Part shown: in pieces, positions 1 to 64,000 of the stretch
Layout of the letters: each line of letters opens with the position of its first letter
How positions within the stretch are numbered: the first letter of the stretch is position 1
Notes under the pieces: model-generated
What the model saw: only the letters and a program-made list of their open reading frames with translations
The model's database searches: none
What the model was told of the DNA's origin: nothing
Program-made: the position numbers and the translations under genes
Source of the DNA: Escherichia coli
Lineage (GTDB): Bacteria > Pseudomonadota > Gammaproteobacteria > Enterobacterales > Enterobacteriaceae
Assembly: GCF_036507355.1 (NCBI RefSeq)
Contig: NZ_AP027877.1
Length of the DNA stretch: 64,000 nt
Direction: 5' to 3' (one strand)

Positions 1-42
1 CCTCGACGAACACCAAAAAATGACCAGCGGTAAATAATTCGC

Positions 43-1776
43 GTGAAACAACAGATACAACTTCGTCGCCGTGAAGTCGATGAAACGGCAGACTTGCCCG
101 CTGAATTGCCTCCCTTGCTGCGCCGTTTATACGCCAGCCGAGGAGTACGCAGTGCGCAAGAACTGGAACGCAGTGTTAAAGGTATGTTGCCCTGGCAGCA
201 ACTGAGCGGCGTCGAAAAGGCCGTTGAGATCCTTTACAACGCTTTTCGCGAAGGAACGCGGATTATTGTGGTCGGTGATTTCGACGCTGACGGTGCCACC
301 AGCACGGCTCTAAGCGTGCTGGCGATGCGCTCGCTTGGTTGCAGCAATATCGACTACCTGGTACCAAACCGTTTCGAAGACGGTTACGGCTTAAGCCCGG
401 AAGTGGTCGATCAGGCCCATGCCCGTGGCGCGCAGTTAATTGTCACGGTGGATAACGGTATTTCCTCCCATGCGGGGGTTGAGCACGCTCGCTCGTTGGG
501 CATCCCGGTTATTGTTACCGATCACCATTTGCCGGGCGACACATTACCCGCAGCGGAAGCGATCATTAACCCTAACTTGCGCGACTGTAATTTCCCGTCG
601 AAATCACTGGCAGGCGTGGGTGTGGCGTTTTATCTGATGCTGGCGCTGCGCACCTTTTTGCGCGATCAGGGCTGGTTTGATGAGCGTAACATCGCAATTC
701 CTAACCTGGCAGAACTGCTGGATCTGGTCGCGCTGGGGACAGTAGCGGACGTCGTGCCGCTGGACGCTAATAATCGCATTCTGACCTGGCAGGGGATGAG
801 TCGCATCCGTGCCGGAAAGTGCCGTCCGGGGATTAAAGCGCTGCTGGAAGTGGCAAACCGTGATGCACAAAAACTCGCCGCCAGCGATTTAGGTTTTGCG
901 CTGGGGCCACGTCTCAATGCTGCCGGGCGACTGGACGATATGTCCGTCGGTGTGGCGCTGTTGTTGTGCGACAACATCGGCGAAGCGCGCGTGCTGGCAA
1001 ATGAACTCGATGCGCTAAACCAGACGCGAAAAGAGATCGAACAAGGAATGCAAATTGAAGCCCTGACCCTGTGCGAGAAACTGGAGCGCAGCCGCGACAC
1101 GCTACCCGGCGGGCTGGCAATGTATCACCCCGAATGGCATCAGGGCGTTGTCGGTATTCTGGCTTCGCGCATCAAAGAGCGTTTTCACCGTCCGGTTATC
1201 GCCTTTGCGCCAGCAGGTGATGGTACGCTGAAAGGTTCAGGTCGCTCCATTCAGGGGCTGCATATGCGTGATGCACTGGAGCGATTAGACACACTCTACC
1301 CTGGCATGATGCTGAAGTTTGGCGGTCATGCGATGGCGGCGGGTTTGTCGCTGGAAGAGGATAAATTCGAACTCTTTCAACAACGGTTTGGCGAACTGGT
1401 TACTGAGTGGCTGGACCCTTCGCTATTGCAAGGCGAAGTGGTGTCAGACGGTCCGTTAAGTCCAGCCGAAATGACCATGGAAGTGGCGCAGCTGCTGCGC
1501 GATGCTGGCCCGTGGGGGCAGATGTTCCCGGAGCCGCTGTTTGACGGTCATTTCCGTCTGCTGCAACAGCGGCTGGTGGGCGAACGTCATTTGAAAGTCA
1601 TGGTCGAACCGGTCGGCGGCGGTCCGCTGCTGGATGGTATTGCTTTTAATGTCGATACCGCCCTCTGGCCGGATAACGGCGTGCGCGAAGTGCAACTGGC
1701 TTACAAGCTCGATATCAACGAGTTTCGCGGCAACCGCAGCCTGCAAATTATCATCGACAATATCTGGCCAATTTAG
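43..1776 (+). CDS. recJ: single-stranded-DNA-specific exonuclease RecJ
   Basis: 577-aa ORF with DHH-family motifs (VGDFDADGATS, DHH); full-length enterobacterial RecJ-like sequence; recJ-prfB-lysS synteny. Confidence 0.95.
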   Translation: MKQQIQLRRREVDETADLPAELPPLLRRLYASRGVRSAQELERSVKGMLPWQQLSGVEKAVEILYNAFREGTRIIVVGDFDADGATSTALSVLAMRSLGCSNIDYLVPNRFEDGYGLSPEVVDQAHARGAQLIVTVDNGISSHAGVEHARSLGIPVIVTDHHLPGDTLPAAEAIINPNLRDCNFPSKSLAGVGVAFYLMLALRTFLRDQGWFDERNIAIPNLAELLDLVALGTVADVVPLDANNRILTWQGMSRIRAGKCRPGIKALLEVANRDAQKLAASDLGFALGPRLNAAGRLDDMSVGVALLLCDNIGEARVLANELDALNQTRKEIEQGMQIEALTLCEKLERSRDTLPGGLAMYHPEWHQGVVGILASRIKERFHRPVIAFAPAGDGTLKGSGRSIQGLHMRDALERLDTLYPGMMLKFGGHAMAAGLSLEEDKFELFQQRFGELVTEWLDPSLLQGEVVSDGPLSPAEMTMEVAQLLRDAGPWGQMFPEPLFDGHFRLLQQRLVGERHLKVMVEPVGGGPLLDGIAFNVDTALWPDNGVREVQLAYKLDINEFRGNRSLQIIIDNIWPI

Positions 1777-1866
1777 CGTCATCTTCTCTATAAAAAAGAG
1801 CGTGGATTGGGTACAATCCCGCTCTTATCACCGCATTTTGACTAGCTCAATAAAAGAAATCAGACC

Positions 1867-2965
1867 ATGTTTGAAATTAATCCGGTAAATAATCGCATTC
1901 AGGACCTCACGGAACGCTCCGACGTTCTTAGGGGGTATCTTTGACTACGACGCCAAGAAAGAGCGTCTGGAAGAAGTAAACGCCGAGCTGGAACAGCCGG
2001 ATGTCTGGAACGAACCCGAACGCGCACAGGCGCTGGGTAAAGAGCGTTCCTCCCTCGAAGCCGTTGTCGACACCCTCGACCAAATGAAACAGGGGCTGGA
2101 AGATGTTTCTGGTCTGCTGGAACTGGCTGTAGAAGCTGACGACGAAGAAACCTTTAACGAAGCCGTTGCTGAACTCGACGCCCTGGAAGAAAAACTGGCG
2201 CAGCTTGAGTTCCGCCGTATGTTCTCTGGCGAATATGACAGCGCCGACTGCTACCTCGATATTCAGGCAGGGTCTGGCGGTACGGAAGCACAGGACTGGG
2301 CGAGCATGCTTGAGCGTATGTATCTGCGCTGGGCAGAATCGCGTGGTTTCAAAACTGAAATCATCGAAGAGTCGGAAGGTGAAGTGGCGGGTATTAAATC
2401 CGTGACTATCAAAATCTCCGGCGATTACGCTTACGGCTGGCTGCGTACAGAAACCGGCGTTCACCGCCTGGTGCGTAAAAGCCCGTTTGACTCCGGCGGT
2501 CGTCGCCACACGTCGTTCAGCTCCGCGTTTGTTTATCCGGAAGTTGATGATGATATTGATATCGAAATCAACCCGGCGGATCTGCGCATTGACGTTTATC
2601 GCGCGTCCGGCGCGGGCGGTCAGCACGTTAACCGTACCGAATCTGCGGTGCGTATTACCCACATCCCGACCGGGATCGTGACCCAGTGCCAGAACGACCG
2701 TTCCCAGCACAAGAACAAAGACCAGGCCATGAAGCAGATGAAAGCGAAGCTTTATGAACTGGAGATGCAGAAGAAAAATGCCGAGAAACAGGCGATGGAA
2801 GATAACAAATCCGACATCGGCTGGGGCAGCCAGATTCGTTCTTATGTCCTTGATGACTCCCGCATTAAAGATCTGCGCACTGGGGTAGAAACCCGCAACA
2901 CGCAGGCCGTGCTGGACGGCAGCCTGGATCAATTTATCGAAGCAAGTTTGAAAGCAGGGTTATGA
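1867..2965 (+). CDS. prfB: peptide chain release factor 2, programmed +1 frameshift
   Basis: ATG at 1867 gives [25 protein letters not shown], then in-frame UGA at 1942-1944 in the context AGGGGGUAUCUUUGAC; +1 frame from 1943 continues to the stop at 2965 with GGQ motif (SGAGGQHVN). Confidence 0.93.
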
Positions 2966-2974
2966 GGAACCAAC

Positions 2975-4492
2975 ATGTCTGAACAACACGCACAGGGCGC
3001 TGACGCGGTAGTCGATCTTAACAATGAACTGAAAACGCGTCGTGAGAAGCTGGCGAACCTGCGCGAGCAGGGGATTGCCTTCCCGAACGATTTCCGTCGC
3101 GATCATACCTCTGACCAATTGCACGCAGAATTCGACGGTAAAGAGAACGAAGAACTGGAAGCGCTGAATATCGAAGTCGCCGTTGCTGGCCGCATGATGA
3201 CCCGCCGTATTATGGGTAAAGCGTCTTTCGTTACCCTGCAGGATGTGGGTGGCCGCATTCAGCTGTACGTTGCCCGTGACGATCTGCCGGAAGGCGTTTA
3301 CAACGAGCAGTTCAAAAAATGGGACCTCGGCGACATCCTCGGCGCGAAAGGTAAACTGTTCAAAACCAAAACCGGCGAACTGTCTATCCACTGTACCGAG
3401 CTGCGTCTGCTGACCAAAGCACTGCGTCCGCTGCCGGATAAATTCCACGGCTTGCAGGATCAGGAAGCGCGCTATCGTCAGCGTTATCTGGATCTCATCT
3501 CTAACGATGAATCCCGTAACACCTTTAAAGTGCGCTCGCAGATCCTCTCTGGTATTCGCCAGTTCATGGTGAACCGCGGCTTTATGGAAGTTGAAACGCC
3601 GATGATGCAGGTGATCCCAGGCGGTGCCGCTGCGCGTCCGTTTATCACCCACCATAACGCGCTGGATCTCGACATGTACCTGCGTATCGCGCCGGAACTG
3701 TACCTCAAGCGTCTGGTGGTCGGTGGCTTCGAGCGTGTATTCGAAATCAACCGTAACTTCCGTAACGAAGGTATCTCCGTACGTCATAACCCAGAGTTCA
3801 CCATGATGGAACTCTACATGGCTTACGCAGATTACAAAGATCTGATCGAGCTGACCGAATCGCTGTTCCGTACTCTGGCACAGGATATTCTCGGTAAGAC
3901 GGAAGTGACCTACGGCGACGTGACGCTGGACTTCGGTAAACCGTTCGAAAAACTGACCATGCGAGAAGCGATCAAGAAATATCGCCCGGAAACCGACATG
4001 GCGGATCTGGATAACTTCGACTCTGCGAAAGCGATTGCTGAATCTATCGGTATCCACGTTGAGAAGAGCTGGGGTCTGGGCCGTATCGTTACCGAGATCT
4101 TCGAAGAAGTGGCAGAAGCACATCTGATTCAGCCGACCTTCATTACTGAATATCCGGCAGAAGTTTCTCCGCTGGCGCGTCGTAACGACATTAACCCGGA
4201 AATCACAGACCGCTTTGAGTTCTTCATTGGTGGTCGTGAAATCGGTAACGGCTTTAGCGAGCTGAATGACGCGGAAGATCAGGCGCAGCGCTTCCTGGAT
4301 CAGGTTGCCGCGAAAGATGCAGGTGACGACGAAGCGATGTTCTACGATGAAGATTACGTTACCGCACTGGAACATGGCTTACCGCCGACAGCAGGTCTGG
4401 GGATTGGCATCGACCGTATGGTAATGCTGTTCACCAACAGCCATACCATCCGCGACGTTATTCTGTTCCCGGCGATGCGTCCGGTGAAATAA
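2975..4492 (+). CDS. lysS: lysine--tRNA ligase
   Basis: 505-aa ORF, class II aaRS; typical LysS N-terminus [33 protein letters not shown]. Confidence 0.95.
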
Positions 4493-4512
4493 GCATTACG
4501 TTATGCTCACAA

Positions 4513-4535
4513 CCCCGGCAAATGTCGGGGTTTTT
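4513..4535 (+). terminator. intrinsic terminator after lysS
   Basis: CCCCGGCAAATGTCGGGG hairpin followed by a T-run, ending directly at the IS1 terminus. Confidence 0.6.
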
Positions 4536-4550
4536 GGTAATGACTCCAAC

Positions 4551-5054
4551 TTATTGATAGTGTTTTATGTTCAGATAATGCCCGATGACTTTGTCATGCA
4601 GCTCCACCGATTTTGAGAACGACAGCGACTTCCGTCCCAGCCGTGCCAGGTGCTGCCTCAGATTCAGGTTATGCCGCTCAATTCGCTGCGTATATCGCTT
4701 GCTGATTACGTGCAGCTTTCCCTTCAGGCGGGATTCATACAGCGGCCAGCCATCCGTCATCCATATCACCACGTCAAAGGGTGACAGCAGGCTCATAAGA
4801 CGCCCCAGCGTCGCCATCGTGCGTTCACCGAATACGTGCGCAACAACCGTCTTCCGGAGCCTGTCATACGCGTAAAACAGCCAGCGCTGGCGCGATTTAG
4901 CCCCGACATAGCCCCACTGTTCGTCCATTTCCGCGCAGACGATGACGTCACTGCCCGGCTGTATGCGCGAGGTTACCGACTGCGGCCTGAGTTTTTTAAG
5001 TGACGTAAAATCGTGTTGAGGCCAACGCCCATAATGCGGGCTGTTGCCCGGCAT
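4551..5054 (-). CDS. insB: IS1 InsB (transposase frame, normally expressed as InsAB by -1 frameshift)
   Basis: 167-aa ORF overlapping the insA 3' end in the -1 frame; canonical IS1 InsB sequence. Confidence 0.9.
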
Positions 5055-5248
5055 CCAACGCCATTCATGGCCATATCAATGATTTTCTGGTGCGTACCGG
5101 GTTGAGAAGCGGTGTAAGTGAACTGCAGTTGCCATGTTTTACGGCAGTGAGAGCAGAGATAGCGCTGATGTCCGGCGGTGCTTTTGCCGTTACGCACCAC
5201 CCCGTCAGTAGCTGAACAGGAGGGACAGCTGATAGAAACAGAAGCCAC
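4973..5248 (-). CDS. insA: IS1 InsA
   Basis: 91-aa [46 protein letters not shown], the canonical IS1 InsA. Confidence 0.95.
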
Positions 5249-5504
5249 TGGAGCACCTCAAAAACACCATCATACACTAAATCAGTAAGTTGGCAGCATC
5301 ACCCGCATCAGGATGGGAAATAGGGTAAAAAAGTAAGGAACTTCGATACCTCTACTACAGTGAATATTTTGCTGATGATACTTCCCTTTGCCAAATGAAA
5401 TTAACCTCTTTCTCTATTACCGCGTTTTTCCAGAAGCAAGAGATTGGGTATCAAGAGGCTGGCTGCTATGATATGGCGTCTTGTTTTTTAAGCGAGGAAA
5501 GATT

Positions 5505-6260
5505 TTGAGTGCGGGACGCCTGAATAAAAAATCTCTGGGTATCGTGATGTTGTTATCGGTTGGACTGCTTTTGGCGGGCTGTTCGGGTAGCAAATCATCC
5601 GATACAGGAACGTATTCCGGCTCCGTTTACACCGTGAAACGGGGGGATACGCTATATCGTATTTCGCGCACCACGGGAACCAGCGTAAAAGAACTGGCGC
5701 GACTGAACGGCATTTCCCCCCCTTACACTATTGAAGTAGGTCAGAAACTAAAACTGGGTGGGGCGAAAAGTAGCAGTAGTACACGTAAATCAACCGCCAA
5801 ATCAACGACTAAAACCGCATCGGTTACACCGTCATCAGCGGTACCGAAATCTTCCTGGCCGCCAGTAGGGCAACGTTGTTGGTTATGGCCAACGACAGGG
5901 AAAGTTATCATGCCGTATTCGACAGCAGATGGCGGCAATAAAGGGATTGATATCTCAGCTCCACGGGGTACACCTATTTACGCCGCGGGTGCAGGAAAGG
6001 TGGTGTATGTGGGCAACCAGCTGCGTGGCTACGGTAATCTCATCATGATTAAACACAGTGAAGATTACATTACGGCTTACGCCCATAATGACACGATGCT
6101 GGTAAATAATGGGCAAAGCGTGAGGGCTGGGCAAAAAATCGCCACCATGGGGAGCACGGATGCGGCATCTGTTCGCCTGCATTTCCAGATTCGTTACCGT
6201 GCAACGGCAATTGATCCGCTACGTTACTTGCCGCCGCAGGGCAGCAAGCCAAAATGCTGA
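5505..6260 (+). CDS. ygeR: LysM/peptidase M23 lipoprotein YgeR
   Basis: Probable TTG start at 5505 preceded by GAGGA (the track ORF starts at an upstream ATG at 5481); lipobox LLAGC, LysM segment (YTVKRGDTLYRISR) and C-terminal M23 domain; located immediately upstream of glyU. Confidence 0.85.
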   Translation: MSAGRLNKKSLGIVMLLSVGLLLAGCSGSKSSDTGTYSGSVYTVKRGDTLYRISRTTGTSVKELARLNGISPPYTIEVGQKLKLGGAKSSSSTRKSTAKSTTKTASVTPSSAVPKSSWPPVGQRCWLWPTTGKVIMPYSTADGGNKGIDISAPRGTPIYAAGAGKVVYVGNQLRGYGNLIMIKHSEDYITAYAHNDTMLVNNGQSVRAGQKIATMGSTDAASVRLHFQIRYRATAIDPLRYLPPQGSKPKC

Positions 6261-6338
6261 TGGCGAATTAATCAGCAGTCAGCAGCGCGGCACTTGCTAA
6301 GGAGAGCGTAAGGTTTATAATGCCTTACGCATCTCGAA

Positions 6339-6412
6339 GCGGGCGTAGTTCAATGGTAGAACGAGAGCTTCCCAAGCTCTATACGAGGGTTCGATTCCCT
6401 TCGCCCGCTCCA
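6339..6412 (+). tRNA. glyU: tRNA-Gly (anticodon CCC)
   Basis: 74-nt sequence GCGGGCGTAGTTCAATGGTAGAACGAGAGCTTCCCAAGCTCTATACGAGGGTTCGATTCCCTTCGCCCGCTCCA with cloverleaf and CCC anticodon. Confidence 0.97.
6390..6412 (+). repeat. attL core: 3' end of glyU (23 bp), direct repeat of 10585-10607
   Basis: TTCGATTCCCTTCGCCCGCTCCA occurs identically at 6390-6412 and 10585-10607. Confidence 0.85.
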
Positions 6413-6546
6413 TGACCTTTCTTAAAGTACTCCAACCTACTGAATCCTAAGGGATACGGCTTTAAGCCTTCCGCTAGTTTTACTCACTGTAACCAACACT
6501 GTAACTAAATTTGTTGAAATAGTGAGCAGACTTAAGATCTCAGTAC

Positions 6547-8178
6547 ATGCTCAACTCAAAAACCTATCTTTATCAGCGCAATGGCGTCTTTTATATCCGC
6601 CTCAGGATGAAGTCCACAGATCGCCTGACCGTTTCACATCCTTCCCATAGCCGTTATAAAATAGCGTCAGTATCACTACGGACTAAGGATAGACGTACAG
6701 CTATGGCTTACTCACGGCAAATCAAGGCAGCACTTAGGGCAATCCATGCAGACAGACCCAACGCCTCCTATGAGGAAATGAGGGAACACCTGAGGGACAT
6801 CGCAGAGTGGGAGTTGTCTACAGGTCGTTCAGACCTCTTCGAGCCAGATATGAGAGATCTATACCGTGACCAGTATGGGGAAGTGGGAGAGAATCTTGTC
6901 CATGCTCTGGCAAGCGAGCCACTGACTATTGACCAGCATCGCTATATTAATGAGGCTCTTAATGTACTCAAGGCCTGCATGAAGCGCATTGAAGCGGGAG
7001 ATAGCCAGCCACTTATAGATTATATAGATGGATTTGATGCTGCTGCTGGGGCTAATGGCCAAGCCTCTGCAACTCTATCTGTTAGTGCTCCCCAAAAAAC
7101 AAGCATTACTGAAGGCAAACACTGCGTAACCGTTGCTTCTCTCTTTGAGCAGTACGAGCAGGAAAACGCCCAGAACTGGAAGCCAGCAACATTACGAGAA
7201 AACAAAGCTTCTCATGCTGCGTTAATCGAAGTTTTTGATTATCTGGGCCTCAATGCTGACGCCAATGTGTTAGCTCGTGCGGATATGCTTAGGGTTCGGG
7301 ATATCCTCCAGCAATTGCCGAAGAATCGTAAGCAGCGTTTCAAAGATGTTCCGTTGGTTGACCTGCTAGGTCGTGAGGATAAAACCGATTGTCTGGATAT
7401 TGTTACCATCAATAATAAATATCTCATTAAGATGGCGGCTGTTTTCAAGTGGGCCGTGCGTAATGACCTGATTAAAAAGAATATGACAGAAGGGCTAGAG
7501 CTTAAGGTTCCCCAGCGTAAAGCCTCTGAGGCGCGTAATGCTTTCTCTACGGAGCAGGTAGGACAACTACTGGCTGCCGCCCAAGTTTACTCACAGAGAC
7601 CTTCTGGTAAGCCGTATCATTATTATGTTACCGCCTTGGCTGCTATCACTGGGGCGAGACTCAATGAAATAGCCCAACTACAGGTCAAAGACGTCAGGAC
7701 CACTGAGGCGGGAACCGTTTATATTCATATCAATGAAGACGATAGTAGTCTACCCGGTAAGAGCATCAAGAACGCTCATAGTGACCGCTGTGTGCCTCTG
7801 GTCGATGGGGCCTATGGTTTTATATTGGCTGACTTTATGAGGTTGGTTGAGACCCGTAGAGGCGCTGATGGTGATGACGCTATGGTGTTCGATGGTCTTC
7901 GCCTCATGAAGAACGGTTACGGTGAGCAGGTGAGTAAATGGTTTAATCGGACGTTGTTGCCTAAAGTCCTCGCAGACCGTAGCGGCTTAGCGTTTCACTC
8001 GTTTAGACATACAGTTGCGACCCAGTTAAAACAACATGGGGTCGAGTTGGCGTATGCACAGGCGATCATGGGGCATAGTTCAGGGTCTATTACTTACGAC
8101 CGTTATGCTAAAGAGGTTGAGGTTGATAGACTGGTCAATGTGATGGCTGATGTTTATAAGGAGGTTGTGGCCCCTTAA
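6547..8178 (+). CDS. tyrosine-type integrase (543 aa, extended N-terminal region)
   Basis: C-terminal catalytic motifs ARLNEI (Arg), HSFRHTVAT (H-x-x-R), GHSSGSITYDRYAK (Tyr); first gene after the tRNA att core. Confidence 0.85.
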   Translation: MLNSKTYLYQRNGVFYIRLRMKSTDRLTVSHPSHSRYKIASVSLRTKDRRTAMAYSRQIKAALRAIHADRPNASYEEMREHLRDIAEWELSTGRSDLFEPDMRDLYRDQYGEVGENLVHALASEPLTIDQHRYINEALNVLKACMKRIEAGDSQPLIDYIDGFDAAAGANGQASATLSVSAPQKTSITEGKHCVTVASLFEQYEQENAQNWKPATLRENKASHAALIEVFDYLGLNADANVLARADMLRVRDILQQLPKNRKQRFKDVPLVDLLGREDKTDCLDIVTINNKYLIKMAAVFKWAVRNDLIKKNMTEGLELKVPQRKASEARNAFSTEQVGQLLAAAQVYSQRPSGKPYHYYVTALAAITGARLNEIAQLQVKDVRTTEAGTVYIHINEDDSSLPGKSIKNAHSDRCVPLVDGAYGFILADFMRLVETRRGADGDDAMVFDGLRLMKNGYGEQVSKWFNRTLLPKVLADRSGLAFHSFRHTVATQLKQHGVELAYAQAIMGHSSGSITYDRYAKEVEVDRLVNVMADVYKEVVAP

Positions 8179-8179
8179 G

Positions 8180-8234
8180 GATGACCATAGGCGATGACCA
8201 TAGGCGATGACCATAGGCGATGACACTTGCTACT
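8180..8234 (+). repeat. tandem 13-bp iterons (GATGACCATAGGC x3 plus a variant GATGACACTTGCTACT)
   Basis: Three perfect head-to-tail copies starting one base after the integrase stop; the variant unit recurs at about 8391-8410. Confidence 0.8.
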
Positions 8235-8293
8235 ATTCCTATGGTCCCCTTTGTGGTCCTATGTGGTCCTGTGTGACCCTTTGTGTGGTCATG
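8235..8293 (+). repeat. cluster of TGGTCC/TGTGGTC short repeats
   Basis: ATTCCTATGGTCCCCTTTGTGGTCCTATGTGGTCCTGTGTGACCCTTTGTGTGGTCATG: about five degenerate copies of one motif. Confidence 0.7.
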
Positions 8294-8330
8294 TTTTGAC
8301 TCATAGTTTTCACTACTTGTCAAGCATATT

Positions 8331-8353
8331 TAATACGACTCACTATAGGGAGA
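8331..8353 (+). promoter_or_regulatory. bacteriophage T7 RNA polymerase promoter (exact 23-bp class III consensus)
   Basis: TAATACGACTCACTATAGGGAGA read directly, predicted +1 G at 8348; followed by a TCTCTCTCTGTCTCTCTC tract. Confidence 0.85.
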
Positions 8354-8584
8354 AGGGACACAAAAAGTTTTCTCTCTCTGTCTCTCTCTATGATGACACT
8401 TGCTACTACTTCAGGTAGCTTTAACTCTAACCGTAACTTATCGCATCCTTTCAGGGGCGGGATGACCAATTACAGACACCAAGCGTTCTACTTAAAATGA
8501 ATGCTTCCTGTGTGCTCTGGGTCAGTCGATAAGTGAATAGCCTTAGACATCATATTAATTATGGTCTCTAACCCCTACAGGGGC

Positions 8585-8729
8585 TTAACTTTAAGTATTA
8601 ACTTATAGTCTACTTAAAGACACAATTAAAGATTAACTTAAAGTATTAAATTATAGATTAATTAAAGACCAATTAAAGAGTAACTTTAAGTATTAACTTA
8701 TAGTCTACTTAAAGACACAATTAAAGATT
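8585..8729 (+). repeat. AT-rich iteron array with two ~48-bp direct repeats (TTAAAGA/TTAAAGAC units)
   Basis: AACTTTAAGTATTAACTTATAGTCTACTTAAAGACACAATTAAAGATT at about 8587-8634 and 8682-8729; preceded by CCCCTACAGGGG at about 8570. Confidence 0.8.
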
Positions 8730-8920
8730 GACTCTAAGGGAATACCTTAAGAGGTGATGATATTCATAATAATCAATCACCAAACCTATAGGTCTCCTCA
8801 AGGCATTACCCAGAAGCTAACTGTATGGCCCTGTATGGTCCTGTACGCCATTCTTTAGGATGCCATGTAGTTTCGTATGGCCTGATGCCTAGCGTGGCTC
8901 AGAGACCCTCCCAGTAGTAA

Positions 8921-8945
8921 ATCAATACGACTTACTAATAGGAGA
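8921..8945 (+). promoter_or_regulatory. degenerate T7-like promoter (putative)
   Basis: CAATACGACTTACTAATAGGAGACA: 18 of 23 positions match the T7 consensus, same orientation, about 230 bp upstream of the 9158 ORF. Confidence 0.45.
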
Positions 8946-9157
8946 CACACTCCGAACCACTCACCACGTGTCTCTCAAAGTTCCACCTCTCGCGCTTCAC
9001 CATACAGTAGCTCCGCACAGCTACGACACAATCATTCATTCAATCTCAAAGTCATTCTGTTTGCATCCTGTTGTCCTGCTGGTCTCCCTTCGCTTGGGGA
9101 CTTTGAGTGGGCCAGTAGGGGGCGGTTTAGTGTGCATATTTAAAAGGTAACCAAGCA

Positions 9158-9721
9158 ATGAACAATAAACATAAACATGCAGGTCATATTATCACTATTG
9201 AAGGCCACAGCTTTAAGTCTAATGAGTCTGGCATGTGGAATCTTACAGAAATATGGAAAATCCTCGGATTACCTAACAATAAGCTACCCTCTCAGTGGCG
9301 CGGCAAGGTAACAAAGAGGCTCACCGACATGCAAAAAATGCACGTCGAGAAGATTGGTATTGAAAGCATAACCTACGCAGACAAACAGGCTACCCTCAAG
9401 TATGCAGGATGGGTCTCTGAAGATTTCGAGGACATGGTCTATGCAGCCTTTGAGGCTATCCTTGAGATGCCTGAAGTTGCCACGGTCGTTGCTAATAAGA
9501 TGGTCGAACTTGGCTATCACGCTGAAGCTGAGCTATTGGAACGTCATAAGGACGACTATAGAGAAGCTATGCAGACCCTTAAAAAGATTGGTAAACGTGT
9601 TGACGGCAGGAAGCCTGAGCGCATCTACAAGGCCGTACTTAACGGTAATCTGACGAAATTTCAAGGGTTATCCATGATTTCTCGCAGCAGTGTCTGGTAC
9701 GCCCGAACAGTGAATCTATGA
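9158..9721 (+). CDS. hypothetical protein, possible KilA-N-like N-terminal domain
   Basis: 187-aa ORF with AAGGTAA upstream; N-terminal IITIEGHSFKSNESGMWNLTEIWKILG...AGWVSEDFEDMVYAAF is reminiscent of KilA-N/APSES-type domains (tentative, from recall). Confidence 0.5.
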   Translation: MNNKHKHAGHIITIEGHSFKSNESGMWNLTEIWKILGLPNNKLPSQWRGKVTKRLTDMQKMHVEKIGIESITYADKQATLKYAGWVSEDFEDMVYAAFEAILEMPEVATVVANKMVELGYHAEAELLERHKDDYREAMQTLKKIGKRVDGRKPERIYKAVLNGNLTKFQGLSMISRSSVWYARTVNL

Positions 9722-9844
9722 TGGCTATCGATCACGATAGATGCCAGCGATCAATTTCAGGTTACCGATCGAAACAAACGATCAGCACGATGGTTGCAAT
9801 CGGATATCATATTGACACTTGTCTGACATCCTGAAGGTATCAAT

Positions 9845-10318
9845 ATGTTTGGGCTTTTTAAGAAAAAGGCAAAAGCGGAAAGGTGTTATGATGTAACACG
9901 CATTCAATACGAGCTGGTTGTAATGTCATCTAAGCTGATAAAAAAACAGACCGATATGTTCAAAGTAATAAAAGGGGAGCGAGAGGAGGCTTTAGGAGAC
10001 CCTTTATTATCAGCAGGGTATATAACGCCATGGGTCATTGGATATTGCACTGGTCTCCTGGATGCAGTGACTCAGACGGAGGCTAACAGGATGGCATTTA
10101 CATCAGAAATGCTTGGGCTTCTTTTTGCTGCAGTTTTCGGTGATGATAAGTCTCTTGAGGCCATGGGAACTTATATAGCCTGTAACGAAGCCTCCTCACC
10201 AGACCATGGATTTCATGTTACGTATGAGCTTTATATGTCTGGTCTAGCGAAAGCGTTTAATGAGGTATGTGAGGATAAACCTGCGATAGGACTTCTGAAC
10301 TATTTAATGCAGGATTGA
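9845..10318 (+). CDS. hypothetical protein (157 aa)
   Basis: ORF with no recognisable motifs; TTGACA at about 9810 upstream; last ORF before attR. Confidence 0.45.
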   Translation: MFGLFKKKAKAERCYDVTRIQYELVVMSSKLIKKQTDMFKVIKGEREEALGDPLLSAGYITPWVIGYCTGLLDAVTQTEANRMAFTSEMLGLLFAAVFGDDKSLEAMGTYIACNEASSPDHGFHVTYELYMSGLAKAFNEVCEDKPAIGLLNYLMQD

Positions 10319-10584
10319 AAATTTCCCACAAAAATCTCAGTGCCTATCTAACAGTAATAACCCTGCAACATTCCCCCGTATACCTCCAGAAGTTATCCAG
10401 AAGCCGAAGTAGGTATCCTGTCATGTATTTGAATCATCAAAGTTGTTCGTTCTATTCCTCTTTAGGGAATATTACAGCCCTACAGCCTTGACCAGAGATC
10501 ACTTGATGTGTAACCATAACTGTAACCAAAAGGATTCATCATCCTTTAAGAAACAATTGGTTAGTGAGTGATTGTCTTCGATAC

Positions 10585-10607
10585 TTCGATTCCCTTCGCC
10601 CGCTCCA
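10585..10607 (+). repeat. attR of the 4.2-kb element (also proximal att of the next islet)
   Basis: 23-bp copy of the glyU 3' end; flanking sequence diverges from the tRNA. Confidence 0.85.
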
Positions 10608-10771
10608 AACTCAAGTCTCCTGAAGTCTACCAAACTCAATTTTTCCTTGATAAATCAGCAGTTATAGCTTTCTATTAGTCTATTGAACTCAATTGTACTC
10701 CCCCAGGGTCAAGCTCAATGTGGGGGTATGGATGGGGGTATAATTGTACCCCCTGCTGAGAGGTACCCCCA

Positions 10772-11998
10772 ATGAAGCTGACTGCTCGTCAGGTTGAAAC
10801 TGCGAAACCCAAAGAGAAGCCCTACAAACTGGCCGATGGTGGTGGGCTTTACCTGCTGGTTAATCCCAACGGTAAAAGATACTGGCGTCTCAAATACCGT
10901 TCGTTAGGTAAAGAGAAGCTGCTCGCTATTGGCGTTTATCCCGATGTTTCTTTAGCTGAGGCCCGAAGTAAGCGTGAGGATGCTAAAAGAACATTAGCGG
11001 CTGGCAACGATCCCTCTCTTGAACGAAAAATTGAGAAACTTAGTCGTCAACAAGACGCTGAAAACTCGTTTGAGGCTATCACACGGGAGTGGTATCAGCG
11101 TCGCTATGACCGCTGGTCTGTCTCCTACCGCGAAGAAATGCTGAGAACCTTTGAGAAAGATGTATTTCCTTATATCGGTCACAGGCCAATCAAAGATATC
11201 AAGCCGATGGAGTTGCTTGCAGTTCTTTCAAAGATAGAAGCACGAGGGGCAACAGAGAAAGTCCGCAAGGTTCGTCAGCGTTGTGGAGAGGTCTGGAAGT
11301 ATGCCGTTGTGACTGGGAGGGCCGAGTACAATCCAGCACCTGATCTAGCCAGCGCCGTGAGTCCTCATGAGAAAGAGCACTATGCTTTTTTAACCCAGGA
11401 TGAATTGCCTGAGTTTCTTCGGACTCTGAACGCCTATGCCGGTAGTGTGCTTGTTAAGATTGCGATGCAATTGCTCATTTTAACAGGAGTAAGGCCAGGG
11501 GAGTTGAGGCAAGCGGAGTGGCAGGAGTTTGATTTTGAGAAAAAGGTTTGGAATGTACCAGCGGAACGTATGAAAATGCGCCGCCCTCATCTTGTTCCAT
11601 TATCAAGCCAGGCAATTGACCTGCTTAATCAACTTAAACCCATAACGGGAGCAGGAGCGTTATTATTCCCAGGACGTAATAATCCTAAGAAACCGATGAG
11701 CGATATGGCATTGACTGTGTTGGTCAGGCGTATCGGCTATGCCGGGCGCGTTACAGGGCATGGATTCCGCCACACGATGAGTACCATTTTGCATGAGCAG
11801 GGATTCAACTCGGCCTGGATTGAGTTACAGCTGGCTCACGTCGATAAGAACTCAATTCGTGGGACGTATAACCATGCTCAATATTTGGAAGGTCGGCGGG
11901 AGATGATGCAGTGGTATGGAGATTTCATCGGTCAAGCAGGCAAATCCGGATCATCGCTAGCTTATGCAGCTATTAGCTTGACTGCTGAATTAGAGTGA
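10772..11998 (+). CDS. P4-type tyrosine integrase
   Basis: 408-aa ORF; N-terminus MKLTARQVETAKPKEKPYKLADGGGLYLLVNPNGKRYWRLKY typical of P4-family integrases; HGFRHT and Y-containing C-terminal box; sits 165 bp after the tRNA-derived repeat. Confidence 0.9.
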   Translation: MKLTARQVETAKPKEKPYKLADGGGLYLLVNPNGKRYWRLKYRSLGKEKLLAIGVYPDVSLAEARSKREDAKRTLAAGNDPSLERKIEKLSRQQDAENSFEAITREWYQRRYDRWSVSYREEMLRTFEKDVFPYIGHRPIKDIKPMELLAVLSKIEARGATEKVRKVRQRCGEVWKYAVVTGRAEYNPAPDLASAVSPHEKEHYAFLTQDELPEFLRTLNAYAGSVLVKIAMQLLILTGVRPGELRQAEWQEFDFEKKVWNVPAERMKMRRPHLVPLSSQAIDLLNQLKPITGAGALLFPGRNNPKKPMSDMALTVLVRRIGYAGRVTGHGFRHTMSTILHEQGFNSAWIELQLAHVDKNSIRGTYNHAQYLEGRREMMQWYGDFIGQAGKSGSSLAYAAISLTAELE

Positions 11999-12008
11999 GA
12001 AGGGGCAA

Positions 12009-12056
12009 GTTGAGCCTCTTCGCTGAGAAGAGGCTCAACGTGAACCTATTTTTTTG
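12009..12056 (+). terminator. intrinsic terminator after integrase
   Basis: GTTGAGCCTCTTC-GCTG-AGAAGAGGCTCAAC hairpin followed by a T7 run. Confidence 0.7.
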
Positions 12057-12153
12057 GGAGTTAATACTTTTTGCAATTTTTTTTTTCGTGCCGTTGGATG
12101 TAAAGATCTGTGGGGGTTAGGGAAGAAAATCATGCTATGTTAGTCTTTGAGGA

Positions 12154-13131
12154 GTGAGTCAAAATGTTATAACTTTTTCAAAGAGGCGTTACATCGTGAA
12201 AGTCGTTTTTAATGTTAATGGTAAAAAAGTTCCGCTCAAATCTCTGCAATATATAAGTAAAGCAAATCAACTCGAAGTTATGCGGAATTGGTTTTTTGAG
12301 AATTTTGAAGATCCCGCGAACTCTTGCCCGTATGAATCCCGTGAAGGCGGGTATGCTTACATTTATGGGGGCCCATACGAAGCAAGTGAAGAGTTGCAAG
12401 CGATGTTTGAAGGACACGTGAAATTTGATTATATCCAAGAATTAGTCAATGAATTACAAGAACAGTGCTATGAATGGTCTGGTAATTCAAATAATATTAA
12501 TGATTGGTACGATGAAGACTTGTATGATGCTGTTACATCTTCTGAACATCCTTTTTCTAAGTTCGTTGAAAGCATTGATGGAATAAAATTGCTGTCTAAA
12601 GGCGAATTTAAAGATAAACAAAAAGATCATCTGCTTAGCATCCTATATATTAATGTCATTACAGCCCTGGAAACACTTTATGTTGAGTTATTTATTAACT
12701 CTATAGATAAAAACGACTCATATCTTGCTGACTTTATAGAAAAAGGTAAGACGGAATTTAAGGTAAATAAAGGAATATTGGCTTTGCCATTCAAAGGAGA
12801 AACTATTGAAAACATGAGGGCGCAATTAATTAAGGTAATTAAAGAGCATTTGATTAGTGCAAGTTGGCATAGTACAAACAAAGTTGTAGGACGTTATAAA
12901 GCTACATTTGATATAAAAGTACATAAAGAGTGGCCAATAGATGTGATCGAAATAGCAACTCAAAAGCGTAATCATTTAGTCCATCGTGGCGGGAAAGATA
13001 AAGAAGGTAATTCGGTAGTGATTACTGAACAGGATTTAGAAATGTTGCTGGATCACGCACAATCTCTTGGAGAAAAATTGTTTGATAGCCTTGAGGTGGC
13101 ATTACAGAAAAAAGATGAGAATGAATTTTGA
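12154..13131 (+). CDS. hypothetical protein with C-terminal HEPN-like R-x4-H motif (putative abortive-infection protein)
   Basis: 325-aa ORF; C-terminal KRNHLVHRGG fits the HEPN R-x(4-6)-H signature; AT-rich gene inside an integrase islet. Confidence 0.5.
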   Translation: MSQNVITFSKRRYIVKVVFNVNGKKVPLKSLQYISKANQLEVMRNWFFENFEDPANSCPYESREGGYAYIYGGPYEASEELQAMFEGHVKFDYIQELVNELQEQCYEWSGNSNNINDWYDEDLYDAVTSSEHPFSKFVESIDGIKLLSKGEFKDKQKDHLLSILYINVITALETLYVELFINSIDKNDSYLADFIEKGKTEFKVNKGILALPFKGETIENMRAQLIKVIKEHLISASWHSTNKVVGRYKATFDIKVHKEWPIDVIEIATQKRNHLVHRGGKDKEGNSVVITEQDLEMLLDHAQSLGEKLFDSLEVALQKKDENEF

Positions 13132-13182
13132 GTCTCGGGGTAGGTTGATAGTGCTACCGATAACGAGCAAGCAAATGATACT

Positions 13183-13202
13183 CGGCAGGCAGTGCCTGCC
13201 GG
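13183..13202. terminator. bidirectional hairpin between convergent genes
   Basis: CCGGCAGGCA-G-TGCCTGCCGG perfect inverted repeat between the 13131 and 13207 stop codons. Confidence 0.55.
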
Positions 13203-13206
13203 AGGA

Positions 13207-14910
13207 TTACTTTTTACTTCCAAATTGAATGCCGAGAAGTTTATTCTCTGCTTTATCGCCACGTAGAGTAAGAACAATTTTTGATTTCAGTTCTAACATT
13301 TCGATTTCAGATAAAGTTGTTTCCATAGCATTAAAGTTTTCAGTGTTTAAAGATGCTATATATTGCTTTCCGCTTCGTTTTAATGACTGATTGACAAATG
13401 AGAACCATCTTGCGCGAACACCTGGATCTATATCAGCAAAAAGACGGTTATCATGCCATAGCATATCCATGGCATGGTTTTCACCACATGTAAATACTAA
13501 CCAGTCAAAGCATAATATCCTAGCATCATTGATCCCATCCGAATCATCACCCTCGATTTGGATGCTTAGATCATAACGAATTTTGTTGTCACCAGTATTA
13601 ACATCCAAAACTATTCCTGCTGGTACCCTTGGGTACATTATTTCTGCGAGCTCAGCAAAAATTTTATCGTATTCTGAAAGAGGATTTGTAGAAGCATAGT
13701 TTACCGCTAATCTGTCTTGTTCAACTTTTCGTTCTCTTAGATTTTGAGCTTTCTGTTGAAGGTTAATAGAAAAATTTAAATAATCATGTAACCTTTCTTT
13801 TTCTTCTTTAAATTCAGCTAGTTGTCTAGCTATGACTGCGTATTCATCAAATGCTTTCTTGCCTTGCAGGGATTCCAAATATGAATCACGTAATGCTGAA
13901 ATATCCTTAATGTCAATTTTAAGAGATTCAATTTCTAACAAAAGTTTTACTTTATCATTTTCAAGTCTTTTCTTTCTGTTAAAAGATAATGATTTGTGAA
14001 AATTTTCAACTGACTCAAAATGGGCCAATGTTTCTGGCTTGAAAATCTCTTGTAAGCCATTGTACAGTTCAAGAAGCTCTTCTCTTGAAATGTCAGGGTG
14101 TTCTAATAAAGTTTTTTCTATATTATTTACTTTAAATTCAGCTATATTTTTGTTTTTTTCAACTTCTCGTAATTTTATAGTTAAACTGTTTGTTTCATTC
14201 TCAATAGCTCTGTATTGCTCGTGAACTTGAAATGCATTCAGTTCATCCTGCAGTCTTGGGATCTCTCTTTCTAGCCACTCATAGCGTACTTTAGGTTGAG
14301 AGCCTGCTCTAAACATGTCTTTTAGAATATCATCGTCTTGCCAATTTTTTAGCGATTGACTTACTTTATCCAGCTCTTGCTTATTATTTCTTTTAGATAA
14401 TATTAAATTATGATCTATACCGAGAAGAAATGCGGTACGAAGCAATGCTTCAAAGTCTTGCTCCTTTTTTGTCCTAGTTGGACTGATGCAGTCATCTCTG
14501 GTATATCGCGAAAAACGCTTAAATAAAGATCTGAATGATAAATACGGAATGTTATTCTCAAGATTAAATATTCCTATTTTATCTAATAAATCTTTAAATG
14601 CTTTTAAAGATATTGTTTTGTCATTTAATAATAATTTTTTTCCATTGCCCGTTCTAGATATTAAGTACTCAACTCCATTATGAGAAAAAAGTAAAGAGAA
14701 CCACCAATCTGGAACTGCTGAAGTTAATTTTTTATCAGCATTAGCTCCTAAACAATGTTGAATGAGACCGAGAATAAGTGTCTTACCGACTCCGTTACTA
14801 CTGCCTTCTTTTTCTTTAGAGCTATCACCAATGATCAACGTTAGTCCTGTATCATTGAAATGCACTGGATGAAAAGTTGGCTGATCGCAAGTTAAGCGAA
14901 TTAACTTCAT
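13207..14910 (-). CDS. SMC/ABC-type P-loop ATPase with long coiled-coil region (putative anti-phage ATPase)
   Basis: 567-aa ORF; Walker A GSSNGVGKT near the N-terminus; long K/E-rich heptad-like middle; start codon abuts the stop of the upstream 101-aa gene. Confidence 0.65.
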   Translation of the reverse strand: MKLIRLTCDQPTFHPVHFNDTGLTLIIGDSSKEKEGSSNGVGKTLILGLIQHCLGANADKKLTSAVPDWWFSLLFSHNGVEYLISRTGNGKKLLLNDKTISLKAFKDLLDKIGIFNLENNIPYLSFRSLFKRFSRYTRDDCISPTRTKKEQDFEALLRTAFLLGIDHNLILSKRNNKQELDKVSQSLKNWQDDDILKDMFRAGSQPKVRYEWLEREIPRLQDELNAFQVHEQYRAIENETNSLTIKLREVEKNKNIAEFKVNNIEKTLLEHPDISREELLELYNGLQEIFKPETLAHFESVENFHKSLSFNRKKRLENDKVKLLLEIESLKIDIKDISALRDSYLESLQGKKAFDEYAVIARQLAEFKEEKERLHDYLNFSINLQQKAQNLRERKVEQDRLAVNYASTNPLSEYDKIFAELAEIMYPRVPAGIVLDVNTGDNKIRYDLSIQIEGDDSDGINDARILCFDWLVFTCGENHAMDMLWHDNRLFADIDPGVRARWFSFVNQSLKRSGKQYIASLNTENFNAMETTLSEIEMLELKSKIVLTLRGDKAENKLLGIQFGSKK

Positions 14911-15216
14911 TTAACTTTCCTTATTTTTTAATTTGTCATAATTGCAACAGATTGGCATTATTCTGTTTTCATTATCTAGCGTTATTTGTTTGATGCAAAA
15001 AAGAATGTCTACGGCAAGTATAAATTGTGTAAAAGAGGGCGTGATTATCGTTGATTTATTTTTCCGCTCTATTTTTGTCCATAGTTCTTCTATGGATACC
15101 GGTCCATCAATTAACGAACGGATGTATCCTGCAATCGCAATTAGGGAGTTACTAAACCTAACATGCTTATGTGGCAGAAGCATTGCTTGGATGTTCATAA
15201 GCATCACATGTCTCAA
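14911..15216 (-). CDS. small hypothetical protein coupled to the ATPase
   Basis: 101-aa ORF whose stop (14911-14913) is immediately followed by the ATPase ATG (14908-14910), suggesting translational coupling. Confidence 0.5.
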   Translation of the reverse strand: MRHVMLMNIQAMLLPHKHVRFSNSLIAIAGYIRSLIDGPVSIEELWTKIERKNKSTIITPSFTQFILAVDILFCIKQITLDNENRIMPICCNYDKLKNKES

Positions 15217-15390
15217 AATATTTAGCTAAAATTAACTCTGCAGCAAATCGATAACTCGCGACCGCACTTGTGGGAACTTGCGGGGGAAGGAGTTTATCTA
15301 TCATCCAAGTATATCTTAAATCTGCATAATTGTGGTTATCTTCAGTTATCGCCAATTTACTTTTTGCATAAGTATCTCTAACTTCTTGAG

Positions 15391-16173
15391 CTATAGTTTG
15401 TTCAAGACCACAAGACCATTATCAACAGAATCTAAAAATTCATTTATCAAATATAGTTGATAGCTAAAAGATTCCAGCCTGCTTTTTATTGGTTTTGTAA
15501 TACCATTTATTTTTATTTTATCTTCGAAGTCCGGGGCTGTTTCACTTAAAAAATTCATGGGTGAAGAAGATTTTTGTGCTAAAAAAGTCAATACTTCACC
15601 AACAGCTCGAGTATCTGTAAAGTCTAAATTAACCTCAGGAATGAAACCTACAATATCTTGCTTTTCACCCTCGGATAATGACATAAACTTTTGAAGGAGC
15701 TCCATCCCACCCATTGCACCTGCGTGATTAAGACTTTTACTGATTGCAAGTGTATTTAATGAAAGTCCAACAGGTGCTGGAATACCCTTGAAATAATCAT
15801 TCATTACAAAAGTATATTTTGATACTTTCCCCCATTTGGCGACTAATTTATCAAAGTCGCCAATCGATTTATTAACAGCTTCTAGCTCTTTGGTTTGATT
15901 TGAAGGTTTAGGTCCATAAACTTGGAAGTAATGAGCCTCATGAGCAATCCACCCATCATTCCCGCCATCTCCCCAGTTTCCCCAAGGGGAAACAGCTTGA
16001 AAGCCAGGAGTCGCGTATTGCATAACCTTCGAAAAAAGCGCCTGAAAACTGTCTCCCATACATTCATGTACTTTTAACCGAAAGAACTGTCTGTAGAGGT
16101 AATCTTGCTGTGTCGAACTCATTTTCCTCTCATCCATGATGAACACTTTTGATGATAATATCCTCTCATTCAT
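15391..16173 (-). CDS. hypothetical protein (260 aa), first gene of the ATPase operon, candidate effector
   Basis: ORF with WGNWGDGGNDGWIAHEAHYF segment; no confident family assignment. Confidence 0.5.
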   Translation of the reverse strand: MNERILSSKVFIMDERKMSSTQQDYLYRQFFRLKVHECMGDSFQALFSKVMQYATPGFQAVSPWGNWGDGGNDGWIAHEAHYFQVYGPKPSNQTKELEAVNKSIGDFDKLVAKWGKVSKYTFVMNDYFKGIPAPVGLSLNTLAISKSLNHAGAMGGMELLQKFMSLSEGEKQDIVGFIPEVNLDFTDTRAVGEVLTFLAQKSSSPMNFLSETAPDFEDKIKINGITKPIKSRLESFSYQLYLINEFLDSVDNGLVVLNKL

Positions 16174-16332
16174 TGTTGTAAACCTATGATTAGCAAAATT
16201 GGAGATGCTTTCACTTTAGAGTTGGTATCTAAAGGTTATAAATTATCAAAACAGGTTGTATAGATATCAAATTGAATACGATTTGACATATATGTTAATC
16301 TGATTAGTATCAGAGAAAAACAGGAGTCCTTA

Positions 16333-16683
16333 ATGTCGCTTATCCCCCTACAACTCTTCAAAAACCTCTCCGATGAAACCCGTTTGGGCATCGTGTTGCT
16401 GCTTAGAGAGATGGGAGAGCTGTGCGTGTGCGACCTTTGCACTGCGCTAGAACAGTCGCAGCCCAAGATCTCCCGTCATCTGGCAATGCTCCGGGAAAGT
16501 GGTCTATTGCTGGATCGTAAACAGGGCAAGTGGGTTCACTACCGCTTATCCCCGCATATTCCTTCCTGGGCCGCTCAGGTGATTGAGCAGGCCTGGTTAA
16601 GCCAACAGGACGATGTGCAGGCCATCGCCCGTAAGCTGGCATCAGCAAACTGCTCTGGTAGCGGTAAGGCTGTTTGTATCTAA
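16333..16683 (+). CDS. arsR: arsenical resistance operon repressor ArsR
   Basis: 116-aa ArsR/SmtB-family protein with metal-binding ELCVCDLC and HTH. Confidence 0.9.
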   Translation: MSLIPLQLFKNLSDETRLGIVLLLREMGELCVCDLCTALEQSQPKISRHLAMLRESGLLLDRKQGKWVHYRLSPHIPSWAAQVIEQAWLSQQDDVQAIARKLASANCSGSGKAVCI

Positions 16684-16730
16684 AAAATTTGCCTGAACAT
16701 ATATGATTTTTCGAATGCGAGGTGTTCAGA

Positions 16731-17093
16731 ATGAAAAAGTTAACGGTGTTTGACCCGGCAATGTGCTGCAGTACCGGCGTATGTGGCTCAGATGTCGATC
16801 AGGTTCTGGTTGATTTTTCTGCTGATGTGCAGTGGCTGAAAGGACGTGGCGTACAGGTTGAACGTTACAACCTGGCGCAGCAGCCCATGAGCTTTGTTCA
16901 AAATGAGAAAGCGAAAGCATTCCTCGAAGCATCTGGAGCAGAAGGGCTTCCGTTACTGCTGTTGGACGGTGAAACGGTGATGGCAGGGCGATACCCAAAA
17001 CGCGCTGAGCTGGCTCGCTGGTTCGGTATACCGCTGGAGAAGGTAGGTTTAGCTCCCACCAGCTGCTGTGGTGGTAATACTTCCTGTTGCTGA
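16731..17093 (+). CDS. arsD: arsenical metallochaperone ArsD
   Basis: ATG at 16731 with GAGGTG SD; MKKLTVFDPAMCCSTGVCG with conserved Cys12/13/18. Confidence 0.9.
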   Translation: MKKLTVFDPAMCCSTGVCGSDVDQVLVDFSADVQWLKGRGVQVERYNLAQQPMSFVQNEKAKAFLEASGAEGLPLLLLDGETVMAGRYPKRAELARWFGIPLEKVGLAPTSCCGGNTSCC

Positions 17094-17110
17094 GTATGTC
17101 AGGAGGACAT

Positions 17111-18862
17111 ATGAAATTCTTACAGAATATCCCGCCTTACCTGTTTTTTACCGGTAAGGGAGGTGTAGGAAAAACTTCTATTTCCTGCGCGACGGCAATC
17201 CGCCTTGCTGAACAGGGTAAGCGGGTTTTGCTGGTCAGTACCGATCCGGCCTCCAATGTCGGCCAGGTATTCGATCAGGCTATCGGTAACACCATTCGCC
17301 CTGTGGCAGCAGTTCCTGAACTTTCCGCTCTGGAAATCGACCCGCAGGAAGCCGCCAAACAATATCGTTCCAGAATCGTTGCTCCTATCAAAGATCTTTT
17401 GCCTGATGACGTTGTTAACAGTATCAGCGAGCAGCTTTCAGGAGCCTGTACCACTGAGATTGCGGCGTTTGATGAGTTCACCGGCTTATTGACAGACGCT
17501 TCCCTGCTGACCCGCTTCGATCACATCATTTTTGATACAGCGCCGACGGGCCACACGATTCGCCTTCTCCAGCTTCCCGGTGCCTGGAGTAACTTCATTG
17601 AGAGTAACCCGGATGGTGCTTCCTGTCTTGGCCCAATGGCCGGACTGGAAAAGCAGCGTGAGCAGTATGCTCATGCGGTAGAGGCGTTATCCGATCCTGA
17701 ACGTACCCGCCTGGTTCTGGTTGCAAGACTGCAAAAATCCACGCTGCAGGAAGTCGCCCGCACCCATGAAGAACTCGCCGCAATTGGCCTGAAAAACCAG
17801 TACCTGGTGATTAATGGTGTGCTGCCTAAAGCCGAAGCTGAACATGACGCCCTGGCCGCTGCGATATGGCAACGTGAACAGGAGGCACTGGCAAATCTTC
17901 CTGCCGGTTTATCCGGGTTGCCGACAGATACCCTATTACTACAGCCAGTCAATATGGTTGGTGTTTCAGCATTGAAGGGACTGCTGGATACCCGTTCTGA
18001 GGCATTACCGCTCCCGGTAACGAACATCCAGTACACGCCTGAAAACATATCGCTCTCTGGCCTGGTCAATGATATCGCCCGCAGTGAACACGGCCTGATT
18101 ATGCTGATGGGCAAAGGTGGCGTGGGTAAAACCACGATGGCTGCTGCCATCGCCGTAAGGCTGGCGGATATGGGATTTGATGTCCATCTCACCACCTCAG
18201 ATCCCGCTGCACATCTCAGTACCACGCTGAACGGTAGCCTTAATAACCTGCAGGTCAGCAGGATTAATCCACACGAAGAAACCGAACGCTATCGCCAGCA
18301 TGTTCTTGAGACGAAGGGTAAAGATCTGGACGAAGCAGGGAAACGGCTACTGGAAGAGGATTTGCGCTCTCCCTGTACTGAAGAAATTGCCGTGTTTCAG
18401 GCCTTTTCCAGGGTGATTCGTGAAGCGGGTAAACGGTTTGTTGTCATAGATACCGCCCCTACCGGACACACGCTGTTGCTGCTGGATGCGACCGGGGCTT
18501 ACCACCGAGAGATTGCCAAAAAAATGGGGAGTAAAGGTCATTTTACTACCCCAATGATGCAGCTTCAGGATCCGGATAGAACCAAAGTTCTGCTTGTTAC
18601 GCTTCCTGAAACCACACCGGTTCTGGAAGTGGCAAACCTGCAGGCTGACCTTGAAAGAGCGGGGATTCATCCGTGGGGCTGGATTATCAATAACAGCCTT
18701 TCCATTGCGGATACGCGTTCTCCGTTGCTTTGCCAGCGCGCCCGGCAGGAACGGCCTCAGATTGAGGCTGTTAAGAATCAGCATGCTGAGCGTATAGCGC
18801 TTGTTCCGGTGCTGGCGTCAGAGCCCGCCGGTATTAAAAAGCTCAGAGAGTTGATGAGTTAA
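17111..18862 (+). CDS. arsA: arsenite-transporting ATPase ArsA
   Basis: ATG at 17111 after AGGAGG; two nucleotide-binding halves each with GKGGVGKT; about 583 aa. Confidence 0.92.
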
Positions 18863-18909
18863 TTTTTTGGCATATACAGGGCGGCAAAGTCGCCCTGTCA
18901 GGAGGTTTT

Positions 18910-20199
18910 ATGTTACTGGCAGGCGCTATTTTTGTCCTGACCATTGTTTTGGTTATCTGGCAACCAAAGGGATTAGGGATCGGCTGGAGTGCAATGCTGG
19001 GCGCGGGACTGGCTCTGATATCAGGCGTTGTGCATGTGGGCGATATTCCGGTGGTGTGGAATATCGTCTGGAACGCGACGGCGACCTTTATTGCCGTAAT
19101 TATTATCAGCCTGCTGCTTGATGAGTCCGGTTTTTTCGAATGGGCAGCGCTGCACGTTTCCCGCTGGGGTAACGGTCGTGGACGTTTGCTCTTTACGTAT
19201 ATCGTTCTGCTCGGTGCGGCGGTGGCGGCACTGTTTGCCAACGATGGTGCGGCACTTATTCTGACGCCGATAGTCATCGCCATGCTGCTGGCATTAGGGT
19301 TCAGCAAAGGCACCACGCTGGCATTCGTCATGGCTGCCGGTTTTATTGCCGATACGGCCAGCCTGCCGCTTATCGTGTCGAACCTGGTGAATATAGTCTC
19401 GGCGGACTTCTTTGGACTGGGCTTCACTGAGTATGCGTCGGTAATGGTGCCGGTGGATATTGCCGCTATTATCGCCACGCTGGTGATGCTGCATCTGTTC
19501 TTCCGCAAAGATATTCCACCGACTTACGACCTGGCTCTCCTGAAAGCACCGGCAAAGGCGATTAAAGATCTGGCAACCTTCAGAACCGGCTGGATAGTTT
19601 TAATTCTTCTGCTGGTTGGGTTCTTTGTCCTCGAGCCGCTCGGTATTCCCGTTAGCGCGATTGCGGCTGTTGGAGCTGTGATCCTGTTTGCTGTAGCTAA
19701 ACGAGGCCATGCCATTAACACCGGCAAAGTGCTGCGCGGTGCGCCATGGCAGATCGTCATCTTCTCATTGGGGATGTACCTGGTGGTCTACGGTCTGCGC
19801 AACGCCGGGCTAACCGAATACCTTTCAGGTGTGCTGAACGTACTGGCGTATAAAGGACTCTGGGCCGCAACGCTGGGTACTGGTTTCCTGACGGCTTTCC
19901 TCTCTTCCATCATGAACAACATGCCTACCGTGCTGGTTGGCGCTCTCTCGATCGATGGAAGCACCGCATCCGGCGTTATTAAAGAGGCGATGATCTACGC
20001 CAACGTGATTGGCTGCGATCTGGGGCCGAAAATTACACCTATTGGTAGCCTGGCAACGCTGCTCTGGCTGCATGTACTTTCACAGAAGAATATGACCATC
20101 ACCTGGGGATACTATTTCCGCACCGGGATCGTCATGACTCTGCCTGTGCTGTTTGTAACGCTGGCCGCGCTGGCGCTACGTCTCTCTTTCACTTTGTAA
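18910..20199 (+). CDS. arsB: arsenite efflux pump ArsB
   Basis: 429-aa polytopic membrane protein, ArsB family. Confidence 0.92.
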
Positions 20200-20211
20200 T
20201 GAGATACTGAT

Positions 20212-20637
20212 ATGAGCAACATCACCATTTATCACAACCCGGCCTGCGGCACGTCGCGTAATACGCTGGAGATGATCCGCAACAGTGGTACTGAACCGAC
20301 CGTAATTCTTTACCTTGAGACTCCACCGTCTCGCGATGAGCTGGTCAAACTCATTGCAGATATGGGCATTTCAGTCCGGGCTTTGCTGCGCAAAAACGTC
20401 GAGCCTTATGAAGAACTGGGGCTTGCAGAAGATAAGTTTACTGACGATCAGTTAATCGGCTATATGCTGCAGCATCCGATCCTGATTAACCGCCCGATTG
20501 TGGTGACACCGTTGGGAACGCGCCTGTGCCGTCCTTCCGAAGTGGTACTGGATATTCTTCCGGATGCGCAAAAAGGCGCATTTGCAAAGGAAGACGGCGA
20601 GAAAGTCGTTGATGAAACAGGTAAACGATTGAAATAA
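20212..20637 (+). CDS. arsC: arsenate reductase (glutaredoxin-coupled) ArsC
   Basis: 141-aa ORF MSNITIYHNPACGTSRNTLEMIR with catalytic Cys12. Confidence 0.92.
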   Translation: MSNITIYHNPACGTSRNTLEMIRNSGTEPTVILYLETPPSRDELVKLIADMGISVRALLRKNVEPYEELGLAEDKFTDDQLIGYMLQHPILINRPIVVTPLGTRLCRPSEVVLDILPDAQKGAFAKEDGEKVVDETGKRLK

Positions 20638-20643
20638 ATATAA

Positions 20644-20661
20644 AGGGGGCTGATGCCCCCT
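20644..20661. terminator. hairpin between convergent arsC and acetyltransferase genes
   Basis: AGGGGGC-TGAT-GCCCCCT stem-loop. Confidence 0.5.
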
Positions 20662-20671
20662 TATTCCTGCC

Positions 20672-21208
20672 TCAGAGCATACGATCTGAATCTTCTGGCA
20701 GAGTACTATTCCCTTCACCAAGTTTCATTTGCAGCAAAACCGTGTCAAGCCAGCGGCCATGCTTGAAACCAATGTCCTTTAATGTACCTATTTCAGTAAA
20801 TCCTGCGCGGATATGAAGCGCTACAGAAGCGACGTTAGCGCTGTCACCCACAACAGCAATCATCTGGCGATAGCCTTCGGACTCGGCCCATTTTAATGCA
20901 TGATCGAGCAGTGCTTTTCCGACGCCCTGTCGCTGATAAGCCGAATCAATATATATCGAATTTTCGACCGTATACCGATAGGCATGGCGTTCGCGGTAAC
21001 GGGAAATATAACAGTAGCCGATGACCGTATCGCCATGCAGAGCGACATACCATGGGAATCCTCGAGACTGAATGCTCCTCAGTCGGTTAAGCATTTCCTG
21101 CGTATCCGGAGGTTCGGTTTCGAAGCTACCTGTACCATGCAGAACATGGTGAGCATAGATATTGCGTATCGCGGTAATGTGCTGTTCTTCAGCATTAATA
21201 ATGTGCAT
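20672..21208 (-). CDS. GNAT N-acetyltransferase, phosphinothricin/arsinothricin acetyltransferase-like (ArsN-like)
   Basis: 178-aa ORF with GNAT acetyl-CoA motif QRQGVGKALL; PAT/Bar-like; located in an ars cluster, where ArsN1-type enzymes occur. Confidence 0.6.
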   Translation of the reverse strand: MHIINAEEQHITAIRNIYAHHVLHGTGSFETEPPDTQEMLNRLRSIQSRGFPWYVALHGDTVIGYCYISRYRERHAYRYTVENSIYIDSAYQRQGVGKALLDHALKWAESEGYRQMIAVVGDSANVASVALHIRAGFTEIGTLKDIGFKHGRWLDTVLLQMKLGEGNSTLPEDSDRML

Positions 21209-21332
21209 CGTGTTACTCCAGTAATGGTGTTTTACAAACTACCGGAATTCGCGACAGCAGGTTAAGTACTTAAACTTATAACCTGTATAAGCAAAAGTTT
21301 GGCTGCAGTAAATGGGGCCGTAGCCCCATCTA

Positions 21333-22034
21333 TTAGCCTGCCATTTTTGCCAGCAGAGCCGCACCCACTGGTTCTTCGTTCTGCAGTGGCGTTAATGCAA
21401 TACGCTTTGCAAACTGCTCTGCAACGTCATTTATCAGCGGCAGTTCGCGACTGGCTCGGGTTACCAGGAACGGTGAGGACGGTTTCGCAGCAGCCAGACT
21501 GCTATTGATTACCCATGCCCATGGTTCAATTTCAGCCCGACGCAAATCCTGTTGCAGGTTTGCCGCTTCCAGCACCGGTGTCGTTTCGGCAAGCGTCACG
21601 ATAATCACCTTCGTCTTCTCCGGGTCATCGGCCAGAGACTGCTGGGGACGCCGGTTAAGGTCGGATTCTTCAATCAACCACCGCTCATCTTCAGGTAATG
21701 CCTGCAATGTTTCAGGCAGGCAAATATCCAGCGTTGAGATTGCATCAGTGGATGGATCAGTTAATGGGGCATCATCTTCCAGATCAACGAATTCCCTGGT
21801 GGTGCGGTACTCATCAATCAGCAGATTCCTCGCCGCCCGATACAGCCAGGCTCGCGGATTCTCCATTTCGCAGAAACTGTCTGAATGAGCGCGGGCACGC
21901 AGGAATAGCTCTTGTAGAAGGTCTGCTGCTTTTTCGCTATCACCTGTCTTCTATGTCAGAAAGCGAGAGAGTTCGGCTTCATGTTGCTGCCAGAACACGC
22001 TCATGCAGTTGTTGAATGCCGTTACATCACTCAT
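21333..22034 (-). pseudogene. degenerate ECF sigma factor-like gene with in-frame amber stop, fused to a 3' fragment of arsA
   Basis: Minus-strand frame from ATG 22034 reads MSDVTAFNNCMSVFWQQHEAELSRFLT-stop (TAG = plus 21951-21953), then ...ENPRAWLYRAARNLLIDEYR (ECF region 2-like), ending in KVIIVTLAETTPVLEAANLQQDLRRAEIEPWAWVINSSL, which parallels the ArsA C-terminus. Confidence 0.6.
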
Positions 22035-22042
22035 ACCAGCCC

Positions 22043-22586
22043 TCAAATTTTGCTCTGATTAACCCGCCGTGAAAGTTCTTCTGCAGATTCTTTTCGTTCG
22101 CTGTAGCGATCAACGAGATAGGCTGAGTTACCTCGGGTCAGCAGAGTAAATTTCACCAGTTCTTCCATCACATCCACGATTCGGTCGTAATAAGACGACG
22201 GTTTCATTCGTCCATCTTCATCAAATTCCTGCCAGGCTTTTGCCACAGAGGACTGATTCGGGATGGTGATCATCCGCATCCAGCGGCCAAGAATTCGCAT
22301 CTGGTTTACGGCATTGAAAGACTGAGAGCCACCGCAGACCTGCATAACGGCCAGTGTCTTACCCTGCGAAGGGCGAACAGCGCCTTCTGATAACGGTATC
22401 CAATCAATCTGGGCTTTCATGATGCCGGTCATCGCACCATGGCGTTCAGGGGAACACCACACCATCCCTTCGGACCAACGAACCAGCTCGCGCAGTTCCA
22501 TGACTTTAGGATGTGAGTCAGGCGCATCATCAGGAAGAGGCAAGCCTGAGGGATTGAAGATCCGAACCTCTTCGCCCATGGCTGCA
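22043..22586 (-). pseudogene. arsH: arsH (NADPH-dependent FMN reductase), 5'-truncated by IS insertion
   Basis: ArsH-like sequence from [17 protein letters not shown] onward; the first ~42 codons of the track ORF (22587-22714) lie inside the IS element. Confidence 0.7.
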
Positions 22587-22604
22587 TGAATCGCCACGGA
22601 TAAT

Positions 22605-23417
22605 CTAGACACTTCCGAGCCGTTGATAATACTGGTTTTCATATTCTGTCGGTGACATCTGATCGCTGGAACCATGCCGACGCTTACTGTTATAAAACAT
22701 TTCGATGTAATCAAAAATATCGCTGCGGGCTTCTTCCCGCGTTCCGTAGATCTTTTTCTTTATCCGTTCGCGTTTCAACAACTGGAAAAAGCTTTCTGCA
22801 ACCGCATTATCATGGCAGTTACCGCGACGGCTCATGCTGCCCTCCAGGCCGTGTGATTTCAGGAACGACTGCCACTCATGGCTTGTGTACTGACTGCCCT
22901 GATCCGAATGAACCAGCACCTGTTTTTGGGGATTACGGCGCCATACAGCCATCAGCAGTGCGTTCAGGACAATGTCCTTTGTCATCCGGGATTGCATGGA
23001 CCAGCCGATAATTTTGCGTGAGAACAGATCAACAACCACGGCAAGATACAGCCAGCCTTCGTGGGTCCTGATGTAGGTTATGTCCGTTACCCAACGCTTA
23101 TCCGGAGCATCCGGATTGAACTGTCGCTGGAGCCTGTTGGGCGACACGATACTGGCCTCGCCTTTACGTGCCCGCGGGCTCCGGTATCCGACCTGAGCCT
23201 TTATCCCGACACGTTTCATCAGTCGCCAGACTCTGTTCACTCCGCACTGTTGCCCGCTGTCCCGCAGATCCAGATGGATTTTGCGATAACCATAGACGCA
23301 TCCCGATTCCAGCCAGAACTGTTTAATCTGCCCTGTCAGCCTCAGGTCTGCCTGATGGCGTTGTGAATGCGGCTGCTGAAGCCAGGCGTAAAAACCACTG
23401 GGATGAACATCCAGCAC
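22605..23417 (-). CDS. IS3-family transposase OrfB (DDE integrase domain)
   Basis: DDE catalytic region (WVTDITY...[10 protein letters not shown]...[11 protein letters not shown]); the true frame probably extends upstream to overlap orfA for -1 frameshift fusion. Confidence 0.85.
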
Positions 23418-23473
23418 CCGACAGAGCAGGCGAACAGGCCAGCAACAGGTGTTGTCACGGATAAAGGCGTACC

Positions 23474-23758
23474 TCAGTCGGACAGCTTTGCGAAGTACGC
23501 CGCGGCTTTTTTTAATATGTCCCGTTCGTCGGTAACCCGCTTCAGCTCTTTCTGGAGACGGCGGATCTCGGCCTGAGCATCTGACTGTTCTTTATTAGCG
23601 GAAGAATCCGGACCGTACTTCTTTATCCAGGCGTAAAGGCTGTGGGTGGTGATATCGAGACGTGTTGCAACGCTGGCAACAGAATAACCGCGATCAACAA
23701 CCTGTTTGACTGCTTCAATTTTAAACTCTTCGGGATAACGCTTACCGCTCATGGGCAC
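23474..23758 (-). CDS. IS3-family transposase OrfA (HTH)
   Basis: 94-aa ORF with HTH and leucine-zipper-like C-terminus (RRLQKELKRVTDERDILKKAAAYFA). Confidence 0.85.
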   Translation of the reverse strand: MPMSGKRYPEEFKIEAVKQVVDRGYSVASVATRLDITTHSLYAWIKKYGPDSSANKEQSDAQAEIRRLQKELKRVTDERDILKKAAAYFAKLSD

Positions 23759-23812
23759 CTCTCTTTAAGCCATCTTAAATGACTCTGAGGTGTCTGTTAA
23801 ACCCGTGGCGAT

Positions 23813-24790
23813 TCACTCTAATGCTTTTTGAGCAGCAAGTTCAAGTTCACTTTTTCCATGAAGTGCCAAAGACATATGGCATTCCGCTAGAAGGCAATAA
23901 CATTCTGTTTTTAGCGTCTGTATATCACTTTTATTTTGTAATCCATCAAATATAGTCATGGCCCTGTAAATGCTTTCAGGGGTGAACTCGTAAAGTTCTT
24001 TCTTTCCGGCTAACATTTCATCTGATAAATAATGATTCTTATATCCTTGGTCCTGCTTAGCTAATCTTACAGATCGTTCTGGTTTATGTACCGTTTGAAG
24101 GATATTATCTATAATAAATTGTGATGTATTATGTAGTTCATCAACAGGGAGATGATTACTGGCGATGAGGAAAAGGTTTTTAGCGTCGATCAACTCAATG
24201 TATAAAGTGTTCACTGCATTATTCTGGTTTATTCTTCCTGTAACGAAATAATCTGGCTTGAATCTGCTCAAGAATGAATTTTGAGATATGTGGTCATTAC
24301 AAAAATTTGTCGCAGCCATCGGATAGGTATAGAGACCATCGATTTTTTTATTTGAAATGATTTGTACTAATTCCTGATTAAGTATTAATGGATCCAGTGT
24401 ATTCAATGAAGTGGTGAAAGGGAATATAGCTATGGAATAGTCTGAAGTATTATCTTCATTAATTTTAGTTTTGAAAACCTGCCCGCTGAAACGATAACCT
24501 TTCCGGTAGATTGTTTCTATGCAGCGATCATAGCCAATTTTTTCAAAAATGCAGCGCAAAGAATAGATACATCTTGTCAGGGACTCGTCACTAACAATAA
24601 TATTTTTCCATACTGATTCGATGATCATATCTTTCAGTACAACATGACCAGCGGATTCAAGTAATACTATTAATACACCTAACTCTTTCGGTGGAATATA
24701 AACTTGCTCATTTCCTTGAGTAAGAATTCCATCTTCCGTGAGCGTTAATCCCTCAAGAAAATGATATGAGAATTTATTTTCTAAGTCCAT
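23813..24790 (-). pseudogene. ygeH: ygeH-like HilA/ToxR-type regulator (ETT2), 3'-truncated by the IS3-family element
   Basis: 325 aa with N-terminal winged-helix region; the reading frame stops on the TGA that is the first triplet of the IS terminus; K-12 YgeH is about 458 aa (recall). Confidence 0.65.
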
Positions 24791-25123
24791 TAGTTAACCT
24801 CTATGAAAAAATTGGTTTCTTGCATCCTGCATAAGCAATAGAAATTATGGCTATTCATATTTATATGTCATTAACGCTACAGGAGTTTACATTCGACATA
24901 TCTATGGTTGTGTTCACTAATTTATCTTAGGAATTCAGTGATGTAATCTGAAATAGCCTTATTCAATTTTGATAAAGTAAAATGCTCTCTAAAGCATTGA
25001 AAAATAATGATTTATTGTATGCTCTTAACTGTTTTAAGATGCTGATTTAAGAAAAGATAAGAGGTGCTGGTTATAGTGGTTAATGCACTATAACCAGCAA
25101 TTTTAACCAAATGATTGTAATGC

Positions 25124-25615
25124 TTAGTTATTATCTTCTGAATTATCGGTTAAGAGTTCGACATATGCCTGCGCTTTACTCTTAACACTATCATCCTCAC
25201 AATTGTTAATAATATGAAAGAAACATTGCATTGCGTTATCGATATTTTTAGCCCCAATTTGACATTGACCCATACGATAAATAACTGAATAGTCATCATA
25301 TGGCGAGTAATTATAACTTAGCTTGTAAAGGTCATATGCTTGTTGATATTTCTTTTTTGACTGACATACTGATGCAAAACCTTTTAGATATTCATGATTT
25401 TCGAACGCATAAATGCACAATAATTTATAATAAATTTCTGCCTCCGTTATATTACCCTTTTCATGGTAGTCGAATGCATATGCATATATTCTATCAAGGA
25501 TATCAGGAGTCAAACCATGTAGTAATGCCAGATTTTCTCCTTTCGATAATGCGTGTTTTAGTTGATTTGCCCATTCATCACTATTATTGAATATTTCAAT
25601 TGTTTCTGTGTCCAT
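25124..25615 (-). CDS. ygeG: TPR-containing type III secretion chaperone-like protein YgeG
   Basis: 163-aa acidic TPR protein, SicA/class II chaperone-like; ETT2 position. Confidence 0.7.
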   Translation of the reverse strand: MDTETIEIFNNSDEWANQLKHALSKGENLALLHGLTPDILDRIYAYAFDYHEKGNITEAEIYYKLLCIYAFENHEYLKGFASVCQSKKKYQQAYDLYKLSYNYSPYDDYSVIYRMGQCQIGAKNIDNAMQCFFHIINNCEDDSVKSKAQAYVELLTDNSEDNN

Positions 25616-25861
25616 AATATTCCTCTGTGATGTGTCTCGTGATGCTAAATTATTATTGATTGACTCATTAATATTTCTACATTTATCTTTTTTAAATTAT
25701 GAGTTTTAAGCTTGCATTGCTTATGAGTATATTTCTTCATTATTAGTAAAATTACTGTCCACTACAAACTAATTACATTATTAGTTATTTTGATAATATT
25801 CACCTTATTAGTAATCTTAATTACGACATTCCATAAATGCCTTAATGTGCATGACCATGAT

Positions 25862-26266
25862 TCATATTATCAATTTCCATTTTTCGATCAAAATTAAAAA
25901 GGGGATTTTTGCGAAGGGGCGAATGTCGTTTGTTTTTTTTTCTTTATTATGTCTGGTGATGAGGGGGGATAGAACGTCGGTGCATATAGTAGAGAATTTA
26001 TCCAGGTCTAAATTATTCTCTATTTTGGTCAGTTTTATGAGTTCATTTGTAGCCATACTCATTAAATCATCTGTTATCGGAAATTTATATATGCTCATAG
26101 CAGATAATATTGCTTGCTGAATTATTTCTTCAGAAAAATCCGCTATCTTTATTGACAAATCATGTATTTGATATTTTCCTCCAAGAGATTCTTGTTCAAT
26201 ATAATTTAAACCAGACCTCATAGTAATTTTAACTGGATTAACGAATTTTTCTTCATTTTTCTTCAT
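25862..26266 (-). CDS. ETT2-associated hypothetical protein (ygeF-like)
   Basis: 134-aa AT-rich ORF in the ygeF position relative to ygeG; no motif support. Confidence 0.35.
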   Translation of the reverse strand: MKKNEEKFVNPVKITMRSGLNYIEQESLGGKYQIHDLSIKIADFSEEIIQQAILSAMSIYKFPITDDLMSMATNELIKLTKIENNLDLDKFSTICTDVLSPLITRHNKEKKTNDIRPFAKIPFLILIEKWKLII

Positions 26267-26759
26267 TTTTCTTATTTTTGTTCTCCTGATCAGGAACTAA
26301 TGGTTGCAGTGGTAGGCTATTATTAATATTTCGTGGCTTCATTTTACATTTCTCTCATTTGATTAGAGCAAAATCCGAACTCGCAGCTTCTGATAATGTC
26401 AAATATCACCTTTTCTCATACTTTATTCTATCAAAAATCGCTCATTTTTACTTTTTTTACCATAATGTTACTTTGTAGCATCGGCAATTTACATAACTTA
26501 CACGTTGTTTTTTATATCCTGAAAAAACAGATAGATAGTGTGCGCACTCGAAATGATATTGGTAACATAAATAGCTTTATTCGTGATAAACATCTCAAAA
26601 GATTTCCTTTATTATATTCGAAATTCATTTGATCAAGGTTATCACCTTATGGAGACGTTACGTAGAATGACTATATTTGTTATCGGCACATTAGGGGTAT
26701 TAATTTTAGTATTGATGGAAGGTGATTATTGAACAGTAACATCGAGTCACGGTAAAAAT

Positions 26760-27197
26760 GTGAGGTATATAATGGATATTGAGTTTTCGCAGATTCATGA
26801 AATGGTCTATATGCATGATATTGTAAATTCGGACTCGAAAAAGAAACCAAGGATTCCGTTAAAAAAATTCCTTAATGCTGAGAAGGTTCTCACGCAAACA
26901 ACATCATGGGCATTAAATTCAAGATATGTGAATGTTAATTCTGTTAATAATGCCAACGTAAAGAGTAAAGTTAAAAACAGTTATATCTCACGATCTGTCA
27001 ATGATGAGTTTAGTTTAACAGATGATGAAATCAATTCTTTTAAAGAAACGTTAGTCCTTTCCTCTATTGATTCACTGAGTAAACTGGTTCTTAATAATCC
27101 TCTTTCTGTATTGTTTACTTCGACTGTACGAAGGAATAATAATCGAGCTAAGATGAATGTAGAGTTCGACTCATGGATTTGCACCAGATGTTGTTGA
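26760..27197 (+). CDS. yqeK: hypothetical protein YqeK-like
   Basis: 145-aa ORF; size, orientation and position match K-12 yqeK. Confidence 0.45.
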
Positions 27198-27345
27198 TAC
27201 ATGATATTTTACATTGCAAGGGGATGTCTGAAATGAAAGATGTTGATCAAAACTTTGATGCTTTAGACTGCCATATACTGCAAGCATATTTAATTTTATT
27301 GTTTTATGATTAACGAGGTTCCATCTTTTTGTTATCTATTTTAGT

Positions 27346-27840
27346 TTACCTTGCACAATGCATTATTGCTCTGTTACCAATACTCAAAATAAAAGCATGC
27401 TTACCTTGCTTTAGTATATTATAGCTTACACTTTTTTCTGGAAAGACATAAAAATCAGGAATAAGTTCTGCAAGTCTATCATCATCGACTTGATCCATAA
27501 TCTCAAACTTATTAACTTTCTTTGATGTTAAATGGGCTGTGTCATAGTTTTCAACCCATGTGTATTCAATATTTCGCCGTATTGATTTACTTTCTCTGTT
27601 ACCTTGTTGCCAGGTTCCACTCAACGCAACAGTTCCTGTTTTATTTTTTTGGTTATACATAAAGTCGATAGTAAGATTTGCTCGCCCCTGGTCATTAAAA
27701 ATTACCCAATTTGCAGTGCATGTCTCATTATATATCATTTTTTCTGCAGTGTAAGAATAGACAGTGAAGAGAATAAACCCACTGATAAAAACTAAAATAA
27801 ATAATAAGTTTTTTTTATAATCAATCACGATTAACCTCAC
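27346..27840 (-). CDS. yqeJ: hypothetical membrane-anchored protein YqeJ
   Basis: 164-aa ORF with N-terminal TM helix; overlaps the end of yqeI, suggesting an operon. Confidence 0.55.
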   Translation of the reverse strand: MRLIVIDYKKNLLFILVFISGFILFTVYSYTAEKMIYNETCTANWVIFNDQGRANLTIDFMYNQKNKTGTVALSGTWQQGNRESKSIRRNIEYTWVENYDTAHLTSKKVNKFEIMDQVDDDRLAELIPDFYVFPEKSVSYNILKQGKHAFILSIGNRAIMHCAR

Positions 27841-28630
27841 GGTAAGACAGGGTTAAACAGCCTGCCACTTCATGTTGGTTATAGTTTTTATTGCATGCCA
27901 TAACAATCATCCCCGGTGAGGATTTTGCAAGAGGGAAGTATAACCACGGATATTTTTTACAGTTAATCCCCGAATCCAATATCCGTGTTTTATATTTATC
28001 GAACTCTTTCAACCCATCAATTGTATCTTCTGTTACATTAAAATGGCAGCCATTAATTTCCGCAACAATCTTGTAATCCTTGAAAAATGGCTTCGGTTGA
28101 TTATTATTCCATAGCCAATATGCAAAATATGCGCCTATGACAAATGCGCTCAACATAATTAGATGACTTTTTATATGTTTGAGGATTTTGTTATTGAAAT
28201 TCTTTGCGCCACCAATGCTCTCTTTGTATCCCGCATTAACTTTTATGGCCGGTGGGGTATTGTGTGTATGTGCGTCTGTTGACGAGTTTATTACATGATT
28301 TTGTATGTTAATGTCATTATGGATCTTGAATCCTCTTCTCGGCACGGTTGCAATAAGTGAGTGGGTAGTATCACCAACAGCGCGAAATCCGCGTCTGATA
28401 ATGGATATGTTCTGATATAACGTGTTAGTTGGCACACGCATACCTTCTTCTTCCCAGACTCTGGTGAAAAAATCTTGTTGTGCAACCACATCAGGAAAAG
28501 CTTCAAGTAGAAGGGATAAACAACGACTGGCTGGCGTTGTCAGAACGACGTTAAGATCGGCGTTATGTACCGATATTAATTTTCGGTGCTCAGGCCAGAA
28601 CTCGATATTATCGTTAATAATCCAGTACAT
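27821..28630 (-). CDS. yqeI: ToxR-like winged-helix transcriptional regulator YqeI
   Basis: 269 aa; N-terminal OmpR/ToxR-type DNA-binding region followed by a TM segment (LIMLSAFVIGAYFAYWLW). Confidence 0.65.
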   Translation of the reverse strand: MYWIINDNIEFWPEHRKLISVHNADLNVVLTTPASRCLSLLLEAFPDVVAQQDFFTRVWEEEGMRVPTNTLYQNISIIRRGFRAVGDTTHSLIATVPRRGFKIHNDINIQNHVINSSTDAHTHNTPPAIKVNAGYKESIGGAKNFNNKILKHIKSHLIMLSAFVIGAYFAYWLWNNNQPKPFFKDYKIVAEINGCHFNVTEDTIDGLKEFDKYKTRILDSGINCKKYPWLYFPLAKSSPGMIVMACNKNYNQHEVAGCLTLSYREVNRD

Positions 28631-28963
28631 ACGTCAATAAACACTAAATCAATCGAAATGGAAATCACATAGTTTGCTAAGTATATTGGTATTTACGGCA
28701 TAAATATATATTAATTTTATATTTATCATGATGATTGAAATGAGGCTTTAATGGCGCAACGTAAAACTTTATATAAATTAACATGGTTAACATTTATGCC
28801 ACTATTGTTGATAAATTCATATTTCGTAATGCTTCTGAATTTTTCGTGTGATGGTTTTAAATACTATGTTGTTTACTCTTGGGGTTACTGCTTATTTATA
28901 AAATACGGGCATTCCAATAGATGCCCGTATAAGCAGAGTATGATTCTGGCAGATCGTTGAGTA

Positions 28964-29656
28964 TTAATGTTGGACCGAATGTGAACGAATAAATAACTCG
29001 TTTATTTTACCACCCATTCTCTTTTCGATTCGTTGCTTGTACGCGTAGATGCTACGGATATCCATATCCAGAACTTCAGTAATCTGATATGGGTTATAAC
29101 CAGAAACCATATACCCCATTATGGTGAATTCCATCTGAGTTAATGTGTTACCTCTGGTAAATGATAAATAACGACCAATAAATAGTTGTCTGATCTTTTC
29201 ATTGGCAACATCAAGACCATCATCATTATATATGACAGCAGATATTGCAGAGTTGTGCTTTCGCCAGTAGTTAGCTAACGATTGCATATTGCGGTCGCTG
29301 ACTAAAACAATCCCCATGTCAGTACTTGCAAGATAGTCAATCCAGTCTTTTTCAAGGAATAGACGTAAAAAACTTACTGAAAAATCGACAAAAATATATC
29401 CGCTTAATCTCGCATTGTGGTTTTTTGTTAAGATACCTTCCACCACACCACGATTAAAATATGAACTTTCTTCGGGCCACATACAAAAACACGAGTTTGC
29501 GCAATACTGAAAACGCGGTGACTCTTCTGGCATTATTTGGCAATGCATTGAGCAACTATTGCATGTAAGACTTTTATAACGACTACAAAGCCCCATGTTA
29601 AGAACCTCCCTATCCGTATATAATTGCATAATTTCATTGGTTATTGATGATGTCAA
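28964..29656 (-). CDS. yqeH: LuxR-family (GerE-type HTH) regulator YqeH
   Basis: 230 aa with C-terminal HTH (LTQMEFTIMGYMVSGYNPYQITEVLDMDIRSIYAYKQRI). Confidence 0.6.
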   Translation of the reverse strand: MTSSITNEIMQLYTDREVLNMGLCSRYKSLTCNSCSMHCQIMPEESPRFQYCANSCFCMWPEESSYFNRGVVEGILTKNHNARLSGYIFVDFSVSFLRLFLEKDWIDYLASTDMGIVLVSDRNMQSLANYWRKHNSAISAVIYNDDGLDVANEKIRQLFIGRYLSFTRGNTLTQMEFTIMGYMVSGYNPYQITEVLDMDIRSIYAYKQRIEKRMGGKINELFIRSHSVQH

Positions 29657-30055
29657 TACACCATGATTTTGTAATGTTGCTGGGAAAAATTGCGATTAAT
29701 CTGTATTTGCTATAATTCTGATTAAGACATTTAAAAATGCATTTCTCGTTATTAAATATGATTATGTTTCACTGATTTAATCTTGCATGGTTGAGAGTGG
29801 TCCAGATAACTATCTCATGGTATGAGAATATCTATATCGCAAATTGTTTTTGAATGACCAGAAGATATCTTGCGAATCTAAGTTATGCATCTTAAATAGT
29901 CTTATTTAAGATGTTCAGATCTCTTTGTGTGTTTAACTAACTGATAATTCTAGGATATGATGAGAGAAGTGATAGGGCGGAATAATAACAAATGAACATT
30001 ATGAAAAATGGAATGGTTCAAAATTGTAGTAATTTTGAACCATTCACAATGGATA

Positions 30056-31285
30056 TTAGCTAAAGAACATTACCGATACGCACAGAATACCCACGATCAG
30101 CGTAATCAGATTTCCGATGGAACGCCAGGGTTTAAGCGCCGGGATGAGATACGTTGACAGCGTAGGCATGATGAAAAGTATCATGGCAATGAGTGGGCCG
30201 CTGATCGCATAAATCATCGAAATCGCGTTCGGGTTAATGCAACAAACAATGAAGGTGATCAGCGATACCAACATAATTGATAGTGCGCGGTTAAATGCAC
30301 GACTTTTCTTTACACCAACCTGCTGTAATGTTGTTTTGACGACCTCTGTGGCACCTTCAATAACGCCAAAGTACGTACCCAGGAATGATTTCGACATGGC
30401 AACTACTGCGACAATAATCCCGGAAATTGACAACCATGCTGGGGCGTTCGGCAGCATAGAAAGCGCCGATAAAATGGTGACCCCTTCTTCTTTAGCCGCT
30501 TCAATATACGAAGGTGGAATAGAAAGCAGGCAGCTAAAGACAAAGAACAGTACACTTATGCAGATGATGAGATAAGCGACTTTCATAATTTTTTTGCATT
30601 TATCCATAGCGTGTTCGCCATATTTTTCACGTCTGTCTATGGCAAACGTAGAAATAATGGGCGTATGGCTAAAGGCGAAAACCATCACGGGAATCGATAT
30701 CCATATCTGGTGAAGGGTATTCTGATTGAACTCTACCTGGGTTGTTAATAGATCAGGTTGCCAACTACCGACAAGGTAAATGGAAAGAAATAAGAAATAG
30801 GCAATCAATGGGAATACCAAAAATCCCATTACCCGAATAGTGGCATGACGTCCCATCAGAAAAATGAGATTCAGAATTAATACAACACCCAGACTCACCA
30901 ACATACGGATGCGAAGATCAATAACCATATGCTTTGCCAGCTGTTCCGTAAGTGAGTTGGTAATTGCCACTGCATATATCAACACGACGACAAAAAAGGC
31001 GATGAAGTACAGCGTGGTAATCAGATTACCTATCTTCTTGCCATAGTAGTGTGTTACTGCGCCCGTTATCCCTTCACCTGCTGATGTTTTCGATGAGAGG
31101 ATGAACTGACATAAGGCTTTATGTGGCCAGTATGTTAAAGGCCAGGCGACCAGAGCAGTAATAAACAGGACCACAGCCCCTGCCGAACCTAACTGAATAG
31201 GAAGGAAGAGCGTGCCTGCACCAACGGCTGTGCCGTAGAGCGCGAAACTCCACAGAGTTTCTTCTTTTGACCAAATATTAGACAT
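30056..31285 (-). CDS. yqeG: HAAAP-family amino acid (serine-type) transporter YqeG
   Basis: 409-aa polytopic membrane protein resembling SdaC/TdcC. Confidence 0.85.
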   Translation of the reverse strand: MSNIWSKEETLWSFALYGTAVGAGTLFLPIQLGSAGAVVLFITALVAWPLTYWPHKALCQFILSSKTSAGEGITGAVTHYYGKKIGNLITTLYFIAFFVVVLIYAVAITNSLTEQLAKHMVIDLRIRMLVSLGVVLILNLIFLMGRHATIRVMGFLVFPLIAYFLFLSIYLVGSWQPDLLTTQVEFNQNTLHQIWISIPVMVFAFSHTPIISTFAIDRREKYGEHAMDKCKKIMKVAYLIICISVLFFVFSCLLSIPPSYIEAAKEEGVTILSALSMLPNAPAWLSISGIIVAVVAMSKSFLGTYFGVIEGATEVVKTTLQQVGVKKSRAFNRALSIMLVSLITFIVCCINPNAISMIYAISGPLIAMILFIMPTLSTYLIPALKPWRSIGNLITLIVGILCVSVMFFS

Positions 31286-31536
31286 TATCTGAACGTATCA
31301 TCTACAAATTAAACAAAATAGAGGGCAATTTACCATAAACCAGGTTAAGTATGGGAGATTAACGCCCTATCTACCCCTCTATTGGTGGGTTAGTGGTTGC
31401 AAACCTTACGTGCCAGTTATGTCTCTGACTGCTGGTCAGGCGTATTTCCTTTGTGATAAAAATCACTTTTTTTAAACAATTAAGATAACTGTAATTAACA
31501 ATCATTTACTATTGCACTGTTAATTGGTGCGAGGTT

Positions 31537-32721
31537 GTGATGAAAGACGTTGTGATTGTCGGGGCGTTACGGACACCTATCGGCTGCTTTCGTGGTGCGT
31601 TAGCGGGTCATTCCGCCATGGAACTTGGTAGTCTGGTCGTGAAAGCGTTAATAGAACGTACCGGCGTGCCTGCATATGCGGTGGATGAAGTGATTCTTGG
31701 CCAGGTGTTGACTGCAGGGGCAGGGCAGAATCCGGCAAGGCAATCGGCTATTAAAGGTGGCCTTCCTAATAGCGTTTCTGCAATCACGATTAATGACGTT
31801 TGCGGTTCCGGGCTTAAAGCACTGCATCTGGCTACTCAGGCGATACAGTGTGGCGAGGCTGATATTGTCATCGCCGGTGGCCAGGAAAACATGAGCCGCG
31901 CACCACATGTTCTGACTGATAGCCGCACCGGTGCACAGCTTGGCAATAGCCAGTTGGTTGACAGTCTTGTGCATGATGGGTTGTGGGATGCCTTCAATGA
32001 TTATCATATTGGTGTCACCGCCGAAAATCTGGCTCGCGAATATGGCATCAGCCGTCAGTTGCAGGATGCTTACGCACTTAGCTCGCAACAAAAAGCGCGA
32101 GCGGCGATTGACGCCGGACGATTTAAAGATGAGATCGTCCCGGTAATGACCCAAAGTAATGGTCAGACGTTGGTTATTGATACCGATGAACAGCCACGCA
32201 CTGACGCCAGTGCAGAAGGCTTAGCCCGTTTAAATCCTTCATTTGATAGTCTCGGTTCTGTGACAGCGGGTAATGCATCATCCATAAACGATGGCGCAGC
32301 TGCGGTAATGATGATGAGCGAAGCCAAAGCACGAGCGTTGAATTTACCCGTGCTGGCCCGCATCCGCGCATTTGCCAGCGTTGGTGTAGATCCAGCATTG
32401 ATGGGAATTGCGCCGGTGTATGCGACCCGCCGTTGCCTGGAGCGTGTGGGCTGGCAGTTGGCTGATGTCGATCTTATCGAGGCTAATGAAGCGTTTGCTG
32501 CACAGGCGCTTTCGGTTGGCAAGATGCTTGAATGGGATGAGCGTCGGGTCAATGTCAATGGTGGCGCGATCGCACTCGGTCACCCGATAGGCGCTTCCGG
32601 TTGCCGAATCCTGGTTTCTCTGGTTCATGAAATGGTGAAACGTAATGCCCGCAAAGGACTGGCAATGCTTTGTATCGGCGGGGGCCAGGGCGTAGCATTG
32701 ACCATTGAACGTGACGAGTAG
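31537..32721 (+). CDS. yqeF: acetyl-CoA C-acetyltransferase (thiolase) YqeF
   Basis: Thiolase motifs (active-site Cys in NDVCGSGLKAL; C-terminal GHPIGASGCRIL, CIGGGQGVA). Confidence 0.9.
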   Translation: MMKDVVIVGALRTPIGCFRGALAGHSAMELGSLVVKALIERTGVPAYAVDEVILGQVLTAGAGQNPARQSAIKGGLPNSVSAITINDVCGSGLKALHLATQAIQCGEADIVIAGGQENMSRAPHVLTDSRTGAQLGNSQLVDSLVHDGLWDAFNDYHIGVTAENLAREYGISRQLQDAYALSSQQKARAAIDAGRFKDEIVPVMTQSNGQTLVIDTDEQPRTDASAEGLARLNPSFDSLGSVTAGNASSINDGAAAVMMMSEAKARALNLPVLARIRAFASVGVDPALMGIAPVYATRRCLERVGWQLADVDLIEANEAFAAQALSVGKMLEWDERRVNVNGGAIALGHPIGASGCRILVSLVHEMVKRNARKGLAMLCIGGGQGVALTIERDE

Positions 32722-33007
32722 CTCTGCATTTCCTCCTTACCGATAAATATCTGCCGTCATTAATCTGTTGAATAATGATGGCTGGTGAGTCGACATACCT
32801 TTTCAGGACTCCCTGATTTTTCCATTCTCATGACATATTCGTGATCGACACTGCACTTTTTTTAATCCTTAACTTAAAAATGAAACATTGTTTTATTTTT
32901 AATTGAAAACCCTATCCCATGGGCATATCATCCCCTTATAGAGAAAACGAAACAGTGTTTCACTATCGTTTTCTATTTTCACGCTTCACTGATTATCGGA
33001 GGTTGAT

Positions 33008-33843
33008 GTGGACGTAAGACAGAGCATCCACAGTGCGCACGCAAAAACACTGGATACCCAAGGGCTGCGCAATGAATTTTTGGTTGAAAAGGTATTTGTC
33101 GCCGATGAGTACACCATGGTTTACAGCCACATTGACCGAATTATTGTTGGCGGCATTATGCCGGTAACTAAAACGGTTTCCGTTGGCGGGGAAGTTGGTA
33201 AACAACTCGGCGTAAGCTATTTCCTTGAACGTCGCGAGTTAGGTGTTATCAATATTGGCGGTGCCGGTACGATTACTGTCGATGGTCATGCTATGAAATC
33301 GGTCACCGCGACGCCCTGTATGTTGGTAAAGGTGCAAAAGAAGTTGTCTTTGCCAGTATTGATACCGCCACTCCGGCAAAGTTTTATTACAATTGCGCAC
33401 CTGCGCATACGACGTATCCCACCAAAAAAGTCACACCGGACGAAGTATCTCCAGTCACGTTAGGCGATAACCTCACCAGTAACCGTCGCACAATTAACAA
33501 ATATTTTGTCCCGGATGTGCTGGAAACCTGCCAATTGAGTATGGGGCTGACGGAGCTGGCTCCAGGTAACTTGTGGAACACCATGCCGTGTCACACTCAC
33601 GAGCGCCGGATGGAAGTTTATTTCTATTTCAATATGGATGATGACGCCTGCGTTTTCCACATGATGGGGCAGCCGCAAGAAACGCGTCATATTGTAATGC
33701 ATAACGAGCAGGCGGTGATCTCCCCGAGCTGGTCGATCCATTCCGGCGTCGGAACCAAAGCTTATACCTTTATCTGGGGCATGGTCGGTGAAAACCAGGT
33801 CTTTGATGATATGGACCATGTGGCCGTTAAAGATTTGCGCTAG
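33008..33843 (+). pseudogene. kduI: kduI (5-dehydro-4-deoxy-D-glucuronate isomerase) with an apparent single-base frameshift
   Basis: Two ORFs in different frames (33008-33463 and 33517-33843) together span a kduI-sized locus; the second frame is open back to 33292 and reads [24 protein letters not shown]...; frames meet at about 33288-33290. Confidence 0.75.
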
Positions 33844-33872
33844 TTGTGGGCATAAACGAATAAGGTATTGTT

Positions 33873-34634
33873 ATGATTTTAAGTGCATTTTCTCTCGAAG
33901 GTAAAGTTGCGGTCGTCACTGGTTGTGATACTGGACTGGGCCAGGGGATGGCGTTGGGGCTGGCGCAAGCGGGCTGTGACATTGTTGGCATTAACATCGT
34001 TGAACCGACTGAAACCATCAAGCAAGTCACGGTGCTGGGGCGTCGTTTTTTAAGCCTGACCGCCGATCTGCGAAAGATTGATGGCATTCCAGCACTGCTG
34101 GATCGCGCGGTAGCTGAGTTTGGTCATATTGATATCCTGGTGAATAACGCCGGATTGATTCGCCGCGAAGATGCTCTCGAGTTCAGCGAAAAAGACTGGG
34201 ACGATGTCATGAACCTGAATATCAAGAGCGTATTCTTCATGTCTCAGGCAGCGGCGAAACACTTTATCGCGCAAGGCAATGGCGGCAAGATTATCAATAT
34301 CGCGTCAATGCTCTCCTTCCAGGGCGGGATCCGTGTGCCTTCTTATACCGCATCAAAAAGCGGTGTGATGGGCGTGACGCGATTGATGGCGAACGAATGG
34401 GCTAAACACAACATTAATGTTAATGCGATAGCTCCGGGTTACATGGCGACCAACAATACTCAACAATTGCGGGCAGATGAACAACGTAGCGCGGAAATTC
34501 TCGACCGCATTCCAGCTGGCCGTTGGGGACTGCCGAGTGACCTGATGGGGCCGGTAGTGTTCCTTGCCTCCAGCGCTTCAGATTATGTGAATGGTTATAC
34601 CATTGCCGTGGATGGCGGTTGGCTGGCGCGTTAA
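33873..34634 (+). CDS. kduD: 2-dehydro-3-deoxy-D-gluconate 5-dehydrogenase
   Basis: 253-aa SDR with TGCDTGLG cofactor motif and YTASK active site. Confidence 0.92.
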   Translation: MILSAFSLEGKVAVVTGCDTGLGQGMALGLAQAGCDIVGINIVEPTETIKQVTVLGRRFLSLTADLRKIDGIPALLDRAVAEFGHIDILVNNAGLIRREDALEFSEKDWDDVMNLNIKSVFFMSQAAAKHFIAQGNGGKIINIASMLSFQGGIRVPSYTASKSGVMGVTRLMANEWAKHNINVNAIAPGYMATNNTQQLRADEQRSAEILDRIPAGRWGLPSDLMGPVVFLASSASDYVNGYTIAVDGGWLAR

Positions 34635-34655
34635 TTCATTCTTCTTACTTTTATG

Positions 34656-34681
34656 ACCCTGCCGCATGGCAGGGTTTTTTA
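34656..34681 (+). terminator. intrinsic terminator after kduD
   Basis: ACCCTGCCGCATGGCAGGGT followed by a T6 run. Confidence 0.75.
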
Positions 34682-34948
34682 TATCTGTAGATCATCATAA
34701 TCCATATCATGGTTATGAAATAATCCATATCAATTATCAATTAATGAACTTTATGAATTTTATCTGCTTTAAAATTAGGTGGTTAATAATAATCTCAATA
34801 ATTCAACTTAATTTGAAAATTGGAATATCCATCACATAACGACATGTCGCAGCAATTTAATCCATATTTATGCTGTTTCCGACCTGACACCTGTGTGAGT
34901 TGTTCACGTATTTTTTCACTATGTCTTACTCTCTGCTGGCAGGAAAAA

Positions 34949-36367
34949 ATGGTTACTATCAATACGGAATCTGCTTTAACGCCACGTTCTTTGCGGGATA
35001 CGCGGCGTATGAATATGTTTGTTTCGGTAGCTGCTGCGGTCGCAGGATTGTTATTTGGTCTTGATATCGGCGTAATCGCCGGAGCGTTGCCGTTCATTAC
35101 CGATCACTTTGTGCTGACCAGTCGTTTGCAGGAATGGGTGGTCAGTAGCATGATGCTCGGTGCAGCAATTGGTGCGCTGTTTAATGGTTGGCTGTCGTTC
35201 CGCCTGGGGCGTAAATACAGCCTGATGGCGGGGGCTATCCTGTTTGTACTCGGTTCGATAGGGTCCGCTTTTGCGACCAGCGTAGAGATGTTAATCGCCG
35301 CTCGTGTGGTGCTGGGCATTGCTGTCGGGATCGCGTCTTACACCGCTCCTCTGTATCTTTCTGAAATGGCAAGTGAAAACGTTCGCGGTAAGATGATCAG
35401 TATGTACCAGTTGATGGTCACACTCGGCATTGTGCTGGCGTTTTTATCCGATACAGCGTTCAGTTATAGCGGTAACTGGCGCGCAATGTTGGGGGTTCTT
35501 GCTTTACCAGCAGTCCTGCTGATTATTCTGGTGGTCTTCCTGCCAAATAGCCCGCGCTGGCTAGCGGAAAAGGGGCGTCATATTGAGGCAGAAGAAGTGT
35601 TGCGTATGCTGCGTGATACGTCGGAAAAAGCGCGAGAAGAACTCAACGAAATTCGTGAAAGCCTGAAGTTAAAACAGGGCGGTTGGGCACTGTTTAAGAT
35701 CAACCGTAACGTCCGTCGTGCTGTGTTTCTCGGTATGTTGTTGCAGGCGATGCAGCAGTTTACCGGTATGAACATCATCATGTACTACGCACCGCGTATC
35801 TTCAAAATGGCGGGCTTTACGACGACAGAACAACAGATGATTGCGACTCTGGTCGTGGGGCTGACCTTTATGTTCGCCACCTTTATTGCGGTGTTTACGG
35901 TAGATAAAGCAGGGCGTAAACCGGCTCTGAAAATTGGTTTCAGCGTGATGGCGTTAGGCACTCTGGTGCTGGGCTATTGCCTGATGCAGTTTGATAACGG
36001 TACGGCTTCCAGTGGCTTGTCCTGGCTCTCTGTTGGCATGACGATGATGTGTATTGCCGGTTATGCGATGAGCGCCGCGCCAGTGGTGTGGATCCTGTGC
36101 TCTGAAATTCAGCCGCTGAAATGCCGCGATTTTGGCATCACCTGCTCAACGACGACAAACTGGGTGTCGAATATGATTATCGGCGCGACCTTCCTGACAC
36201 TACTTGATAGCATTGGCGCTGCCGGTACGTTCTGGCTCTACACTGCGCTGAACATTGCGTTTGTAGGCATCACTTTCTGGCTCATTCCGGAAACCAAAAA
36301 TGTCACGCTGGAACATATCGAACGCAAACTGATGGCAGGCGAGAAGTTGAGAAATATCGGCGTCTGA
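34949..36367 (+). CDS. araE: arabinose:H+ symporter
   Basis: MFS sugar porter; start taken at [17 protein letters not shown] (472 aa); the upstream in-frame extension in the track is not coding. Confidence 0.92.
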
Positions 36368-36373
36368 TTTCAC

Positions 36374-36406
36374 GGGCCGGATGTGCTGTACATCCGGCCC
36401 TTTTTT
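36374..36406 (+). terminator. intrinsic terminator after araE
   Basis: GGGCCGGATG-TGCTGTA-CATCCGGCCC followed by TTTTTT. Confidence 0.8.
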
Positions 36407-36495
36407 CGTTAATAGAGATTGGGCACCTGGCCGTTGAGGCGTTTGTCTCGTTCCTTATTCAGCCTTGTTGCGGTAACACACATCAGGAGAGAGGA

Positions 36496-37188
36496 ATGAA
36501 AACAATTGGTTTGCTGGGAGGAATGAGCTGGGAATCCACTATTCCTTACTATCGTCTGATAAATGAAGGCATTAAACAGCGGCTTGGTGGGCTTCACTCT
36601 GCGCAAGTGCTGCTACATAGCGTCGATTTTCATGAAATAGAAGAGTGCCAGCGTCGCGGTGAGTGGGACAAAACCGGGGATATTCTGGCTGAGGCGGCGC
36701 TTGGCTTACAGCGGGCGGGCGCAGAAGGCATTGTGTTATGTACCAATACGATGCACAAAGTGGCGGATGCTATAGAGTCTCGTTGCTCTCTGCCTTTCTT
36801 ACACATTGCGGATGCCACCGGACGTGCAATTACCGGGGCCGGAATGACTCGTGTGGCGCTGCTGGGTACGCGTTACACCATGGAACAGGATTTTTATCGC
36901 GGGCGGCTGACGGAACAATTTTCCATCAATTGTCTTATTCCTGAAGCGGATGAACGGGCGAAGATTAATCAGATTATTTTTGAAGAACTGTGTCTGGGGC
37001 AATTTACCGAAGCGTCACGCGCTTATTATGCGCAAGTGATTGCTCGCCAGGCAGAACAGGGGGCGCAGGGTGTCATTTTTGGCTGTACGGAAATTGGTTT
37101 ACTGGTGCCAGAAGAGCGCAGTGTTCTGCCTGTGTTTGATACCGCGGCGATCCATGCCGAGGATGCTGTCGCTTTTATGCTGTCGTAG
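36496..37188 (+). CDS. ygeA: Asp/Glu-type amino acid racemase YgeA
   Basis: 230-aa Asp/Glu/hydantoin racemase-family protein; position between araE and lysR. Confidence 0.85.
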
Positions 37189-38110
37189 CTGACGACAGAA
37201 TAGCGTCAAGAGAAGTGACCAGTTTCGGTAACCCCGCTTGTAAATGCTCACTAAACGCCTGCACCAGCGCTGATGACGGGCGATGCAGAGGGCGGATCAG
37301 GCTGACGGTGAACGGAACCGCAATACTGAACCGCCGCACCACTAAACCGCTTGCCGCATAATCCAGTGCGGTGAGCGGGTTAACCACCGAAACACCTACC
37401 CCCGCCCGTACCATTGCGCACACTGACGCGGCGCTGTGGGTTTCTACGATCATGCGTCGTTTAACCTGATGTTCAGTAAACAATTGATCCAGCAACTGGC
37501 GATAGCTGTCAGTACGGGAAAGGCTGATGTAGTTCTCACTGTGAAAATCTTCTGGCGTTAATATCTCTTTTGTCGTCAGCGGATGACCCGGAGGTAACAC
37601 ACACACTTCATCTAAAGAGAGTAATTCGGTTCGTTCTGTTCCCGCAGGCGTATGGAGCGTCTCAGTGAGTCCTAAATCATGACGCTGGGCCGAGAGCCAC
37701 TCTTCAAGTAGCGGTGATTCCTGGGGCACGATATTTAAGCTGACATCGGGATAACGTGCCAGAAAGAGTTGCAGGAGCTGCGGTAAAAAAGATTGCGAAA
37801 AGACCGGCAGGCAGGCAATAGACAGTTCTCCCTGGCGAAACTCGCGCAGACTTTCTGCAGCGCTGACAATTCGATCCAGTCCGTACCAGGATCGTTGCAC
37901 TTCTTCAAACAGACGCAGTCCTTGCACGGTAGGATGTAATCGTCCACGTACGCGCTCAAACAATTTCAGCCCGATCACCTTCTCAAAGCGCGCCAGTTCG
38001 CGGCTGACGGTTGGCTGTGAGGTGTGTAGCAGGTGTGCTGCCTCAGTCAGGCTTCCGGCGGTCATTACCGCATGAAAAATTTCAATATGACGTAAGTTAA
38101 CGGCGGCCAT
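37175..38110 (-). CDS. lysR: LysR transcriptional activator of lysA
   Basis: 311-aa LTTR with N-terminal HTH; divergent from lysA. Confidence 0.92.
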
Positions 38111-38231
38111 TAGCGCTCTCTCGCAATCCGGTAATCCATATCATTTTTGCATAGACTCGACATAAATCGATATTTTTTATTCTTTTTATGATGTGGCGTA
38201 ATCATAAAAAAGCACTTATCTGGAGTTTGTT

Positions 38232-39494
38232 ATGCCACATTCACTGTTCAGCACCGATACCGATCTCACCGCCGAAAATCTGCTGCGTTTGCCCGCTGAA
38301 TTTGGCTGCCCGGTGTGGGTCTACGATGCGCAAATTATTCGTCGGCAGATTGCAGCGCTGAAACAGTTTGATGTGGTGCGCTTCGCGCAGAAAGCCTGTT
38401 CCAATATTCATATTTTGCGCTTAATGCGCGAGCAGGGCGTGAAAGTGGATTCCGTCTCATTGGGGGAAATCGAACGCGCGTTGGCGGCGGGATATAATCC
38501 GCAGACGCATCCCGATGACATTGTTTTTACTGCGGATGTTATCGATCAGGCGACCCTCGAGCGCGTCAGTGAATTGCAAATTCCGGTGAATGCGGGTTCT
38601 GTTGATATGCTCGACCAACTGGGCCAGGTTTCGCCAGGGCATCGGGTATGGCTGCGCGTTAACCCGGGGTTTGGTCACGGACATAGCCAAAAAACCAATA
38701 CCGGTGGCGAAAACAGCAAGCACGGTATCTGGTACACCGATCTGCCCGCCGCACTGGACGTGATACAACGTCATCATCTGCAGCTGGTCGGCATTCACAT
38801 GCACATTGGTTCTGGCGTTGATTATGCCCATCTGGAACAGGTGTGTGGTGCGATGGTGCGTCAGGTCCTCGAATTCGGTCAGGATTTACAGGCTATTTCT
38901 GCGGGCGGTGGGCTTTCTGTTCCTTATCAACAGGGTGAAGAGGCGGTTGATACCGAACATTATTATGGTCTGTGGAATGCCGCGCGTGAGCAAATTGCCC
39001 GCCATTTGGGCCACCCTGTGAAACTGGAAATTGAACCGGGTCGCTTCCTGGTAGCGCAGTCTGGCGTATTAATTACTCAGGTGCGGAGCGTCAAACAAAT
39101 GGGTAGCCGCCACTTTGTGCTTGTTGATGCCGGGTTCAACGATCTGATGCGCCCGGCAATGTACGGTAGTTACCACCATATCAGTGCTCTGGCAGCTGAT
39201 GGTCGTTCTCTGGAACACGCGCCAACGGTGGAAACCGTCGTCGCCGGGCCGTTATGTGAATCGGGCGATGTCTTTACCCAGCAGGAAGGGGGAAATGTCG
39301 AAACCCGCGCCTTGCCGGAAGTGAAGGCGGGTGATTATCTGGTACTGCATGATACAGGGGCATATGGCGCATCAATGTCATCCAACTACAACAGCCGTCC
39401 GCTGTTACCAGAAGTTCTGTTTGATAATGGCCAGGCGCGGTTGATTCGCCGTCGCCAGACCATCGAAGAATTACTGGCGCTGGAATTGCTTTAA
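38232..39494 (+). CDS. lysA: diaminopimelate decarboxylase
   Basis: 420-aa PLP-dependent fold-III decarboxylase. Confidence 0.93.
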   Translation: MPHSLFSTDTDLTAENLLRLPAEFGCPVWVYDAQIIRRQIAALKQFDVVRFAQKACSNIHILRLMREQGVKVDSVSLGEIERALAAGYNPQTHPDDIVFTADVIDQATLERVSELQIPVNAGSVDMLDQLGQVSPGHRVWLRVNPGFGHGHSQKTNTGGENSKHGIWYTDLPAALDVIQRHHLQLVGIHMHIGSGVDYAHLEQVCGAMVRQVLEFGQDLQAISAGGGLSVPYQQGEEAVDTEHYYGLWNAAREQIARHLGHPVKLEIEPGRFLVAQSGVLITQVRSVKQMGSRHFVLVDAGFNDLMRPAMYGSYHHISALAADGRSLEHAPTVETVVAGPLCESGDVFTQQEGGNVETRALPEVKAGDYLVLHDTGAYGASMSSNYNSRPLLPEVLFDNGQARLIRRRQTIEELLALELL

Positions 39495-39500
39495 CTGCGG

Positions 39501-40532
39501 TTAGTCGCTGGTTGCATGATGACTTGCCTCCAGCGACGGAGTTGACACTGAATGGCGACGTACCAGCGTCGGACTAAAGACATTAGTGATTTCCGGGAGA
39601 GGGCGATTATCCGCCAGCGCCAAAGCCAGTTCGGCAGCCTGGGTCGCCATCGTCACGATTGGATAACGCACGGTGGTCAGGCGCGGTCGCACATAGCGTG
39701 ACACCAGCACATCATCAAAGCCAATTAACGAAATCTCACCTGGTACATCAATACCATTATCATTGAGCACGCCCATCGCACCCGCCGCCATTGAATCGTT
39801 ATAACAGGCTACCGCAGTGAAATTTCTTCCTCGTCCCAAAAGCTCGGTCATTGCCTGTTCGCCGCCGCTTTCGTCTGGTTCGCCAAATGTCACCAGCCGG
39901 TCATTGGCCGCAATACCACTTTCAGCAAGGGCATCGTAATACCCTTGCAGACGATCTTCGGCGTCAGAAATAGAGTGGTTAGAGCACAGATAACCAATGC
40001 GGGTATGACCTTGCTGAATTAAATGACGCGTTGCCAGCCAGGCACCGTAACGATCGTCCAGAGCAATACAACGGTTTTCAAAGCCAGGCAGGATACGGTT
40101 GATCAGCACCATACCGGGCATTTGTTTCATTAATGAGGCTAAATCGGCATCCGGGATCATTTTGGCATGGACGACCAACGCAGCACAGCGATGGCGGATC
40201 AGTTGCTCAATAGCCTGACGCTCTTTTTGTTCGTTGTGGTAACCGTTGCCAATCAATAAGAAATTACCGGTGTGATAAGCCACCTGTTCGACCGCTTTCA
40301 CCATTGCACCGAAAAACGGATCGGAAACATCACCAACGACCAGACCGACTGTTTCAGTGGTCTGCTGTGCCAGCGCACGGGCGTTGGCGTTCGGGTGATA
40401 GCTAAGAGACTCCATTGCACTATGCACAGCCAGCCGGGACGCTTCGCTGGCTTTGGGTGAATTATTAATGACGCGGGAAACGGTGGCGACTGAAACGCCT
40501 GCCAGTCGGGCTACATCCTTTATGGTCGCCAT
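39501..40532 (-). CDS. galR: galactose operon repressor GalR (LacI family)
   Basis: 343 aa; N-terminal HTH MATIKDVARLAGVSVATVSRVIN. Confidence 0.92.
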   Translation of the reverse strand: MATIKDVARLAGVSVATVSRVINNSPKASEASRLAVHSAMESLSYHPNANARALAQQTTETVGLVVGDVSDPFFGAMVKAVEQVAYHTGNFLLIGNGYHNEQKERQAIEQLIRHRCAALVVHAKMIPDADLASLMKQMPGMVLINRILPGFENRCIALDDRYGAWLATRHLIQQGHTRIGYLCSNHSISDAEDRLQGYYDALAESGIAANDRLVTFGEPDESGGEQAMTELLGRGRNFTAVACYNDSMAAGAMGVLNDNGIDVPGEISLIGFDDVLVSRYVRPRLTTVRYPIVTMATQAAELALALADNRPLPEITNVFSPTLVRRHSVSTPSLEASHHATSD

Positions 40533-40746
40533 GAAAATACCTTAGTGGGTAAACGCTTACATTCTTTCAGTGTTACGGAAAACGCCCGTTGGTTCAAGGG
40601 GCGGTGTGTTTTCATCAGTGGGAATGTGAGCCAAACGCAAATAAGTAAGACAAAAAAAGAGATTGCAAACCTTTGGTTACACTTTGCGAAACGCTGTTGC
40701 GATTGACCGCTGGTGGCGTTTGGCTTCAGGTTGCTAAAGTGGTGAT

Positions 40747-40828
40747 CCCAGAGGTATTGATAGGTGAAGTCAACTTCGGGTTGAGCACATGAATTACACC
40801 AGCCTGCGCAGATGCGCAGGTTTTTTTT
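40747..40828 (+). ncRNA. omrB: small regulatory RNA OmrB
   Basis: CCCAGAGGTATTGATAGGTGAAGTCAACTTCGGGTTGAGC... ending in the CCTGCGCAGATGCGCAGG-T9 terminator; galR-aas intergenic location. Confidence 0.85.
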
Positions 40829-40943
40829 TGCCGGTCATCAATCTGTAACAGTAACCGACAATTTACACACCTCGTTGCATTTCCCTTCATTCCTTTGCGT
40901 TTTCTCGCTGGCGAAGAGTCGTCGTGCAGACCACAATCAAGAT

Positions 40944-41031
40944 CCCAGAGGTATTGATTGGTGAGATTATTCGGTACGCTCTTCGTACCCTGTCTCTTGC
41001 ACCAACCTGCGCGGATGCGCAGGTTTTTTTT
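40944..41031 (+). ncRNA. omrA: small regulatory RNA OmrA
   Basis: CCCAGAGGTATTGATTGGTGAGATTATTCGGTACGCTCTTCGTACC... with CCTGCGCGGATGCGCAGG-T8 terminator; tandem with omrB and sharing the 5' seed. Confidence 0.85.
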
Positions 41032-41097
41032 CGCACCTAATTTACTGTCGCTCGCGTTCTTTATCTCGTGTAATCTCCCTCCATTCGCTTTTACTGA

Positions 41098-44464
<3,367 letters not shown>

Positions 44465-44467
44465 TAT

Positions 44468-44494
44468 TTAACGCCGGTTTTAACCGGCGTTAAT
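44468..44494. terminator. bidirectional terminator between lplT and tas
   Basis: TTAACGCCGGTT-TTAACCGGCGTTAA palindrome. Confidence 0.6.
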
Positions 44495-44496
44495 CT

Positions 44497-45537
44497 TTAT
44501 GGTGCCGGATAAGTATAAACCTGATGTACCGCTTCAATTTCAGCTAATACGTCTTCGCTTAACTCCAGATGTAAACTTTCGACGTTAGTTTTCAGCTGCT
44601 CCATCGTGGTTGCGCCCAGCAGAGTGCTGGCAACAAACGGTTGACGGCGTACAAAAGCGAGCGCCATCTGAGCAGGATCCAGTCCATGACGTCTGGCAAT
44701 ATCAACATACGCCGCGACGGCTTTTTGCGTTTGCTCACCGCTATAGCGGGTGAACCGACTAAAGAGCGTATTACGTGCGCCAGCGGGTTTTGCACCGTTG
44801 AGATATTTCCCGGTCAGCGTGCCGAAACCCAGGCACGAATAGGCCAGCAGTTCGACCCCTTCATACTGGCTGACTTCTGCCAGACCTACTTCAAAACTGC
44901 GGTTTAACAGACTGTAAGGGTTCTGAATGGTGACAATACGCGGCAGATCGTGTTTGTCCGCCAGATGCAGGTAGCGCATTACGCCAAATGCAGTTTCGTT
45001 CGACACGCCGATATAACGAATTTTTCCCGCTCGTTGGTACTCTGCCAGTGCGTCCAGCGTATCCAGCAGCGAAACCGCAGGCGCAGAATCTGTCCAGCTA
45101 TAACCGAGTTTGCCGAAGCAGTTGGTTGGGCGCTGCGGCCAGTGCACCTGATAAAGATCGAGGTAATCAGTCTGCAGACGCTTGAGGCTGTCATGCAGCG
45201 CTTCGCGGATATTCTTCCGATCCAGCGCCTGATCCGGGCGGATGCCCTTGTCATTATTGCGCGACGGTCCGCTCACTTTGGAGGCGATAATTAACTTTTC
45301 GCGGCTGCCATGTTTCGCCAGCCAGTTGCCGACGTAGGTTTCGGTTAACCCTTGCGTTTCGGGGCGCGGAGGTACTGGGTACATTTCGGCAACGTCGATA
45401 AGGTTAATGCCCTGAGCGACGGCATAGTCGAGTTGTGCGTGGGCGTCGGCTTCGCTGTTCTGTTCACCAAACGTCATCGTGCCAAGCCCCAGCGTGCTGA
45501 CTTCCAGCGAACTGTGGGGTATACGGTGATATTGCAT
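44497..45537 (-). CDS. tas: aldo-keto reductase Tas
   Basis: 346-aa AKR-family protein. Confidence 0.9.
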   Translation of the reverse strand: MQYHRIPHSSLEVSTLGLGTMTFGEQNSEADAHAQLDYAVAQGINLIDVAEMYPVPPRPETQGLTETYVGNWLAKHGSREKLIIASKVSGPSRNNDKGIRPDQALDRKNIREALHDSLKRLQTDYLDLYQVHWPQRPTNCFGKLGYSWTDSAPAVSLLDTLDALAEYQRAGKIRYIGVSNETAFGVMRYLHLADKHDLPRIVTIQNPYSLLNRSFEVGLAEVSQYEGVELLAYSCLGFGTLTGKYLNGAKPAGARNTLFSRFTRYSGEQTQKAVAAYVDIARRHGLDPAQMALAFVRRQPFVASTLLGATTMEQLKTNVESLHLELSEDVLAEIEAVHQVYTYPAP

Positions 45538-45644
45538 AGCCGTTTCCTTTTTATAATCACGACATAAGGAATATAAAAATGGCAGAGGGAAGGGAAAAGG
45601 GAAAGAGAAAAATCTTAAGGCCAGCCGGATGCTGACCTTATTTG

Positions 45645-45863
45645 TTAACGTTCAATTATTTGCGAAACATCATCACGATTAATTTGCATCGCGTTACCTT
45701 GCTGATCGTGATAACTCACCAGCCCGGTATCATCATCAATTTCAGGTTTTCCATCGGTCAAAATCATACGGCCATCTTTGGTCGCCATGACGTAATCACT
45801 GGAACACCCGGAAACAGCAAACGCCAGTCCGACTGCAGAAATCATTACTGCCCATTTTTTCAT
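45645..45863 (-). CDS. ygdR: small lipoprotein YgdR
   Basis: 72 aa with signal peptide and lipobox (AVSGC). Confidence 0.85.
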
Positions 45864-46000
45864 CCGGTTATCCTCATTTGGCCCACCTATGATAATAGTC
45901 TGTTTATAAACTGACGTTATATATCTTGAAAGCAGGAAAATCTTAAACTGTGAGGGTAACAGGAGTGAGTACGCCCTCCCGCAGGAGAGCGTACGGAGTA

Positions 46001-46714
46001 TCAGAGCGGGTTCTTTTTGTTGCGAATCAGGTTGAGGCTTTCAACCGCAATAGAGAAGAACATCGCGAAGTAGATGTAACCTTTCGGTACGTGGATGTCG
46101 AAACTTTCCAGAATCAGGGTAAAGCCCACCAGAATCAGGAAAGAGAGCGCCAGCATTTTTACCGAAGGATGGCGCTCGACAAAATCACCAATCGAGCGCG
46201 CGGCGAACATCATCACGCCTACGGCAATCACCACGGCGGCCATCATAATAAACAGGTGATCTGACAGACCCACAGCGGTAATCACCGAGTCGAGGCTGAA
46301 GATAATATCCAGCAGCATAATCTGCACGATAGCGCCGAGGAATGATGAAACGCGTGTTTTCAGCCCTTCTTCTTCACCTTCAATGGATTCGTGGATTTCC
46401 TTGCTGGCTTTCCAGATAAGGAACAAGCCACCCAGAAGCAGAATCAAATCACGGGCGGAAATTTCCTGACTGAATATTGTAAAAAGCGGATTCGTCAGGC
46501 GCGTAACCCAGGCGATTGATGCCAGCAGCGCCAGACGCATAACCATGGCTCCCGCCAACCCCAGACGGCGCGCATGAGCACGTTGTGCTGTGGGGAGCTT
46601 TGCCACCACCAGAGAAAGGAAAATAATATTGTCGATCCCAAGAACGATCTCTAGCAGCGTCAGCGTACCGAGCGCAAGCCAGGCGTTAGGATCGGTTATC
46701 CATGCAAATAACAT
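46001..46714 (-). CDS. ygdQ: TerC-family inner membrane protein YgdQ
   Basis: 237-aa polytopic membrane protein. Confidence 0.85.
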
Positions 46715-46782
46715 CTAAAAAGCCCTGCCAAAAAAATGAAGCGGTAATTATATGCCCGGAAAGCGGCAGGTCAAAGCGATGG

Positions 46783-47472
46783 CTACTGGATCAGAAAATG
46801 ACGGGCCAGCAGCGCACTGGTGAAATTTTTCTTCAAATAAAAGCCGCGCGGCAGCGTCAGAATCCGTTCGCCCCGGGAACCAATGGCTTCGGTAAGCGCT
46901 TTCGCATTCGCTGCTTTCGGTCGTATCTGTAAATATTCCCCGTGACGAGCGGTAATCCGCTCAACCTGACCGAGAACAATCATATCCATTAATTCTTCCC
47001 AGTCTTCGCGTAGCTGCCGGTCTTCCTCTTCATTCGGGCTCCACAGTAACGGTGATCCTATGCGACGCTGCGCCAGCGGGATGCTGCGCTCGCCTTCAAC
47101 CGGTATCCACAGTACGCGTTTGAGCTTGTGGCGTACGTGGCTGGTTTCCCAGGTCACCCCGCTATTACCCGTTAACGGGGCAACACAAACGAATGTTGTT
47201 TCCAGCGGACGACCAAGACTATCCACAGGGATAGTTTTAAGTTCCACGCCCAGAGCAGCAAAATCTTGCTCAGGTTTACTCCCTGCGCTGGCACCTAGCC
47301 AGATCTCCAGTAACACGCCAATCCAGCCTTTATCGCGTTTTAAATTCTCTGGCGTAACCAGCCCGGCAAGTGCCGCCAGTTCTCCCAATGTATAACCAGA
47401 AAGTTGCTGTGCTTGCGCTAACAACTGTTCTTCAGTTTCGGGAGGAGAGAGCAGTGGGCGAGGTTGGGACAT
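46783..47472 (-). CDS. mutH: DNA mismatch repair endonuclease MutH
   Basis: 229 aa; [33 protein letters not shown] typical of MutH. Confidence 0.95.
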
Positions 47473-48156
47473 GTCATGATACCTTGGTTAAAAAACAAAC
47501 AGCAATTATGTGCCGAATATTCGCAGTGTAACTTTTTCCACATGCGTTGTTCAATTCTCTGATTTATATTGCTTTTTAGGTTGCCGGTAATCGAGTTGCG
47601 CAACACTGCAACGGGTTTTCCAAATCTGGTCACTGAAAATAAACAGGATCTTACACCATGTTATCCACAGAAAGCTGGGATAACTGTGAAAAACCTCCAC
47701 TACTGTTTCCATTTACAGCCTTGACGTGCGACGAAACTCCAGTTTTTAGTGGTTCAGTGCTTAACTTAGTGGCACATTCTGTGGATAAATACGGCATTGG
47801 TTGATCTTTCGCCAACCCGTAAAAGAGAGGTGTGACCTGGGTCACGAATTACTCTTTTTCATTACTTAAATTACATGTAATGCATTGACTGATAATGAAT
47901 ATTTTAAAATGTCTATATCGGGCTTATTCAGAATGCTCCGGGTTTTCCCGTAGTAATTCCGTAGTTCTTCACAACTCTATCCACAGAAAAGGTGAATAAA
48001 AACGGCTATCCACCCCTTCCTCTGTTTATAACTCTGCACATAACTGTGAGTTATTCAATTGTTATTAGTGTGTAATGCTCTGCAGAGAGTGGTTTACCGT
48101 CTTCCTGGAGTATGAAACAATCATTCGTATATAAAGCTTTATATTGAGGTAGTCCG

Positions 48157-48687
48157 GTGATTGATGACGATGGCTACCGCCCAAACGTAGGTATCGTGAT
48201 TTGTAATCGCCAGGGGCAGGTAATGTGGGCCCGGCGATTTGGTCAGCACTCCTGGCAATTTCCGCAAGGCGGAATTAACCCCGGAGAATCCGCAGAGCAG
48301 GCGATGTACCGTGAATTGTTTGAAGAAGTAGGATTAAGCCGCAAAGACGTTCGAATCCTTGCTTCAACGCGTAACTGGTTGCGCTACAAATTACCGAAAC
48401 GTTTGGTGCGTTGGGACACGAAGCCGGTTTGTATCGGCCAAAAACAAAAATGGTTTCTCTTGCAGCTGGTGAGCGGCGATGCAGAAATCAATATGCAAAC
48501 CAGCAGTACACCAGAGTTTGACGGCTGGCGATGGGTAAGTTACTGGTATCCGGTCAGACAGGTGGTGTCATTTAAACGTGATGTCTACCGTAGGGTAATG
48601 AAAGAGTTCGCGAGTGTGGTGATGTCACTGCAGGAAAATACGCCAAAACCACAAAACGCATCTGCTTATCGACGTAAAAGAGGTTAA
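48157..48687 (+). CDS. rppH: RNA pyrophosphohydrolase (Nudix)
   Basis: 176 aa with Nudix box ([22 protein letters not shown]). Confidence 0.93.
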
Positions 48688-48699
48688 GTCACGCCAATT

Positions 48700-50946
48700 A
48701 TGCTCACTCGCCTGCGCGAAATAGTCGAAAAGGTAGCCAGCGCACCACGCCTGAATGAGGCGTTAAATATTCTGGTTACCGACATCTGTCTTGCGATGGA
48801 TACCGAGGTCTGTTCGGTCTACCTGGCCGATCATGATCGACGTTGTTACTACCTGATGGCGACCCGGGGGCTGAAAAAACCACGCGGTCGCACTGTAACG
48901 CTTGCGTTTGATGAAGGGATCGTCGGCCTGGTTGGCAGGCTGGCGGAACCGATAAACCTTGCAGATGCGCAAAAGCACCCCAGCTTCAAATACATCCCCT
49001 CCGTAAAAGAAGAACGTTTCCGCGCGTTTTTAGGCGTACCAATTATTCAACGTCGCCAGTTGCTTGGTGTACTGGTGGTACAGCAACGAGAGTTGCGCCA
49101 GTATGACGAAAGTGAAGAATCCTTCCTGGTGACGCTTGCCACCCAGATGGCAGCTATTCTTTCTCAGTCGCAGTTGACTGCCTTGTTTGGGCAATATCGC
49201 CAGACGCGAATCCGCGCATTACCGGCAGCACCTGGTGTGGCGATTGCCGAAGGCTGGCAGGATGCCACGTTACCTTTAATGGAACAGGTGTATCAGGCAT
49301 CAACGCTGGATCCGGCTCTGGAACGCGAACGACTGACCGGGGCGCTGGAAGAAGCGGCAAACGAGTTTCGCCGCTACAGCAAACGCTTTGCCGCCGGAGC
49401 ACAAAAAGAAACGGCGGCTATTTTCGATCTTTACTCGCACCTGCTTTCGGACACCCGGCTGCGTCGCGAATTGTTTGCCGAGGTTGATAAAGGCTCGGTG
49501 GCAGAGTGGGCGGTAAAAACGGTCATTGAAAAATTTGCCGAACAGTTTGCCGCGCTAAGCGATAACTATCTCAAAGAGCGGGCTGGCGATTTACGTGCGC
49601 TGGGTCAGCGATTGCTGTTTCATCTTGATGACGCTAATCAAGGGCCGAACGCCTGGCCGGAACGTTTCATTCTGGTGGCAGATGAACTGTCAGCGACAAC
49701 TCTTGCTGAGCTGCCCCAGGATCGCTTAGTCGGTGTTGTCGTGCGAGATGGCGCAGCCAACTCCCATGCTGCGATCATGGTACGTGCGCTGGGGATCCCT
49801 ACCGTGATGGGCGCGGATATTCAGCCTTCGGTGCTGCATCGTCGGACGCTGATCGTCGATGGTTATCGCGGTGAATTGCTGGTCGATCCGGAGCCGGTAC
49901 TGCTGCAAGAATATCAGCGGCTAATTAGTGAAGAGATTGAGCTTAGCCGTCTGGCGGAAGATGACGTCAATTTACCCGCGCAGTTAAAAAGTGGCGAGCG
50001 TATAAAAGTCATGCTCAATGCCGGTTTAAGCCCGGAACATGAAGAAAAACTGGGTAGCCGTATTGATGGCATCGGTCTTTATCGCACTGAAATCCCATTC
50101 ATGCTGCAAAGTGGTTTCCCGTCGGAAGAAGAACAGGTGGCGCAGTATCAGGGGATGCTGCAAATGTTCAATGATAAACCCGTCACCTTGCGTACGCTGG
50201 ATGTCGGAGCAGATAAGCAGCTGCCTTACATGCCGATCAGCGAAGAGAATCCATGCCTGGGTTGGCGTGGGATTCGCATTACGCTCGATCAGCCGGAGAT
50301 CTTCTTGATCCAGGTGCGGGCGATGCTGCGTGCTAATGCCGCTACGGGCAACCTGAATATTCTGTTGCCGATGGTCACAAGCCTCGATGAAGTTGACGAA
50401 GCACGCCGCCTGATTGAACGTGCCGGACGTGAAGTCGAGGAGATGATCGGTTACGAAATTCCCAAACCACGTATCGGCATCATGCTGGAAGTGCCGTCAA
50501 TGGTATTTATGCTGCCGCATCTGGCAAAGCGGGTCGATTTCATCTCTGTTGGCACCAACGATCTGACTCAATACATTCTGGCCGTTGATCGCAACAATAC
50601 CCGGGTGGCGAACATTTATGACAGTCTTCATCCTGCAATGTTACGAGCTCTGGCGATGATCGCCCGGGAAGCGGAAATACATGGAATCGATCTCCGTTTG
50701 TGCGGTGAAATGGCGGGCGATCCCATGTGCGTGGCAATCCTCATTGGGCTTGGGTATCGCCATCTGTCTATGAACGGACGTTCTGTAGCGCGGGTAAAAT
50801 ACCTGCTGCGGCGCATTGATTTTGCCGAAGCAGAAAATCTTGCGCAGCGTAGTCTGGAAGCGCAACTGGCGACCGAAGTTCGCCATCAGGTTGCAGCCTT
50901 TATGGAGCGTCGCGGCATGGGCGGGTTGATTCGCGGAGGGTTATAG
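48700..50946 (+). CDS. ptsP: phosphoenolpyruvate-protein phosphotransferase PtsP (enzyme I-Ntr)
   Basis: 748 aa; N-terminal GAF domain plus enzyme I domains. Confidence 0.93.
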   Translation: MLTRLREIVEKVASAPRLNEALNILVTDICLAMDTEVCSVYLADHDRRCYYLMATRGLKKPRGRTVTLAFDEGIVGLVGRLAEPINLADAQKHPSFKYIPSVKEERFRAFLGVPIIQRRQLLGVLVVQQRELRQYDESEESFLVTLATQMAAILSQSQLTALFGQYRQTRIRALPAAPGVAIAEGWQDATLPLMEQVYQASTLDPALERERLTGALEEAANEFRRYSKRFAAGAQKETAAIFDLYSHLLSDTRLRRELFAEVDKGSVAEWAVKTVIEKFAEQFAALSDNYLKERAGDLRALGQRLLFHLDDANQGPNAWPERFILVADELSATTLAELPQDRLVGVVVRDGAANSHAAIMVRALGIPTVMGADIQPSVLHRRTLIVDGYRGELLVDPEPVLLQEYQRLISEEIELSRLAEDDVNLPAQLKSGERIKVMLNAGLSPEHEEKLGSRIDGIGLYRTEIPFMLQSGFPSEEEQVAQYQGMLQMFNDKPVTLRTLDVGADKQLPYMPISEENPCLGWRGIRITLDQPEIFLIQVRAMLRANAATGNLNILLPMVTSLDEVDEARRLIERAGREVEEMIGYEIPKPRIGIMLEVPSMVFMLPHLAKRVDFISVGTNDLTQYILAVDRNNTRVANIYDSLHPAMLRALAMIAREAEIHGIDLRLCGEMAGDPMCVAILIGLGYRHLSMNGRSVARVKYLLRRIDFAEAENLAQRSLEAQLATEVRHQVAAFMERRGMGGLIRGGL

Positions 50947-51096
50947 CGCGGATCATATACATATCTTTTAACGGTATCCGGCAACCAGCCAGGTCCCCTT
51001 GTGCTATTATTCGCACCTTTGGAGCGCCTGAAACCTGCGGCGCGCATTTCAATCGCTGTTCTCTTTCAGCGAAATAACAAGAACTTGTGGTGACAG

Positions 51097-51972
51097 ATGA
51101 CCAGTAGCTATCTGCATTTTCCGGAGTTTGATCCGGTCATTTTCTCAATAGGACCCGTGGCGCTTCACTGGTACGGCCTGATGTATCTGGTGGGTTTCAT
51201 TTTTGCAATGTGGCTGGCAACACGTCGGGCGAATCGTCCGGGCAGCGGCTGGACCAAAAATGAAGTTGAAAACTTACTCTATGCGGGCTTCCTCGGCGTC
51301 TTCCTCGGGGGACGTATTGGTTATGTTCTGTTCTACAATTTCCCGCAGTTTATGGCCGATCCGCTGTATCTGTTCCGTGTCTGGGACGGCGGCATGTCCT
51401 TCCACGGCGGCCTGATTGGCGTTATCGTGGTGATGATTATCTTCGCCCGCCGTACTAAACGTTCCTTCTTCCAGGTTTCTGATTTTATCGCACCACTCAT
51501 TCCGTTTGGTCTTGGTGCCGGGCGTCTGGGCAACTTTATTAACGGTGAATTGTGGGGCCGCGTTGACCCGAACTTCCCGTTTGCCATGCTGTTCCCAGGC
51601 TCCCGTACAGAAGATATTTTGCTGCTGCAAACCAACCCGCAGTGGCAATCCATTTTCGACACTTACGGTGTGCTGCCGCGCCACCCATCACAGCTTTACG
51701 AACTGCTGCTGGAAGGTGTGGTGCTGTTTATTATCCTCAACCTGTATATTCGTAAACCGCGCCCAATGGGAGCTGTCTCAGGCTTGTTCCTGATTGGCTA
51801 CGGCGCGTTTCGCATCATTGTTGAGTTTTTCCGCCAGCCCGACGCGCAGTTTACCGGTGCCTGGGTGCAGTACATCAGCATGGGGCAAATTCTTTCCATC
51901 CCGATGATTGTCGCGGGTGTGATCATGATGGTCTGGGCATATCGTCGCAGCCCACAGCAACACGTTTCCTGA
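51097..51972 (+). CDS. lgt: prolipoprotein diacylglyceryl transferase
   Basis: 291-aa membrane protein with Lgt signature region. Confidence 0.93.
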
Positions 51973-51978
51973 GGAACC

Positions 51979-52773
51979 ATGAAACAGTATTTAGAACTGA
52001 TGCAAAAAGTGCTCGACGAAGGCACACAGAAAAACGACCGTACCGGAACCGGAACGCTTTCCATTTTTGGTCATCAGATGCGTTTTAACCTGCAGGATGG
52101 ATTCCCGCTGGTGACAACTAAACGTTGCCACCTGCGTTCCATCATCCATGAACTGCTGTGGTTTCTGCAGGGCGACACTAACATTGCTTATCTACACGAA
52201 AACAATGTCACCATCTGGGACGAATGGGCCGATGAAAACGGCGACCTCGGACCAGTGTATGGTAAACAGTGGCGCGCCTGGCCAACGCCAGATGGTCGTC
52301 ATATTGACCAGATCACTACGGTACTGAACCAGCTGAAAAACGACCCGGATTCCCGCCGCATTATTGTTTCAGCGTGGAACGTAGGCGAACTGGATAAAAT
52401 GGCGCTGGCACCGTGCCATGCATTCTTCCAGTTCTATGTGGCAGACGGCAAACTCTCTTGCCAGCTTTATCAGCGCTCCTGTGACGTCTTCCTCGGCCTG
52501 CCGTTCAACATTGCCAGCTACGCGTTACTGGTGCATATGATGGCGCAGCAGTGCGATCTGGAAGTGGGTGATTTTGTCTGGACCGGTGGCGATACGCACC
52601 TGTACAGCAATCATATGGATCAAACTCATCTGCAATTAAGCCGCGAACCGCGTCCGCTGCCGAAGTTGATTATCAAACGTAAACCCGAATCCATCTTCGA
52701 CTACCGTTTCGAAGACTTTGAGATTGAAGGCTACGATCCGCATCCGGGCATTAAAGCGCCGGTGGCTATCTAA
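51979..52773 (+). CDS. thyA: thymidylate synthase
   Basis: 264 aa with active-site region ([24 protein letters not shown]). Confidence 0.95.
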
Positions 52774-52793
52774 TTACGAAACATCCTGCCAGA

Positions 52794-52821
52794 GCCGACG
52801 CTAGTGTGCGTCGGTTTTTTT
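52794..52821 (+). terminator. intrinsic terminator after thyA
   Basis: CCGACGC-TAGTGT-GCGTCGG followed by T7. Confidence 0.8.
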
Positions 52822-52956
52822 ACCCTCCGTTAAATTCTTCGAGACGCCTTCCCGAAATTTTGCAACGTCCTGCAACGGCGTAAATAGTCCGGAAGATGCG
52901 CCGAAGAAATAGAAACTGGCCCTCGTCTTTTTTTCTCCTCGCTCCATACTGCCGGC

Positions 52957-53427
52957 ATGAAAACACAACGTGGTTATACGCTGATTGAAACGCTGGTCGC
53001 GATGCTGATTCTGGTCATGCTAAGCGCAAGTGGACTCTATGGCTGGCAATACTGGCAGCAGTCGCAACAGCTTTGGCAAACCGCCAGCCAGGCGCGGGAC
53101 TATTTGCTCTATTTACGTGAAGATGCCAACTGGCATAACCGCGACCACAGTATCAGTGTTATCAGGGAGGGGATGTTATGGTGCCTTGTGAGTTCCGTTG
53201 CTGGGGCGAATACCTGTCATGGCAGTTCACCATTGGTCTTTGTGCCACGCTGGCCCGAAGTCGAAATGAGCGACCTGACACCTTCGCTTGCTTTCTTTGG
53301 CCTGCGCAATACCGCATGGGCCGGGCATATTCGCTTCAAAAACACAACGGGCGAGTGGTGGCTGGTGGTTTCGCCGTGGGGAAGACTCCGGCTTTGTCAG
53401 CAAGGAGAAACAGAAGGATGCCTGTAA
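52957..53427 (+). CDS. ppdA: prepilin peptidase-dependent protein A
   Basis: 156 aa with type IV pilin-like N-terminus ([13 protein letters not shown]). Confidence 0.85.
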
Positions 53428-53981
53428 AAGAGCAAGGTTTTTCTCTGCTGGAAGTGTTGATTGCTATGGCGATCAGTAGCGTATTGTTGCTGGGAGCGGC
53501 ACGCTTTCTGCCTGCGTTACAGCGTGAAAGTTTAACGGGCACCCGTAAGCTGGCGCTGGAAGATGAAATCTGGCTGCGGGTATTTACCGTCGCGAAGCAT
53601 CTCCAGAGGGCGGGTTATTGTCATGGCAGCTGTACCGGCGAAGGGCTGGAAATTGTCGGACAGGGTGACTGTATCATTGTGCAGTGGGATGCGAACAGTA
53701 ACGGTATCTGGGATCGCGAACCGGTAAAAGAGTCCGACCAGATTGGATTTCGTTTGAAGGAGCATGTGCTGGAAACGCTACGCGGTGCGACATCCTGTGA
53801 AGGTAAGGGCTGGGATAAAGTCACTAATCCGGATGCCATCATTATCGACACTTTTCAGGTCGTACGTCAGGATGTCAGCGGCTTCTCGCCGGTGTTGACG
53901 GTTAATATGCGTGCTGCCAGTAAGTCTGAACCGCAAACCGTGGTGAATGCCAGCTATAGCGTGACAGGATTCAACCTGTGA
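53418..53981 (+). CDS. ppdB: prepilin peptidase-dependent protein B
   Basis: Start taken at [17 protein letters not shown] (ATG 53418, overlapping the ppdA end); the longer track ORF from 53178 is an upstream extension. Confidence 0.8.
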
Positions 53982-54385
53982 ACCGCGAAAAGGGTGTTTC
54001 GTCACTGGCTCTGGTCCTGATGCTGCTGGTTTTGGGTAGCTTGCTATTACAAGGAATGAGCCAACAGGATCGCAGTTTTGCCTCTCGCGTGAGCATGGAA
54101 AGTCAGTCATTGCGCCGCCAGGCCATCGTTCAGTCGGCGCTGGCGTGGGGAAAAATGCACTCCTGGCAGACGCAGCCAGCAGTTCAGTGCTCGCAGTACG
54201 CTGGAACCGATGCCCGGGTTTGTTTGCGTTTATTGGCAGATAATGAAGCCTTATTGATTGCCGGTTATGAAGGCGTTTCGTTGTGGCGAACAGGTGAAGT
54301 CATCGATGGAAACATTGGTTTTTCGCCACGCGGCTGGAGCGATTTTTGTCCGCTGAAAGAGGGGGCGTTATGTCAGCTTCCCTGA
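53978..54385 (+). CDS. ygdB: YgdB (DUF2509) protein
   Basis: 135-aa ORF with 4-nt overlap with ppdB; ppdAB-ygdB-ppdC-recC operon context. Confidence 0.8.
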
Positions 54386-54693
54386 AGAATCAACAAGGCT
54401 TTAGCCTGCCGGAGGTAATGTTGGCGATGGTGTTGATGGTGATGATTGTCACTGCGTTATCGGGTTTCCAGCGAACATTAATGAACAGTCTTGCCAGCAG
54501 AAACCAGTACCAACAGCTCTGGCGGCATGGTTGGCAGCAAACGCAACTGCGCGCGATTTCGCCACCTGCCAACTGGCAGGTCAACCGAATGCAGACATCG
54601 CAGGCGGGATGTGTCAGCATCAGCGTTACGCTAGTTTCACCCGGGGGCAGAGAAGGCGAGATGACCCGCCTGCATTGCCCGAATCGTCAGTAG
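54370..54693 (+). CDS. ppdC: prepilin peptidase-dependent protein C
   Basis: Start taken at [20 protein letters not shown] (pilin-like N-terminus); 107 aa. Confidence 0.8.
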
Positions 54694-54705
54694 TCAGGAG
54701 CCGCT

Positions 54706-57700
54706 ATGTTAAGGGTCTACCATTCCAATCGTCTGGACGTGCTGGAAGCGTTGATGGAGTTTATTGTCGAACGCGAACGGCTGGACGATCCTTTCGAACC
54801 AGAGATGATTCTGGTGCAAAGTACCGGTATGGCACAGTGGCTGCAAATGACCCTGTCGCAAAAGTTTGGTATTGCGGCAAACATTGATTTTCCGCTGCCT
54901 GCGAGCTTTATCTGGGATATGTTCGTCCGGGTGTTACCGGAGATCCCCAAAGAGAGCGCCTTTAACAAACAGAGCATGAGCTGGAAACTGATGACTCTGC
55001 TGCCGCAATTGCTGGATCGCGAAGACTTTACCCTGTTGCGGCATTATCTGACTGACGATAGCGACAAGCGAAAACTGTTCCAGCTTTCCTCAAAAGCGGC
55101 GGACCTGTTTGACCAGTATCTGGTCTATCGTCCGGACTGGCTGGCACAGTGGGAAACAGGACATTTGGTTGAAGGGCTGGGAGAGGCACAGGCCTGGCAA
55201 GCGCCGTTGTGGAAGGCGCTGGTGGAATATACACATGAACTCGGACAACCGCGTTGGCACCGCGCCAATCTCTATCAGCGCTTTATCGAAACGCTGGAGT
55301 CCGCGACGACCTGCCCGCCGGGGTTACCTTCGCGCGTCTTTATATGCGGTATTTCCGCGTTACCGCCTGTTTATCTCCAGGCGCTCCAGGCGCTGGGTAA
55401 ACATATTGAAATCCATCTCCTGTTTACCAACCCCTGCCGTTATTACTGGGGCGATATTAAAGATCCTGCTTATCTGGCGAAACTGCTGACCCGTCAGCGT
55501 CGACACAGTTTTGAAGATCGCGAATTGCCGCTATTTCGCGATAGCGAAAATGCCGGGCAGCTCTTTAACAGCGATGGTGAACAGGATGTCGGCAACCCGC
55601 TGCTGGCTTCATGGGGTAAGCTTGGGCGCGACTACATTTATCTCCTTTCTGACCTGGAGAGCAGCCAGGAGCTGGACGCCTTTGTCGATGTCACGCCAGA
55701 TAACCTGCTGCATAACATTCAGTCTGACATTCTGGAACTGGAAAACCGCGCCGTTGCTGGTGTGAACATCGAAGAGTTTTCCCGTAGCGATAACAAACGC
55801 CCGCTTGATCCACTGGATAGCAGTATCACCTTCCACGTTTGCCATAGCCCGCAGCGTGAAGTTGAAGTTTTGCACGATCGCCTGCTGGCGATGCTGGAGG
55901 AAGACCCGACACTTACTCCGCGCGACATCATCGTGATGGTGGCCGACATCGACAGCTACAGTCCGTTTATTCAGGCAGTGTTTGGTAGCGCACCTGCGGA
56001 TCGTTACCTGCCTTACGCCATTTCCGACCGTCGTGCGCGGCAGTCACATCCGGTACTGGAAGCGTTTATCAGCCTGTTATCACTGCCTGACAGTCGCTTT
56101 GTGTCAGAGGATGTGCTGGCGCTGCTGGATGTGCCGGTGCTGGCGGCGCGGTTTGACATCACCGAAGAAGGGCTGCGTTATTTACGCCAGTGGGTCAACG
56201 AGTCCGGCATTCGTTGGGGCATAGATGACGACAACGTTCGCGAGCTGGAACTCCCCGCCACCGGACAACACACCTGGCGATTTGGCCTGACGCGTATGTT
56301 GTTGGGCTACGCGATGGAGAGCGCGCAGGGCGAGTGGCAATCGGTTCTACCTTATGATGAATCGAGCGGCTTAATTGCAGAACTGGTGGGGCATCTGGCT
56401 TCACTGCTAATGCAGCTAAACATCTGGCGTCGCGGGCTGGCACAGGAGCGTCCGCTGGAAGAGTGGTTGCCGGTTTGTCGCGATATGCTCAACGCCTTCT
56501 TCCTGCCGGATGCGGAAACCGAAGCGGCGATGACGCTGATCGAACAACAATGGCAGGCGATTATCGCCGAAGGTTTAGGTGCGCAGTATGGCGACGCGGT
56601 GCCGCTGTCACTATTGCGTGATGAACTGGCACAGCGTCTGGATCAAGAACGTATCAGCCAGCGTTTTCTCGCCGGACCGGTTAACATTTGTACTCTGATG
56701 CCAATGCGTTCAATTCCGTTCAAAGTGGTTTGCCTGCTGGGAATGAACGACGGCGTTTATCCACGTCAGCTTGCGCCATTGGGCTTTGACCTGATGAGCC
56801 AGAAACCGAAGCGTGGCGACCGTAGCCGTCGCGATGACGACCGCTACCTGTTCCTGGAAGCGTTAATTTCCGCGCAGCAAAAACTCTATATCAGCTATAT
56901 CGGGCGTTCCATTCAGGATAACAGTGAACGTTTCCCGTCGGTACTGGTGCAGGAACTGATCGACTACATCGGGCAAAGTCATTATCTACCGGGCGATGAA
57001 GCGCTCAACTGTGATGAAAGCGAGGCAAGGGTAAAAGCGCATCTTACTTGCCTACATACCCGGATGCCGTTTGATCCGCAAAACTACCAGCCAGGCGAAC
57101 GACAAAGCTATGCTCGTGAATGGCTACCTGCGGCCAGCCAGGCTGGTAAAGCACATTCTGAATTTGTTCAGCCGCTGCCGTTTACCTTACCGGAAACCGT
57201 GCCGCTGGAAACGCTACAACGATTCTGGGCACATCCGGTGCGGGCGTTCTTCCAGATGCGTTTGCAGGTGAACTTCCGTACTGAAGACAGCGAAATCCCC
57301 GACACCGAGCCATTTATTCTGGAAGGACTTAGCCGTTATCAAATCAATCAGCAGTTATTGAATGCACTGGTTGAGCAGGATGATGCCGAACGCTTGTTCC
57401 GCCGCTTCCGGGCGGCAGGGGATTTACCGTATGGCGCTTTTGGTGAAATTTTCTGGGAAACACAGTGCCAGGAGATGCAGCAGCTTGCCGACAGAGTCAT
57501 TGCCTGTCGCCAGCCGGGGCAGAGTATGGAAATTGATCTCGCTTGCAACGGTGTGCAGATAACTGGCTGGTTGCCGCAGGTGCAGCCGGATGGCTTGTTG
57601 CGCTGGCGTCCCTCTTTATTAAGTGTGGCGCAGGGAATGCAACTTTGGCTGGAACACCTTGTCTACTGTGTCAGCGGTGGTAATGGTGAAAGTCGCCTTT

Positions 57701-58074
57701 TTCTACGCAAAGACGGCGAGTGGCGTTTTCCGCCGCTTGCAGCCGAACAGGCTTTGCATTACCTCTCACAACTGATTGAGGGGTATCGTGAAGGGATGTC
57801 CGCGCCATTGCTGGTGTTACCTGAAAGTGGCGGCGCGTGGCTAAAAACCTGTTATGACGCGCAAAACGATGCCATGCTGGATGACGATTCCACGTTGCAA
57901 AAAGCCCGTACGAAATTCCTTCAGGCTTACGAAGGCAACATGATGGTGCGTGGCGAAGGTGATGATATCTGGTATCAACGGCTCTGGCGGCAATTAACAC
58001 CAGAGACAATGGAGGCAATCGTTGAACAGTCGCAACGTTTCCTGTTACCGCTGTTTCGCTTTAATCAGTCATGA
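54706..58074 (+). CDS. recC: exodeoxyribonuclease V gamma subunit RecC
   Basis: 1122 aa; MLRVYHSNRLDVLEALMEFIVERERLDDPFEPEMILVQSTGMAQW typical of RecC. Confidence 0.95.
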   Translation: MLRVYHSNRLDVLEALMEFIVERERLDDPFEPEMILVQSTGMAQWLQMTLSQKFGIAANIDFPLPASFIWDMFVRVLPEIPKESAFNKQSMSWKLMTLLPQLLDREDFTLLRHYLTDDSDKRKLFQLSSKAADLFDQYLVYRPDWLAQWETGHLVEGLGEAQAWQAPLWKALVEYTHELGQPRWHRANLYQRFIETLESATTCPPGLPSRVFICGISALPPVYLQALQALGKHIEIHLLFTNPCRYYWGDIKDPAYLAKLLTRQRRHSFEDRELPLFRDSENAGQLFNSDGEQDVGNPLLASWGKLGRDYIYLLSDLESSQELDAFVDVTPDNLLHNIQSDILELENRAVAGVNIEEFSRSDNKRPLDPLDSSITFHVCHSPQREVEVLHDRLLAMLEEDPTLTPRDIIVMVADIDSYSPFIQAVFGSAPADRYLPYAISDRRARQSHPVLEAFISLLSLPDSRFVSEDVLALLDVPVLAARFDITEEGLRYLRQWVNESGIRWGIDDDNVRELELPATGQHTWRFGLTRMLLGYAMESAQGEWQSVLPYDESSGLIAELVGHLASLLMQLNIWRRGLAQERPLEEWLPVCRDMLNAFFLPDAETEAAMTLIEQQWQAIIAEGLGAQYGDAVPLSLLRDELAQRLDQERISQRFLAGPVNICTLMPMRSIPFKVVCLLGMNDGVYPRQLAPLGFDLMSQKPKRGDRSRRDDDRYLFLEALISAQQKLYISYIGRSIQDNSERFPSVLVQELIDYIGQSHYLPGDEALNCDESEARVKAHLTCLHTRMPFDPQNYQPGERQSYAREWLPAASQAGKAHSEFVQPLPFTLPETVPLETLQRFWAHPVRAFFQMRLQVNFRTEDSEIPDTEPFILEGLSRYQINQQLLNALVEQDDAERLFRRFRAAGDLPYGAFGEIFWETQCQEMQQLADRVIACRQPGQSMEIDLACNGVQITGWLPQVQPDGLLRWRPSLLSVAQGMQLWLEHLVYCVSGGNGESRLFLRKDGEWRFPPLAAEQALHYLSQLIEGYREGMSAPLLVLPESGGAWLKTCYDAQNDAMLDDDSTLQKARTKFLQAYEGNMMVRGEGDDIWYQRLWRQLTPETMEAIVEQSQRFLLPLFRFNQS

Positions 58075-58249
58075 GTGCTGTATAAAAATTGCGCAATCTA
58101 TCCGCTTACTTTATGATGCGCACCAGTCACGGACTGATGGTTATATAAACATAGGCTGACTCGTGCAGCACAAGATTAAATTCTGGCAGATCATTTGCGT
58201 TAACCTGTTGAATCTGTCCAGAAAATAAAGTTGATTATGAGGTCCGTGA

Positions 58250-61138
58250 ATGCCCCGCAGCACCTGGTTCAAAGCATTATTGTTGTTTGTTGCCCTCTGG
58301 GCACCATTAAGTCAGGCAGAAACGGGATGGCAGCCGATTCAGGAAACCATCCGTAAAAGTGATAAAGATAACCGCCAGTATCAGGCTATACGTCTGGATA
58401 ACGGTATGGTGGTCTTGCTGGTTTCTGATCCGCAGGCAGTTAAATCGCTATCGGCGCTGGTGGTGCCCGTTGGGTCGCTGGAAGATCCCGAGGCGTACCA
58501 GGGGCTGGCACATTACCTTGAACATATGAGTCTGATGGGGTCGAAAAAGTACCCGCAGGCTGACAGTCTGGCCGAATATCTCAAAATGCACGGCGGTAGT
58601 CACAATGCCAGCACTGCGCCGTATCGCACGGCTTTCTATCTGGAAGTTGAGAACGACGCCTTGCCCGGTGCGGTAGACCGCCTGGCCGATGCTATTGCAG
58701 AACCCTTGCTCGACAAGAAATACGCCGAACGTGAGCGTAATGCAGTGAACGCTGAATTAACCATGGCGCGTACGCGTGACGGGATGCGCATGGCACAGGT
58801 CAGCGCAGAAACCATTAACCCGGCACATCCCGGTTCAAAGTTTTCTGGTGGTAACCTCGAAACTTTAAGCGACAAACCTGGTAATCCGGTGCAGCAGGCG
58901 CTGAAAGATTTCCACGAGAAGTACTATTCCGCCAATCTGATGAAGGCGGTTATTTACAGTAATAAACCGCTGCCGGAGTTGGCAAAAATGGCGGCGGACA
59001 CTTTTGGTCGCGTGCCGAACAAAGAGAGCAAAAAACCGGAAATCACCGTGCCGGTAGTCACCGACGCGCAAAAGGGCATTATCATTCATTACGTCCCTGC
59101 GCTGCCGCGTAAAATGTTGCGCGTTGAGTTTCGCATCGATAACAACTCAGCGAAGTTCCGTAGTAAAACCGATGAATTGATTACCTATCTGATTGGCAAT
59201 CGCAGCCCAGGTACACTTTCTGACTGGCTGCAAAAGCAGGGATTAGTTGAGGGCATTAGCGCCAACTCCGATCCTATCGTCAACGGCAACAGCGGCGTAT
59301 TAGCGATCTCTGCGTCTTTAACCGATAAAGGCCTGGCTAATCGCGATCAGGTTGTGGCGGCAATTTTTAGCTATCTCAATCTGTTACGTGAAAAAGGCAT
59401 TGATAAACAATACTTCGATGAACTGGCGAATGTGCTGGATATCGACTTCCGTTATCCGTCGATCACCCGTGATATGGATTACGTCGAATGGCTGGCAGAT
59501 ACCATGATTCGCGTTCCTGTTGAGCATACGCTGGATGCAGTCAATATTGCCGATCGGTACGATGCTAAAGCAGTAAAGGAACGTCTGGCGATGATGACGC
59601 CGCAGAATGCGCGTATCTGGTATATCAGCTCGAAAGAGCCGCACAATAAAACGGCTTATTTTGTCGATGCGCCGTATCAGGTCGATAAAATTAGCGCACA
59701 AACTTTCGCTGACTGGCAGAAAAAAGCCGCCGACATTGCGCTCTCTTTGCCAGAGCTTAACCCTTATATTCCTGATGATTTCTCGCTGATTAAGTCAGAG
59801 AAGAAATACGACCATCCAGAGCTGATTGTTGATGAGTCGAATCTGCGCGTGGTGTATGCGCCAAGCCGTTATTTTGCCAGCGAGCCCAAAGCTGATGTCA
59901 GCCTGATTTTGCGTAATCCGAAAGCCATGGACAGCGCCCGCAATCAGGTGATGTTTGCGCTCAATGATTATCTCGCAGGGCTGGCGCTTGATCAGTTAAG
60001 CAACCAGGCGTCGGTTGGTGGCATAAGTTTTTCCACCAACGCTAACAACGGCCTTATGGTTAATGCTAATGGTTACACACAGCGTCTGCCGCAGCTGTTC
60101 CAGGCATTGCTCGAGGGGTACTTTAGCTATACCGCTACGGAAGATCAGCTTGAGCAGGCAAAGTCCTGGTATAACCAGATGATGGATTCCGCAGAAAAGG
60201 GTAAAGCGTTTGAGCAGGCGATTATGCCCGCGCAGATGCTCTCGCAAGTGCCGTACTTCTCGCGAGATGAACGGCGTAAAATTTTGCCCTCCATTACGTT
60301 GAAAGAGGTGCTGGCCTATCGCGACGCCTTAAAATCAGGGGCTCGACCAGAGTTTATGGTTATCGGCAACATGACCGAGGCCCAGGCAACAACGCTGGCA
60401 CGCGATGTGCGAAAACAGTTGGGCGCTGATGGTTCAGAGTGGTGTCGTAACAAAGATGTCGTGGTCGATAAAAAACAATCCGTCATCTTTGAAAAAGCCG
60501 GTAACAGCACCGACTCCGCACTGGCAGCGGTATTTGTACCGACTGGCTACGATGAATACACCAGCTCAGCCTATAGCTCTCTGTTGGGGCAGATCGTACA
60601 GCCGTGGTTCTACAATCAGTTGCGTACCGAAGAACAGTTGGGCTATGCCGTGTTTGCGTTTCCAATGAGCGTGGGGCGTCAGTGGGGCATGGGCTTCCTT
60701 TTGCAAAGCAATGATAAACAGCCTTCATTCTTGTGGGAGCGTTACAAGACGTTTTTCCCAACCGCAGAGGCAAAATTGCGGGCGATGAAGCCAGAAGAGT
60801 TTGCGCAAATCCAGCAGGCGGTAATTACCCAGATGCTGCAGGCACCGCAAACGCTCGGCGAAGAAGCATCGAAGTTAAGTAAAGATTTCGATCGCGGCAA
60901 TATGCGCTTCGATTCGCGTGATAAAATCGTGGCCCAGATAAAACTGCTGACGCCGCAAAAACTTGCTGATTTCTTCCATCAGGCGGTGGTCGAGCCGCAA
61001 GGCATGGCTATTCTGTCGCAGATTTCCGGCAGCCAGAACGGGAAAGCCGAATATGTGCATCCTGAAGGCTGGAAAGTGTGGGAGAACGTCAGCGCGTTGC
61101 AGCAAACAATGCCCCTGATGAGTGAAAAGAATGAGTGA
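58250..61138 (+). CDS. ptrA: protease III (pitrilysin)
   Basis: 962 aa with signal peptide and inverted zinc-binding motif HYLEH (M16 family). Confidence 0.95.
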   Translation: MPRSTWFKALLLFVALWAPLSQAETGWQPIQETIRKSDKDNRQYQAIRLDNGMVVLLVSDPQAVKSLSALVVPVGSLEDPEAYQGLAHYLEHMSLMGSKKYPQADSLAEYLKMHGGSHNASTAPYRTAFYLEVENDALPGAVDRLADAIAEPLLDKKYAERERNAVNAELTMARTRDGMRMAQVSAETINPAHPGSKFSGGNLETLSDKPGNPVQQALKDFHEKYYSANLMKAVIYSNKPLPELAKMAADTFGRVPNKESKKPEITVPVVTDAQKGIIIHYVPALPRKMLRVEFRIDNNSAKFRSKTDELITYLIGNRSPGTLSDWLQKQGLVEGISANSDPIVNGNSGVLAISASLTDKGLANRDQVVAAIFSYLNLLREKGIDKQYFDELANVLDIDFRYPSITRDMDYVEWLADTMIRVPVEHTLDAVNIADRYDAKAVKERLAMMTPQNARIWYISSKEPHNKTAYFVDAPYQVDKISAQTFADWQKKAADIALSLPELNPYIPDDFSLIKSEKKYDHPELIVDESNLRVVYAPSRYFASEPKADVSLILRNPKAMDSARNQVMFALNDYLAGLALDQLSNQASVGGISFSTNANNGLMVNANGYTQRLPQLFQALLEGYFSYTATEDQLEQAKSWYNQMMDSAEKGKAFEQAIMPAQMLSQVPYFSRDERRKILPSITLKEVLAYRDALKSGARPEFMVIGNMTEAQATTLARDVRKQLGADGSEWCRNKDVVVDKKQSVIFEKAGNSTDSALAAVFVPTGYDEYTSSAYSSLLGQIVQPWFYNQLRTEEQLGYAVFAFPMSVGRQWGMGFLLQSNDKQPSFLWERYKTFFPTAEAKLRAMKPEEFAQIQQAVITQMLQAPQTLGEEASKLSKDFDRGNMRFDSRDKIVAQIKLLTPQKLADFFHQAVVEPQGMAILSQISGSQNGKAEYVHPEGWKVWENVSALQQTMPLMSEKNE

Positions 61139-64000
61139 TGTCGCCGAGACACTAGATCCTTTGCGCTTGCCCTTACAGGGTGAGCGCCTGATTGAAGCCT
61201 CTGCCGGCACAGGCAAAACCTTTACGATTGCGGCGCTCTATTTGCGCCTGTTACTTGGACTAGGCGGTTCCGCCGCCTTTCCCCGCCCGCTGACCGTTGA
61301 AGAACTGCTGGTGGTCACCTTTACCGAGGCTGCCACGGCAGAATTGCGCGGTCGTATCCGTAGCAATATCCACGAGTTGCGCATCGCCTGTCTGCGTGAA
61401 ACCACCGACAATCCACTGTACGAACGCCTGCTGGAAGAGATCGACGATAAAGCGCAAGCCGCGAAGTGGTTGTTGTTAGCCGAACGGCAGATGGATGAAG
61501 CGGCAGTCTTTACTATTCACGGTTTTTGCCAGCGCATGCTCAACCTGAATGCCTTTGAATCCGGCATGCTGTTTGAGCAGCAGCTGATTGAAGATGAGTC
61601 TCTGCTACGTTACCAGGCCTGCGCCGATTTCTGGCGTCGCCACTGCTACCCGCTGCCGCGTGAAATAGCCCAGGTCGTCTTTGAAACCTGGAAAGGGCCG
61701 CAGGCGTTGCTGCGCGATATTAATCGTTATCTGCAAGGCGAAGCGCCGGTTATCAAAGCACCGCCGCCCGATGATGAAACGCTGGCTTCCCGCCACGCGC
61801 AAATTGTGGCGCGTATTGCTACGGTAAAACAGCAGTGGCGCGACGCAGTGGGTAAACTGGATGCGCTGATCGAATCTTCTGGTATTGATCGACGCAAGTT
61901 TAACCGTAGCAATCAGGCTAAATGGATCGACAAGATCAGCGCCTGGGCAGAAGAAGAGACCAACAGTTATCAGTTGCCAGAGTCGCTGGAAAAATTCTCT
62001 CAGCGTTTCTTAGAAGATCGCACGAAAGCCGGGGGGGAAACCCCACGACATCCACTGTTTGAGGCGATCGATCAACTGCGTGCAGAACCATTGTCGATCC
62101 GCGATCTGGTGATCACCCGCGCATTGGCTGAGATCCGCGAAACAGTAGCGCGTGAGAAACGCCGCCGTGGCGAATTGGGTTTTGATGACATGTTAAGTCG
62201 GCTCGATTCCGCGCTGCGTAGCGAAAGCGGCGAGGTGTTGGCAGCGGCGATCCGTACGCGATTCCCGGTGGCAATGATCGATGAATTTCAGGATACCGAC
62301 CCCCAGCAGTACCGAATTTTTCGCCGTATCTGGCACCATCAGCCGGAAACCGCATTGTTGCTGATTGGCGACCCGAAACAGGCCATATATGCATTCCGGG
62401 GTGCGGATATCTTCACTTATATGAAGGCGCGTAGCGAAGTTCACGCCCACTACACCTTAGACACCAACTGGCGCTCCGCACCAGGAATGGTGAACAGTGT
62501 GAATAAGCTTTTCAGCCAGACTGATGACGCGTTCATGTTTCGCGAAATACCGTTTATTCCAGTGAAATCAGCCGGGAAAAATCAGGCGTTACGTTTTGTC
62601 TTTAAAGGTGAAACGCAGCCTGCGATGAAAATGTGGCTGATGGAAGGCGAAAGCTGCGGCGTTGGCGACTATCAAAGTACCATGGCGCAGGTATGTGCTG
62701 CGCAAATCCGCGACTGGCTACAAGCCGGACAGCGGGGCGAAGCGTTGCTGATGAACGGCGACGAAGCGCGTCCGGTGCGTGCTTCGGACATCAGTGTGCT
62801 GGTGCGCAGCCGCCAGGAGGCCGCCCAGGTGCGCGATGCCTTAACGTTGCTGGAAATCCCTTCCGTTTACCTTTCGAACCGCGACAGTGTTTTTGAAACT
62901 CTGGAAGCACAGGAGATGCTTTGGCTGTTGCAGGCGGTGATGACACCCGAACGTGAGAACACCCTGCGCAGTGCGCTGGCAACGTCAATGATGGGGCTGA
63001 ATGCGCTGGATATTGAAACGCTGAATAATGACGAACATGCGTGGGATGCGGTAGTCGAAGAGTTCGATGGTTATCGGCAAATCTGGCGCAAACGTGGCGT
63101 TATGCCGATGCTGCGGGCGCTGATGTCGGCGCGTAACATTGCAGAAAACTTGCTGGCAACGGCAGGCGGTGAGCGGCGTCTTACCGATATCTTGCATATC
63201 AGCGAACTGCTACAAGAAGCCGGAACGCAGCTGGAAAGTGAACATGCCCTGGTACGCTGGTTATCGCAACATATCCTCGAGCCAGACAGTAATGCCTCCA
63301 GCCAACAAATGCGCCTCGAAAGTGATAAGCATCTGGTACAGATTGTCACGATCCATAAATCAAAAGGGCTGGAATATCCGCTGGTCTGGTTGCCATTTAT
63401 TACCAATTTCCGCGTCCAGGATCAGGCGTTTTATCACGATCGCCACTCGTTTGAGGCTGTTCTGGATCTTAACGCTGCGCCAGAAAGCGTCGAGCTTGCG
63501 GAGGTCGAACGTCTGGCGGAAGATCTGCGTTTGCTTTACGTGGCGCTGACGCGTTCGGTTTGGCATTGCAGTCTCGGCGTTGCACCGCTGGTGCGCCGTC
63601 GTGGCGATAAAAAAGGTGACACCGACGTCCACCAAAGTGCGCTCGGGCGTTTGCTGCAAAAAGGGGAACCGCAAGATGCGGCAGGGCTTCGCACCTGTAT
63701 TGAAGCGTTATGCGATGATGATATTGCCTGGCAAACGGCACAAACTGGTGATAACCAGCCCTGGCAGGTTAATGATGCTTTAACTGCAGAACTGAATGCG
63801 AGGACGCTACAACGATTGCCCGGCGATAACTGGCGTGTCACCAGCTACTCCGGCTTGCAGCAGCGTGGTCACGGTATCGCTCAGGATCTGATGCCACGGC
63901 TGGATGTTGATGCCGCAGGCGTGGTCAGCGTCGTTGAAGAACCGACGTTAACACCGCATCAGTTCCCGCGCGGTGCGTCACCGGGGACATTCTTGCACAG
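61131..64000 (+). CDS. recB: exodeoxyribonuclease V beta subunit RecB (5' partial, runs off the window)
   Basis: ATG at 61131 overlapping the ptrA stop; MSDVAETLDPLRLPLQGERLIEASAGTGKTFTIAALYLRLLLG (Walker A); open to the window end, so absent from the ORF track. Confidence 0.93.
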   Translation, partial: MSDVAETLDPLRLPLQGERLIEASAGTGKTFTIAALYLRLLLGLGGSAAFPRPLTVEELLVVTFTEAATAELRGRIRSNIHELRIACLRETTDNPLYERLLEEIDDKAQAAKWLLLAERQMDEAAVFTIHGFCQRMLNLNAFESGMLFEQQLIEDESLLRYQACADFWRRHCYPLPREIAQVVFETWKGPQALLRDINRYLQGEAPVIKAPPPDDETLASRHAQIVARIATVKQQWRDAVGKLDALIESSGIDRRKFNRSNQAKWIDKISAWAEEETNSYQLPESLEKFSQRFLEDRTKAGGETPRHPLFEAIDQLRAEPLSIRDLVITRALAEIRETVAREKRRRGELGFDDMLSRLDSALRSESGEVLAAAIRTRFPVAMIDEFQDTDPQQYRIFRRIWHHQPETALLLIGDPKQAIYAFRGADIFTYMKARSEVHAHYTLDTNWRSAPGMVNSVNKLFSQTDDAFMFREIPFIPVKSAGKNQALRFVFKGETQPAMKMWLMEGESCGVGDYQSTMAQVCAAQIRDWLQAGQRGEALLMNGDEARPVRASDISVLVRSRQEAAQVRDALTLLEIPSVYLSNRDSVFETLEAQEMLWLLQAVMTPERENTLRSALATSMMGLNALDIETLNNDEHAWDAVVEEFDGYRQIWRKRGVMPMLRALMSARNIAENLLATAGGERRLTDILHISELLQEAGTQLESEHALVRWLSQHILEPDSNASSQQMRLESDKHLVQIVTIHKSKGLEYPLVWLPFITNFRVQDQAFYHDRHSFEAVLDLNAAPESVELAEVERLAEDLRLLYVALTRSVWHCSLGVAPLVRRRGDKKGDTDVHQSALGRLLQKGEPQDAAGLRTCIEALCDDDIAWQTAQTGDNQPWQVNDALTAELNARTLQRLPGDNWRVTSYSGLQQRGHGIAQDLMPRLDVDAAGVVSVVEEPTLTPHQFPRGASPGTFLH

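Follow-up and report, generated by a model that had tools for sequence, protein, structure and literature searches.

A repeat block beside a T7 promoter in an Escherichia coli tRNA-Gly island: probable debris of the phage-defense gene RAZR in a putative satellite-like or interference element

Genomic setting of the island

The window analyzed here (i.e., the whole 64,000-nucleotide stretch, from Escherichia coli contig NZ_AP027877.1) has an E. coli-type chromosomal context, recJ-prfB-lysS-idi-xdhA-actS-glyU, in which a 4.2-kb island (6390–10607) lies at tRNA-Gly(CCC) and is bounded by exact 23-nt att repeats. The island holds, in order, a tyrosine integrase gene, about 980 bp of non-coding DNA, a gene for a 187-aa KilA-N-like protein and a gene for a 157-aa protein; a second island, with a P4-type integrase (10772–11998), adjoins it in tandem. 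The features considered below are as follows.

6339–6412, + strand: tRNA-Gly(CCC) (ARAGORN, Rfam tRNA)
6390–6412, + strand: left att core, the last 23 nt of tRNA-Gly(CCC), TTCGATTCCCTTCGCCCGCTCCA
6547–8178, + strand: tyrosine integrase, 543 aa (PHROG integrase, 2.6e-42)
8180–8224, + strand: 13-mer array, 3.5 copies of GATGACCATAGGC with 100% matches (Tandem Repeats Finder)
8219–8235, + strand: GATGACACTTGCTACTA, left boundary repeat of the promoter cassette, with an exact second copy at 8392–8408
8237–8293, + strand: array of TGGTCC-type 10-mers, four or five units, period 10
8331–8353, + strand: T7 class III promoter, 23/23 against the consensus TAATACGACTCACTATAGGGAGA (-17 to +6), predicted start G8348
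8371–8389, + strand: TC tract TCTCTCTCTGTCTCTCTCT, 3' of the T7 promoter, in the initially transcribed region
8429–8541, + strand: candidate structured leader RNA with helices P1, P2, P3a and P3
8572–8583, + strand: small G+C hairpin CCCCTACAGGGG, immediately 5' of the AT-rich region
8585–8738, + strand: AT-rich 48-bp repeats, 3.2 copies, TTAAAG-rich (Tandem Repeats Finder)
8753–8781, + strand: hairpin GGTGATGATATTCATAATAATCAATCACC, also present in relatives
8923–8945, + strand: degenerate second T7-like promoter CAATACGACTTACTAATAGGAGA, 5 mismatches or 1 indel
9045–9157, + strand: conserved structured 5' leader of the first gene (sequence comparison, plasmid copy)
9158–9721, + strand: KilA-N-like DNA-binding protein, 187 aa (PHROG_129, 7.8e-10; Pfam KilA-N, 0.0027; name of the RefSeq homologue)
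9845–10318, + strand: all-helical protein, 157 aa, confined to Enterobacterales
10585–10607, + strand: right att core, an exact repeat of the tRNA 3' end that closes the 4.2-kb island

Across Escherichia, Klebsiella, Serratia, Yersinia, Citrobacter, Raoultella and Plesiomonas, the integrase keeps an identity of at least 80%. Its family is present in 384 of 5,426 complete E. coli genomes and the non-coding part of the island in 92 of them, and 16 loci of the island family were recovered from Enterobacterales other than E. coli. As a whole, this att-bounded, integrase-bearing family occurs in 16 Enterobacterales species and on one plasmid, and spreads between hosts; islands of 6.2–6.5 kb with the identical att repeat occur in E. 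coli, Klebsiella and Proteus. The island in the window has what marks the islands of the defense gene RAZR, i.e., an integrase of that family at tRNA-Gly together with att repeats, and by its gene content it is a reduced member of the family, without RAZR and without the capsid-like gene of larger relatives.

The KilA-N-like gene is the first gene 3' of the phage promoter, and across the family this first position is invariably taken by a KilA-N, Rha, Bro or Ant-like gene. Its structured leader (9045–9157) is kept whether the gene that follows is KilA-N, Rha or Ant-like. The 157-aa protein matched no family, and its AF2 model (pLDDT 70) returned noise when compared with the PDB by Foldseek.

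The repeat block as a probable remnant of RAZR

The repeat block begins two bases past the end of the integrase ORF (8178). An earlier note on this DNA had described its 13-mers, a GATGACACTTGCTACTA-type unit and TGGTCC repeats, and Tandem Repeats Finder and a repeat search recovered every one of them in place; the exact promoter (8331–8353) and the TC tract following it (8371–8389) were borne out as well. The TGGTC core is found at 8242, 8254, 8264 and 8286, and near 8272 there is a variant, TGACC; counted on both strands, TGGTC occurs 7 times in 8183–8290. The left array and the first right-hand unit form inverted repeats (GACCATAGG / CCTATGGTC), the first 10-mer unit CCTATGGTC being the inverted complement of the 13-mer core.

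Directly 3' of the integrase, most relatives have a 210-aa gene that PADLOC assigns to PD-T7-4 (8.3e-99), i.e., RAZR. In PMC13017515, RAZR is described as a zinc-finger/HEPN RNase through which infection by T7 and T3 is aborted upon phage portal assembly. The repeat block occupies the position that RAZR holds in these relatives, and where RAZR is present the phage promoter begins a few bases past its stop codon. A tblastn search found no intact RAZR in the window—only short debris is left. Two related loci (L030 and L031) retain a 48-nt RAZR remnant (44/48 identical) that ends GAGGATGACC and runs on into CATAGTCGATGACC, a join that corresponds to RAZR with 37 bp deleted. In alignment, the 13-mer of the window falls on this 37-bp deletion junction in the 3' coding region of RAZR, and the sequence next after the 13-mers, GATGACACTTGCTAC, corresponds to RAZR GATGACCGTATTACTAGACC.

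Copy number in and around the block differs among elements that are about 99% identical: there are two 13-mers in L029 and L032 and three in the window and in L001, the latter has one additional 10-mer unit relative to the window, and the TC tract of L029 is longer by one 10-nt unit. The window, L008 and L031 have a single copy of the promoter cassette flanked by GATGACACTTGCTACTA, L030 has two copies, and L007 and L009 have three. We propose that a 37-bp deletion inside RAZR made the arrangement GATGACC-CATAG(G/T)C-GATGACC, and that replication slippage would then have multiplied the 13-mer to two or three copies, along with the neighboring TGGTCC 10-mers. The GATGACACTTGCTACTA unit would be the boundary of the promoter cassette, and in other strains unequal recombination would have duplicated or triplicated this cassette. 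We conclude that the block represents slippage-expanded debris of the 3' part of RAZR, edging an amplifiable promoter cassette, and that it represents neither an iteron origin, nor a pac site, nor a copy of the T7 left end. In itself the block is unremarkable; the interest lies in the sequences that adjoin it.

It is improbable, in our estimation, that the repeats are themselves functional, whether as binding sites for the KilA-N protein or the integrase or as a loading zone for T7 primase, in which case TGGTC on both strands would aid leftward synthesis from a promoter-type origin. Such a role would suit the seven TGGTC occurrences, the 10- and 13-bp periods and their inverted arrangement, and the 6.7-fold enrichment of T7 primase pentamers in 8179–9157 (24.5 per kb vs. 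3.65 per kb elsewhere in the window, and still 23.3 per kb once tandem copies are collapsed). However, the pentamer excess belongs to a broader excess of promoter-core fragments (GAGAC, AGACC, CTATA, ATAGG), in which it is not the top signal. RAZR-positive relatives, moreover, have coding sequence and no such block at this place, copy number varies freely between near-identical strains, and the repeat unit appears to have been born from a deletion junction within a gene.

The earlier note had also seen in the block a likeness to the left terminal region of T7, which did not hold up. Smith-Waterman comparison of the block with either end of T7 and with the concatemer junction gave scores equal to those of dinucleotide shuffles (z 0.0–0.2), and the likeness of the TC tract (8354–8430) to the T7 ends was not significant (z 1.6). 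Searched by blastn at E<=10, the region 8170–8330 gave two chance matches, both to phages that are not T7-like, and beyond these the block matched nothing in 50,697 phage and 72,556 plasmid records. Of the two findings that the note had named as counting against its proposal, the absence of similarity to T7 ends was thus obtained, and a match to a plasmid or IS-derived repeat family was not. A plasmid-type iteron origin was considered and rejected: the origins of pSC101, R6K and P1 likewise have short direct repeats beside an AT-rich region, but their iterons measure 17–22 bp with ~22-bp phasing, whereas the units of the block are 13 and 10 bp, are unstable in copy number, derive from coding sequence, have no rep-like gene that we could find and match no plasmid.

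The remaining reading of the block, as a copy or mimic of the G+C-rich part of the T7 terminal repeat or concatemer junction that would serve in packaging, we regard as very improbable and as already contradicted at the level of sequence. The GATGACC and TCTCTCTGT motifs do look alike by eye, and the T7 promoter is reportedly part of the pacB region, as work on T7 and T3 packaging by Chung and Hinkle in 1990 and by Hashimoto and Fujisawa in 1992 is said to have established; but the similarity to T7 ends is no better than in shuffled sequence, no phage record matches, and the class II pause signal ATCTGTT does not occur 3' of the promoter, past 8353, in the island or in six relatives.

Phage-type promoters in the window and its relatives

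The promoter at 8331–8353 is the sole match to the T7 consensus in the window at <=3 mismatches, a match not found in any of 100 shuffles, and it is identical to T7 phi6.5, phi9, phi10, phi13, phi17 and phiOR. Natural E. coli chromosomes are generally regarded as lacking T7 promoters, and T7 expression systems are built on this basis. At the position of the degenerate promoter at 8923–8945, relatives have an intact phage promoter. The relatives carry from one to four phage-type promoters at the matching place, all on the + strand and with differing specificity regions, as follows.

L005 (E. coli) and L014 (K. pneumoniae ATCC 13883): exact T7, exact K11, a K11 variant and AATTAGGTAGCACTATAGGGAGA
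L038 and L039 (K. pneumoniae): K11-type and AATTAGGTAGCACTATAGGGAGA
L006 (E. coli): K1F (Kayfunavirus) type, matching sites in K1F-group phages
L016 (Citrobacter): K1F-like, by eye
L042 (Enterobacter plasmid): K1F type, identical to a K1F promoter
L022 (Kluyvera) and L024 (Proteus): AATTAACCCACACTATAGGGAGA, T3-like, identical to sites in ICP3/N4-group vibriophages

The non-coding DNA of the island is poor in sigma-70-like sites (1 vs. 6.1 expected), and a distant-mode blastn search of phage genomes with this region returned only the promoters and a weak AT-rich match. The plasmid from Enterobacter bears the whole module, made up of phage promoters, leader RNA, an Ant-like gene and, upstream, the gene for a 202-aa protein with an R-x4-H motif that appears HEPN-like by eye and that gave no PADLOC hit.

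A candidate structured RNA and an origin-like region

A leader RNA motif of 95–114 nt lies 3' of the promoters, with 13 distinct sequences in nine genera, and its single-stranded conserved motifs are AACCGUA, UUUCAGGGGCG, ACAGAC and GUGAAUAGC. In a hand-made alignment that was guided by the structure, the four helices have 97.7% of their cells paired and 20 of the 26 pairs show double-sided changes, as compared with 66.5 +/- 2.0% paired for permuted partners and 32–45% for slid partners. RNAalifold recovers the fold of this hand alignment. Unconstrained minimum-free-energy folds of single sequences recover P1 and P3 almost everywhere; among the six most divergent leaders, four show all helices and a fifth lacks at most one pair, and L017 shows only P3. 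The presence of G-U pairs on the + strand favors RNA over single-stranded DNA as the folded molecule. Distant members were found by a motif regular expression followed by manual structural alignment; MAFFT misaligned the helices between leader types, and nhmmer seeded with four leader sequences found no match in the distant loci. A search of Rfam (E-value mode) found only the tRNA and no family for the leader. Together, these comparisons point to a candidate new structured RNA.

Past the leader and a small hairpin lie the AT-rich repeats, and here there is similarity to T7. Positions 8637–8699 align with T7 5952–6017, the AT-rich part of the primary origin just past phi1.1B (score 50), and 8618–8717 with T7 408–498, just past phiOL (score 49). 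By Smith-Waterman comparison, these two tiles outscore every other in the T7 genome (z 8.4–10.2; 0/200 shuffles reach the scores), and other T7 tiles of similar A+T content score far lower. The AT-rich regions of L005 and L038 give the same T7-origin result, and in the K11 genome the best tiles lie directly past phi1.05 and phiOL; the K1F-type relatives show no comparable origin-like similarity. The hairpin GGTGATGATATTCATAATAATCAATCACC resembles the T7 hairpin GGTGATTATATTGTATTAGTATCACC found 3' of phiOR, a marginal likeness (z 2.6 vs. the T7 right end).

Both the primary T7 origin (phi1.1A/phi1.1B with a 61-bp AT-rich region) and the secondary ones (phiOL, phiOR) consist of a promoter or tandem promoters followed by AT-rich sequence, and the island, too, has one or more T7-type promoters and then an AT-rich region that can be aligned to T7 5952–6017 and 408–498. 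A T7 promoter with such an AT-rich region is said to be a sufficient origin on plasmids, a result attributed to Fuller and Richardson and to Rabkin and Richardson. Unlike the T7 origins, however, the module in question sits in a bacterial island and has about 230 nt, including the structured RNA, between promoter and AT-rich region. On these sequence features, we consider the chances that the promoter and AT-rich module would work as a replication origin to be about even. The mimicry of a T7-like phage suggested by the earlier note holds for the promoter and AT-rich region that adjoin the block, though not for the block, which appears to be decayed RAZR coding sequence.

A predicted response to T7-group phages

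The larger relatives end with DUF6971 and a protein of about 375 aa (330–390 aa). By sequence, this protein was negative in Pfam and PHROG and had no PDB match, and comparison with T7 gp10 by hhalign showed no similarity. Its AlphaFold model (pLDDT 58 overall, 70–89 over the C-terminal 200 residues) had 110 PDB and 125 BFVD matches at E<=1e-3 with probability 1.00 and TM 0.25–0.38, and among the top matches listed all but two were phage major capsid proteins or encapsulins. The modeled structure, of modest confidence, suggests that the ~375-aa protein of the 6.2–6.5-kb relatives is HK97-fold capsid-like. No capsid, packaging or size-redirection gene is present in the window.

What sequence comparison recovers is thus an att-bounded island with phage-matching promoters, a conserved RNA fold, an origin-like module and DNA-binding-type first genes, along with RAZR and a capsid-fold gene in relatives, and from this architecture we infer a course of infection-triggered transcription, priming and amplification. 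The island would be nearly silent in uninfected cells. An infecting T7-like phage would make its own RNA polymerase and this polymerase would fire the island promoter—a trigger that we consider likely—at the time when host transcription is shut off. The transcript would bear the structured RNA and drive the KilA-N gene, and it may also prime the phage DNA polymerase in the AT-rich region, as at T7 origins, with the island being amplified by the phage replisome. Full-size members might then interfere with capsid assembly or package themselves.

The promoters of several Autographiviridae specificities, the usual presence of RAZR and the capsid-like protein together make the family most likely a satellite-like or interference element. 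Considered jointly, it seems to us probable, if by no means certain, that the block is RAZR debris and that the island is such an element, triggered by T7-group phages. True satellite behavior of the island is a possibility that its features raise but that we would not expect to hold, and the still bolder proposal—that these islands are the first satellites of virulent T7-group phages (Autographiviridae), with promoters for the helper's RNA polymerase as induction switch—is rather doubtful. Were it true, several specificities per element would widen the range of helpers, the helper's RNA and DNA polymerases would fire a T7-type origin without an initiator of the island's own, the full form would supply a divergent HK97 capsid protein along with the portal-sensing RNase RAZR, and the cycle would require the leader RNA, which would constitute a new class of RNA.

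The main rival, which we judge somewhat unlikely, is a purely defensive role, in which the phage polymerase would induce a toxic or interfering KilA-N-like protein or structured RNA that aborts infection, and the element would be neither replicated by the phage nor carried in phage particles. The linkage to the abortive-infection gene RAZR argues for it, multi-specific promoters would broaden sensing, and the constant KilA-N, Rha, Bro or Ant-like character of the first gene is in keeping with it. So is the absence of attP junctions, searched as an exact 34-nt pattern, from JGI metagenomes and IMG/VR. Three island-sized metagenome contigs were integrated forms, not circles. Pure defense nevertheless leaves unexplained the T7-origin-like AT-rich module, the HK97-fold capsid-like gene of the larger relatives and the clean att-bounded mobility across genera.

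Far less probable is a descent of the island from a temperate T7-like prophage, of which it would be the decayed left end: integrase-bearing T7-like phages such as the cyanophage P-SSP7 and Pseudomonas LUZ100 exist, and the order of integrase, phage promoters and early-region-like AT-rich sequence fits this reading, but genes for a phage RNA polymerase, a DNA polymerase and tail proteins are absent, a compact att-bounded unit of 4.2–6.5 kb recurs in many genera, single elements have promoters of two or three specificities, and homology to phage genomes is limited to the promoters.

An island family found in 384/5,426 complete E. coli genomes as well as numerous other Enterobacterales, and bearing T7-, K11-, K1F- and T3-like consensus promoters, suggests a general strategy for mobile elements: silence until a particular virulent phage arrives, a route to expression once host transcription is shut off, and possibly a way for the phage replisome to copy the island. 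The family gives the recently characterized RAZR defense a genomic context, and its members are candidates for being the first satellites of T7-like phages. In practice, island-bearing strains could behave unexpectedly in T7-based expression or in phage therapy.

Comparison with known systems

RAZR and its link to integrases are already published. The PD-T7-4 or RAZR loci beside integrases (Vassallo et al., 2022, PMC9519451; PMC13017515, 2026) share the integrase family and the locus with the island studied here, and relatives have RAZR exactly where the window has the repeat block; they differ in that only debris of RAZR is left in the window. Term searches of PMC9519451 and PMC13017515 gave no mention of the phage promoters, the leader RNA, the origin-like region or the downstream genes. 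Across open-access papers and preprints, we found no description of multi-specific phage-promoter arrays, the leader RNA, the T7-origin-like module or the capsid-fold gene, nor of T7-promoter islands or satellites of these phage genera.

Phage satellites (P4, PICI/SaPI, cfPICI, PLE and PICMI) are, like this island, small att-bounded integrative elements tied to one phage group, and the resemblance extends to the defense gene of the family and the capsid-fold protein encoded by larger relatives. Unlike them, the island has no initiator or primase of its own, no terminase and no scaffold-redirecting genes. Its predicted switch is a promoter for the helper's RNA polymerase, whereas known satellites use an antirepressor or an activator, and its presumed helpers would be virulent T7-group podophages.

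Engineered phage-triggered suicide cassettes, in which a phage-specific promoter is joined to a lethal gene (e.g., the Lactococcus phi31 promoter system), offer a further parallel: there, too, genes stand behind a promoter that only an infecting phage can activate. In contrast to such cassettes, the island is natural, mobile and multi-specific, and it combines its promoters with a candidate structured RNA and an origin-like module.

Promoters and Possible Silence Without Phage

Sigma-70-like promoter sites are depleted within 8100-10700 of the window, with one found where 6.1 would be expected, and no sites resembling intrinsic terminators were detected, a sequence pattern consistent with a region that would be silent without phage polymerase. 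Pentamers that match parts of the core and start region of phage promoters (GAGAC, AGACC, CTATA, ATAGG, and CCCTA) are in strong excess at 8179-9157, and the same excess of promoter-core pieces recurs in non-coding regions of four related islands (L005, L006, L016, and L024). The earlier note had likened the repeat block at 8180-8293, by eye, to the GC-rich part of the left end of T7; this pentamer excess may account for that likeness. Another related island, L008, carries long arrays of TCTCTATAGGTC-like units.

Features of the window and of related islands
Window 8452-8462 and 8572-8583: CAGGGGC motif copies
Window 9045-9157: conserved, apparently structured 5' leader with compensatory changes in its helices
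Window 10772-11998, onward to about 30000: second island with P4-type integrase, beginning right at the right att site
L005 8386-8963 and L014 7036-7612: mixed-specificity promoter array (T7, K11-type, third type)
L005 10830-11957: HK97-fold protein gene, terminal in the 6.2-6.5-kb relatives
L042 (Enterobacter hormaechei plasmid pEh5_2, NZ_CP126871) 1181-3101: module copy without integrase

The islands L005 (E. coli) and L014 (K. pneumoniae) are ~92% identical and share an array that combines promoters for T7 and K11-type polymerases with a third type, which suggests intergeneric transfer and a multi-helper range.

Gene Content of Relatives and Flanking DNA

The 6.2-6.5-kb relatives end with a gene whose product matches no sequence family and is predicted by structure modeling to adopt the HK97 capsid fold. 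The gene also occurs in L014, L016, L017, L019, L021, L024, L025, L026, L035, and L038, and is missing from the window's island.

On the 58.7-kb pEh5_2, the island module comprises a gene for a 202-aa protein, two phage promoters, the leader RNA, the structured leader, and an Ant-like gene. The 202-aa protein has an R-x4-H motif, appears HEPN-like by eye, and had no match in PADLOC; in Kluyvera (L022) the same protein is encoded after the integrase.

Beyond the second integrase, G+C falls to 32-36% at 12-16 kb and 24-30 kb of the window. Remnants of the ETT2 type III secretion system may lie in these stretches, by analogy with relatives L001 and L004, where ygeQ and T3SS pseudogenes adjoin the island.

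Structured Leader, Repeated Motif, and Hairpin

The structured leader overlaps the ribosome-binding site and is kept 5' of the first gene, be it KilA-N, Rha, or Ant-like; its compensatory helix changes include TTTGCATCCTG/CAGGATGCAAA versus TATGTCTCCTG/CAGGAGACATA. Each element has two copies of CAGGGGC, the first within the leader RNA's P2 loop and the second ~110 nt downstream; the motif may serve to bind a protein or to make a tertiary contact. In K1F-type elements the form is ACAGGCGGA.

A hairpin at window 8753-8781, GGTGATGATATTCATAATAATCAATCACC, is kept in relatives and resembles GGTGATTATATTGTATTAGTATCACC, a hairpin that T7 has between phiOR and gene 19.5, though with marginal statistical support (z 2.6).

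Follow-up and report, generated by a model that had tools for sequence, protein, structure and literature searches.

A natural T7 RNA polymerase promoter in the Escherichia coli chromosome lies in an integrated island of a family that probably depends on T7-like phages

The DNA analysed here, a window of 64,000 nucleotides from the chromosome of E. coli, carries an exact T7 class III consensus promoter, TAATACGACTCACTATAGGGAGA, at 8331-8353 on the + strand, inside an integrated island of about 4.2 kb. We think that this 23-mer genuinely serves the RNA polymerase (RNAP) of T7-type phages as a promoter and that the island represents, in minimal form, a family of small elements in Enterobacterales whose members depend on virulent T7-like (Studiervirinae) phages and probably parasitise or interfere with them; we give this reading a probability of roughly 0.6. 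T7 is one of the most thoroughly studied phages, and its promoter is usually considered orthogonal to E. coli; yet natural chromosomal copies of this exact promoter exist in about 1% of the complete genomes of this species, with host-matched equivalents in Klebsiella, Yersinia, Serratia and Pectobacterium. If the reading is true, a mobile element would sense a virulent phage through the phage's own RNAP, even after the shut-off of host transcription.

The island and its promoter in the window

The region of the window that harbours the island is flanked by recJ, actS and ygeH. The island is inserted at a tRNA-Gly(CCC) gene, with actS on one side and ygeQ on the other, and is bounded by a perfect 23-bp direct repeat (Table 1). 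Similarity of the window to other E. coli carriers stops at the right-hand copy of this repeat, and the same att 23-mer, TTCGATTCCCTTCGCCCGCTCCA, also borders relatives in Klebsiella and on metagenome contigs. A TGTAACC-type repeat found near both att cores probably represents, judging from its position, the arm sites of the integrase. The integrase, named "site-specific integrase" in RefSeq, has a long N-terminal extension, with the matches to the catalytic domain beginning at about residue 194. It is followed by a noncoding region of 979 bp (8179-9157) and by two cargo genes. With its own integrase and att sites, and without a full phage gene set, the element has the general make-up of a phage satellite.

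An earlier note on this DNA had claimed a perfect 23-bp match to the T7 class III promoter, facing the two cargo ORFs of the element, in a window that encodes no single-subunit RNAP. Each of these points is borne out. The match is exact, and no other site within the 64 kb comes within three mismatches of the 23-mer; a chance match is not to be expected, and 100 dinucleotide shuffles produced none. Six T7 promoters (phi6.5, phi9, phi10, phi13, phi17 and phiOR) have the same sequence. Both downstream ORFs lie on the + strand, and tblastn with T7 RNAP and 12 other T7 proteins gave no homologue in the window. No terminator was found between the promoter and the cargo, nor was any convincing sigma-70 promoter found ahead of the cargo. 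A degenerate phage-type site further downstream has AAATCAATACGACT in common with T7 phi1.1A, and at its position the Klebsiella relatives carry a KP32-type variant or an exact K11-type promoter.

Table 1. Features of the island, with positions in the window
Feature	Position	Strand	Remarks
tRNA-Gly(CCC), integration target	6339-6412	+	ARAGORN; Rfam tRNA, 71.6 bits; 3' end is attL
attL core, 23 bp	6390-6412		TTCGATTCCCTTCGCCCGCTCCA; last 23 bases of the tRNA gene
Candidate integrase arm-type site	6488-6505	+	TGTAACCA..ACTGTAAC; direct repeat D7, second copy at 10509-10526 near attR
Tyrosine integrase, 543 aa	6547-8178	+	PHROG 1 integrase, E 2.6e-42; NCBIfam Xer-type matches
Iteron array, three units	8180-8218		GATGACCATAGGC; copy number 3-11 among variants
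Second iteron array	8239-8282		CTnTGTGGTCC; repeat family D2, inverted relative to the first array; copy number varies
Dyad	8296-8323		TTGAC...GTCAA; directly 5' of the promoter
T7 class III promoter	8331-8353	+	Spans -17 to +6; predicted +1 at 8348
Conserved block of about 115 nt	8427-8541	+	Near-identical in E. coli, Yersinia and Klebsiella islands
AT-rich region, 21% GC	8586-8738		Three repeats of about 48 bp (family D1) of ACTTAAAG / AATTAAAGATTAAC motifs
Hairpin	8753-8781	+	GGTGATGATATT...ATCACC; within the stretch aligned by nhmmer
Degenerate phage-type promoter-like site	8919-8945	+	AAATCAATACGACTTACTAATAGGAGA; 5 mismatches to consensus
Conserved leader of the first cargo gene	9025-9157	+	82% identity between E. 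coli and Klebsiella
Cargo gene 1, 187 aa	9158-9721	+	Weak match to KilA-N DNA-binding domain (Pfam, E 0.0027)
Cargo gene 2, 157 aa	9845-10318	+	Predicted all-helical
attR core	10585-10607		Same as attL; perfect direct repeat

The mechanism that we propose starts from an uninfected cell in which the module 3' of the integrase would be largely silent, since no good sigma-70 promoter precedes the cargo. T7 inactivates the host RNAP (gp0.7 and gp2 are annotated in its genome as host-RNAP inactivators), and an element resident in the host has few other routes to expression late in infection than a promoter that the phage enzyme recognises. Upon infection by a T7-type phage, which makes its own RNAP and shuts off that of the host, the phage enzyme would initiate at 8348, and the transcript would run through the block of about 115 nt and the AT-rich, origin-like repeats into the KilA-N and 157-aa genes. 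If the analogy with the T7 origin applies, the transcript may also act as a primer from which the phage replisome copies the island. Larger relatives would use this module to express a capsid protein, together with a DUF6971 protein encoded in the scaffold position and, in some cases, a homologue of gp16, so that these elements probably make or alter virions, which would be satellite behaviour; many relatives carry, in addition, a constitutive anti-T7 RNase, RAZR, just upstream of the module. For the copy in the window, transcription by the phage RNAP, replication, excision, packaging and a role for the two cargo proteins are what we infer from sequence.

Promoters and noncoding module across the family

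Among the E. coli-type variants, whose noncoding regions are 77-95% identical, the promoter is present in one copy or, often, in two or three tandem copies, the doubling being a 118-bp tandem duplication. Because the 23-mer is exact in 20 of the 22 copies while the six bases immediately 5' of it vary freely, the promoter appears to be under selection. The information content over 47 distinct promoter instances agrees in its outline: it is about 0 bits in the flanks, 1.3-2.0 bits from -7 to +6 and 0.5-0.7 bits at -12, -10 and -8, which are positions that set polymerase specificity among T7, T3 and K11. These instances were picked by their similarity to consensus sequences, a choice that accounts for part of the high values inside the 23-mer but not for the sharp edges of the profile or its pattern of variable positions.

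The promoters of the relatives are of several types. The island of Klebsiella pneumoniae ATCC 13883 has the same 23-bp att and an integrase gene that is 79% identical at the DNA level, and its array, at the place of the promoter in the E. coli island, contains, in order, AATTAGGGCACACTATAGGGGGA, the T7 23-mer and AATTAGGGCACACTATAGGGAGA, the last being identical to the sequence annotated as phi9, phi10 and phi13 in Klebsiella phage K11. A metagenome scan with the conserved block of about 115 nt as the query yielded 22 more family members; in each of the 21 whose upstream sequence is available, phage-type promoters lie 60-230 nt ahead of the block, and many members have another promoter 310-400 nt on its 3' side. 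Their arrays can be T7-only, K11-only, mixed K11+T7+K11 or T7/T3 hybrid (TAATACGACTCACTAAAGGGAGA), besides other variants. One variant that recurs, AATTAGGTAGCACTATAGGGAGA, has 11-12 matches per genome in 248 Klebsiella phages of about 40 kb, KP32 among them. In Pectobacterium, where the islands, as in other genera, were located through their capsid gene, the promoter is a T3/T7 hybrid (AATTAACCCTCACTATAGGGAGA) with its best match in the T7-like Pectobacterium phages MA6 and MA1A, and the islands of Yersinia and Serratia contain yet other variants in this position. The promoter type tracks the host and its local T7-like phages, being T7-type in E. coli and a mix of K11, KP32 and T7 types in Klebsiella. 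Such promoters, usable by phage RNAP only and matching host-specific phages, would imply activation that depends on a helper phage.

Together with the integrase, the noncoding module constitutes the conserved core of the family. It extends for about 1 kb after the integrase and comprises the promoters, the block of about 115 nt, the 21%-GC region (GC is 42-48% elsewhere) and usually another promoter. Each unit of the first iteron array holds GACCA, the complement of the T7 primase site TGGTC, and an array related to the second iterons (CTGTATGGYCC) is found at 8821-8844. A dyad similar to that preceding the promoter in the window, TTGACTATATGTCAA, also lies ahead of a promoter in the Klebsiella island. 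At the far end of the module, the leader conserved between E. coli and Klebsiella is followed by genes that are unrelated between the two.

The block of about 115 nt is more conserved than the integrase gene, and nhmmer matched it in 39 loci. Its predicted long-range helices, ACTYATC/GATRAGT and GATGACC/GGTCAGTC, join its invariant halves around a central hairpin, which is predicted to be kept despite its lineage-specific sequence. RNAalifold gave 20 pairs, with one compensatory change (U-A in 7 and C-G in 5 sequences), and single-sequence folds have a common architecture. The thermodynamic z-scores are modest, from -0.6 to -2.4 in six of seven sequences and +0.09 in Serratia. Besides the tRNA, no Rfam family matched the searched sequence, the block included. 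We consider the block a candidate structured RNA or DNA element, nothing firmer.

Other parts of the module recall the replication origins of T7-like phages. The T7 primary origin is formed by the phi1.1A and phi1.1B promoters followed by an AT-rich region with primase sites. The island has like parts (promoter, AT-rich DNA and primase sites) and shares with it the motifs TTAACTTTAAG and AATTAAAGA(T/A)TTA, but it differs in having a gap of about 230 nt between promoter and AT-rich region. T7 primase pentamers are in six-fold excess, 24 observed versus 4.1 ± 2.0, counts that are not independent because the sites sit in repeated units. Each AT-rich repeat is 85% identical over 33 nt to K11 5828-5860, directly after phi1.05, and nhmmer aligned element positions 413-879 to the phiOR-right end region of K11 (E 1.2e-5). 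When both promoter sites were taken out the best score was 15.8 bits, and none of 60 dinucleotide shuffles matched; the likeness to phage origin DNA, of 17.8 bits, falls within AT-rich repetitive sequence. A hairpin similar to that at 8753-8781 also follows phiOR on its 3' side in T7 and K11, the resemblance being weak, as is the match of the noncoding region of the Klebsiella island to the AT-rich part of the T7 primary origin (E 0.03). With blastn, the noncoding region had no match in phage genomes at E 1e-5; its weak likeness to phages is visible with nhmmer and short-word blastn alone. On this weak evidence, the AT-rich region with its primase sites may be called origin-like.

Signals for packaging were also sought. 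Chung and Hinkle reportedly described, in 1990, T7 replication origins and a plasmid-transduction system; in contrast to that system, the concatemer-junction signals for T7 packaging, ATCTGTT and TCTCAYAG, were not found when the noncoding regions of six family members were checked. The idea that the island mimics the T7 concatemer junction, for which a CT-rich tract (8368-8389) and a CTCATAG at 8300 were the candidates, was rejected on the same result and on the deletion of the tract in variants L004-L006.

Cargo of the island and of its relatives

In the 27 loci that were mapped, the gene order is integrase, RAZR (in 15 of the 27), noncoding module, a phage-type DNA-binding protein and variable genes. 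The DNA-binding protein can be KilA-N, Rha, Ant-like or Bro-N, which are mutually non-homologous, and a common first cargo gene was ruled out, the first genes being non-homologous between variants. In the window copy, the first cargo protein matches PHROG 129 "transcriptional regulator" (E 7.8e-10), and RefSeq names its close variants "KilA-N domain-containing protein". The 157-aa protein had no match in Pfam, PHROG, PADLOC or NCBIfam, and its AF2 model is of low confidence (pLDDT 47), too poor for a structure search; it has homologues in E. coli, Pectobacterium, Yersinia and Morganella. Because the pair formed by the KilA-N and 157-aa proteins recurs in Yersinia (with RAZR), Pectobacterium and Morganella, it is an alternative cargo that has been conserved, and not debris. 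The window copy was found to have neither capsid, scaffold-position nor gp16 genes, no replication or excision factor that could be recognised and no RAZR (PD-T7-4), a zinc-finger and DUF4145 (HEPN) protein of about 210 aa.

The larger relatives are more informative. The commonest Klebsiella-type cargo, which is also present in one E. coli island, consists of a DUF6971 protein followed by a protein of about 380 aa (cluster c2, e.g. L013 9402-10610). Sequence searches with the latter in Pfam, PHROGs, NCBIfam and PDB were all negative. Its model (pLDDT 61, pTM 0.61) gave Foldseek matches with probability 1.0, E-values down to 3e-11 and TM-scores of 0.3-0.5, and among the top 50 in each of PDB and BFVD, all but a few unnamed viral entries are capsid, head or encapsulin proteins; capsids of the T7-like phages PhiM1, Kp9 and HRP29 are among them. 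The c2 protein can be assigned as an HK97-fold capsid protein with the moderate confidence of the model. Homologues are found in Klebsiella, Serratia, Pectobacterium, Yersinia and Lonsdalea, and the capsid gene and the gene in the scaffold position, in the order that they have in phages, are conserved across five genera. In addition, a Yersinia enterocolitica island encodes a 1365-aa homologue of T7 gp16, with 43% identity over its whole length (1,389 columns). The capsid, scaffold-position and gp16 genes point to a possible satellite lifestyle, and RAZR with the variable cargo to a possible interference with the helper, two roles that coexist in known satellites.

RAZR in the relatives is the published PD-T7-4 (L013, PADLOC E 8e-99; L017). 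This HEPN RNase acts by abortive infection, protects against T3 and T7 and has the portal ring of the phage as its trigger (PMC13017515). In the island family it is located directly between integrase and promoter module, upstream of the promoters, and in E. coli 13P484A the T7 promoter begins 5 nt after its stop codon. This location explains the remark of Vassallo et al., the only one of its kind in their paper, that PD-T7-4 "often overlaps an integrase gene" (PMC9519451). RAZR was published as a single-gene system, and neither publication (PMC9519451, PMC13017515) mentions the island, the promoters or the other genes. It is one accessory gene of the island family, absent from the copy in the window.

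The presence of this validated anti-T7 gene in more than half of the mapped loci (PMC9519451, PMC13017515) favours another explanation, namely that the islands serve purely for anti-phage defence and are never packaged or transferred. The phage promoter would then be a sensor that bypasses the shut-off of host transcription and switches on abortive-infection or interference effectors, such as the KilA-N and 157-aa proteins, when a T7-like RNAP appears, and the capsid-like and gp16-like proteins of the relatives would act as assembly poisons. The cargo is variable, as in defence hotspots, and the KilA-N protein has a weak match to PADLOC PD-T4-2_B (E 1.3e-4). Neither IMG/VR nor the metagenome matches yielded an excised, circular, concatemeric or packaged form, although absence from such collections is not proof: the attP junction has no match in IMG/VR, the block of about 115 nt occurs there in three contigs alone, all derived from isolate genomes, and its metagenome matches are chromosomal or short contigs. 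The lack of a T7-type pac signal in the six members checked goes in the same direction. However, RAZR lies upstream of the promoters, so it is not driven by them, and a module of about 1 kb with iterons, an AT-rich origin-like region and a strongly conserved block exceeds by far what a promoter switch needs. The conservation of capsid and scaffold-position genes in phage order over five genera, the intact integrase, the perfect att sites and the spread of the element over several genera also speak against defence only, which we consider unlikely, if still deserving attention.

Decay from a temperate T7-like prophage, whose promoters, AT-rich DNA, capsid and gp16 would be functionless relics, is in our opinion very improbable. 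T7-like sequence features and one gp16 homologue are what it would leave behind, and IS insertions and truncated island copies do exist. Nevertheless, relics would decay, and here the 23-mer has stayed exact beside variable flanks, promoter types have been exchanged and multiplexed according to the host, and a compact architecture with perfect att sites recurs across genera. Moreover, no remnant of RNAP, DNAP, portal or terminase was found in the eight family loci searched, and the c2 capsid protein has no sequence similarity to T7 gp10.

Occurrence and relation to known satellites

The family ranges over Escherichia, Klebsiella, Yersinia, Serratia and Pectobacterium. Of 5,426 complete E. coli genomes, 35 contain at least 80% of the island, at the same tRNA-Gly locus, 350 match its noncoding region with 60-100% identity, and 57 (about 1%) have the promoter with its 16-nt leader, always in the chromosome and never annotated. 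The carrier isolates come from surface water, pigs, poultry, pigeons, humans and a giant panda, and in two of them, E. coli NCTC10973 and NCTC9967, the noncoding region is 99.8-99.9% identical to that of the window. In about 100,000 species genomes, one per species, the 23-mer occurs four times: in two small contigs with a pUC origin, which look like vector contamination, in one 548-bp fragment and in the chromosomal island of K. pneumoniae ATCC 13883. The small contigs of those three other public genomes are what could suggest that vector or T7 DNA has contaminated the present assembly, or was chimerically joined to it, a laboratory artefact that can be practically discounted in view of an att-bounded island recurring at one locus in dozens of independent complete genomes, of flanking DNA with no blastn match in phage or plasmid collections, and of the lack in the window of all nine vector marks searched (including lacO, T7 terminator, bla, kanR, pUC ori, M13 and SP6/T3 primer sites). 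A vector or contamination origin is thus refuted by the distribution over many independent genomes, and the opinion of the earlier note that this is not a cloning artefact, for which nearby vector-derived sequence would have been the contrary sign, agrees with the natural isolates that carry the island.

With regard to known satellites, the PICMIs of Vibrionaceae are elements of about 6 kb that integrate beside fis, have integrase, AlpA and primase as their core and were shown to be packaged as 8-copy concatemers (PMC10803314). They resemble the islands in being very small, with few genes and defence cargo, and dependent on virulent phages, and they have in common with the window copy the lack of capsid-remodelling genes. 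The island family differs from them in its insertion in tRNA-Gly, in core genes limited to the integrase, in its phage-RNAP promoters and in that its packaging is conjectural; neither AlpA nor primase was found in the window. By analogy, the capsid-less copy of the window could either be mobilised, for instance as concatemers in helper capsids like PICMIs, or act as a triggered defence only.

P4-like satellites, with P2 as the helper, also have genes that are switched on by the helper's transcription machinery, integrate in tRNA genes and carry defence hotspots. P2 Ogr activates the P4 late promoters; P4 relies in this way on host RNAP plus a helper activator, whereas a helper-encoded polymerase is what we propose for the island. 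P4 has alpha primase, Sid, Psu and Delta, and there was no PHROG or NCBIfam match in the window to alpha primase-helicase, Sid, Psu or Delta. The cf-PICIs encode their own HK97-fold capsid protein, as do many island relatives. They are elements of 10-15 kb that also encode portal, terminase, protease and head-tail connectors, whereas the relatives have capsid and DUF6971 genes only, with or without gp16, and the window copy has none of these. Of the PICI and cf-PICI core, the window contains the integrase alone, and the capsid gene of the relatives comes without portal or terminase.

The island is set apart from the known satellite families because it lacks the full set of core genes that defines each of them, and we regard its family as a new group of hitcher or satellite elements that would depend on phages and sense their helper in a new way. 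In the full-text literature searched, which does not include most subscription papers, neither a chromosomal island with phage-RNAP promoters nor a satellite of a T7-like phage was found described, in keeping with the earlier note, which did not recognise a described system. That note had suggested a satellite, a hitchhiker or a module triggered by phage RNAP, and the conservation of the promoter, its matching to the host and the capsid, gp16 and RAZR genes of relatives all lend support to this suggestion. A more ambitious version, which we hold tentatively and at somewhat less than even odds, is that the islands would be an unrecognised satellite family of virulent T7-like phages, the first for this group, that senses its helper via multiplexed RNAP promoters, replicates from a transcription-primed T7-type origin, builds its own capsids in its larger forms and makes a new, conserved RNA of about 115 nt only in infection, with the 4.2-kb copy as the minimal form.

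Phage therapy makes wide use of T7-like phages, the Klebsiella przondoviruses for example, and the islands could affect its efficacy or cause gene transfer. The multi-specificity promoter arrays and the candidate infection-specific RNA might, besides, find use in biotechnology. Carrier strains are available in public collections, namely E. coli NCTC10973 and NCTC9967 and K. pneumoniae ATCC 13883.

The noncoding block and promoter dosage

Downstream of the T7 promoter, a noncoding block of ~115 nt is more strongly conserved than the adjacent protein genes in the islands of E. coli, Klebsiella, Yersinia and Serratia. Long-range helices are predicted in it, with one compensatory pair, and it has no match in Rfam. 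We think that the block may be a new RNA, produced solely in phage infection. In some strains the promoter and ~95 nt around it are repeated in tandem, either as a duplication (118-bp unit) or as a triplication (~120-bp unit), and therefore promoter dosage differs among otherwise similar islands.

Features of the island family and of the second island (L-numbers, comparison loci outside the window)
Feature	Locus	Position	Strand	Remark
Duplicated or triplicated promoter	L005	4228-4368		
Same	L006, L015, L016, L018			
Same	L007	628-907		
Same	L008	5588-5867		
~115-nt block	window	8427-8541		
Same	L013	7250-7359		
Same	L041	4499-4612		
Same	L044	5762-5881		
18-bp direct repeat	window	10624-10641, 10677-10694		just outside attR, upstream of second integrase
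G-rich near-palindrome GGGGGTATGGATGGGGGTATAATTGTACCCCCTGCTGA	window	within 10700-10760		just outside attR, upstream of second integrase
P4-type integrase	window	10772-11998		opens second island
Candidate defence protein	window	13207-14910	minus	second island; PADLOC PDC-M68B, E 8e-73
arsA	window	17087-18862		second island; arsenic resistance
arsB	window	18910-20199		second island; arsenic resistance
IS3 transposase	window			among second-island genes

Integrase and relatives of the island

The island integrase is unusually long (543 aa), and those of the relatives are similar (533-563 aa). Recombinase profile matches begin only near residue 194, and the N-terminal ~190 aa (window 6547-7125) carry no annotation.

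A divergent copy of the island, found in two IMG/VR contigs from isolate genomes (L007 and L009), adjoins the tRNA-Gly(TCC) that closes a Met-Arg-Thr-Gly tRNA cluster; thus, a second tRNA-Gly site is usable by the family. In place of the cargo, this copy has transposases (IS1 and IS3) and fragments of tail-fibre genes, so family members can also decay. The relative in Yersinia enterocolitica (L041, HF933424.1) is ~12 kb long. At 9503-14534 it encodes a protein homologous over its full length to gp16, an internal virion protein of T7 (43% identity), and next to it, downstream, an HNH endonuclease; apart from the gp16 homologue, that island has no T7 structural gene.

A second island in tandem

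A second island adjoins attR in tandem (10608-~23500) and stops short of ygeH (23813-24790). No third att copy is present anywhere in the window at ≤3 mismatches.

The promoter in other assemblies

Contigs carrying the T7 promoter also occur in three other public assemblies (L010, L011 and L012). Those of Pseudoalteromonas caenipelagi and Proteiniclasticum aestuarii, both of ~5.3 kb and with a pUC origin, look like cloning-vector contamination; in Pseudomonas schmalbachii the promoter lies on a 548-bp contig.

Follow-up and report, generated by a model that had tools for sequence, protein, structure and literature searches.

Bacteriophage T7 is the textbook example of a strictly lytic phage. 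Its replication origins are built from a promoter for the phage RNA polymerase followed by an AT-rich region: the primary origin comprises phi1.1A/phi1.1B and their AT region (~5848-6000), and secondary origins are found at phiOL and phiOR. T7-like promoters have also been seen in bacterial DNA. Chen and Schneider (Nucleic Acids Research, 2006) reportedly described enterobacterial islands with tandem T7-like promoters, which are said to measure 4-13 kb and to carry two or three such promoters, a tyrosine integrase and flanking direct repeats but no RNA polymerase gene. The island that we describe here lies in a 64-kb stretch of Escherichia coli DNA (the window) and belongs to a family that we take to be the same one: set against that definition, it has two promoters (P1 and P3), an integrase and flanking repeats, and lacks an RNA polymerase gene. 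None of the later papers that we found treats tandem-promoter islands as satellites, and the literature that we searched brought up neither a T7 satellite nor junction mimicry. The island looks built for copying and packaging by an infecting T7-like phage.

The closest functional parallel is engineered. According to a published account (PMC13236587, citing Chung & Hinkle 1990), T7 replicates, packages and transduces plasmids that carry one of its origins, a pac site and the terminal repeat. With such transducing plasmids and phagemids the island would share these three cis requirements, all on a small circle that bears no phage genes, and packaging as multimers would be expected of it. The island, however, is natural, its junction is split by integration and remade on excision only, one of its cut sites forms part of the integrase coding sequence, and its repeat analogue measures ~925 bp as compared with 160 bp in T7. 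Natural satellites of similar size are also known. PICMI of Vibrio (PMC10803314) and the marine VEIMEs (PMC9618062) are small satellites of ~5-6 kb that are packaged as head-size concatemers, and PICMI depends on virulent helpers (PMC10803314). The island is likewise small, integrative and free of capsid-remodelling genes. But PICMI encodes its own primase and an AlpA regulator, whereas the island encodes no replication function, and PICMI ends are headful-like and random, with no pac site identified, whereas the island would rely on mimicry of promoter, origin and specific cut sites. Lastly, PICI and SaPI origins, in which iterons flank an AT-rich region, resemble the island in having a repeat array with an AT-rich core within a phage-dependent element. 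These origins are read by an island-encoded Rep helicase and primase; the window island has none, and its units match the origin of the helper instead.

The island, its promoters and its relatives

The island spans 4195 bp (6413-10607) and is integrated at tRNA-Gly(CCC) (Table 1). A second, unrelated island follows directly downstream in tandem, and each can be found alone, the 4195-bp island in strain SBF22 (NZ_CP067235) and the second one in NZ_OZ197100. Relatives in Pectobacterium, Proteus and Serratia also adjoin tRNA-Gly(CCC), and related regions occur in 350 of 5426 E. coli genomes (~6% of complete genomes).

Table 1. Coordinates of the features discussed; in junction sequences a slash marks the cut
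Feature	Position	Strand	Remarks
attL core TTCGATTCCCTTCGCCCGCTCCA	6390-6412	+	3' end of tRNA-Gly(CCC) gene (6339-6412)
Tyrosine integrase (int), 543 aa	6547-8178	+	phrog_1 integrase 2.6e-42; Xer-type NCBIfam matches
T7 right-end + ATCTGTT pause mimic GCCTCTGCAACTCT/ATCTGTTAGTG	7063-7087	+	In frame inside int
Three tandem GATGACCATAGGC copies (13-nt repeats)	8180-8218	+	Directly 3' of int stop codon
~10-nt repeats (C/T)(T/A)TGTGGTCC	8239-8294	+	Partly inverse of 13-nt repeats
P1, exact T7 class III consensus promoter TAATACGACTCACTATAGGGAGA	8331-8353	+	Points towards array
Conserved block A	8429-8481	+	Hairpin CATCC-TTTCAGGGGCG-GGATG, then ACAGACACCA
Conserved block B, GGGTCAGTCGATAAGTGAATAG	8519-8540	+	Invariant columns in relatives' alignment
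Palindrome CCCCTACAGGGG	8572-8583	+	At array entrance
AT-rich array	8586-8738	+	Three ~47.5-nt units = 14 TTAAAG-type units of ~12 nt
Post-array hairpin GGTGAT-N17-ATCACC	8753-8781	+	Best T7 match: hairpin after phiOR
P3, degenerate class II-like T7 promoter AATACGACTTACTAATAGGAGACACAC	8924-8950	+	Nearest T7 phi4.3, phi1.6
Structured leader	9051-9150	+	Conserved, directly 5' of KilA-N-like gene
KilA-N-like protein, 187 aa	9158-9721	+	Pfam KilA-N 0.0027; phrog_129 7.8e-10
ORF157, 157 aa	9845-10318	+	No recognisable family
Left-cut (pac) + terminal-repeat-start mimic ...CACAAAAATCTCAGTGCCTA/TCTAACAG...TTCCCCCGTATACC	10315-10384	+	Predicted cut 10346/10347
attR core	10585-10607	+	Same 23-mer as attL; island right end

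Only three proteins are encoded. The integrase finds its closest full-length phage homologs in temperate T7-like Pseudomonas phages, whose integrases share 31% identity with it at 98% coverage (2e-60). The KilA-N-like gene is the core gene of the family, with 94 homolog clusters in Enterobacterales and Pseudomonas, and its products diverge to ~50% identity among relatives. ORF157 has no match in Pfam, PHROGs, PADLOC or NCBIfam and no similarity to the DUF6971 protein of relatives. The same four collections assign none of the three proteins to a replication or packaging family (initiator, Rep, helicase, primase), and we recognised neither an excisionase nor a virion structural gene in the island. 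In relatives, the anti-T7 defence gene PD-T7-4/RAZR (PMC13017515) adjoins int. Several features of a phage satellite are found together here: an integrase with 23-bp att cores at a tRNA gene, promoters linked to helpers at the sequence level, and cut-site mimics without structural genes. A decayed T7-like prophage is unlikely, since there are no structural remnants, the gene set is stable across genera and the cis sites track current phages.

P1 is the sole T7-promoter match in the 64 kb at up to 3 mismatches, where 0 are expected. When its first transcribed bases are included, its nearest T7 promoter is phiOR (85% over 40 nt). In the integrated state it points away from int. P1 and P3, the latter a 92% match to T7 phi4.3/phi1.6 with one gap, fit into 620 nt; relatives carry from two to four promoters and, at the P3 position, an intact promoter of their own type. 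Promoter specificity shifts with the host (T7, K11, T3-like, Pectobacterium-type, gh-1-like), and islands in Pectobacterium, Proteus, Serratia and Pseudomonas carry the promoters of their own local T7-like phages. Over 296 nt the Pectobacterium P1 region shares 82% identity (E 3e-65) with its own phage, in a stretch that covers the end of gene 19, phiOR and ~145 nt beyond. Such a long block is found in Pectobacterium only, and a search for extended phage homology in the E. coli L012, Serratia and Proteus islands returned promoter-only matches or none. Taken as a whole, the cis module tracks the helper phage.

The AT-rich array and the T7 origins

No part of the island is richer in A+T than the array (77-82% A+T over 153 nt, with a maximum of 82% in 100-nt windows, as against 56% for the whole island). 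The first-pass annotation had pointed to an AT-rich repeat array with ~48-bp direct repeats ~95 bp apart, and these repeats are real: 8586-8634 and 8681-8729 are identical over exactly 49 nt, within a 58-nt direct-repeat family (8586-8643 and 8681-8738) that is 95% identical and 95 nt apart. Because a diverged middle copy (71%) sits at 8634-8691 between copies spaced 95 nt, the array resolves into three tandem units of ~47.5 nt. At a finer scale it contains 14 TTAAAG/TTTAAG/TTATAG cores at a spacing of 11-14 nt, mostly 11-13, and its autocorrelation peaks at lags 12, 13 and 24.

How much of this is conserved? A shorter array of TTAAAG-type units (~110 nt), without the 49-nt repeat, is found in E. 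coli L012 and Serratia L014, and the L011 array is a rearranged one. Unit number and order turn over among close relatives, and the long 49-nt duplication is lineage-specific. At the equivalent position, islands of E. coli, Serratia, Pectobacterium and Proteus all have an AT-rich array, with 71-79% A+T; that of Pseudomonas reaches only 62% A+T, and the TTAAAG word is unchanged from E. coli to Pseudomonas islands. Two subfamily members (L013 and L015) have promoters and no obvious AT-rich array. The conserved trait is an array of AT-rich units of ~12 nt rather than the 48-bp repeat. A role as att arm sites is ruled out by distance: attL is 2.1 kb away from the array and attR 1.8 kb.

We scanned the whole 39.9-kb T7 genome with the array, using dinucleotide shuffles to assess significance. 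The top windows are 341-560 (phiOL AT region, z 6.8), 5861-6100 (primary origin, z 5.8) and then 39221-39400 (phiOR, z 4.6), with none of 300 shuffles reaching the observed score, although part of this similarity comes from a common richness in A+T and from the short word TTAAAG. As AT-rich stretches are few in T7, any scan will bring them up. T7 origins are also the best matches for the arrays of four relatives, and in the scanned parts of its own phage the Pectobacterium array best matches the promoter and AT region after the RNA polymerase gene. The L012 and L014 arrays are collinear with T7 5923-6010 (z 7.5 and 6.9), and where the T7 origin has its primase site GACCC, GACCA or GACAC stands at the corresponding place in L012 and the window. 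Searched by blastn against 50,697 phage records, 8180-9160 gave no match at E<=1e-5 and, at E<=10, promoter and weak AT-region matches only.

Primase sites are also abundant. On the bottom strand, the array has GTGTC at 8619 and 8714 and TGGTC at 8667, and the 979-bp non-coding region holds 24 T7 primase 5-mers as compared with 4.9 +/- 2.0 in shuffles. Each copy of GATGACCATAGGC, of which relative L011 has 12, provides one bottom-strand TGGTC, and the ~10-nt repeats provide four on the top strand.

The array is framed by two further elements. Its entrance palindrome, which had been noticed near position 8570 and is indeed there, is weak as a DNA hairpin (4-bp stem; -3.4 kcal/mol for the enclosing 41-nt stretch), and its conservation in relatives is limited to the 3' half, TACAGGGGCT. 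In L011 the palindrome position aligns with the 3' part of the T7 phi1.1B promoter (TCACTATAGGAG), just before the AT region of the origin, and the Pectobacterium island has a real promoter at this place. The exit hairpin finds its best match in the whole of T7 at 39271-39410 (z 5.6-5.8; 0 of 500 shuffles), a segment that includes, at 39329 downstream of phiOR, the only GGTGAT-N-ATCACC of T7. Its Serratia version, TGTGAT...ATCACA, is a compensatory change. Covariation is seen on either side as well: block A, near-invariant among the E. coli and Serratia relatives, has its stem changed to TTTCC/GGAAA in Proteus and CTCC/GGAG in L013, and 13 of the 31 predicted pairs in the leader show compensatory changes among 9 islands. 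No known RNA family was found in 8100-9300, leader included (Rfam, E<=1).

We propose that the array, its entrance palindrome and its exit hairpin form the AT-rich half of a T7-type origin within a 4.2-kb satellite of T7-like phages, a reading to which we give a probability of about 0.55. The parts of such an origin are present: a promoter pointing in, an AT region of at least ~60 bp, T7-origin similarity beyond composition and a primase site. Like the T7 origins, the island has a promoter directed into an AT stretch of ~12-nt TTAAAG-type repeats, gene 4 primase 5-mers on the bottom strand, sequence similarity that is collinear in relatives (z 5.8-7.5) and a phiOR-type hairpin after the array. 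It departs from them in the length of the array (153 nt vs ~60-90), with its recent 95-nt duplication, and in the distance from the promoter start site, 238 nt as compared with ~15 nt in T7, a gap that here contains the conserved blocks A and B. Moreover, T7 origins sit in the phage, whereas this putative origin sits in a bacterial island. Also counting against the proposal are the return of the array's words in the T7 TAAAGAC repeats (z 5.8), the two subfamily members with promoters but no obvious array, the weaker right-end site of the window island and, as regards excision, a P1 that faces away from int and the lack of a recognised excisionase.

Could the array instead serve the island's own proteins? 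Its units might be iterons or operators bound by a protein that the island encodes, the KilA-N-like one being the first candidate, and would then control island replication or expression as in PICI and plasmid origins. Fourteen regularly spaced units would suit this idea, as would the DNA-binding fold of KilA-N, its place in the conserved core of the family and the iteron-like turnover of the units. However, the island encodes no initiator, helicase or primase, the units match the origins of T7, which has no KilA-N protein, and the TTAAAG word stays constant from E. coli to Pseudomonas while the KilA-N proteins drift down to ~50% identity. We therefore judge an iteron role to be decidedly unlikely. 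Still further down the scale, and very unlikely in our view, is an array without any sequence-specific role, acting as an AT-rich spacer or an H-NS-bound silencer, with the 49-nt repeat as a recent slippage or duplication product. H-NS generally silences AT-rich DNA in E. coli, and the 49-nt duplication is limited to the window lineage. Against this stand the recurrence of an AT-rich array at one position across E. coli, Serratia, Pectobacterium and Proteus and a likeness to T7 origins above composition-preserving shuffles.

Sequences resembling the T7 packaging junction on either side of the array

The first-pass annotation had compared the array region with the T7 terminal repeat and concatemer junction. 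What it said of the phage is borne out: the T7 sequence carries TAAAGAC/CCTAAAG arrays and CCCCCATAGGGGG close to the terminal repeat. The likeness of the array to this region is only partial: it has words in common with the TAAAGAC repeats that adjoin the terminal repeat (T7 160-350, z 5.8), but resembles neither the terminal repeat itself (T7 1-160, z 1.2, with no blastn match) nor the repeats to its right (39560-39777, z 1.4), and the z of 1.2 rules out the array as a terminal-repeat mimic. The palindrome likewise cannot be equated with CCCCCATAGGGGG, as the copy at 8572 is not positioned like that of T7; the positional counterpart lies at ~10371-10384, and relatives have kept no more of the palindrome than its 3' half. 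Junction mimicry, on the other hand, does hold for the element as a whole, at other sites. Both the left-cut consensus AAAAATCTGAGTGACTA/TCTCACAG with CCCCC(A/G)TA ~25 nt inside and the right end ...CCCT with the ATCTGTT pause motif are absent from 8560-8760; they are present at 10315-10384 and 7063-7087, respectively.

The left-cut mimic agrees with T7 AAAAATCTGAGTGACTA/TCTCACAGTG at 23 of 27 positions (null maximum 18), with the TTCCCCCGTATACC element ~25 nt inside, and is the sole match to the pattern in the 64 kb, where 0 are expected. It is kept in six relatives (L001, L011, L012, L004, L006 and L014). Among the matches listed from the 50,697 phage records, all are T7-sized phages (~38-41 kb), and those at known positions fall at genome ends or annotated terminal repeats. 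The right-end site of the window island is a weaker match to its T7 counterpart CTCTGTGTCCCT/ATCTGTTACAG (17 of 23 positions) than the sites of relatives: that of L012, CTCTGTGTCCCTATCTGTTA, matches T7 at 20 of 20, that of L020 is also T7-type (GACTCTGTGTCCCTATCTGTTA), and that of the Pectobacterium island, ATCCCT/ACCTGTTA, agrees fully with its own phage. The site lies in frame inside int in six islands, of which five have distinct flanks. Both cut sites are thus mimicked in T7 order and on the same strand, one on each side of the array at 1.5-1.6 kb. Integration splits the junction, so the two sites would be joined across attP only after excision.

Given these mimics, the array itself could be a packaging accessory. 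It would be an analogue of the CCTAAAG/TAAAGAC arrays or of a phiOR-proximal region needed in cis for packaging, and the small terminase subunit or a different phage protein would bind or bend it. Such a proposal comes close to that of the first-pass annotation. The phiOR region is said, from the work of Chung and Hinkle in 1990, to be required in cis for T7 plasmid packaging, and the array is placed between a phiOR-like promoter and a phiOR-type downstream hairpin in an island that does carry junction mimics. Arrays of ~12-nt units are typical of protein-binding arrays, and the TAAAGAC-type words in common with T7 160-350 point the same way. We nonetheless consider a packaging role for the array unlikely: there is the lack of likeness to the terminal repeat and to the right-hand repeats that adjoin the T7 cut site, each of the two mimics is 1.5-1.6 kb away from the array, in contrast to the T7 repeats, which directly flank the terminal repeat, and the best collinear alignments are with the primary origin, far from the T7 ends.

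The island may also be immobile. It would then be a defence or abortive-infection cassette that senses infection through phage promoters, its origin- and junction-like sites being inert leftovers of a temperate T7-like ancestor. An integrase nearest those of temperate T7-like phages, an anti-T7 gene beside int in relatives and the degenerate P3 of the window island are all compatible with this. But leftovers are not expected to covary with current helpers, and the cis elements do track the local phage, with ACCTGTT and an 82% phiOR block in Pectobacterium and ATCTGTT in E. coli islands. In addition, the right-end site is in frame in the int of six islands, five with distinct flanks, the left-cut site is kept in six relatives, and related regions are spread over 350 of the 5426 E. 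coli genomes. We regard the immobile cassette as improbable.

A possible life cycle at the expense of T7-like phages

From the sequences, their order and strand, their likeness to T7 and the cognate phages, and their conservation across genera, we infer each biochemical step of the following scheme for a satellite with a T7-type origin. An infecting T7-like phage would make its RNA polymerase, which would start at P1 and transcribe through the array. In this easily melted segment the transcript could prime T7 DNA polymerase, and the gene 4 helicase-primase would load and use the bottom-strand GTGTC/TGGTC sites. The island would be copied by the phage replisome, hence without need for a replication gene of its own. 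Meanwhile, the integrase would excise the island, and in the resulting circle the left-cut site would be joined across attP to the right-end/ATCTGTT site, creating a concatemer-junction analogue of ~925 bp. Read-through from P1 would reach this junction, where the phage terminase would cut and package a multimer; some nine island copies would fill a 40-kb head.

More broadly, we envision a family of satellites of virulent T7-like phages that have neither replication nor packaging genes and would live by cis mimicry alone, through helper-specific promoters, a T7-type origin and a junction split by integration, with the right cut/pause site placed in the linker-coding part of int. Its members would be common across Enterobacterales and Pseudomonas and would carry anti-T7 defences such as RAZR from host to host. 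We put the chances of this wider picture at roughly even. If T7-like phages do replicate and package these islands, the T7 group would act as a driver of specialised horizontal transfer for E. coli and related bacteria, and the presence of anti-T7 defence genes at this tRNA-Gly locus would be explained. The islands would also show, in a compact form found in nature, what T7 replication and packaging minimally need in cis. Because they would keep only what is needed, they could provide comparative data on the role of the TAAAG repeat arrays and of the phiOR hairpin.

Traces of the island outside bacterial chromosomes were sought in public collections. The exact array and left-cut pattern are absent from IMG/VR, where the leader pattern is found only in proviral predictions from isolate genomes, not in virion DNA. 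The short Logan contigs are non-circular; two of them, L024 and L026, begin in the att core, and of these L026 alone has its other end there too. Finally, some islands carry T7-type and K11-type promoters together.

The AT-rich array and the origins of T7

The first-pass annotation had likened an AT-rich array in the non-coding part of the tRNA-Gly(CCC) island to the terminal repeat of T7. The array itself is much as it was described: with 77-82% A+T it is the AT-richest segment of the island, its two direct repeats about 95 bp apart are identical over exactly 49 nt, and the CCCCTACAGGGG hairpin element is present, with a weak 4-bp stem. A repeat search aligned 8586-8643 with 8681-8738 (95% identity, 95 nt apart) and placed a 71% copy in between. 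A more fitting description than paired repeats is a series of about 14 units, each 11-13 nt long and with the core TTAAAG, TTTAAG or TTATAG; T7 primase 5-mers lie on the array's bottom strand. Two rival readings take the array as an AT-rich silencer or as a set of binding sites for the KilA-N protein.

In T7 an origin is made up of a phage promoter and, behind it, an AT-rich region, as established in Richardson's laboratory. When compared by blastn with T7 alone, the array matched 414-498, after the origin promoter phiOL, and 5927-6017, after phi1.1B at the primary origin. When the complete T7 genome was scanned with it by Smith-Waterman alignment, window 341-560 scored highest, ahead of 5861-6100 and then 39221-39400; these windows are the three T7 origins. 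Scored against 300 dinucleotide shuffles, it reached z 6.8 with the phiOL AT region, 5.8 with the primary origin, 4.6 with the region downstream of phiOR, 5.8 with the TAAAGAC repeats at T7 160-350 and 1.4 with the T7 right-hand repeats. Alignment to the terminal repeat gave a z of only 1.2, below all three origins, and the proposed likeness was not borne out. A further rival reading takes the array as a packaging accessory.

Arrays of related islands behave similarly in T7 scans. Those of E. coli strain 4/2-1 (L012) and Serratia (L014) are collinear with T7 5923-6010 (z 7.5 and 6.9). In the alignment of strain MARGA_3 (L011) the 3' part of phi1.1B falls on the CCCTACAGGGGC box, and the Pectobacterium island (L004) has a genuine promoter at that position. 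The post-array segment finds its best T7 match (z 5.6-5.8) downstream of phiOR at 39271-39410, which contains T7's only GGTGAT-N-ATCACC hairpin; the Serratia island retains the post-array hairpin through a compensatory change. The array is rated as a putative T7-type origin in an unusual location, and the element as a candidate satellite type. Islands with tandem T7-like promoters were reported in 2006 (Chen & Schneider, Nucleic Acids Res 34:1133), in a paper that reportedly covers promoters, integrase and island borders. The literature searched yielded no paper about satellites of T7-like phages or about a mimic of the T7 junction.

The island and its relatives

The window is E. coli chromosome, and the recurrence of the tRNA end sets the borders of a 4195-bp island, which is found alone in other strains. 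Its non-coding stretch runs from short repeats through the consensus promoter P1 and the array to the degenerate promoter P3, with P1, array and P3 all directed towards the two downstream ORFs. P1 is the sole consensus match in 64 kb, where 0 are expected. A second, unrelated island, integrated into the same att site, is its tandem neighbour here and is solitary in other genomes.

Features of the island, its surroundings and related loci (window positions unless a locus is named; L006, L013, L015, L016 and L024 are further related loci)
Feature	Position	Remark
tRNA-Gly(CCC) gene, 3' end	6412	
Repeat of its final 23 nt	10585-10607	
Tyrosine integrase, 543 aa		first gene of island
Right-end site	7063-7087	CTCTGCAACTCT then ATCTGTTAGTG
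Right-end site, L012		CTCTGTGTCCCT then ATCTGTTA; 20/20 to T7
Right-end site, Pectobacterium		GTATCCCT then ACCTGTTA; same as own phage
Gene-free stretch, 979 bp		after integrase; no plausible gene
GATGACCATAGGC repeats	8180-8294 region	3 copies
GATGACCATAGGC repeats, MARGA_3	L011 3448-3690	12 copies
P1	8331-8353	exact T7 consensus
Conserved block	8429-8481	hairpin CATCC-TTTCAGGGGCG-GGATG then ACAGAC
CCCCTACAGGGG element	8572-8583	
Array	8586-8738	
Direct repeats	8586-8634, 8681-8729	
Post-array segment	8730-8800	
P3	8924-8950	class II-like, degenerate
Structured leader, ~100 nt	9051-9150	directly upstream of KilA-N-like gene
Leader in relatives	L004 4880-5004, L006 4895-5004, L008 4895-5008	also L012-L016
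KilA-N-like ORF		after non-coding stretch
157-aa ORF		last in island; no family recognised
Left-cut site	10327-10354	CACAAAAATCTCAGTGCCTA/TCTAACAG; within 10315-10384
Second island	10608 to ~23500	
Its integrase	10772-11998	
Its ABC-three-component locus	~13200-16200	low GC; three genes incl. DUF2326 protein
Its ars operon		arsenic resistance
Further low-GC block	24000-30000	31-36% G+C
PD-T7-4	L012 2655-3287	also L013, L014, L024
Tandem promoters	L012 3288-3420, 3865-3890	K11-type (AATTAGGGCACACTATAGGGAGA), T7-type, third phage type
Kiwa defence pair KwaA/KwaB	L004 9436-10558	just outside island
Pectobacterium block	L004 3969-4258	phage ON995367 38771-39058

Homologs of the KilA-N-like protein form 94 clusters across Enterobacterales and Pseudomonas. 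A common layout recurs in Pectobacterium, Proteus, Serratia and Pseudomonas: a non-coding stretch of 1-1.5 kb separates an integrase of ~500-560 aa from the KilA-N-like gene, which is accompanied by a few small ORFs; the enterobacterial loci sit at tRNA-Gly(CCC). Among 5426 complete E. coli genomes, 350 carry a related non-coding region. Each related island has two to four single-subunit-polymerase-type promoters whose type varies with the host (ATTAACGACTCACTA... in Pectobacterium, AATTAACCCACACTATAGGGAGA in Proteus, AATTGCGACTCACTATAGGGAGA in Serratia, TTAAAAACCCTCACATATAGGGAGA in Pseudomonas). In L012, K11-type promoters, which match annotated Klebsiella phage promoters, adjoin T7-type ones, and a third phage type is part of the tandem; this mixture suggests that L012 may respond to several helper phages. 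An array of 71-79% A+T lies between the first and last promoter in the enterobacterial members L004, L006, L011, L012 and L014; its Pseudomonas counterpart (L008) is less AT-rich (62%), and no obvious AT-rich array was seen in the more distant L013 and L015.

In four relatives the DUF4145 gene PD-T7-4 (PADLOC 8e-99) lies directly 3' of the integrase. Since renamed RAZR, it encodes an abortive-infection RNase against T7 that phage portal proteins set off (PMC13017515). PD-T7-4 is absent from the window island. Another rival reading sees inert leftovers in a defence cassette.

The closest full-length phage homologs of the window island's integrase are those of temperate T7-like Pseudomonas phages, and in such phages, e.g. 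vB_PsyP_3MF5 (L023, Studiervirinae), int occupies the interval from phiOR to the right terminal repeat. This kinship and placement suggest that the island family descended from the right end of a temperate T7-like phage.

Sites resembling the T7 concatemer junction

The left terminal-repeat boundary is near-identical in T7 and a Pectobacterium T7-like phage (AAAAATCTGAGTGACTA/TCTCACAG), and the two share a right boundary, ...CCCT then A(T/C)CTGTTA. At the island's left-cut site 23 of the 27 core positions match; shuffled motifs reached 18 at most, and there is no other hit in 64 kb. Some 25 nt inside this site, TTCCCCCGTATACC is the positional counterpart of T7 TTCCCCCATAGGGGG. Six relatives also carry the motif 3' of their last ORF. 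With blastn against all phage records, 10300-10430 hit 117 records; among the matches listed, all are T7-sized phages (~38-41 kb), several named T3/T7-like, and those with known positions fall at genome ends or annotated terminal repeats.

The islands' right-end site lies in frame in a low-complexity integrase linker. Its pause motif comes in helper-specific forms: E. coli islands have ATCTGTT, and the Pectobacterium island shares ACCTGTT with its phage. On the + strand, P1, array, genes, left-cut site, att, the 5' part of int and right-end site follow one another, as in T7, where phiOR is followed by the left cut, the terminal repeat, and then the right end with the pause. Left-cut and right-end sites become adjacent, 925 bp apart across attP, only once the island is excised, in the circle or in multimers of it. 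Over 296 nt, the P1 region of the Pectobacterium island shares 82% identity with its phage (E 3e-65), where the match covers the last 39 nt of the terminase gene, phiOR and ~145 nt further, including hairpins. We take this block as evidence of a recent exchange between island and helper.

Proposed satellite and other non-coding elements

In the best-supported reading, drawn from sequence, the island would be a satellite that takes all trans functions from its helper and gives cis sites only. In its T7-type origin the AT-rich half would be the array, packaging would be supplied via the junction mimic, and the island integrase would perform excision and integration. T7 replicates, packages and transduces plasmids with a T7 origin, pac site and terminal repeat, as is known (PMC13236587, citing Chung & Hinkle 1990), and the small satellites PICMI (PMC10803314) and VEIMEs (PMC9618062) are packaged as head-size multimers. 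This reading is weakened by the 238 nt, including conserved blocks, that separate P1 from the array, by the lack of a recognised excisionase and by early int expression, for which it does not account.

The conserved structured leader starts with the conserved AAGTC(A/T)TTCTG. Across 9 islands, 31 base pairs are predicted in it, of which 13 show compensatory changes. It matched no Rfam family, and might serve translational control or form a processing or stabilising hairpin of the RNase III type known from T7 mRNAs. The stem in block 8429-8481 covaries (TTTCC/GGAAA in Proteus, CTCC/GGAG in L013), and in both of these another box, (A)CAGG(G)CGGA, lies at the array entrance. In L011, P1 is duplicated and AATCAATACGA occurs three times upstream of P3. 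Inverted TGTGGTCC-type repeats come after the GATGACCATAGGC repeats, and both are rich in the T7 primase 5-mer TGGTC. The primase 5-mers GGGTC, TGGTC and GTGTC number 24 in 8179-9157 against 4.9 +/- 2.0 in shuffles (4- to 5-fold), a density of 24.5 per kb; T7 has 8, and the window outside this stretch 3.9, per kb.

Follow-up and report, generated by a model that had tools for sequence, protein, structure and literature searches.

A second, degenerate T7-class promoter in a two-tier phage-promoter island at tRNA-Gly(CCC) of Escherichia coli

Layout of the island and its non-coding stretch

The stretch of DNA analysed here (64 kb, hereafter called the window) belongs to the E. coli chromosome and harbours a 4,195-bp island (positions 6413-10607) next to a tRNA-Gly(CCC) gene. 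Both T7-type promoters discussed in this work, P1 and P2, are located in this island (Table 1). The integrase gene is separated from the first cargo ORF by a non-coding stretch of 979 nucleotides (8179-9157), which comprises, in this order, short tandem repeats, P1, a structured element, AT-rich repeats, P2 and a leader with a hairpin. The short tandem repeats directly follow the integrase stop codon and contain TGGTC pentamers. Of note, P1 is flanked by an exact 17-nucleotide direct repeat, GATGACACTTGCTACTA, found at positions 8219-8235 and 8392-8408 (173 nucleotides apart), consistent with P1 sitting in a duplicable unit.

Table 1. Features of the island in the window and of sister islands mentioned in the text
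Feature	Position	Strand	Evidence
tRNA-Gly(CCC)	6339-6412	+	ARAGORN, Rfam
attL core, left copy of the 23-bp direct repeat (last 23 nt of the tRNA gene)	6390-6412	+	sequence
Tyrosine integrase, 543 aa	6547-8178	+	Pfam PF00589 (E 2e-18), phrog_1
Short tandem repeats: GATGACCATAGGC x3 (8180-8224) and TGTGGTCCT-type x4 (8239-8294)	8180-8294	+	repeat search
P1, tier-1 promoter, perfect 23-nt T7 class III consensus, +1 = G8348	8331-8353	+	0 mismatches, 39.2 bits
Conserved structured element, closing helix ACTTATCG/CGATAAGT and inner hairpins	8436-8534	+	RNAalifold
Array of three ~48-nt AT-rich TTAAAG-type repeats, 22% GC	8586-8740	+	repeat search
P2, tier-2 promoter, T7-class, -17C/-7T/-2A/-1T/+1A, predicted +1 = A8940	8923-8945	+	matrix score
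Predicted 5'-terminal stem-loop of a P2-started transcript, GGAGACAC / GUGUCUCU	8941-8975	+	RNAfold
Long irregular leader hairpin	9062-9136	+	RNAalifold
First cargo ORF, 187 aa (ORF187), weakly KilA-N-like/anti-repressor-like	9158-9721	+	Pfam, PHROGs
Second cargo ORF, 157 aa (ORF157)	9845-10318	+	ORF
attR core, right copy of the 23-bp direct repeat, identical to the left	10585-10607	+	sequence
Promoters of the island shared by K. pneumoniae and E. coli	L004 3796-3912, 4351-4373; L097 7038-7154, 7592-7614		promoters for phages of two host genera
RAZR/PD-T7-4 gene between integrase gene and promoter array	L004 3155-3787; also in L087, L088, L113 and L114		

The structured element is located downstream of P1 and ahead of the AT-rich repeats. 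RNAalifold analyses of 12 variants predicted 30 base pairs, 4 of which show compensatory changes, and its 23-mer CGCATCCTTTCAGGGGCGGGATG is present without mismatch in 22 metagenome contigs. In K11-type islands (see below), the closing helix becomes ACTCATCG/CGATGAGT, and the inner hairpin has the same shape with another sequence. A search of Rfam yielded no family match for this element, which is probably an RNA made from P1; the tRNA is the only Rfam family in the island.

The leader hairpin ends approximately 10 nucleotides ahead of the ribosome-binding site of ORF187, and an alignment of 11 variants supports 27 pairs, including 2 with compensatory changes (RNAalifold). It is kept in T7-, K11/KP32- and K1F-type islands, whichever cargo gene comes next, and BLASTP detected no homology between the first cargo genes of the various island types. 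As a conserved hairpin thus precedes unrelated cargo, this region appears to serve as an expression platform in front of exchangeable cargo, similar to defence hotspots. The hairpin might serve in RNA processing or in the control of translation.

The cargo proteins gave few clues to their functions. ORF187 has a KilA-N match in Pfam at E 9.5e-4, below the curated cut-off, and a match to phrog_129 (E 8e-10), and tblastn searches of phage genomes returned distant matches only, to Ant-like genes of Vibrio phages. No match was found for ORF157 in Pfam, PHROGs, PADLOC, NCBIfam, a PDB sequence search or tblastn searches of phage genomes, and copies 82-96% identical to it are present in some sister islands. 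Altogether, the same searches thus yielded a weak KilA-N/Ant-like signal for the first cargo protein and nothing for the second.

We found no terminator-like site between P1 or P2 and the two ORFs, and therefore both promoters could drive them. Matches to host-type promoters are fewer than in shuffled sequences, with no sigma-70 promoter and no T7 class II pause signal (ATCTGTT) near P2 and no convincing host promoter ahead of the cargo genes.

A second island is present in tandem at the same att repeat, from position 10608 to approximately 16200, with a P4-like integrase gene (10772-11998) and low-GC cargo. It encodes a 567-residue protein (13207-14910, minus strand) with a match to the candidate defence family PDC-M68B (E 8e-73) and a weak one to LmuB.

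The P2 site and its predicted strength

An earlier note on this DNA had placed a second, degenerate T7-like promoter at positions 8921-8945, 230 bp upstream of the first cargo ORF. The corresponding 25-nucleotide string, CAATACGACTTACTAATAGGAGACA, occurs once in the window, on the plus strand, and its actual position is two nucleotides further right, at 8923-8947. When aligned to the T7 consensus, its -17 position falls at 8923 and its +1 position at A8940. The distance was about right, as 235 nucleotides separate the start of the site from the ATG of ORF187 (9158), or 218 when counted from +1.

The 17 annotated promoters of T7 (V01146.1), which themselves score 26.0-39.2 bits, served to construct a position weight matrix. 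P2 reaches 24.7 bits, below the native range, and ranks second among the 128,000 positions of the window; the third-best site scores 9.2 bits, and the best score obtained in 30 shuffles is 22.1 bits. The exact matrix p-value of P2, 3.2e-9 per position, corresponds to 4e-4 sites expected per window, which rules out a chance resemblance, and the expectation falls to 3e-6 for a score of this level within 1 kb downstream of the consensus copy, P1. A relaxed T7-group core motif similarly returned only two sites in the 64 kb, P1 and P2, which share the island and the strand, P2 lying 592 nucleotides downstream of P1. On these sequence criteria, P2 is a genuine derivative of a T7-class promoter.

P2 deviates from the consensus at five positions. 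Four of these changes occur in native T7 promoters, namely -17C (phi1.1A, phi4c and phi4.7), -2A (phi1.5, phi1.6, phi3.8, phi4c and phi4.3), -1T (phi2.5) and +1A (phiOL and phi2.5). The fifth, -7 C>T, is found in none of the 17. Within the binding region (-17 to -5), P2 agrees with the consensus from -16 to -8, as do the native class II or replication promoters phi1.1A, phi2.5 and phiOL, and the match resumes from -6 to -3. The melting region (-4 to -1) reads TAAT and is followed by a purine start, A, and then GGAGA, comparable to phiOL and phi2.5; the former shares the AGGAGA start with P2, and the latter combines -1T and +1A as P2 does. What sets P2 apart from native T7 promoters is thus the T at -7, together with its location on a bacterial chromosome rather than in a phage. 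The statement that the site keeps the -17 to -8 recognition region therefore stands for -16 to -8, position -17 being a non-consensus C, and the divergence described around the initiation site is real, but the key change at -7 had been overlooked. Position -7 is part of the region read by the specificity loop of the polymerase, which contacts G-11, A-10, C-9, T-8 and C-7, and the P2 base at this position is not the one contacted.

Published data obtained in vitro with T7 RNA polymerase indicate how severe this change is. Komura et al. (2018, PMC5937735) reported that CTC at -9 to -7 is kept in >98% of the promoters with >1% activity. In their S2 File, the wild-type promoter has a value of 169 (100%), the +1A variant 68 (40%), the -7T variant 0.907 (0.54%) and the -7T variant with -2A 0.386 (0.23%), a data set that covers these variants and not the exact five-change sequence of P2. 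Because of its -7T, P2 is predicted to have, with T7 RNA polymerase, about 1% or less of the activity of the consensus, P1 included. The base at -7 alone probably makes the difference between an active promoter and one that is almost silent. In this allele, P2 would be a minor start site at best and is possibly vestigial; the -7T may even abolish its activity altogether, making it a relic. The proposal of a strong and a weak tier in the earlier note fits these figures, but the gap appears more extreme than it assumed.

P2 is identical in all 11 window-type sequences examined. More broadly, the surrounding block (8877-9044) has no substitutions in eight window-type islands, in which 4.2% of the integrase columns and 10% of the ORF187 columns are variable. 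The sole variation near P2 is the copy number of a 10-nucleotide unit, AATCAATACG (8913-8932), which corresponds to P2 positions -20 to -11 and is found in one to four tandem copies among E. coli genomes (L143-L145), the complete promoter being formed by the last copy only. Divergence among window-type islands is block-wise, in a mosaic manner, rather than made of scattered substitutions. As the whole block is invariant, selection on P2 is not inferable from its conservation: constraint on the site is inseparable from mosaic inheritance of the block.

These data bear on the strong-and-weak idea of the earlier note in its functional form, in which P2 would be a deliberately tuned, weak class II-like promoter that works once free polymerase is plentiful. 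The cargo would then have a transcript of its own, initiated with A and protected by a 5' hairpin. Its -17C, -2A, -1T and +1A are indeed native class II features, the predicted transcript has a stem-loop from +2, similar to the phi10 leader of T7, and the tier-2 copies of K1F-type islands are likewise weakened around the start site. The lack of substitutions around P2 would also agree with tuning, but mosaic recombination can account for it. The stem-loop is suggestive only, with a predicted energy of -10.4 kcal/mol that is not significant (RNAfold, z = -1.7; 12 of 200 shuffles equal or better). The published effects of -7T, alone or with -2A, argue against a functional tuning, and any output of P2 would be swamped by that of the consensus P1 upstream, with no terminator in between. 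We therefore regard a tuned promoter as unlikely, and the reading that we prefer, developed below, treats P2 as an attenuated second tier.

A family of islands with two promoter tiers

Related islands are found at the same tRNA gene in 350-407 of 5,426 complete E. coli genomes. The integrase gene is the core of this family: the integrase of the window island is 78-99% identical to those of its sister islands, and its relatives are distributed over more than 10 genera of Enterobacterales; a scan based on an integrase alignment retrieved them from Klebsiella, Citrobacter, Enterobacter, Buttiauxella, Shimwellia, Pectobacterium, Lonsdalea, Rouxiella, Edaphovirga and Serratia. We call these elements two-tier phage-promoter islands at tRNA-Gly(CCC), a family defined in this analysis, whose members are 4.2-6.6 kb long. 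The window island has the integrase of 530-545 residues encoded beside tRNA-Gly(CCC) and the 23-bp direct repeat, followed by P1 (from 8331), P2 (from 8923), the leader hairpin (9062-9136) and the cargo.

Promoter tiers 500-730 nucleotides apart, downstream of a homologous integrase gene, are present in islands of E. coli, Klebsiella, Citrobacter, Enterobacter, Buttiauxella, Shimwellia and Lonsdalea. A second tier, 500-730 nucleotides downstream of the first, is present in 19 of 38 distinct architectures, or in 21 when the degenerate K1F-type copies are counted, and in 14 of the 19 the promoter class of tier 2 is also present in tier 1. Moreover, loci L004 and L122 differ by an in-place swap of the tier-2 promoter (KP32-type and T7-type, respectively) with a homologous downstream flank. 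These tier counts and the swap indicate that the position of P2 is one in which promoters recur, with a specificity that follows that of tier 1. Tier 1 stands alone in about half of the related architectures, and tier 2 is therefore dispensable; in some of these islands, a hairpin followed by a T-run is found at the place of tier 2. The tiered promoters that the earlier note proposed to drive the 187- and 157-residue ORFs thus correspond to a real and recurrent architecture, but one in which P2 itself is predicted to be nearly inactive.

The identities of the promoters are informative. Several islands carry ACTAAACTATCACTATAGGGAGA, which is the consensus of Kayfunavirus (K1F-like) phages, found at 8-10 places per phage genome, or AATTAGGTAGCACTATAGGGAGA, the consensus of KP32-like Przondovirus phages, present at 12 places per genome. 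Others have AATTAGGGCACACTATAGGGAGA, which we take to be the K11 promoter. T3-like (…ACCCTCACTATAGGG…) and other promoter variants are present in Citrobacter, Buttiauxella and Shimwellia islands, and sister islands combine T7 with K11 and KP32 promoters, or T3-like with K1F promoters. One island is common to K. pneumoniae ATCC 13883 and E. coli, with 93.5% identity over 7 kb; its tier 1 consists of K11-like, T7 and K11 promoters in tandem, and its tier 2 of the KP32 consensus. The consensus T7 promoter of tier 1 is present in one to three tandem copies in sister islands, and the promoter cassette appears to expand. Tandem T7 consensus copies, two or three in number and ~120 nucleotides apart, are found in L089 (5588-5851), L093 (7652-7915) and L003 (6228-6368).

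In many sister islands, the gene for RAZR/PD-T7-4 directly follows that for the integrase; in L004, the gene between the integrase gene and the promoters matches PD-T7-4 with a PADLOC E-value of 8e-99. In the window island, this zinc-finger/HEPN protein (DUF4145) is absent, with no PD-T7-4 match among the three island proteins. According to PMC13017515, RAZR is the current name of PD-T7-4, an abortive-infection HEPN RNase that acts against T3 and T7 and is activated by the portal proteins of these phages, and the preprint by Vassallo et al. (2022, 10.1101/2022.05.12.491691) states that PD-T7-4 frequently overlaps an integrase gene. A term search of both sources returned no mention of downstream phage-promoter arrays. 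Thus, the window island shares its integrase family, its tRNA-Gly(CCC) site and its non-coding platform with the integrase-linked RAZR/PD-T7-4 elements, and it differs from them by the lack of the RAZR gene.

Interpretation of P2 and of the island

The resemblance of the non-coding stretch to T7 origins raises the possibility that P2 is part of a T7-type replication and packaging module, as an analogue of phiOL, in which case the island would amount to a naturally occurring 'T7 phagemid' or mini-satellite. P1 and the AT-rich region would form an origin fired by the phage polymerase, with P2 as a weak second origin promoter, and amplification of the 4.2-kb unit would yield concatemers of ~9 copies for packaging. 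T7 itself pairs a consensus promoter at its right end, phiOR, with a weak, A-starting one at its left end, phiOL. The best local alignments of the AT-rich repeats in the whole T7 genome are with its two AT-rich origin regions, at 5950-6017 (primary origin, score 50) and 408-499 (phiOL origin, score 49), compared with a maximum of 33 in shuffles, but two AT-rich sequences readily align even without homology. T7 primase pentamers (GGGTC, TGGTC and GTGTC) are enriched in the 979 non-coding nucleotides, with 24 occurrences for ~4 expected (9 on the plus and 15 on the minus strand, for ~2 per strand in shuffles), an excess that stems in part from the TGTGGTCCT and GACAC repeats; no replication gene was found in the island. 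Like satellites, the window island has an integrase, att sites and a small size, in keeping with the range of its family, and the 93.5% identity between Klebsiella and E. coli islands would also suit a mobile unit of this kind. Finally, T7 replicates, packages and transduces plasmids that bear its origin, pac site and terminal repeat (PMC13236587).

Other observations argue against such a module. P2 is located downstream of the AT-rich region and not upstream, and no obvious AT-rich region was seen on reading the K1F-type locus L088 (a single locus). Local alignments of the non-coding segments with the concatemer junction and terminal repeat of T7 remained within the range of shuffles, except for the AT-rich repeats. 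A TC-rich run after P1 and a hairpin at 8572-8584 look alike to the T7 junction, terminal repeat or pac region by eye, and this mimicry was rejected as the alignments were negative. In BLAST searches of 50,697 phage records, the non-coding DNA of T7-, K1F- and K11/KP32-type islands matched promoters only. All 22 metagenome contigs with the island show the integrated arrangement, and no excised attP junction was found in IMG/VR, although absence from such a collection is weak evidence. Thus, signs of packaging, be they terminal repeat or junction similarity, attP or concatemeric forms, were not detected in these alignments and collections, the latter again a weak type of evidence.

PICMI elements harbour AlpA-, Fis- and primase-type regulatory or replication genes beside the integrase gene; searches of Pfam and PHROGs with the three island proteins identified none of these, only the integrase and the weak KilA-N signal. 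PICMI (PMC10803314) and the marine VEIMEs (PMC9618062) resemble the island in their very small size (4-7 kb), their integrase, their few genes and their link with virulent phages. They are packaged as concatemers, whereas the island was seen in integrated form only, with no sign of excision or concatemers in metagenome contigs or IMG/VR, and sensing through phage-polymerase promoters has not been described for them. The engineered T7 phagemids of Chung and Hinkle (1990), as used in PMC13236587, are small units that combine a T7 promoter with an AT-rich origin-like region, as the island does, but they need a pac site and a terminal repeat, for which no counterpart was detected in the island. 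Similarly, the PLE of Vibrio cholerae (PMC7145576) is a chromosomal island that answers one virulent phage and uses the phage replication machinery; unlike the window island, it is ~18 kb long, has its own replication initiator, is triggered by phage proteins rather than through phage-polymerase promoters and has proven transduction. Altogether, a role of P2 as an origin promoter in a packaged unit appears improbable.

It is even less probable that P2 serves another phage polymerase, that of a T7 relative that prefers T at -7 (...GACTTACTA...), which was the second idea of the earlier note. The sister islands with mixed promoter classes show that tuning to individual phages exists in the family. 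However, the -12 to -8 segment of P2 (CGACT) is T7-type and not T3-type, and every T7-group consensus seen in this analysis has a C at -7. Two scans of IMG/VR for -7T promoter versions, ATACGACTTACTAAT and AATACGACTTACTAWWRGR, returned single, unrelated hits only, and BLAST searches with P2 against the 50,697 INPHARED phage records returned only class II promoters with C at -7 (84-86% identity). Thus, no phage that repeatedly uses a -7T promoter as its own consensus was identified in IMG/VR or INPHARED. The idea of promoters specific to different helper polymerases is consequently not supported for P2, but it holds in the sister islands, and the word 'helper' presumes a satellite, which the island may or may not be. 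Lastly, cloning vectors commonly carry T7 promoters, but 51 of 5,426 complete E. coli genomes have the P2 segment at this very chromosomal position, and metagenome contigs of independent origin contain it too; a chance resemblance or an assembly or vector artefact is therefore a negligible explanation.

We favour, with moderate confidence, the view that P2 is an attenuated tier-2 promoter in a control region responsive to phage polymerases, with cargo expression mainly through read-through from P1. Given the phage-polymerase promoters and the lack of a convincing host promoter, the cargo is expected to be silent before infection, until an infecting T7-type phage makes its own polymerase. This polymerase would start at P1 (8348), transcribe the structured element and the AT-rich region reminiscent of T7 origins, and read on through P2 and the leader hairpin into the 187- and 157-residue ORFs. 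P2 would mark the conserved second promoter position, nearest to the cargo, nearly silent because of its -7 C>T change. T7-group phages shut down host transcription, and a host element that acts after infection would therefore gain from using the phage's own promoter. The sister islands with RAZR, the platform with exchangeable cargo and the candidate defence gene of the tandem island lead us to favour a 'tripwire', in which the cargo would be transcribed by the polymerase of the invading phage itself. The island may be a defence element, a satellite or both.

A broader and more tentative proposal, which we consider possible but rather doubtful, is that an undescribed Enterobacterales family of integrative elements of 4-6.6 kb uses T7-group promoters as infection sensors, as natural 'T7 phagemids'. 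Phage polymerases would both transcribe and amplify the island, either as a means of stopping the phage or for transport in its capsids. The sensors would be authentic T7, K11, KP32, K1F and T3-like promoters, often in multi-genus arrays and in two tiers, combined with the origin-like AT-rich region and the structured RNA, and P2 would be the phiOL-like second promoter.

Beyond P2, the wider finding is that of chromosomal islands that carry authentic promoters of several virulent phage genera. We found no description of such promoter arrays, of T7 satellites or of T7-promoter islands in the literature searched, which covered a minority of subscription journals. Islands with consensus T7, K11, KP32 or K1F promoters would represent a very simple infection sensor, and the phage genus targeted by each of them would be readable from its promoter sequence alone. 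Their link with RAZR/PD-T7-4 suggests that the unannotated cargo constitutes a pool of candidate anti-T7 or phage-hijacking genes. Approximately 6-7% of complete E. coli genomes have such an island, which would be of practical relevance to T7 expression strains, T7 phagemids and T7-like therapeutic phages.

Follow-up and report, generated by a model that had tools for sequence, protein, structure and literature searches.

A 4.2-kb insert at a tRNA gene of the Escherichia coli chromosome carries, besides its integrase, two genes (ORF1 and ORF2) that lie behind promoters of the bacteriophage T7 type. Judged from the related loci compared, ORF1, a predicted DNA-binding protein of the KilA-N type, belongs with the integrase to the core genes that almost all members of a family of elements share; the family extends from Enterobacterales to Pseudomonas, and control of ORF1 appears to lie with the T7-like phages of the respective host. 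ORF2 is optional. Coordinates (Table 1) refer to the whole stretch of DNA that was analysed, 64,000 nucleotides long and called the window below.

Features and boundaries of the element

Table 1. Features of the element and its insertion site, in window coordinates.
Feature	Position	Strand	Basis or remark
tRNA-Gly(CCC) gene (glyU)	6339..6412	+	ARAGORN; Rfam tRNA 71.6 bits
attL, 23 nt at the 3' end of tRNA-Gly(CCC)	6390-6412		direct repeat with 10585-10607
Tyrosine integrase, 543 aa	6547..8178	+	PF00589 E=2.2e-18; phrog_1 integrase 2.6e-42
Short tandem repeats: 3 x GATGACCATAGGC, then 10-bp TGGTCC repeats	8180..8282		repeat search
Exact T7 consensus promoter TAATACGACTCACTATAGGGAGA	8331..8353	+	0 mismatches, 23/23; directed at ORF1/ORF2
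Three 48-bp AT-rich direct repeats with CTTAAAGAC motifs	8586..8738		repeat search
Second, degenerate T7-like promoter	8923..8945	+	5 mismatches to T7 consensus; ~220 nt before ORF1
Predicted leader, three-helix irregular hairpin	9048..9150	+	ends just before the ORF1 ribosome-binding site
ORF1, 187 aa, ATG start; predicted divergent KilA-N domain (~residues 10-103), helical C-terminal part	9158..9721	+
ORF2, 157 aa, ATG start; accessory gene	9845..10318	+
TGTAACC...CTGTAAC repeat	10509..10530	+	second copy 6488-6509; repeat search
attR, 23-bp copy of tRNA 3' end, right boundary	10585..10607	+	repeat search

The left flank, in which actS/ygeR (5481-6260) precedes the tRNA gene, is E. coli chromosome, and the second copy of the tRNA 3' end delimits the insert on the right. 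The integrase lies upstream of the T7-type promoters and in the same orientation; it is followed in order by the tandem repeats, the exact T7 promoter, the AT-rich repeats, the degenerate promoter, the leader, ORF1, ORF2, the arm-type repeats and attR. The TGTAACC...CTGTAAC repeats are probably integrase arm-type sites on both attP arms. In the window a second integrase island, of the P4 type, comes after attR; in strain SBF22, and likewise in other strains that lack this neighbouring island, core chromosomal genes begin right after the insert. Neither of the two genes that accompany the integrase matches structural proteins in Pfam or PHROGs, and the element thus combines its own integrase and att sites with the lack of virion structural genes that is characteristic of a satellite.

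Among 5426 complete E. coli genomes, 35-84 carry copies of the element; DNA of ORF1 and ORF2 is present in 84 of the 5426, and 44 of these have both genes. In E. coli strains AW1.7, F8704-2 and MB10 the operon is 99.9-100% identical to the one described here. Some strains have IS insertions or a frameshifted ORF1. The attP junction of the element, …CTTCGATAC / TTCGATTCCCTTCGCCCGCTCCA / TGACCTTT…, had no match in JGI metagenome contigs and IMG/VR, although absence from these collections is weak evidence, and the metagenomic contigs inspected, including element-sized ones, were all integrated copies, with no excised form among them. The DNA of the element matched nothing in phage genomes at the sensitivity of blastn.

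Phage promoters and origin-like sequence

The exact promoter is identical to phiOR of T7 over 24 of 24 positions when the flanking T is included, and it is perfect (23/23) in several divergent E. coli variants. The degenerate promoter has 82% identity to the first copy and agrees with the phiOR flank at 18 of 20 positions. ORF1 and ORF2 had been described as the only substantial reading frames downstream of these promoters, and they are indeed the sole ones of at least 100 aa from the T7-type promoters to attR. Neither a sigma-70 promoter nor an intrinsic terminator was predicted near ORF1 and ORF2, which makes dependence on a phage RNA polymerase plausible: only a T7-type polymerase would be positioned to transcribe the two genes as an operon.

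The non-coding DNA around the promoters resembles a T7 origin in two respects. T7-primase-type pentamers occur on both strands of the tandem repeats, and the density of such pentamers ([GT]GGTC/GTGTC) is ~26 per kb at 8000-9000 vs 4.1 per kb window-wide, a ~6-fold enrichment beside the promoter. T7 origins have AT-rich DNA after the promoter, as the element does in its AT-rich repeats, which contain short motifs that match the repeats at the left end of T7. Given the pentamers and the AT-rich repeats, the element seems to need no replication initiator of its own. Resemblance to the ends of T7 is limited to the promoter and motifs of 8-15 nt, and no ATCTGTT pause site is found between the promoters and attR.

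ORF1, a protein with a predicted divergent KilA-N domain

The ORF1 family alignment is conserved from approximately residue 8 to residue 130 and variable past ~130; conservation this close to the N-terminus indicates that 9158 is the true start. The 131-aa RefSeq model in strain SBF22 results from a frameshift of that strain, and other RefSeq genomes annotate the full 564 nt. A total of 94 database relatives (E<=1e-3) were found in Serratia, Pectobacterium, Kluyvera, Pantoea, Erwinia, Proteus, Citrobacter, Enterobacter, Rouxiella, Yersinia and Pseudomonas. Both ORF1 and ORF2 have dN/dS values of 0.09-0.19 against their orthologues and are, by this measure, genuine genes under purifying selection.

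The original prediction likened the N-terminal region of ORF1 to KilA-N domains. For the single sequence the resemblance is weak: ORF1 alone matches Pfam PF04383 with E=9.5e-4 and 19.4 bits, below the curated cut-off of 23.8, over model positions 10-104 of 107. Across the family it is solid, with PF04383 matched by 25 of 53 relatives at E<=0.01 (best 1e-6). Several relatives have a precomputed PF04383 match or a KilA-N name from NCBI, and some of the E. coli alleles are listed in RefSeq as "KilA-N domain-containing protein". The best profile match in PHROGs is phrog_129, "transcriptional regulator" (7.8e-10). An alignment-based AlphaFold2 model (pLDDT 82.5, and 88-94 over residues 11-90) has the order beta-beta-alpha-alpha-beta-beta-alpha-alpha followed by long helices; the predicted N-terminus has the alpha+beta fold of the KilA-N/APSES type, and Foldseek matches it to viral KilA-N proteins. 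On the strength of the family-wide Pfam matches, the phrog_129 match, the AlphaFold2 model and its basic character (pI 9.3), ORF1 is accepted here as a divergent KilA-N protein, predicted to bind DNA, with a helical C-terminal part.

Viruses and plasmids contain little that is similar. Among 50,697 phage genomes, proteins with ~30% identity to ORF1 were present in four Vibrio phage records and in no others, and the phage proteins nearest to ORF1 are annotated as "anti-repressor Ant". Close homologues were absent from viral contigs, and ORF1 was absent from 72,556 plasmids. No family of the excisionase or AlpA type in Pfam or NCBIfam matched ORF1, and domain searches of ORF1 and ORF2 found no AlpA or primase domain. 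A PADLOC match of ORF1 to PD-T4-2_B (E=1.3e-4) was judged incidental; the PD-T4-2_B system is defined by DUF262 and HEPN domains (PMC10952713), and ORF1 has neither.

A conserved structured leader precedes ORF1

Conservation from E. coli to Pseudomonas extends over approximately 100 nt on the 5' side of the ORF1 ribosome-binding site. In an alignment of 15 sequences, 94% of the pair cells of the hairpin are paired, compared with 26-67% in slid controls, and compensatory changes are found at 8 pairs vs 4.0 in shuffles. Two pairs are invariant or near-invariant G-U, which indicates that the structure is formed by RNA and by the sense strand. A covariance model of the leader (R1) scores 98 bits at 9048-9150 and 80-110 bits in all ORF1 loci, and no Rfam family corresponds to it. 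By analogy with T7 mRNAs, one might guess that the leader is a processing site of the RNase III type or a stabilising site.

The same frame recurs across genera

Twelve loci, chosen because they encode relatives of ORF1, were compared. Their common frame consists of the integrase, a non-coding kilobase, the ORF1 homologue and then variable genes. The ORF1 homologue is present in 12/12 and an orthologous integrase in nine; the other three loci have too little upstream sequence or an unrelated gene in that place. In Pectobacterium, Citrobacter, Leclercia, Yersinia and Pseudomonas, the ORF1 homologues lie within the same arrangement of integrase, promoter and leader. The non-coding kilobase contains promoters for single-subunit polymerases, whose type varies with the genus of the host and is the T7 type in E. 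coli. The Pectobacterium promoter, ATTAACGACTCACTA(T/C)(A/T)AGAAGA, occurs in two full copies and a third, more divergent copy that has the 5' half in common, and it is also found adjoining the capsid genes of the T7-like Pectobacterium phage DU_PP_II (40,142 bp). The Citrobacter and Leclercia loci have the promoter ...CCCTCACTATAGGGA and the Pseudomonas loci the promoter TTAAAAACCCTCAC....

Because the frame is the same throughout and the promoters are genus-specific, ORF1 is regarded as the signature gene of the family. Both genes had been called cargo in the original prediction; the term suits ORF2, which is optional and restricted to certain lineages, but not ORF1, which nearly every family member possesses. 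In the copies of E. coli NT1N31 and O103:H2 12009, ORF1 is the sole gene after the promoters. In strain GF31 and one metagenome contig, the ORF1 slot holds an unrelated 163-aa protein behind the same leader (62-63 bits with the covariance model). This protein has faint similarity to pRha/Ant and is probably another DNA-binding protein. That an unrelated gene fills the same slot behind the same leader indicates that the slot itself is functional.

Two further conserved genes, designated cl3 and cl1, are present in 10 of the 12 related loci and absent from the E. coli element, which could for this reason be a form that is reduced or in part defective. The cl3 product has a weak match to DUF6971. 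The cl1 product is ~330 aa long, and all 44 of its relatives are annotated as hypothetical. It was considered as a homologue of capsid or scaffold proteins, but no PDB or PHROG family matched it, except for one member with an Ig-like structural-protein domain, and hhalign detected no similarity to T7 gp10A or gp9. Related elements also carry genes of the defence type, encoding DUF4145 and HEPN-like proteins and toxin-antitoxin pairs.

ORF2 is an accessory gene

The original prediction that ORF2 has no recognisable features is borne out by searches of Pfam, PHROGs, NCBIfam, PADLOC, PDB sequences, 50,697 phage genomes and 72,556 plasmids, none of which gave a match. An exhaustive HMM search of 1.84 billion representative proteins yielded 15 clusters, all unannotated and on short contigs. 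Profile and structure searches, proposed as a check on both genes, supported the KilA-N family and fold for ORF1 and gave nothing for ORF2, the AlphaFold2 model of which (pLDDT 47.5) was too poor for a fold search. Clear homology to housekeeping proteins or ordinary prophage regulators, which would have spoken against the prediction, was seen for neither protein.

ORF2 is acidic (pI 5.1) and predicted to be all-helical without a membrane segment. Its 25 relatives occur in E. coli, Pectobacterium peruviense, Yersinia enterocolitica and Morganella, and the conserved parts are the N-terminus MFGLFKKK and a core YITPWVIGY...LDA..QT. The distribution of ORF2 is that of true cargo, optional, modular and lineage-restricted: it is missing from the NT1N31 and O103:H2 12009 copies; in a Yersinia element it is 74% identical while ORF1 is 96% identical; and it is sometimes found behind a first gene that is not homologous to ORF1, as in GF31 and one other locus (L023). 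Two close alleles of ORF2 differ by 8 nonsynonymous vs 0 synonymous changes, which is suggestive and not significant. The possibility that ORF2 is a diverged copy of the DUF6971-like cl3, which has a similar position in sister elements, was considered and discarded (hhalign probability 0.1%). The predicted properties of ORF2 are those of an accessory, soluble, acidic helical effector that probably binds a protein.

Possible roles of ORF1

The favoured interpretation, put forward tentatively and at somewhat below an even chance, is that ORF1 is an infection-triggered switch that directs or activates integrase-mediated excision. Infection by a T7-like phage would supply the RNA polymerase for ORF1, and for ORF2 where it is present, so that ORF1 would be made only in infected cells. 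ORF1 would then bind DNA and trigger the response of the element by directing or activating excision by the integrase, as AlpA does in PICMI and P4-type satellites. Once excised, the element could serve the phage replisome as a template, with the promoter, the AT-rich repeats and the closely spaced primase sites as its origin-like sequences, and could be mobilised. ORF2 would be an add-on effector of some lineages of the element, acting on a phage or host protein. For induction by a helper phage, the sequence evidence consists of the exact T7 promoter before the operon and the genus-matched phage promoters of the relatives. The excisionase-like traits of ORF1 are circumstantial: it co-occurs with the integrase, is basic and predicted to bind DNA, and has an infection-specific promoter. 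A role in excision or activation is favoured because ORF1 and the integrase are found together in almost all members of the family, because ORF1 can be the only gene induced, because its slot is sometimes taken by another probable DNA-binding protein, because the element can apparently do without an initiator, and because PICMIs excise by means of AlpA, a core protein that is small and binds DNA. Against it, the recombination directionality factors known so far mostly have a small winged-helix fold and are not of the KilA-N type. Among bacterial KilA-N(-like) proteins the best studied is BstA, which acts in abortive infection and not in excision (PMC8585504).

BstA is accordingly the model for a different function. 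ORF1 could be an effector of interference or abortive infection, produced only once the phage polymerase is present, that binds replicating phage DNA by its KilA-N domain and blocks its replication, with the element's own DNA perhaps spared through a cis element at the start of the gene and with ORF2 as a second effector or a modulator; the element would then be in the first place a phage-triggered defence island, or else a satellite whose conserved gene is a weapon against its helper. A strongly conserved nucleic-acid element does lie directly 5' of the ORF1 start, a promoter for a phage polymerase would be an ideal trigger for a toxic gene, defence-type genes are found in the related elements, and even the PD-T4-2_B match, incidental as it was judged to be, points in this direction. 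However, ORF1 matches no PADLOC model of BstA at E<=1, and with 187 aa against the 307 aa of BstA it lacks the second domain of that protein, a conserved C-terminal one. The invariant G-U pairs of the leader argue for a sense-strand RNA and not a DNA site, and its retention before a non-homologous replacement gene would be unexpected if protein and DNA site were a cognate immunity pair; moreover, a pure defence island would not need arrays of primase sites and AT-rich repeats like those of a T7 origin. A BstA-like function is considered the main alternative, though less likely than not. Two other explanations fit the data less well than either excision and activation or a BstA-like function. 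It is improbable that ORF1 is a transcription factor acting on the helper genome in favour of the element, as PLE CapR or phage Ant/Rha might suggest, tuning late-gene expression or packaging while ORF2 redirects a helper protein, for instance the terminase, lysozyme, RNA polymerase or a capsid protein. The best profile match, phrog_129, is indeed a transcriptional regulator, the nearest phage proteins bear the name Ant, the GF31 replacement is faintly Ant/pRha-like, and the KilA-N, Bro-N, Rha and ANT domains belong to one shuffling network of phage regulators (PMC10111431). On the other hand, the T7-like phages among the 50,697 phage genomes have no relative from which a common operator could be suspected, and no repeated operator-like motif is common to the element and T7 except the promoter and short TAAAG motifs. 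T7-type transcription is not known to use regulators of this kind, which also counts against this role. Very unlikely, finally, is that the region is the decayed remnant of a temperate T7-like prophage or a larger satellite, with the two ORFs as leftover early genes. Temperate T7-like phages do exist (PMC10134795), cl3 and cl1 are absent from the E. coli element, and some strains have IS insertions and a frameshifted ORF1; but the att sites are intact, the same compact architecture is found in many genera, the two ORFs show purifying selection, the T7 promoter is perfect in several divergent E. coli variants, the element has no phage hallmark gene, and ORF1 and ORF2 occur in no sequenced T7-like phage.

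Relation to known systems

The closest parallel to the favoured interpretation is PICMI (phage-inducible chromosomal minimalist islands), satellites of virulent phages in Vibrionaceae with the core genes int, alpA and prim, in which AlpA is required for excision (PMC10803314). The resemblances are a very small island with an integrase (~6 kb in PICMI, 4.2 kb here) and without genes for capsid remodelling or terminase, a dependence on a virulent phage, which is predicted from sequence in the present case, a small DNA-binding core protein beside int, and accessory slots with cargo of the defence type. PICMIs are located next to fis and have AlpA and a primase, whereas the present element is located at tRNA-Gly(CCC) and has a KilA-N type protein and no primase; with this site and no AlpA or primase domain, it is not a member of that group. 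Promoters for a helper polymerase are not reported in the available part of the PICMI source, whereas induction of the present element would hang on the phage RNA polymerase. Excision and packaging have been demonstrated for PICMI, while the 4.2-kb element is known from its sequence.

BstA is an abortive-infection protein with a KilA-N(-like) domain that goes to sites of phage replication; an immunity element acting in cis lies at the start codon of its gene (PMC8585504). [quoted passage not shown] Homology over both domains of BstA is lacking, so that ORF1 does not belong to the BstA family. BstA is encoded by prophages, with no phage-polymerase promoter reported in the available part of the source, and its cis element (aba) is a 63-bp DNA site, whereas the element before ORF1 is apparently a folded RNA leader (PMC8585504).

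The predicted N-terminal module of ORF1 (beta-beta-alpha-alpha-beta-beta-alpha), with its variable C-terminal part, and the exchange of the ORF1 slot for what is faintly another module (pRha/Ant) in GF31 are reminiscent of the network of KilA-N, Bro-N, Rha and ANT phage regulatory proteins that Iyer, Koonin and Aravind are said to have described in 2002. The ORF1 subfamily differs in being short and confined to one kind of chromosomal element. Small circles with a T7 promoter beside AT-rich DNA are replicated into concatemers and packaged by T7, and Chung and Hinkle reportedly found in 1990 that T7 transduces plasmids that contain a T7 origin and a concatemer junction. The element likewise has a T7 promoter beside AT-rich DNA; those plasmids, however, were laboratory constructs, and the element has only short motifs of the T7 ends and no ATCTGTT pause site.

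In the full-text literature searched, which covers few subscription journals, no description of islands bearing T7 promoters or of T7 satellites was found. KilA-N proteins as such, defence proteins with this domain and small satellites that depend on virulent phages were already known; new, with respect to the literature searched, is a KilA-N gene with or without a 157-aa gene behind T7-type promoters in a 4-kb tRNA-integrated island. It is conceivable, if on balance doubtful, that ORF1 and ORF2 are the whole phage-polymerase-driven programme of an undescribed family of T7-phage satellites, in which the 4.2-kb element would be perhaps the smallest satellite, ORF1 a new KilA-N factor of excision or activation and ORF2 a new effector against helpers or competitors. 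Such a family would parasitise strictly virulent T7-like phages by carrying the promoters of these phages together with primase sites and a region that resembles an origin.

The phages concerned, T7 and its relatives, are textbook examples of virulence and have wide use in both phage therapy and biotechnology. Should ORF1 be the switch proposed above, an integrase and one DNA-binding protein would come close to the minimum of genes with which a mobile element can depend on a phage, and KilA-N, a viral domain that is very common yet poorly understood, would have a concrete, testable role. New factors acting on T7-like phages would then be available from ORF2 and from the variable genes of the sister elements. 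With the operon carried by ~1.5% of complete E. coli genomes, the element could affect T7-based typing and therapy and the hosts used for T7 expression.

Origin-like region and leader RNA

Between positions 8000 and 9000, recognition pentamers of the T7 primase ([G/T]GGTC and GTGTC) reach a density of about 26 per kb, versus 4.1 per kb window-wide, and are concentrated at 8180-8282 and 8821-8844. Just 5′ of the T7 promoter, three copies of GATGACCATAGGC, which place primase sites on the minus strand, are opposed to 10-bp TGGTCC repeats that place them on the plus strand. From its sequence, this cluster resembles a replication origin adapted to the T7 replisome. Three AT-rich direct repeats follow downstream of the promoter (see the table); they are reminiscent of the TAAAG-type repeats that adjoin the terminal repeat of T7, with matches limited to short motifs.

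The conserved structured leader immediately upstream of the ribosome-binding site of ORF1, the KilA-N-like gene, matched no Rfam family. The same leader is found in E. coli GF31, where it precedes the non-homologous gene that replaces ORF1.

Features of the element, its surroundings and related loci (L-numbers are fetched comparison loci)
Feature	Locus	Coordinates	Remarks
AT-rich direct repeats	window	8586-8738	three, 48 bp each; many CTTAAAGAC / ACTTTAAGT motifs
Structured RNA leader	window	9048-9150	three-helix irregular hairpin; covariation
Same leader	L038 (GF31)	3810-3928	
P4-type integrase	window	10772-11998	second island
HEPN/RES-NTD1-like protein	window	12154-13131	second island
567-aa protein	window	13207-14910 (-)	second island; PADLOC candidate PDC-M68B match, E=1e-72
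cl3/cl1 genes	L002	7292-8986	
cl3/cl1 genes	L004	7112-8606	
cl3/cl1 genes	L008	4289-5844	
cl3/cl1 genes	L009, L010, L012-L016, L032		
Second-slot gene	L008	1684-2343	
Second-slot gene	L021 (Yersinia)	4035-4676	
Second-slot gene	L037	3755-4384	
Second-slot gene	L038 (GF31)	2670-3311	
Second-slot gene	L004	4800-5330	
Second-slot gene	L025	2380-2985	

Variation in gene content and alleles

Relatives of the element have a second slot for cargo, between the integrase and the phage promoters, which is occupied by genes for DUF4145 proteins, for a HEPN-like protein or for an unknown protein of 201 aa. Since these genes are located 5′ of the promoters, transcription from the promoters presumably misses them. 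Most sister elements of other genera also have two additional conserved genes on the 3′ side of the KilA-N gene: cl3, encoding about 150 amino acids with a weak match to DUF6971, and cl1, encoding about 330 amino acids; in one cl1 member there is an Ig-like domain characteristic of virion structural proteins. The products may be capsid or scaffold-type proteins. Judging from matches to the cl1 protein, the pair is apparently present in some E. coli and Shigella as well; the element in the window carries neither gene.

ORF1 is frameshifted in E. coli SBF22 (L001 5868-6427), which accounts for the truncated 131-aa annotation in RefSeq, and in other strains the element is interrupted by insertion sequences (IS1, IS3, IS66, IS100). 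ORF2 (9845-10318) differs from its counterpart in strain LR-71-1 (L027 4147-4620) by eight nonsynonymous and no synonymous substitutions, a pattern that may hint at diversifying selection, although the counts are too small for significance. The spacer between ORF1 and ORF2 (9730-9790) contains four GATC (Dam) sites in about 55 bp, within a run of CGATC-like repeats.

A second island (10772-14910) lies in tandem at attR. Farther downstream, a block of about 6 kb (24000-30000) has a G+C content of 0.30-0.36, against a genome average of about 0.51, and is probably another horizontally acquired region.

A promoter shared with a phage of the host genus

A T7-like Pectobacterium phage carries, beside its capsid genes, the promoter sequence seen in the sister element of Pectobacterium, and the IMG/VR contigs that contain this sequence (L039 and L040) match Pectobacterium phage DU_PP_II. 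This sharing links the promoters of the elements to phages that infect the same genus.
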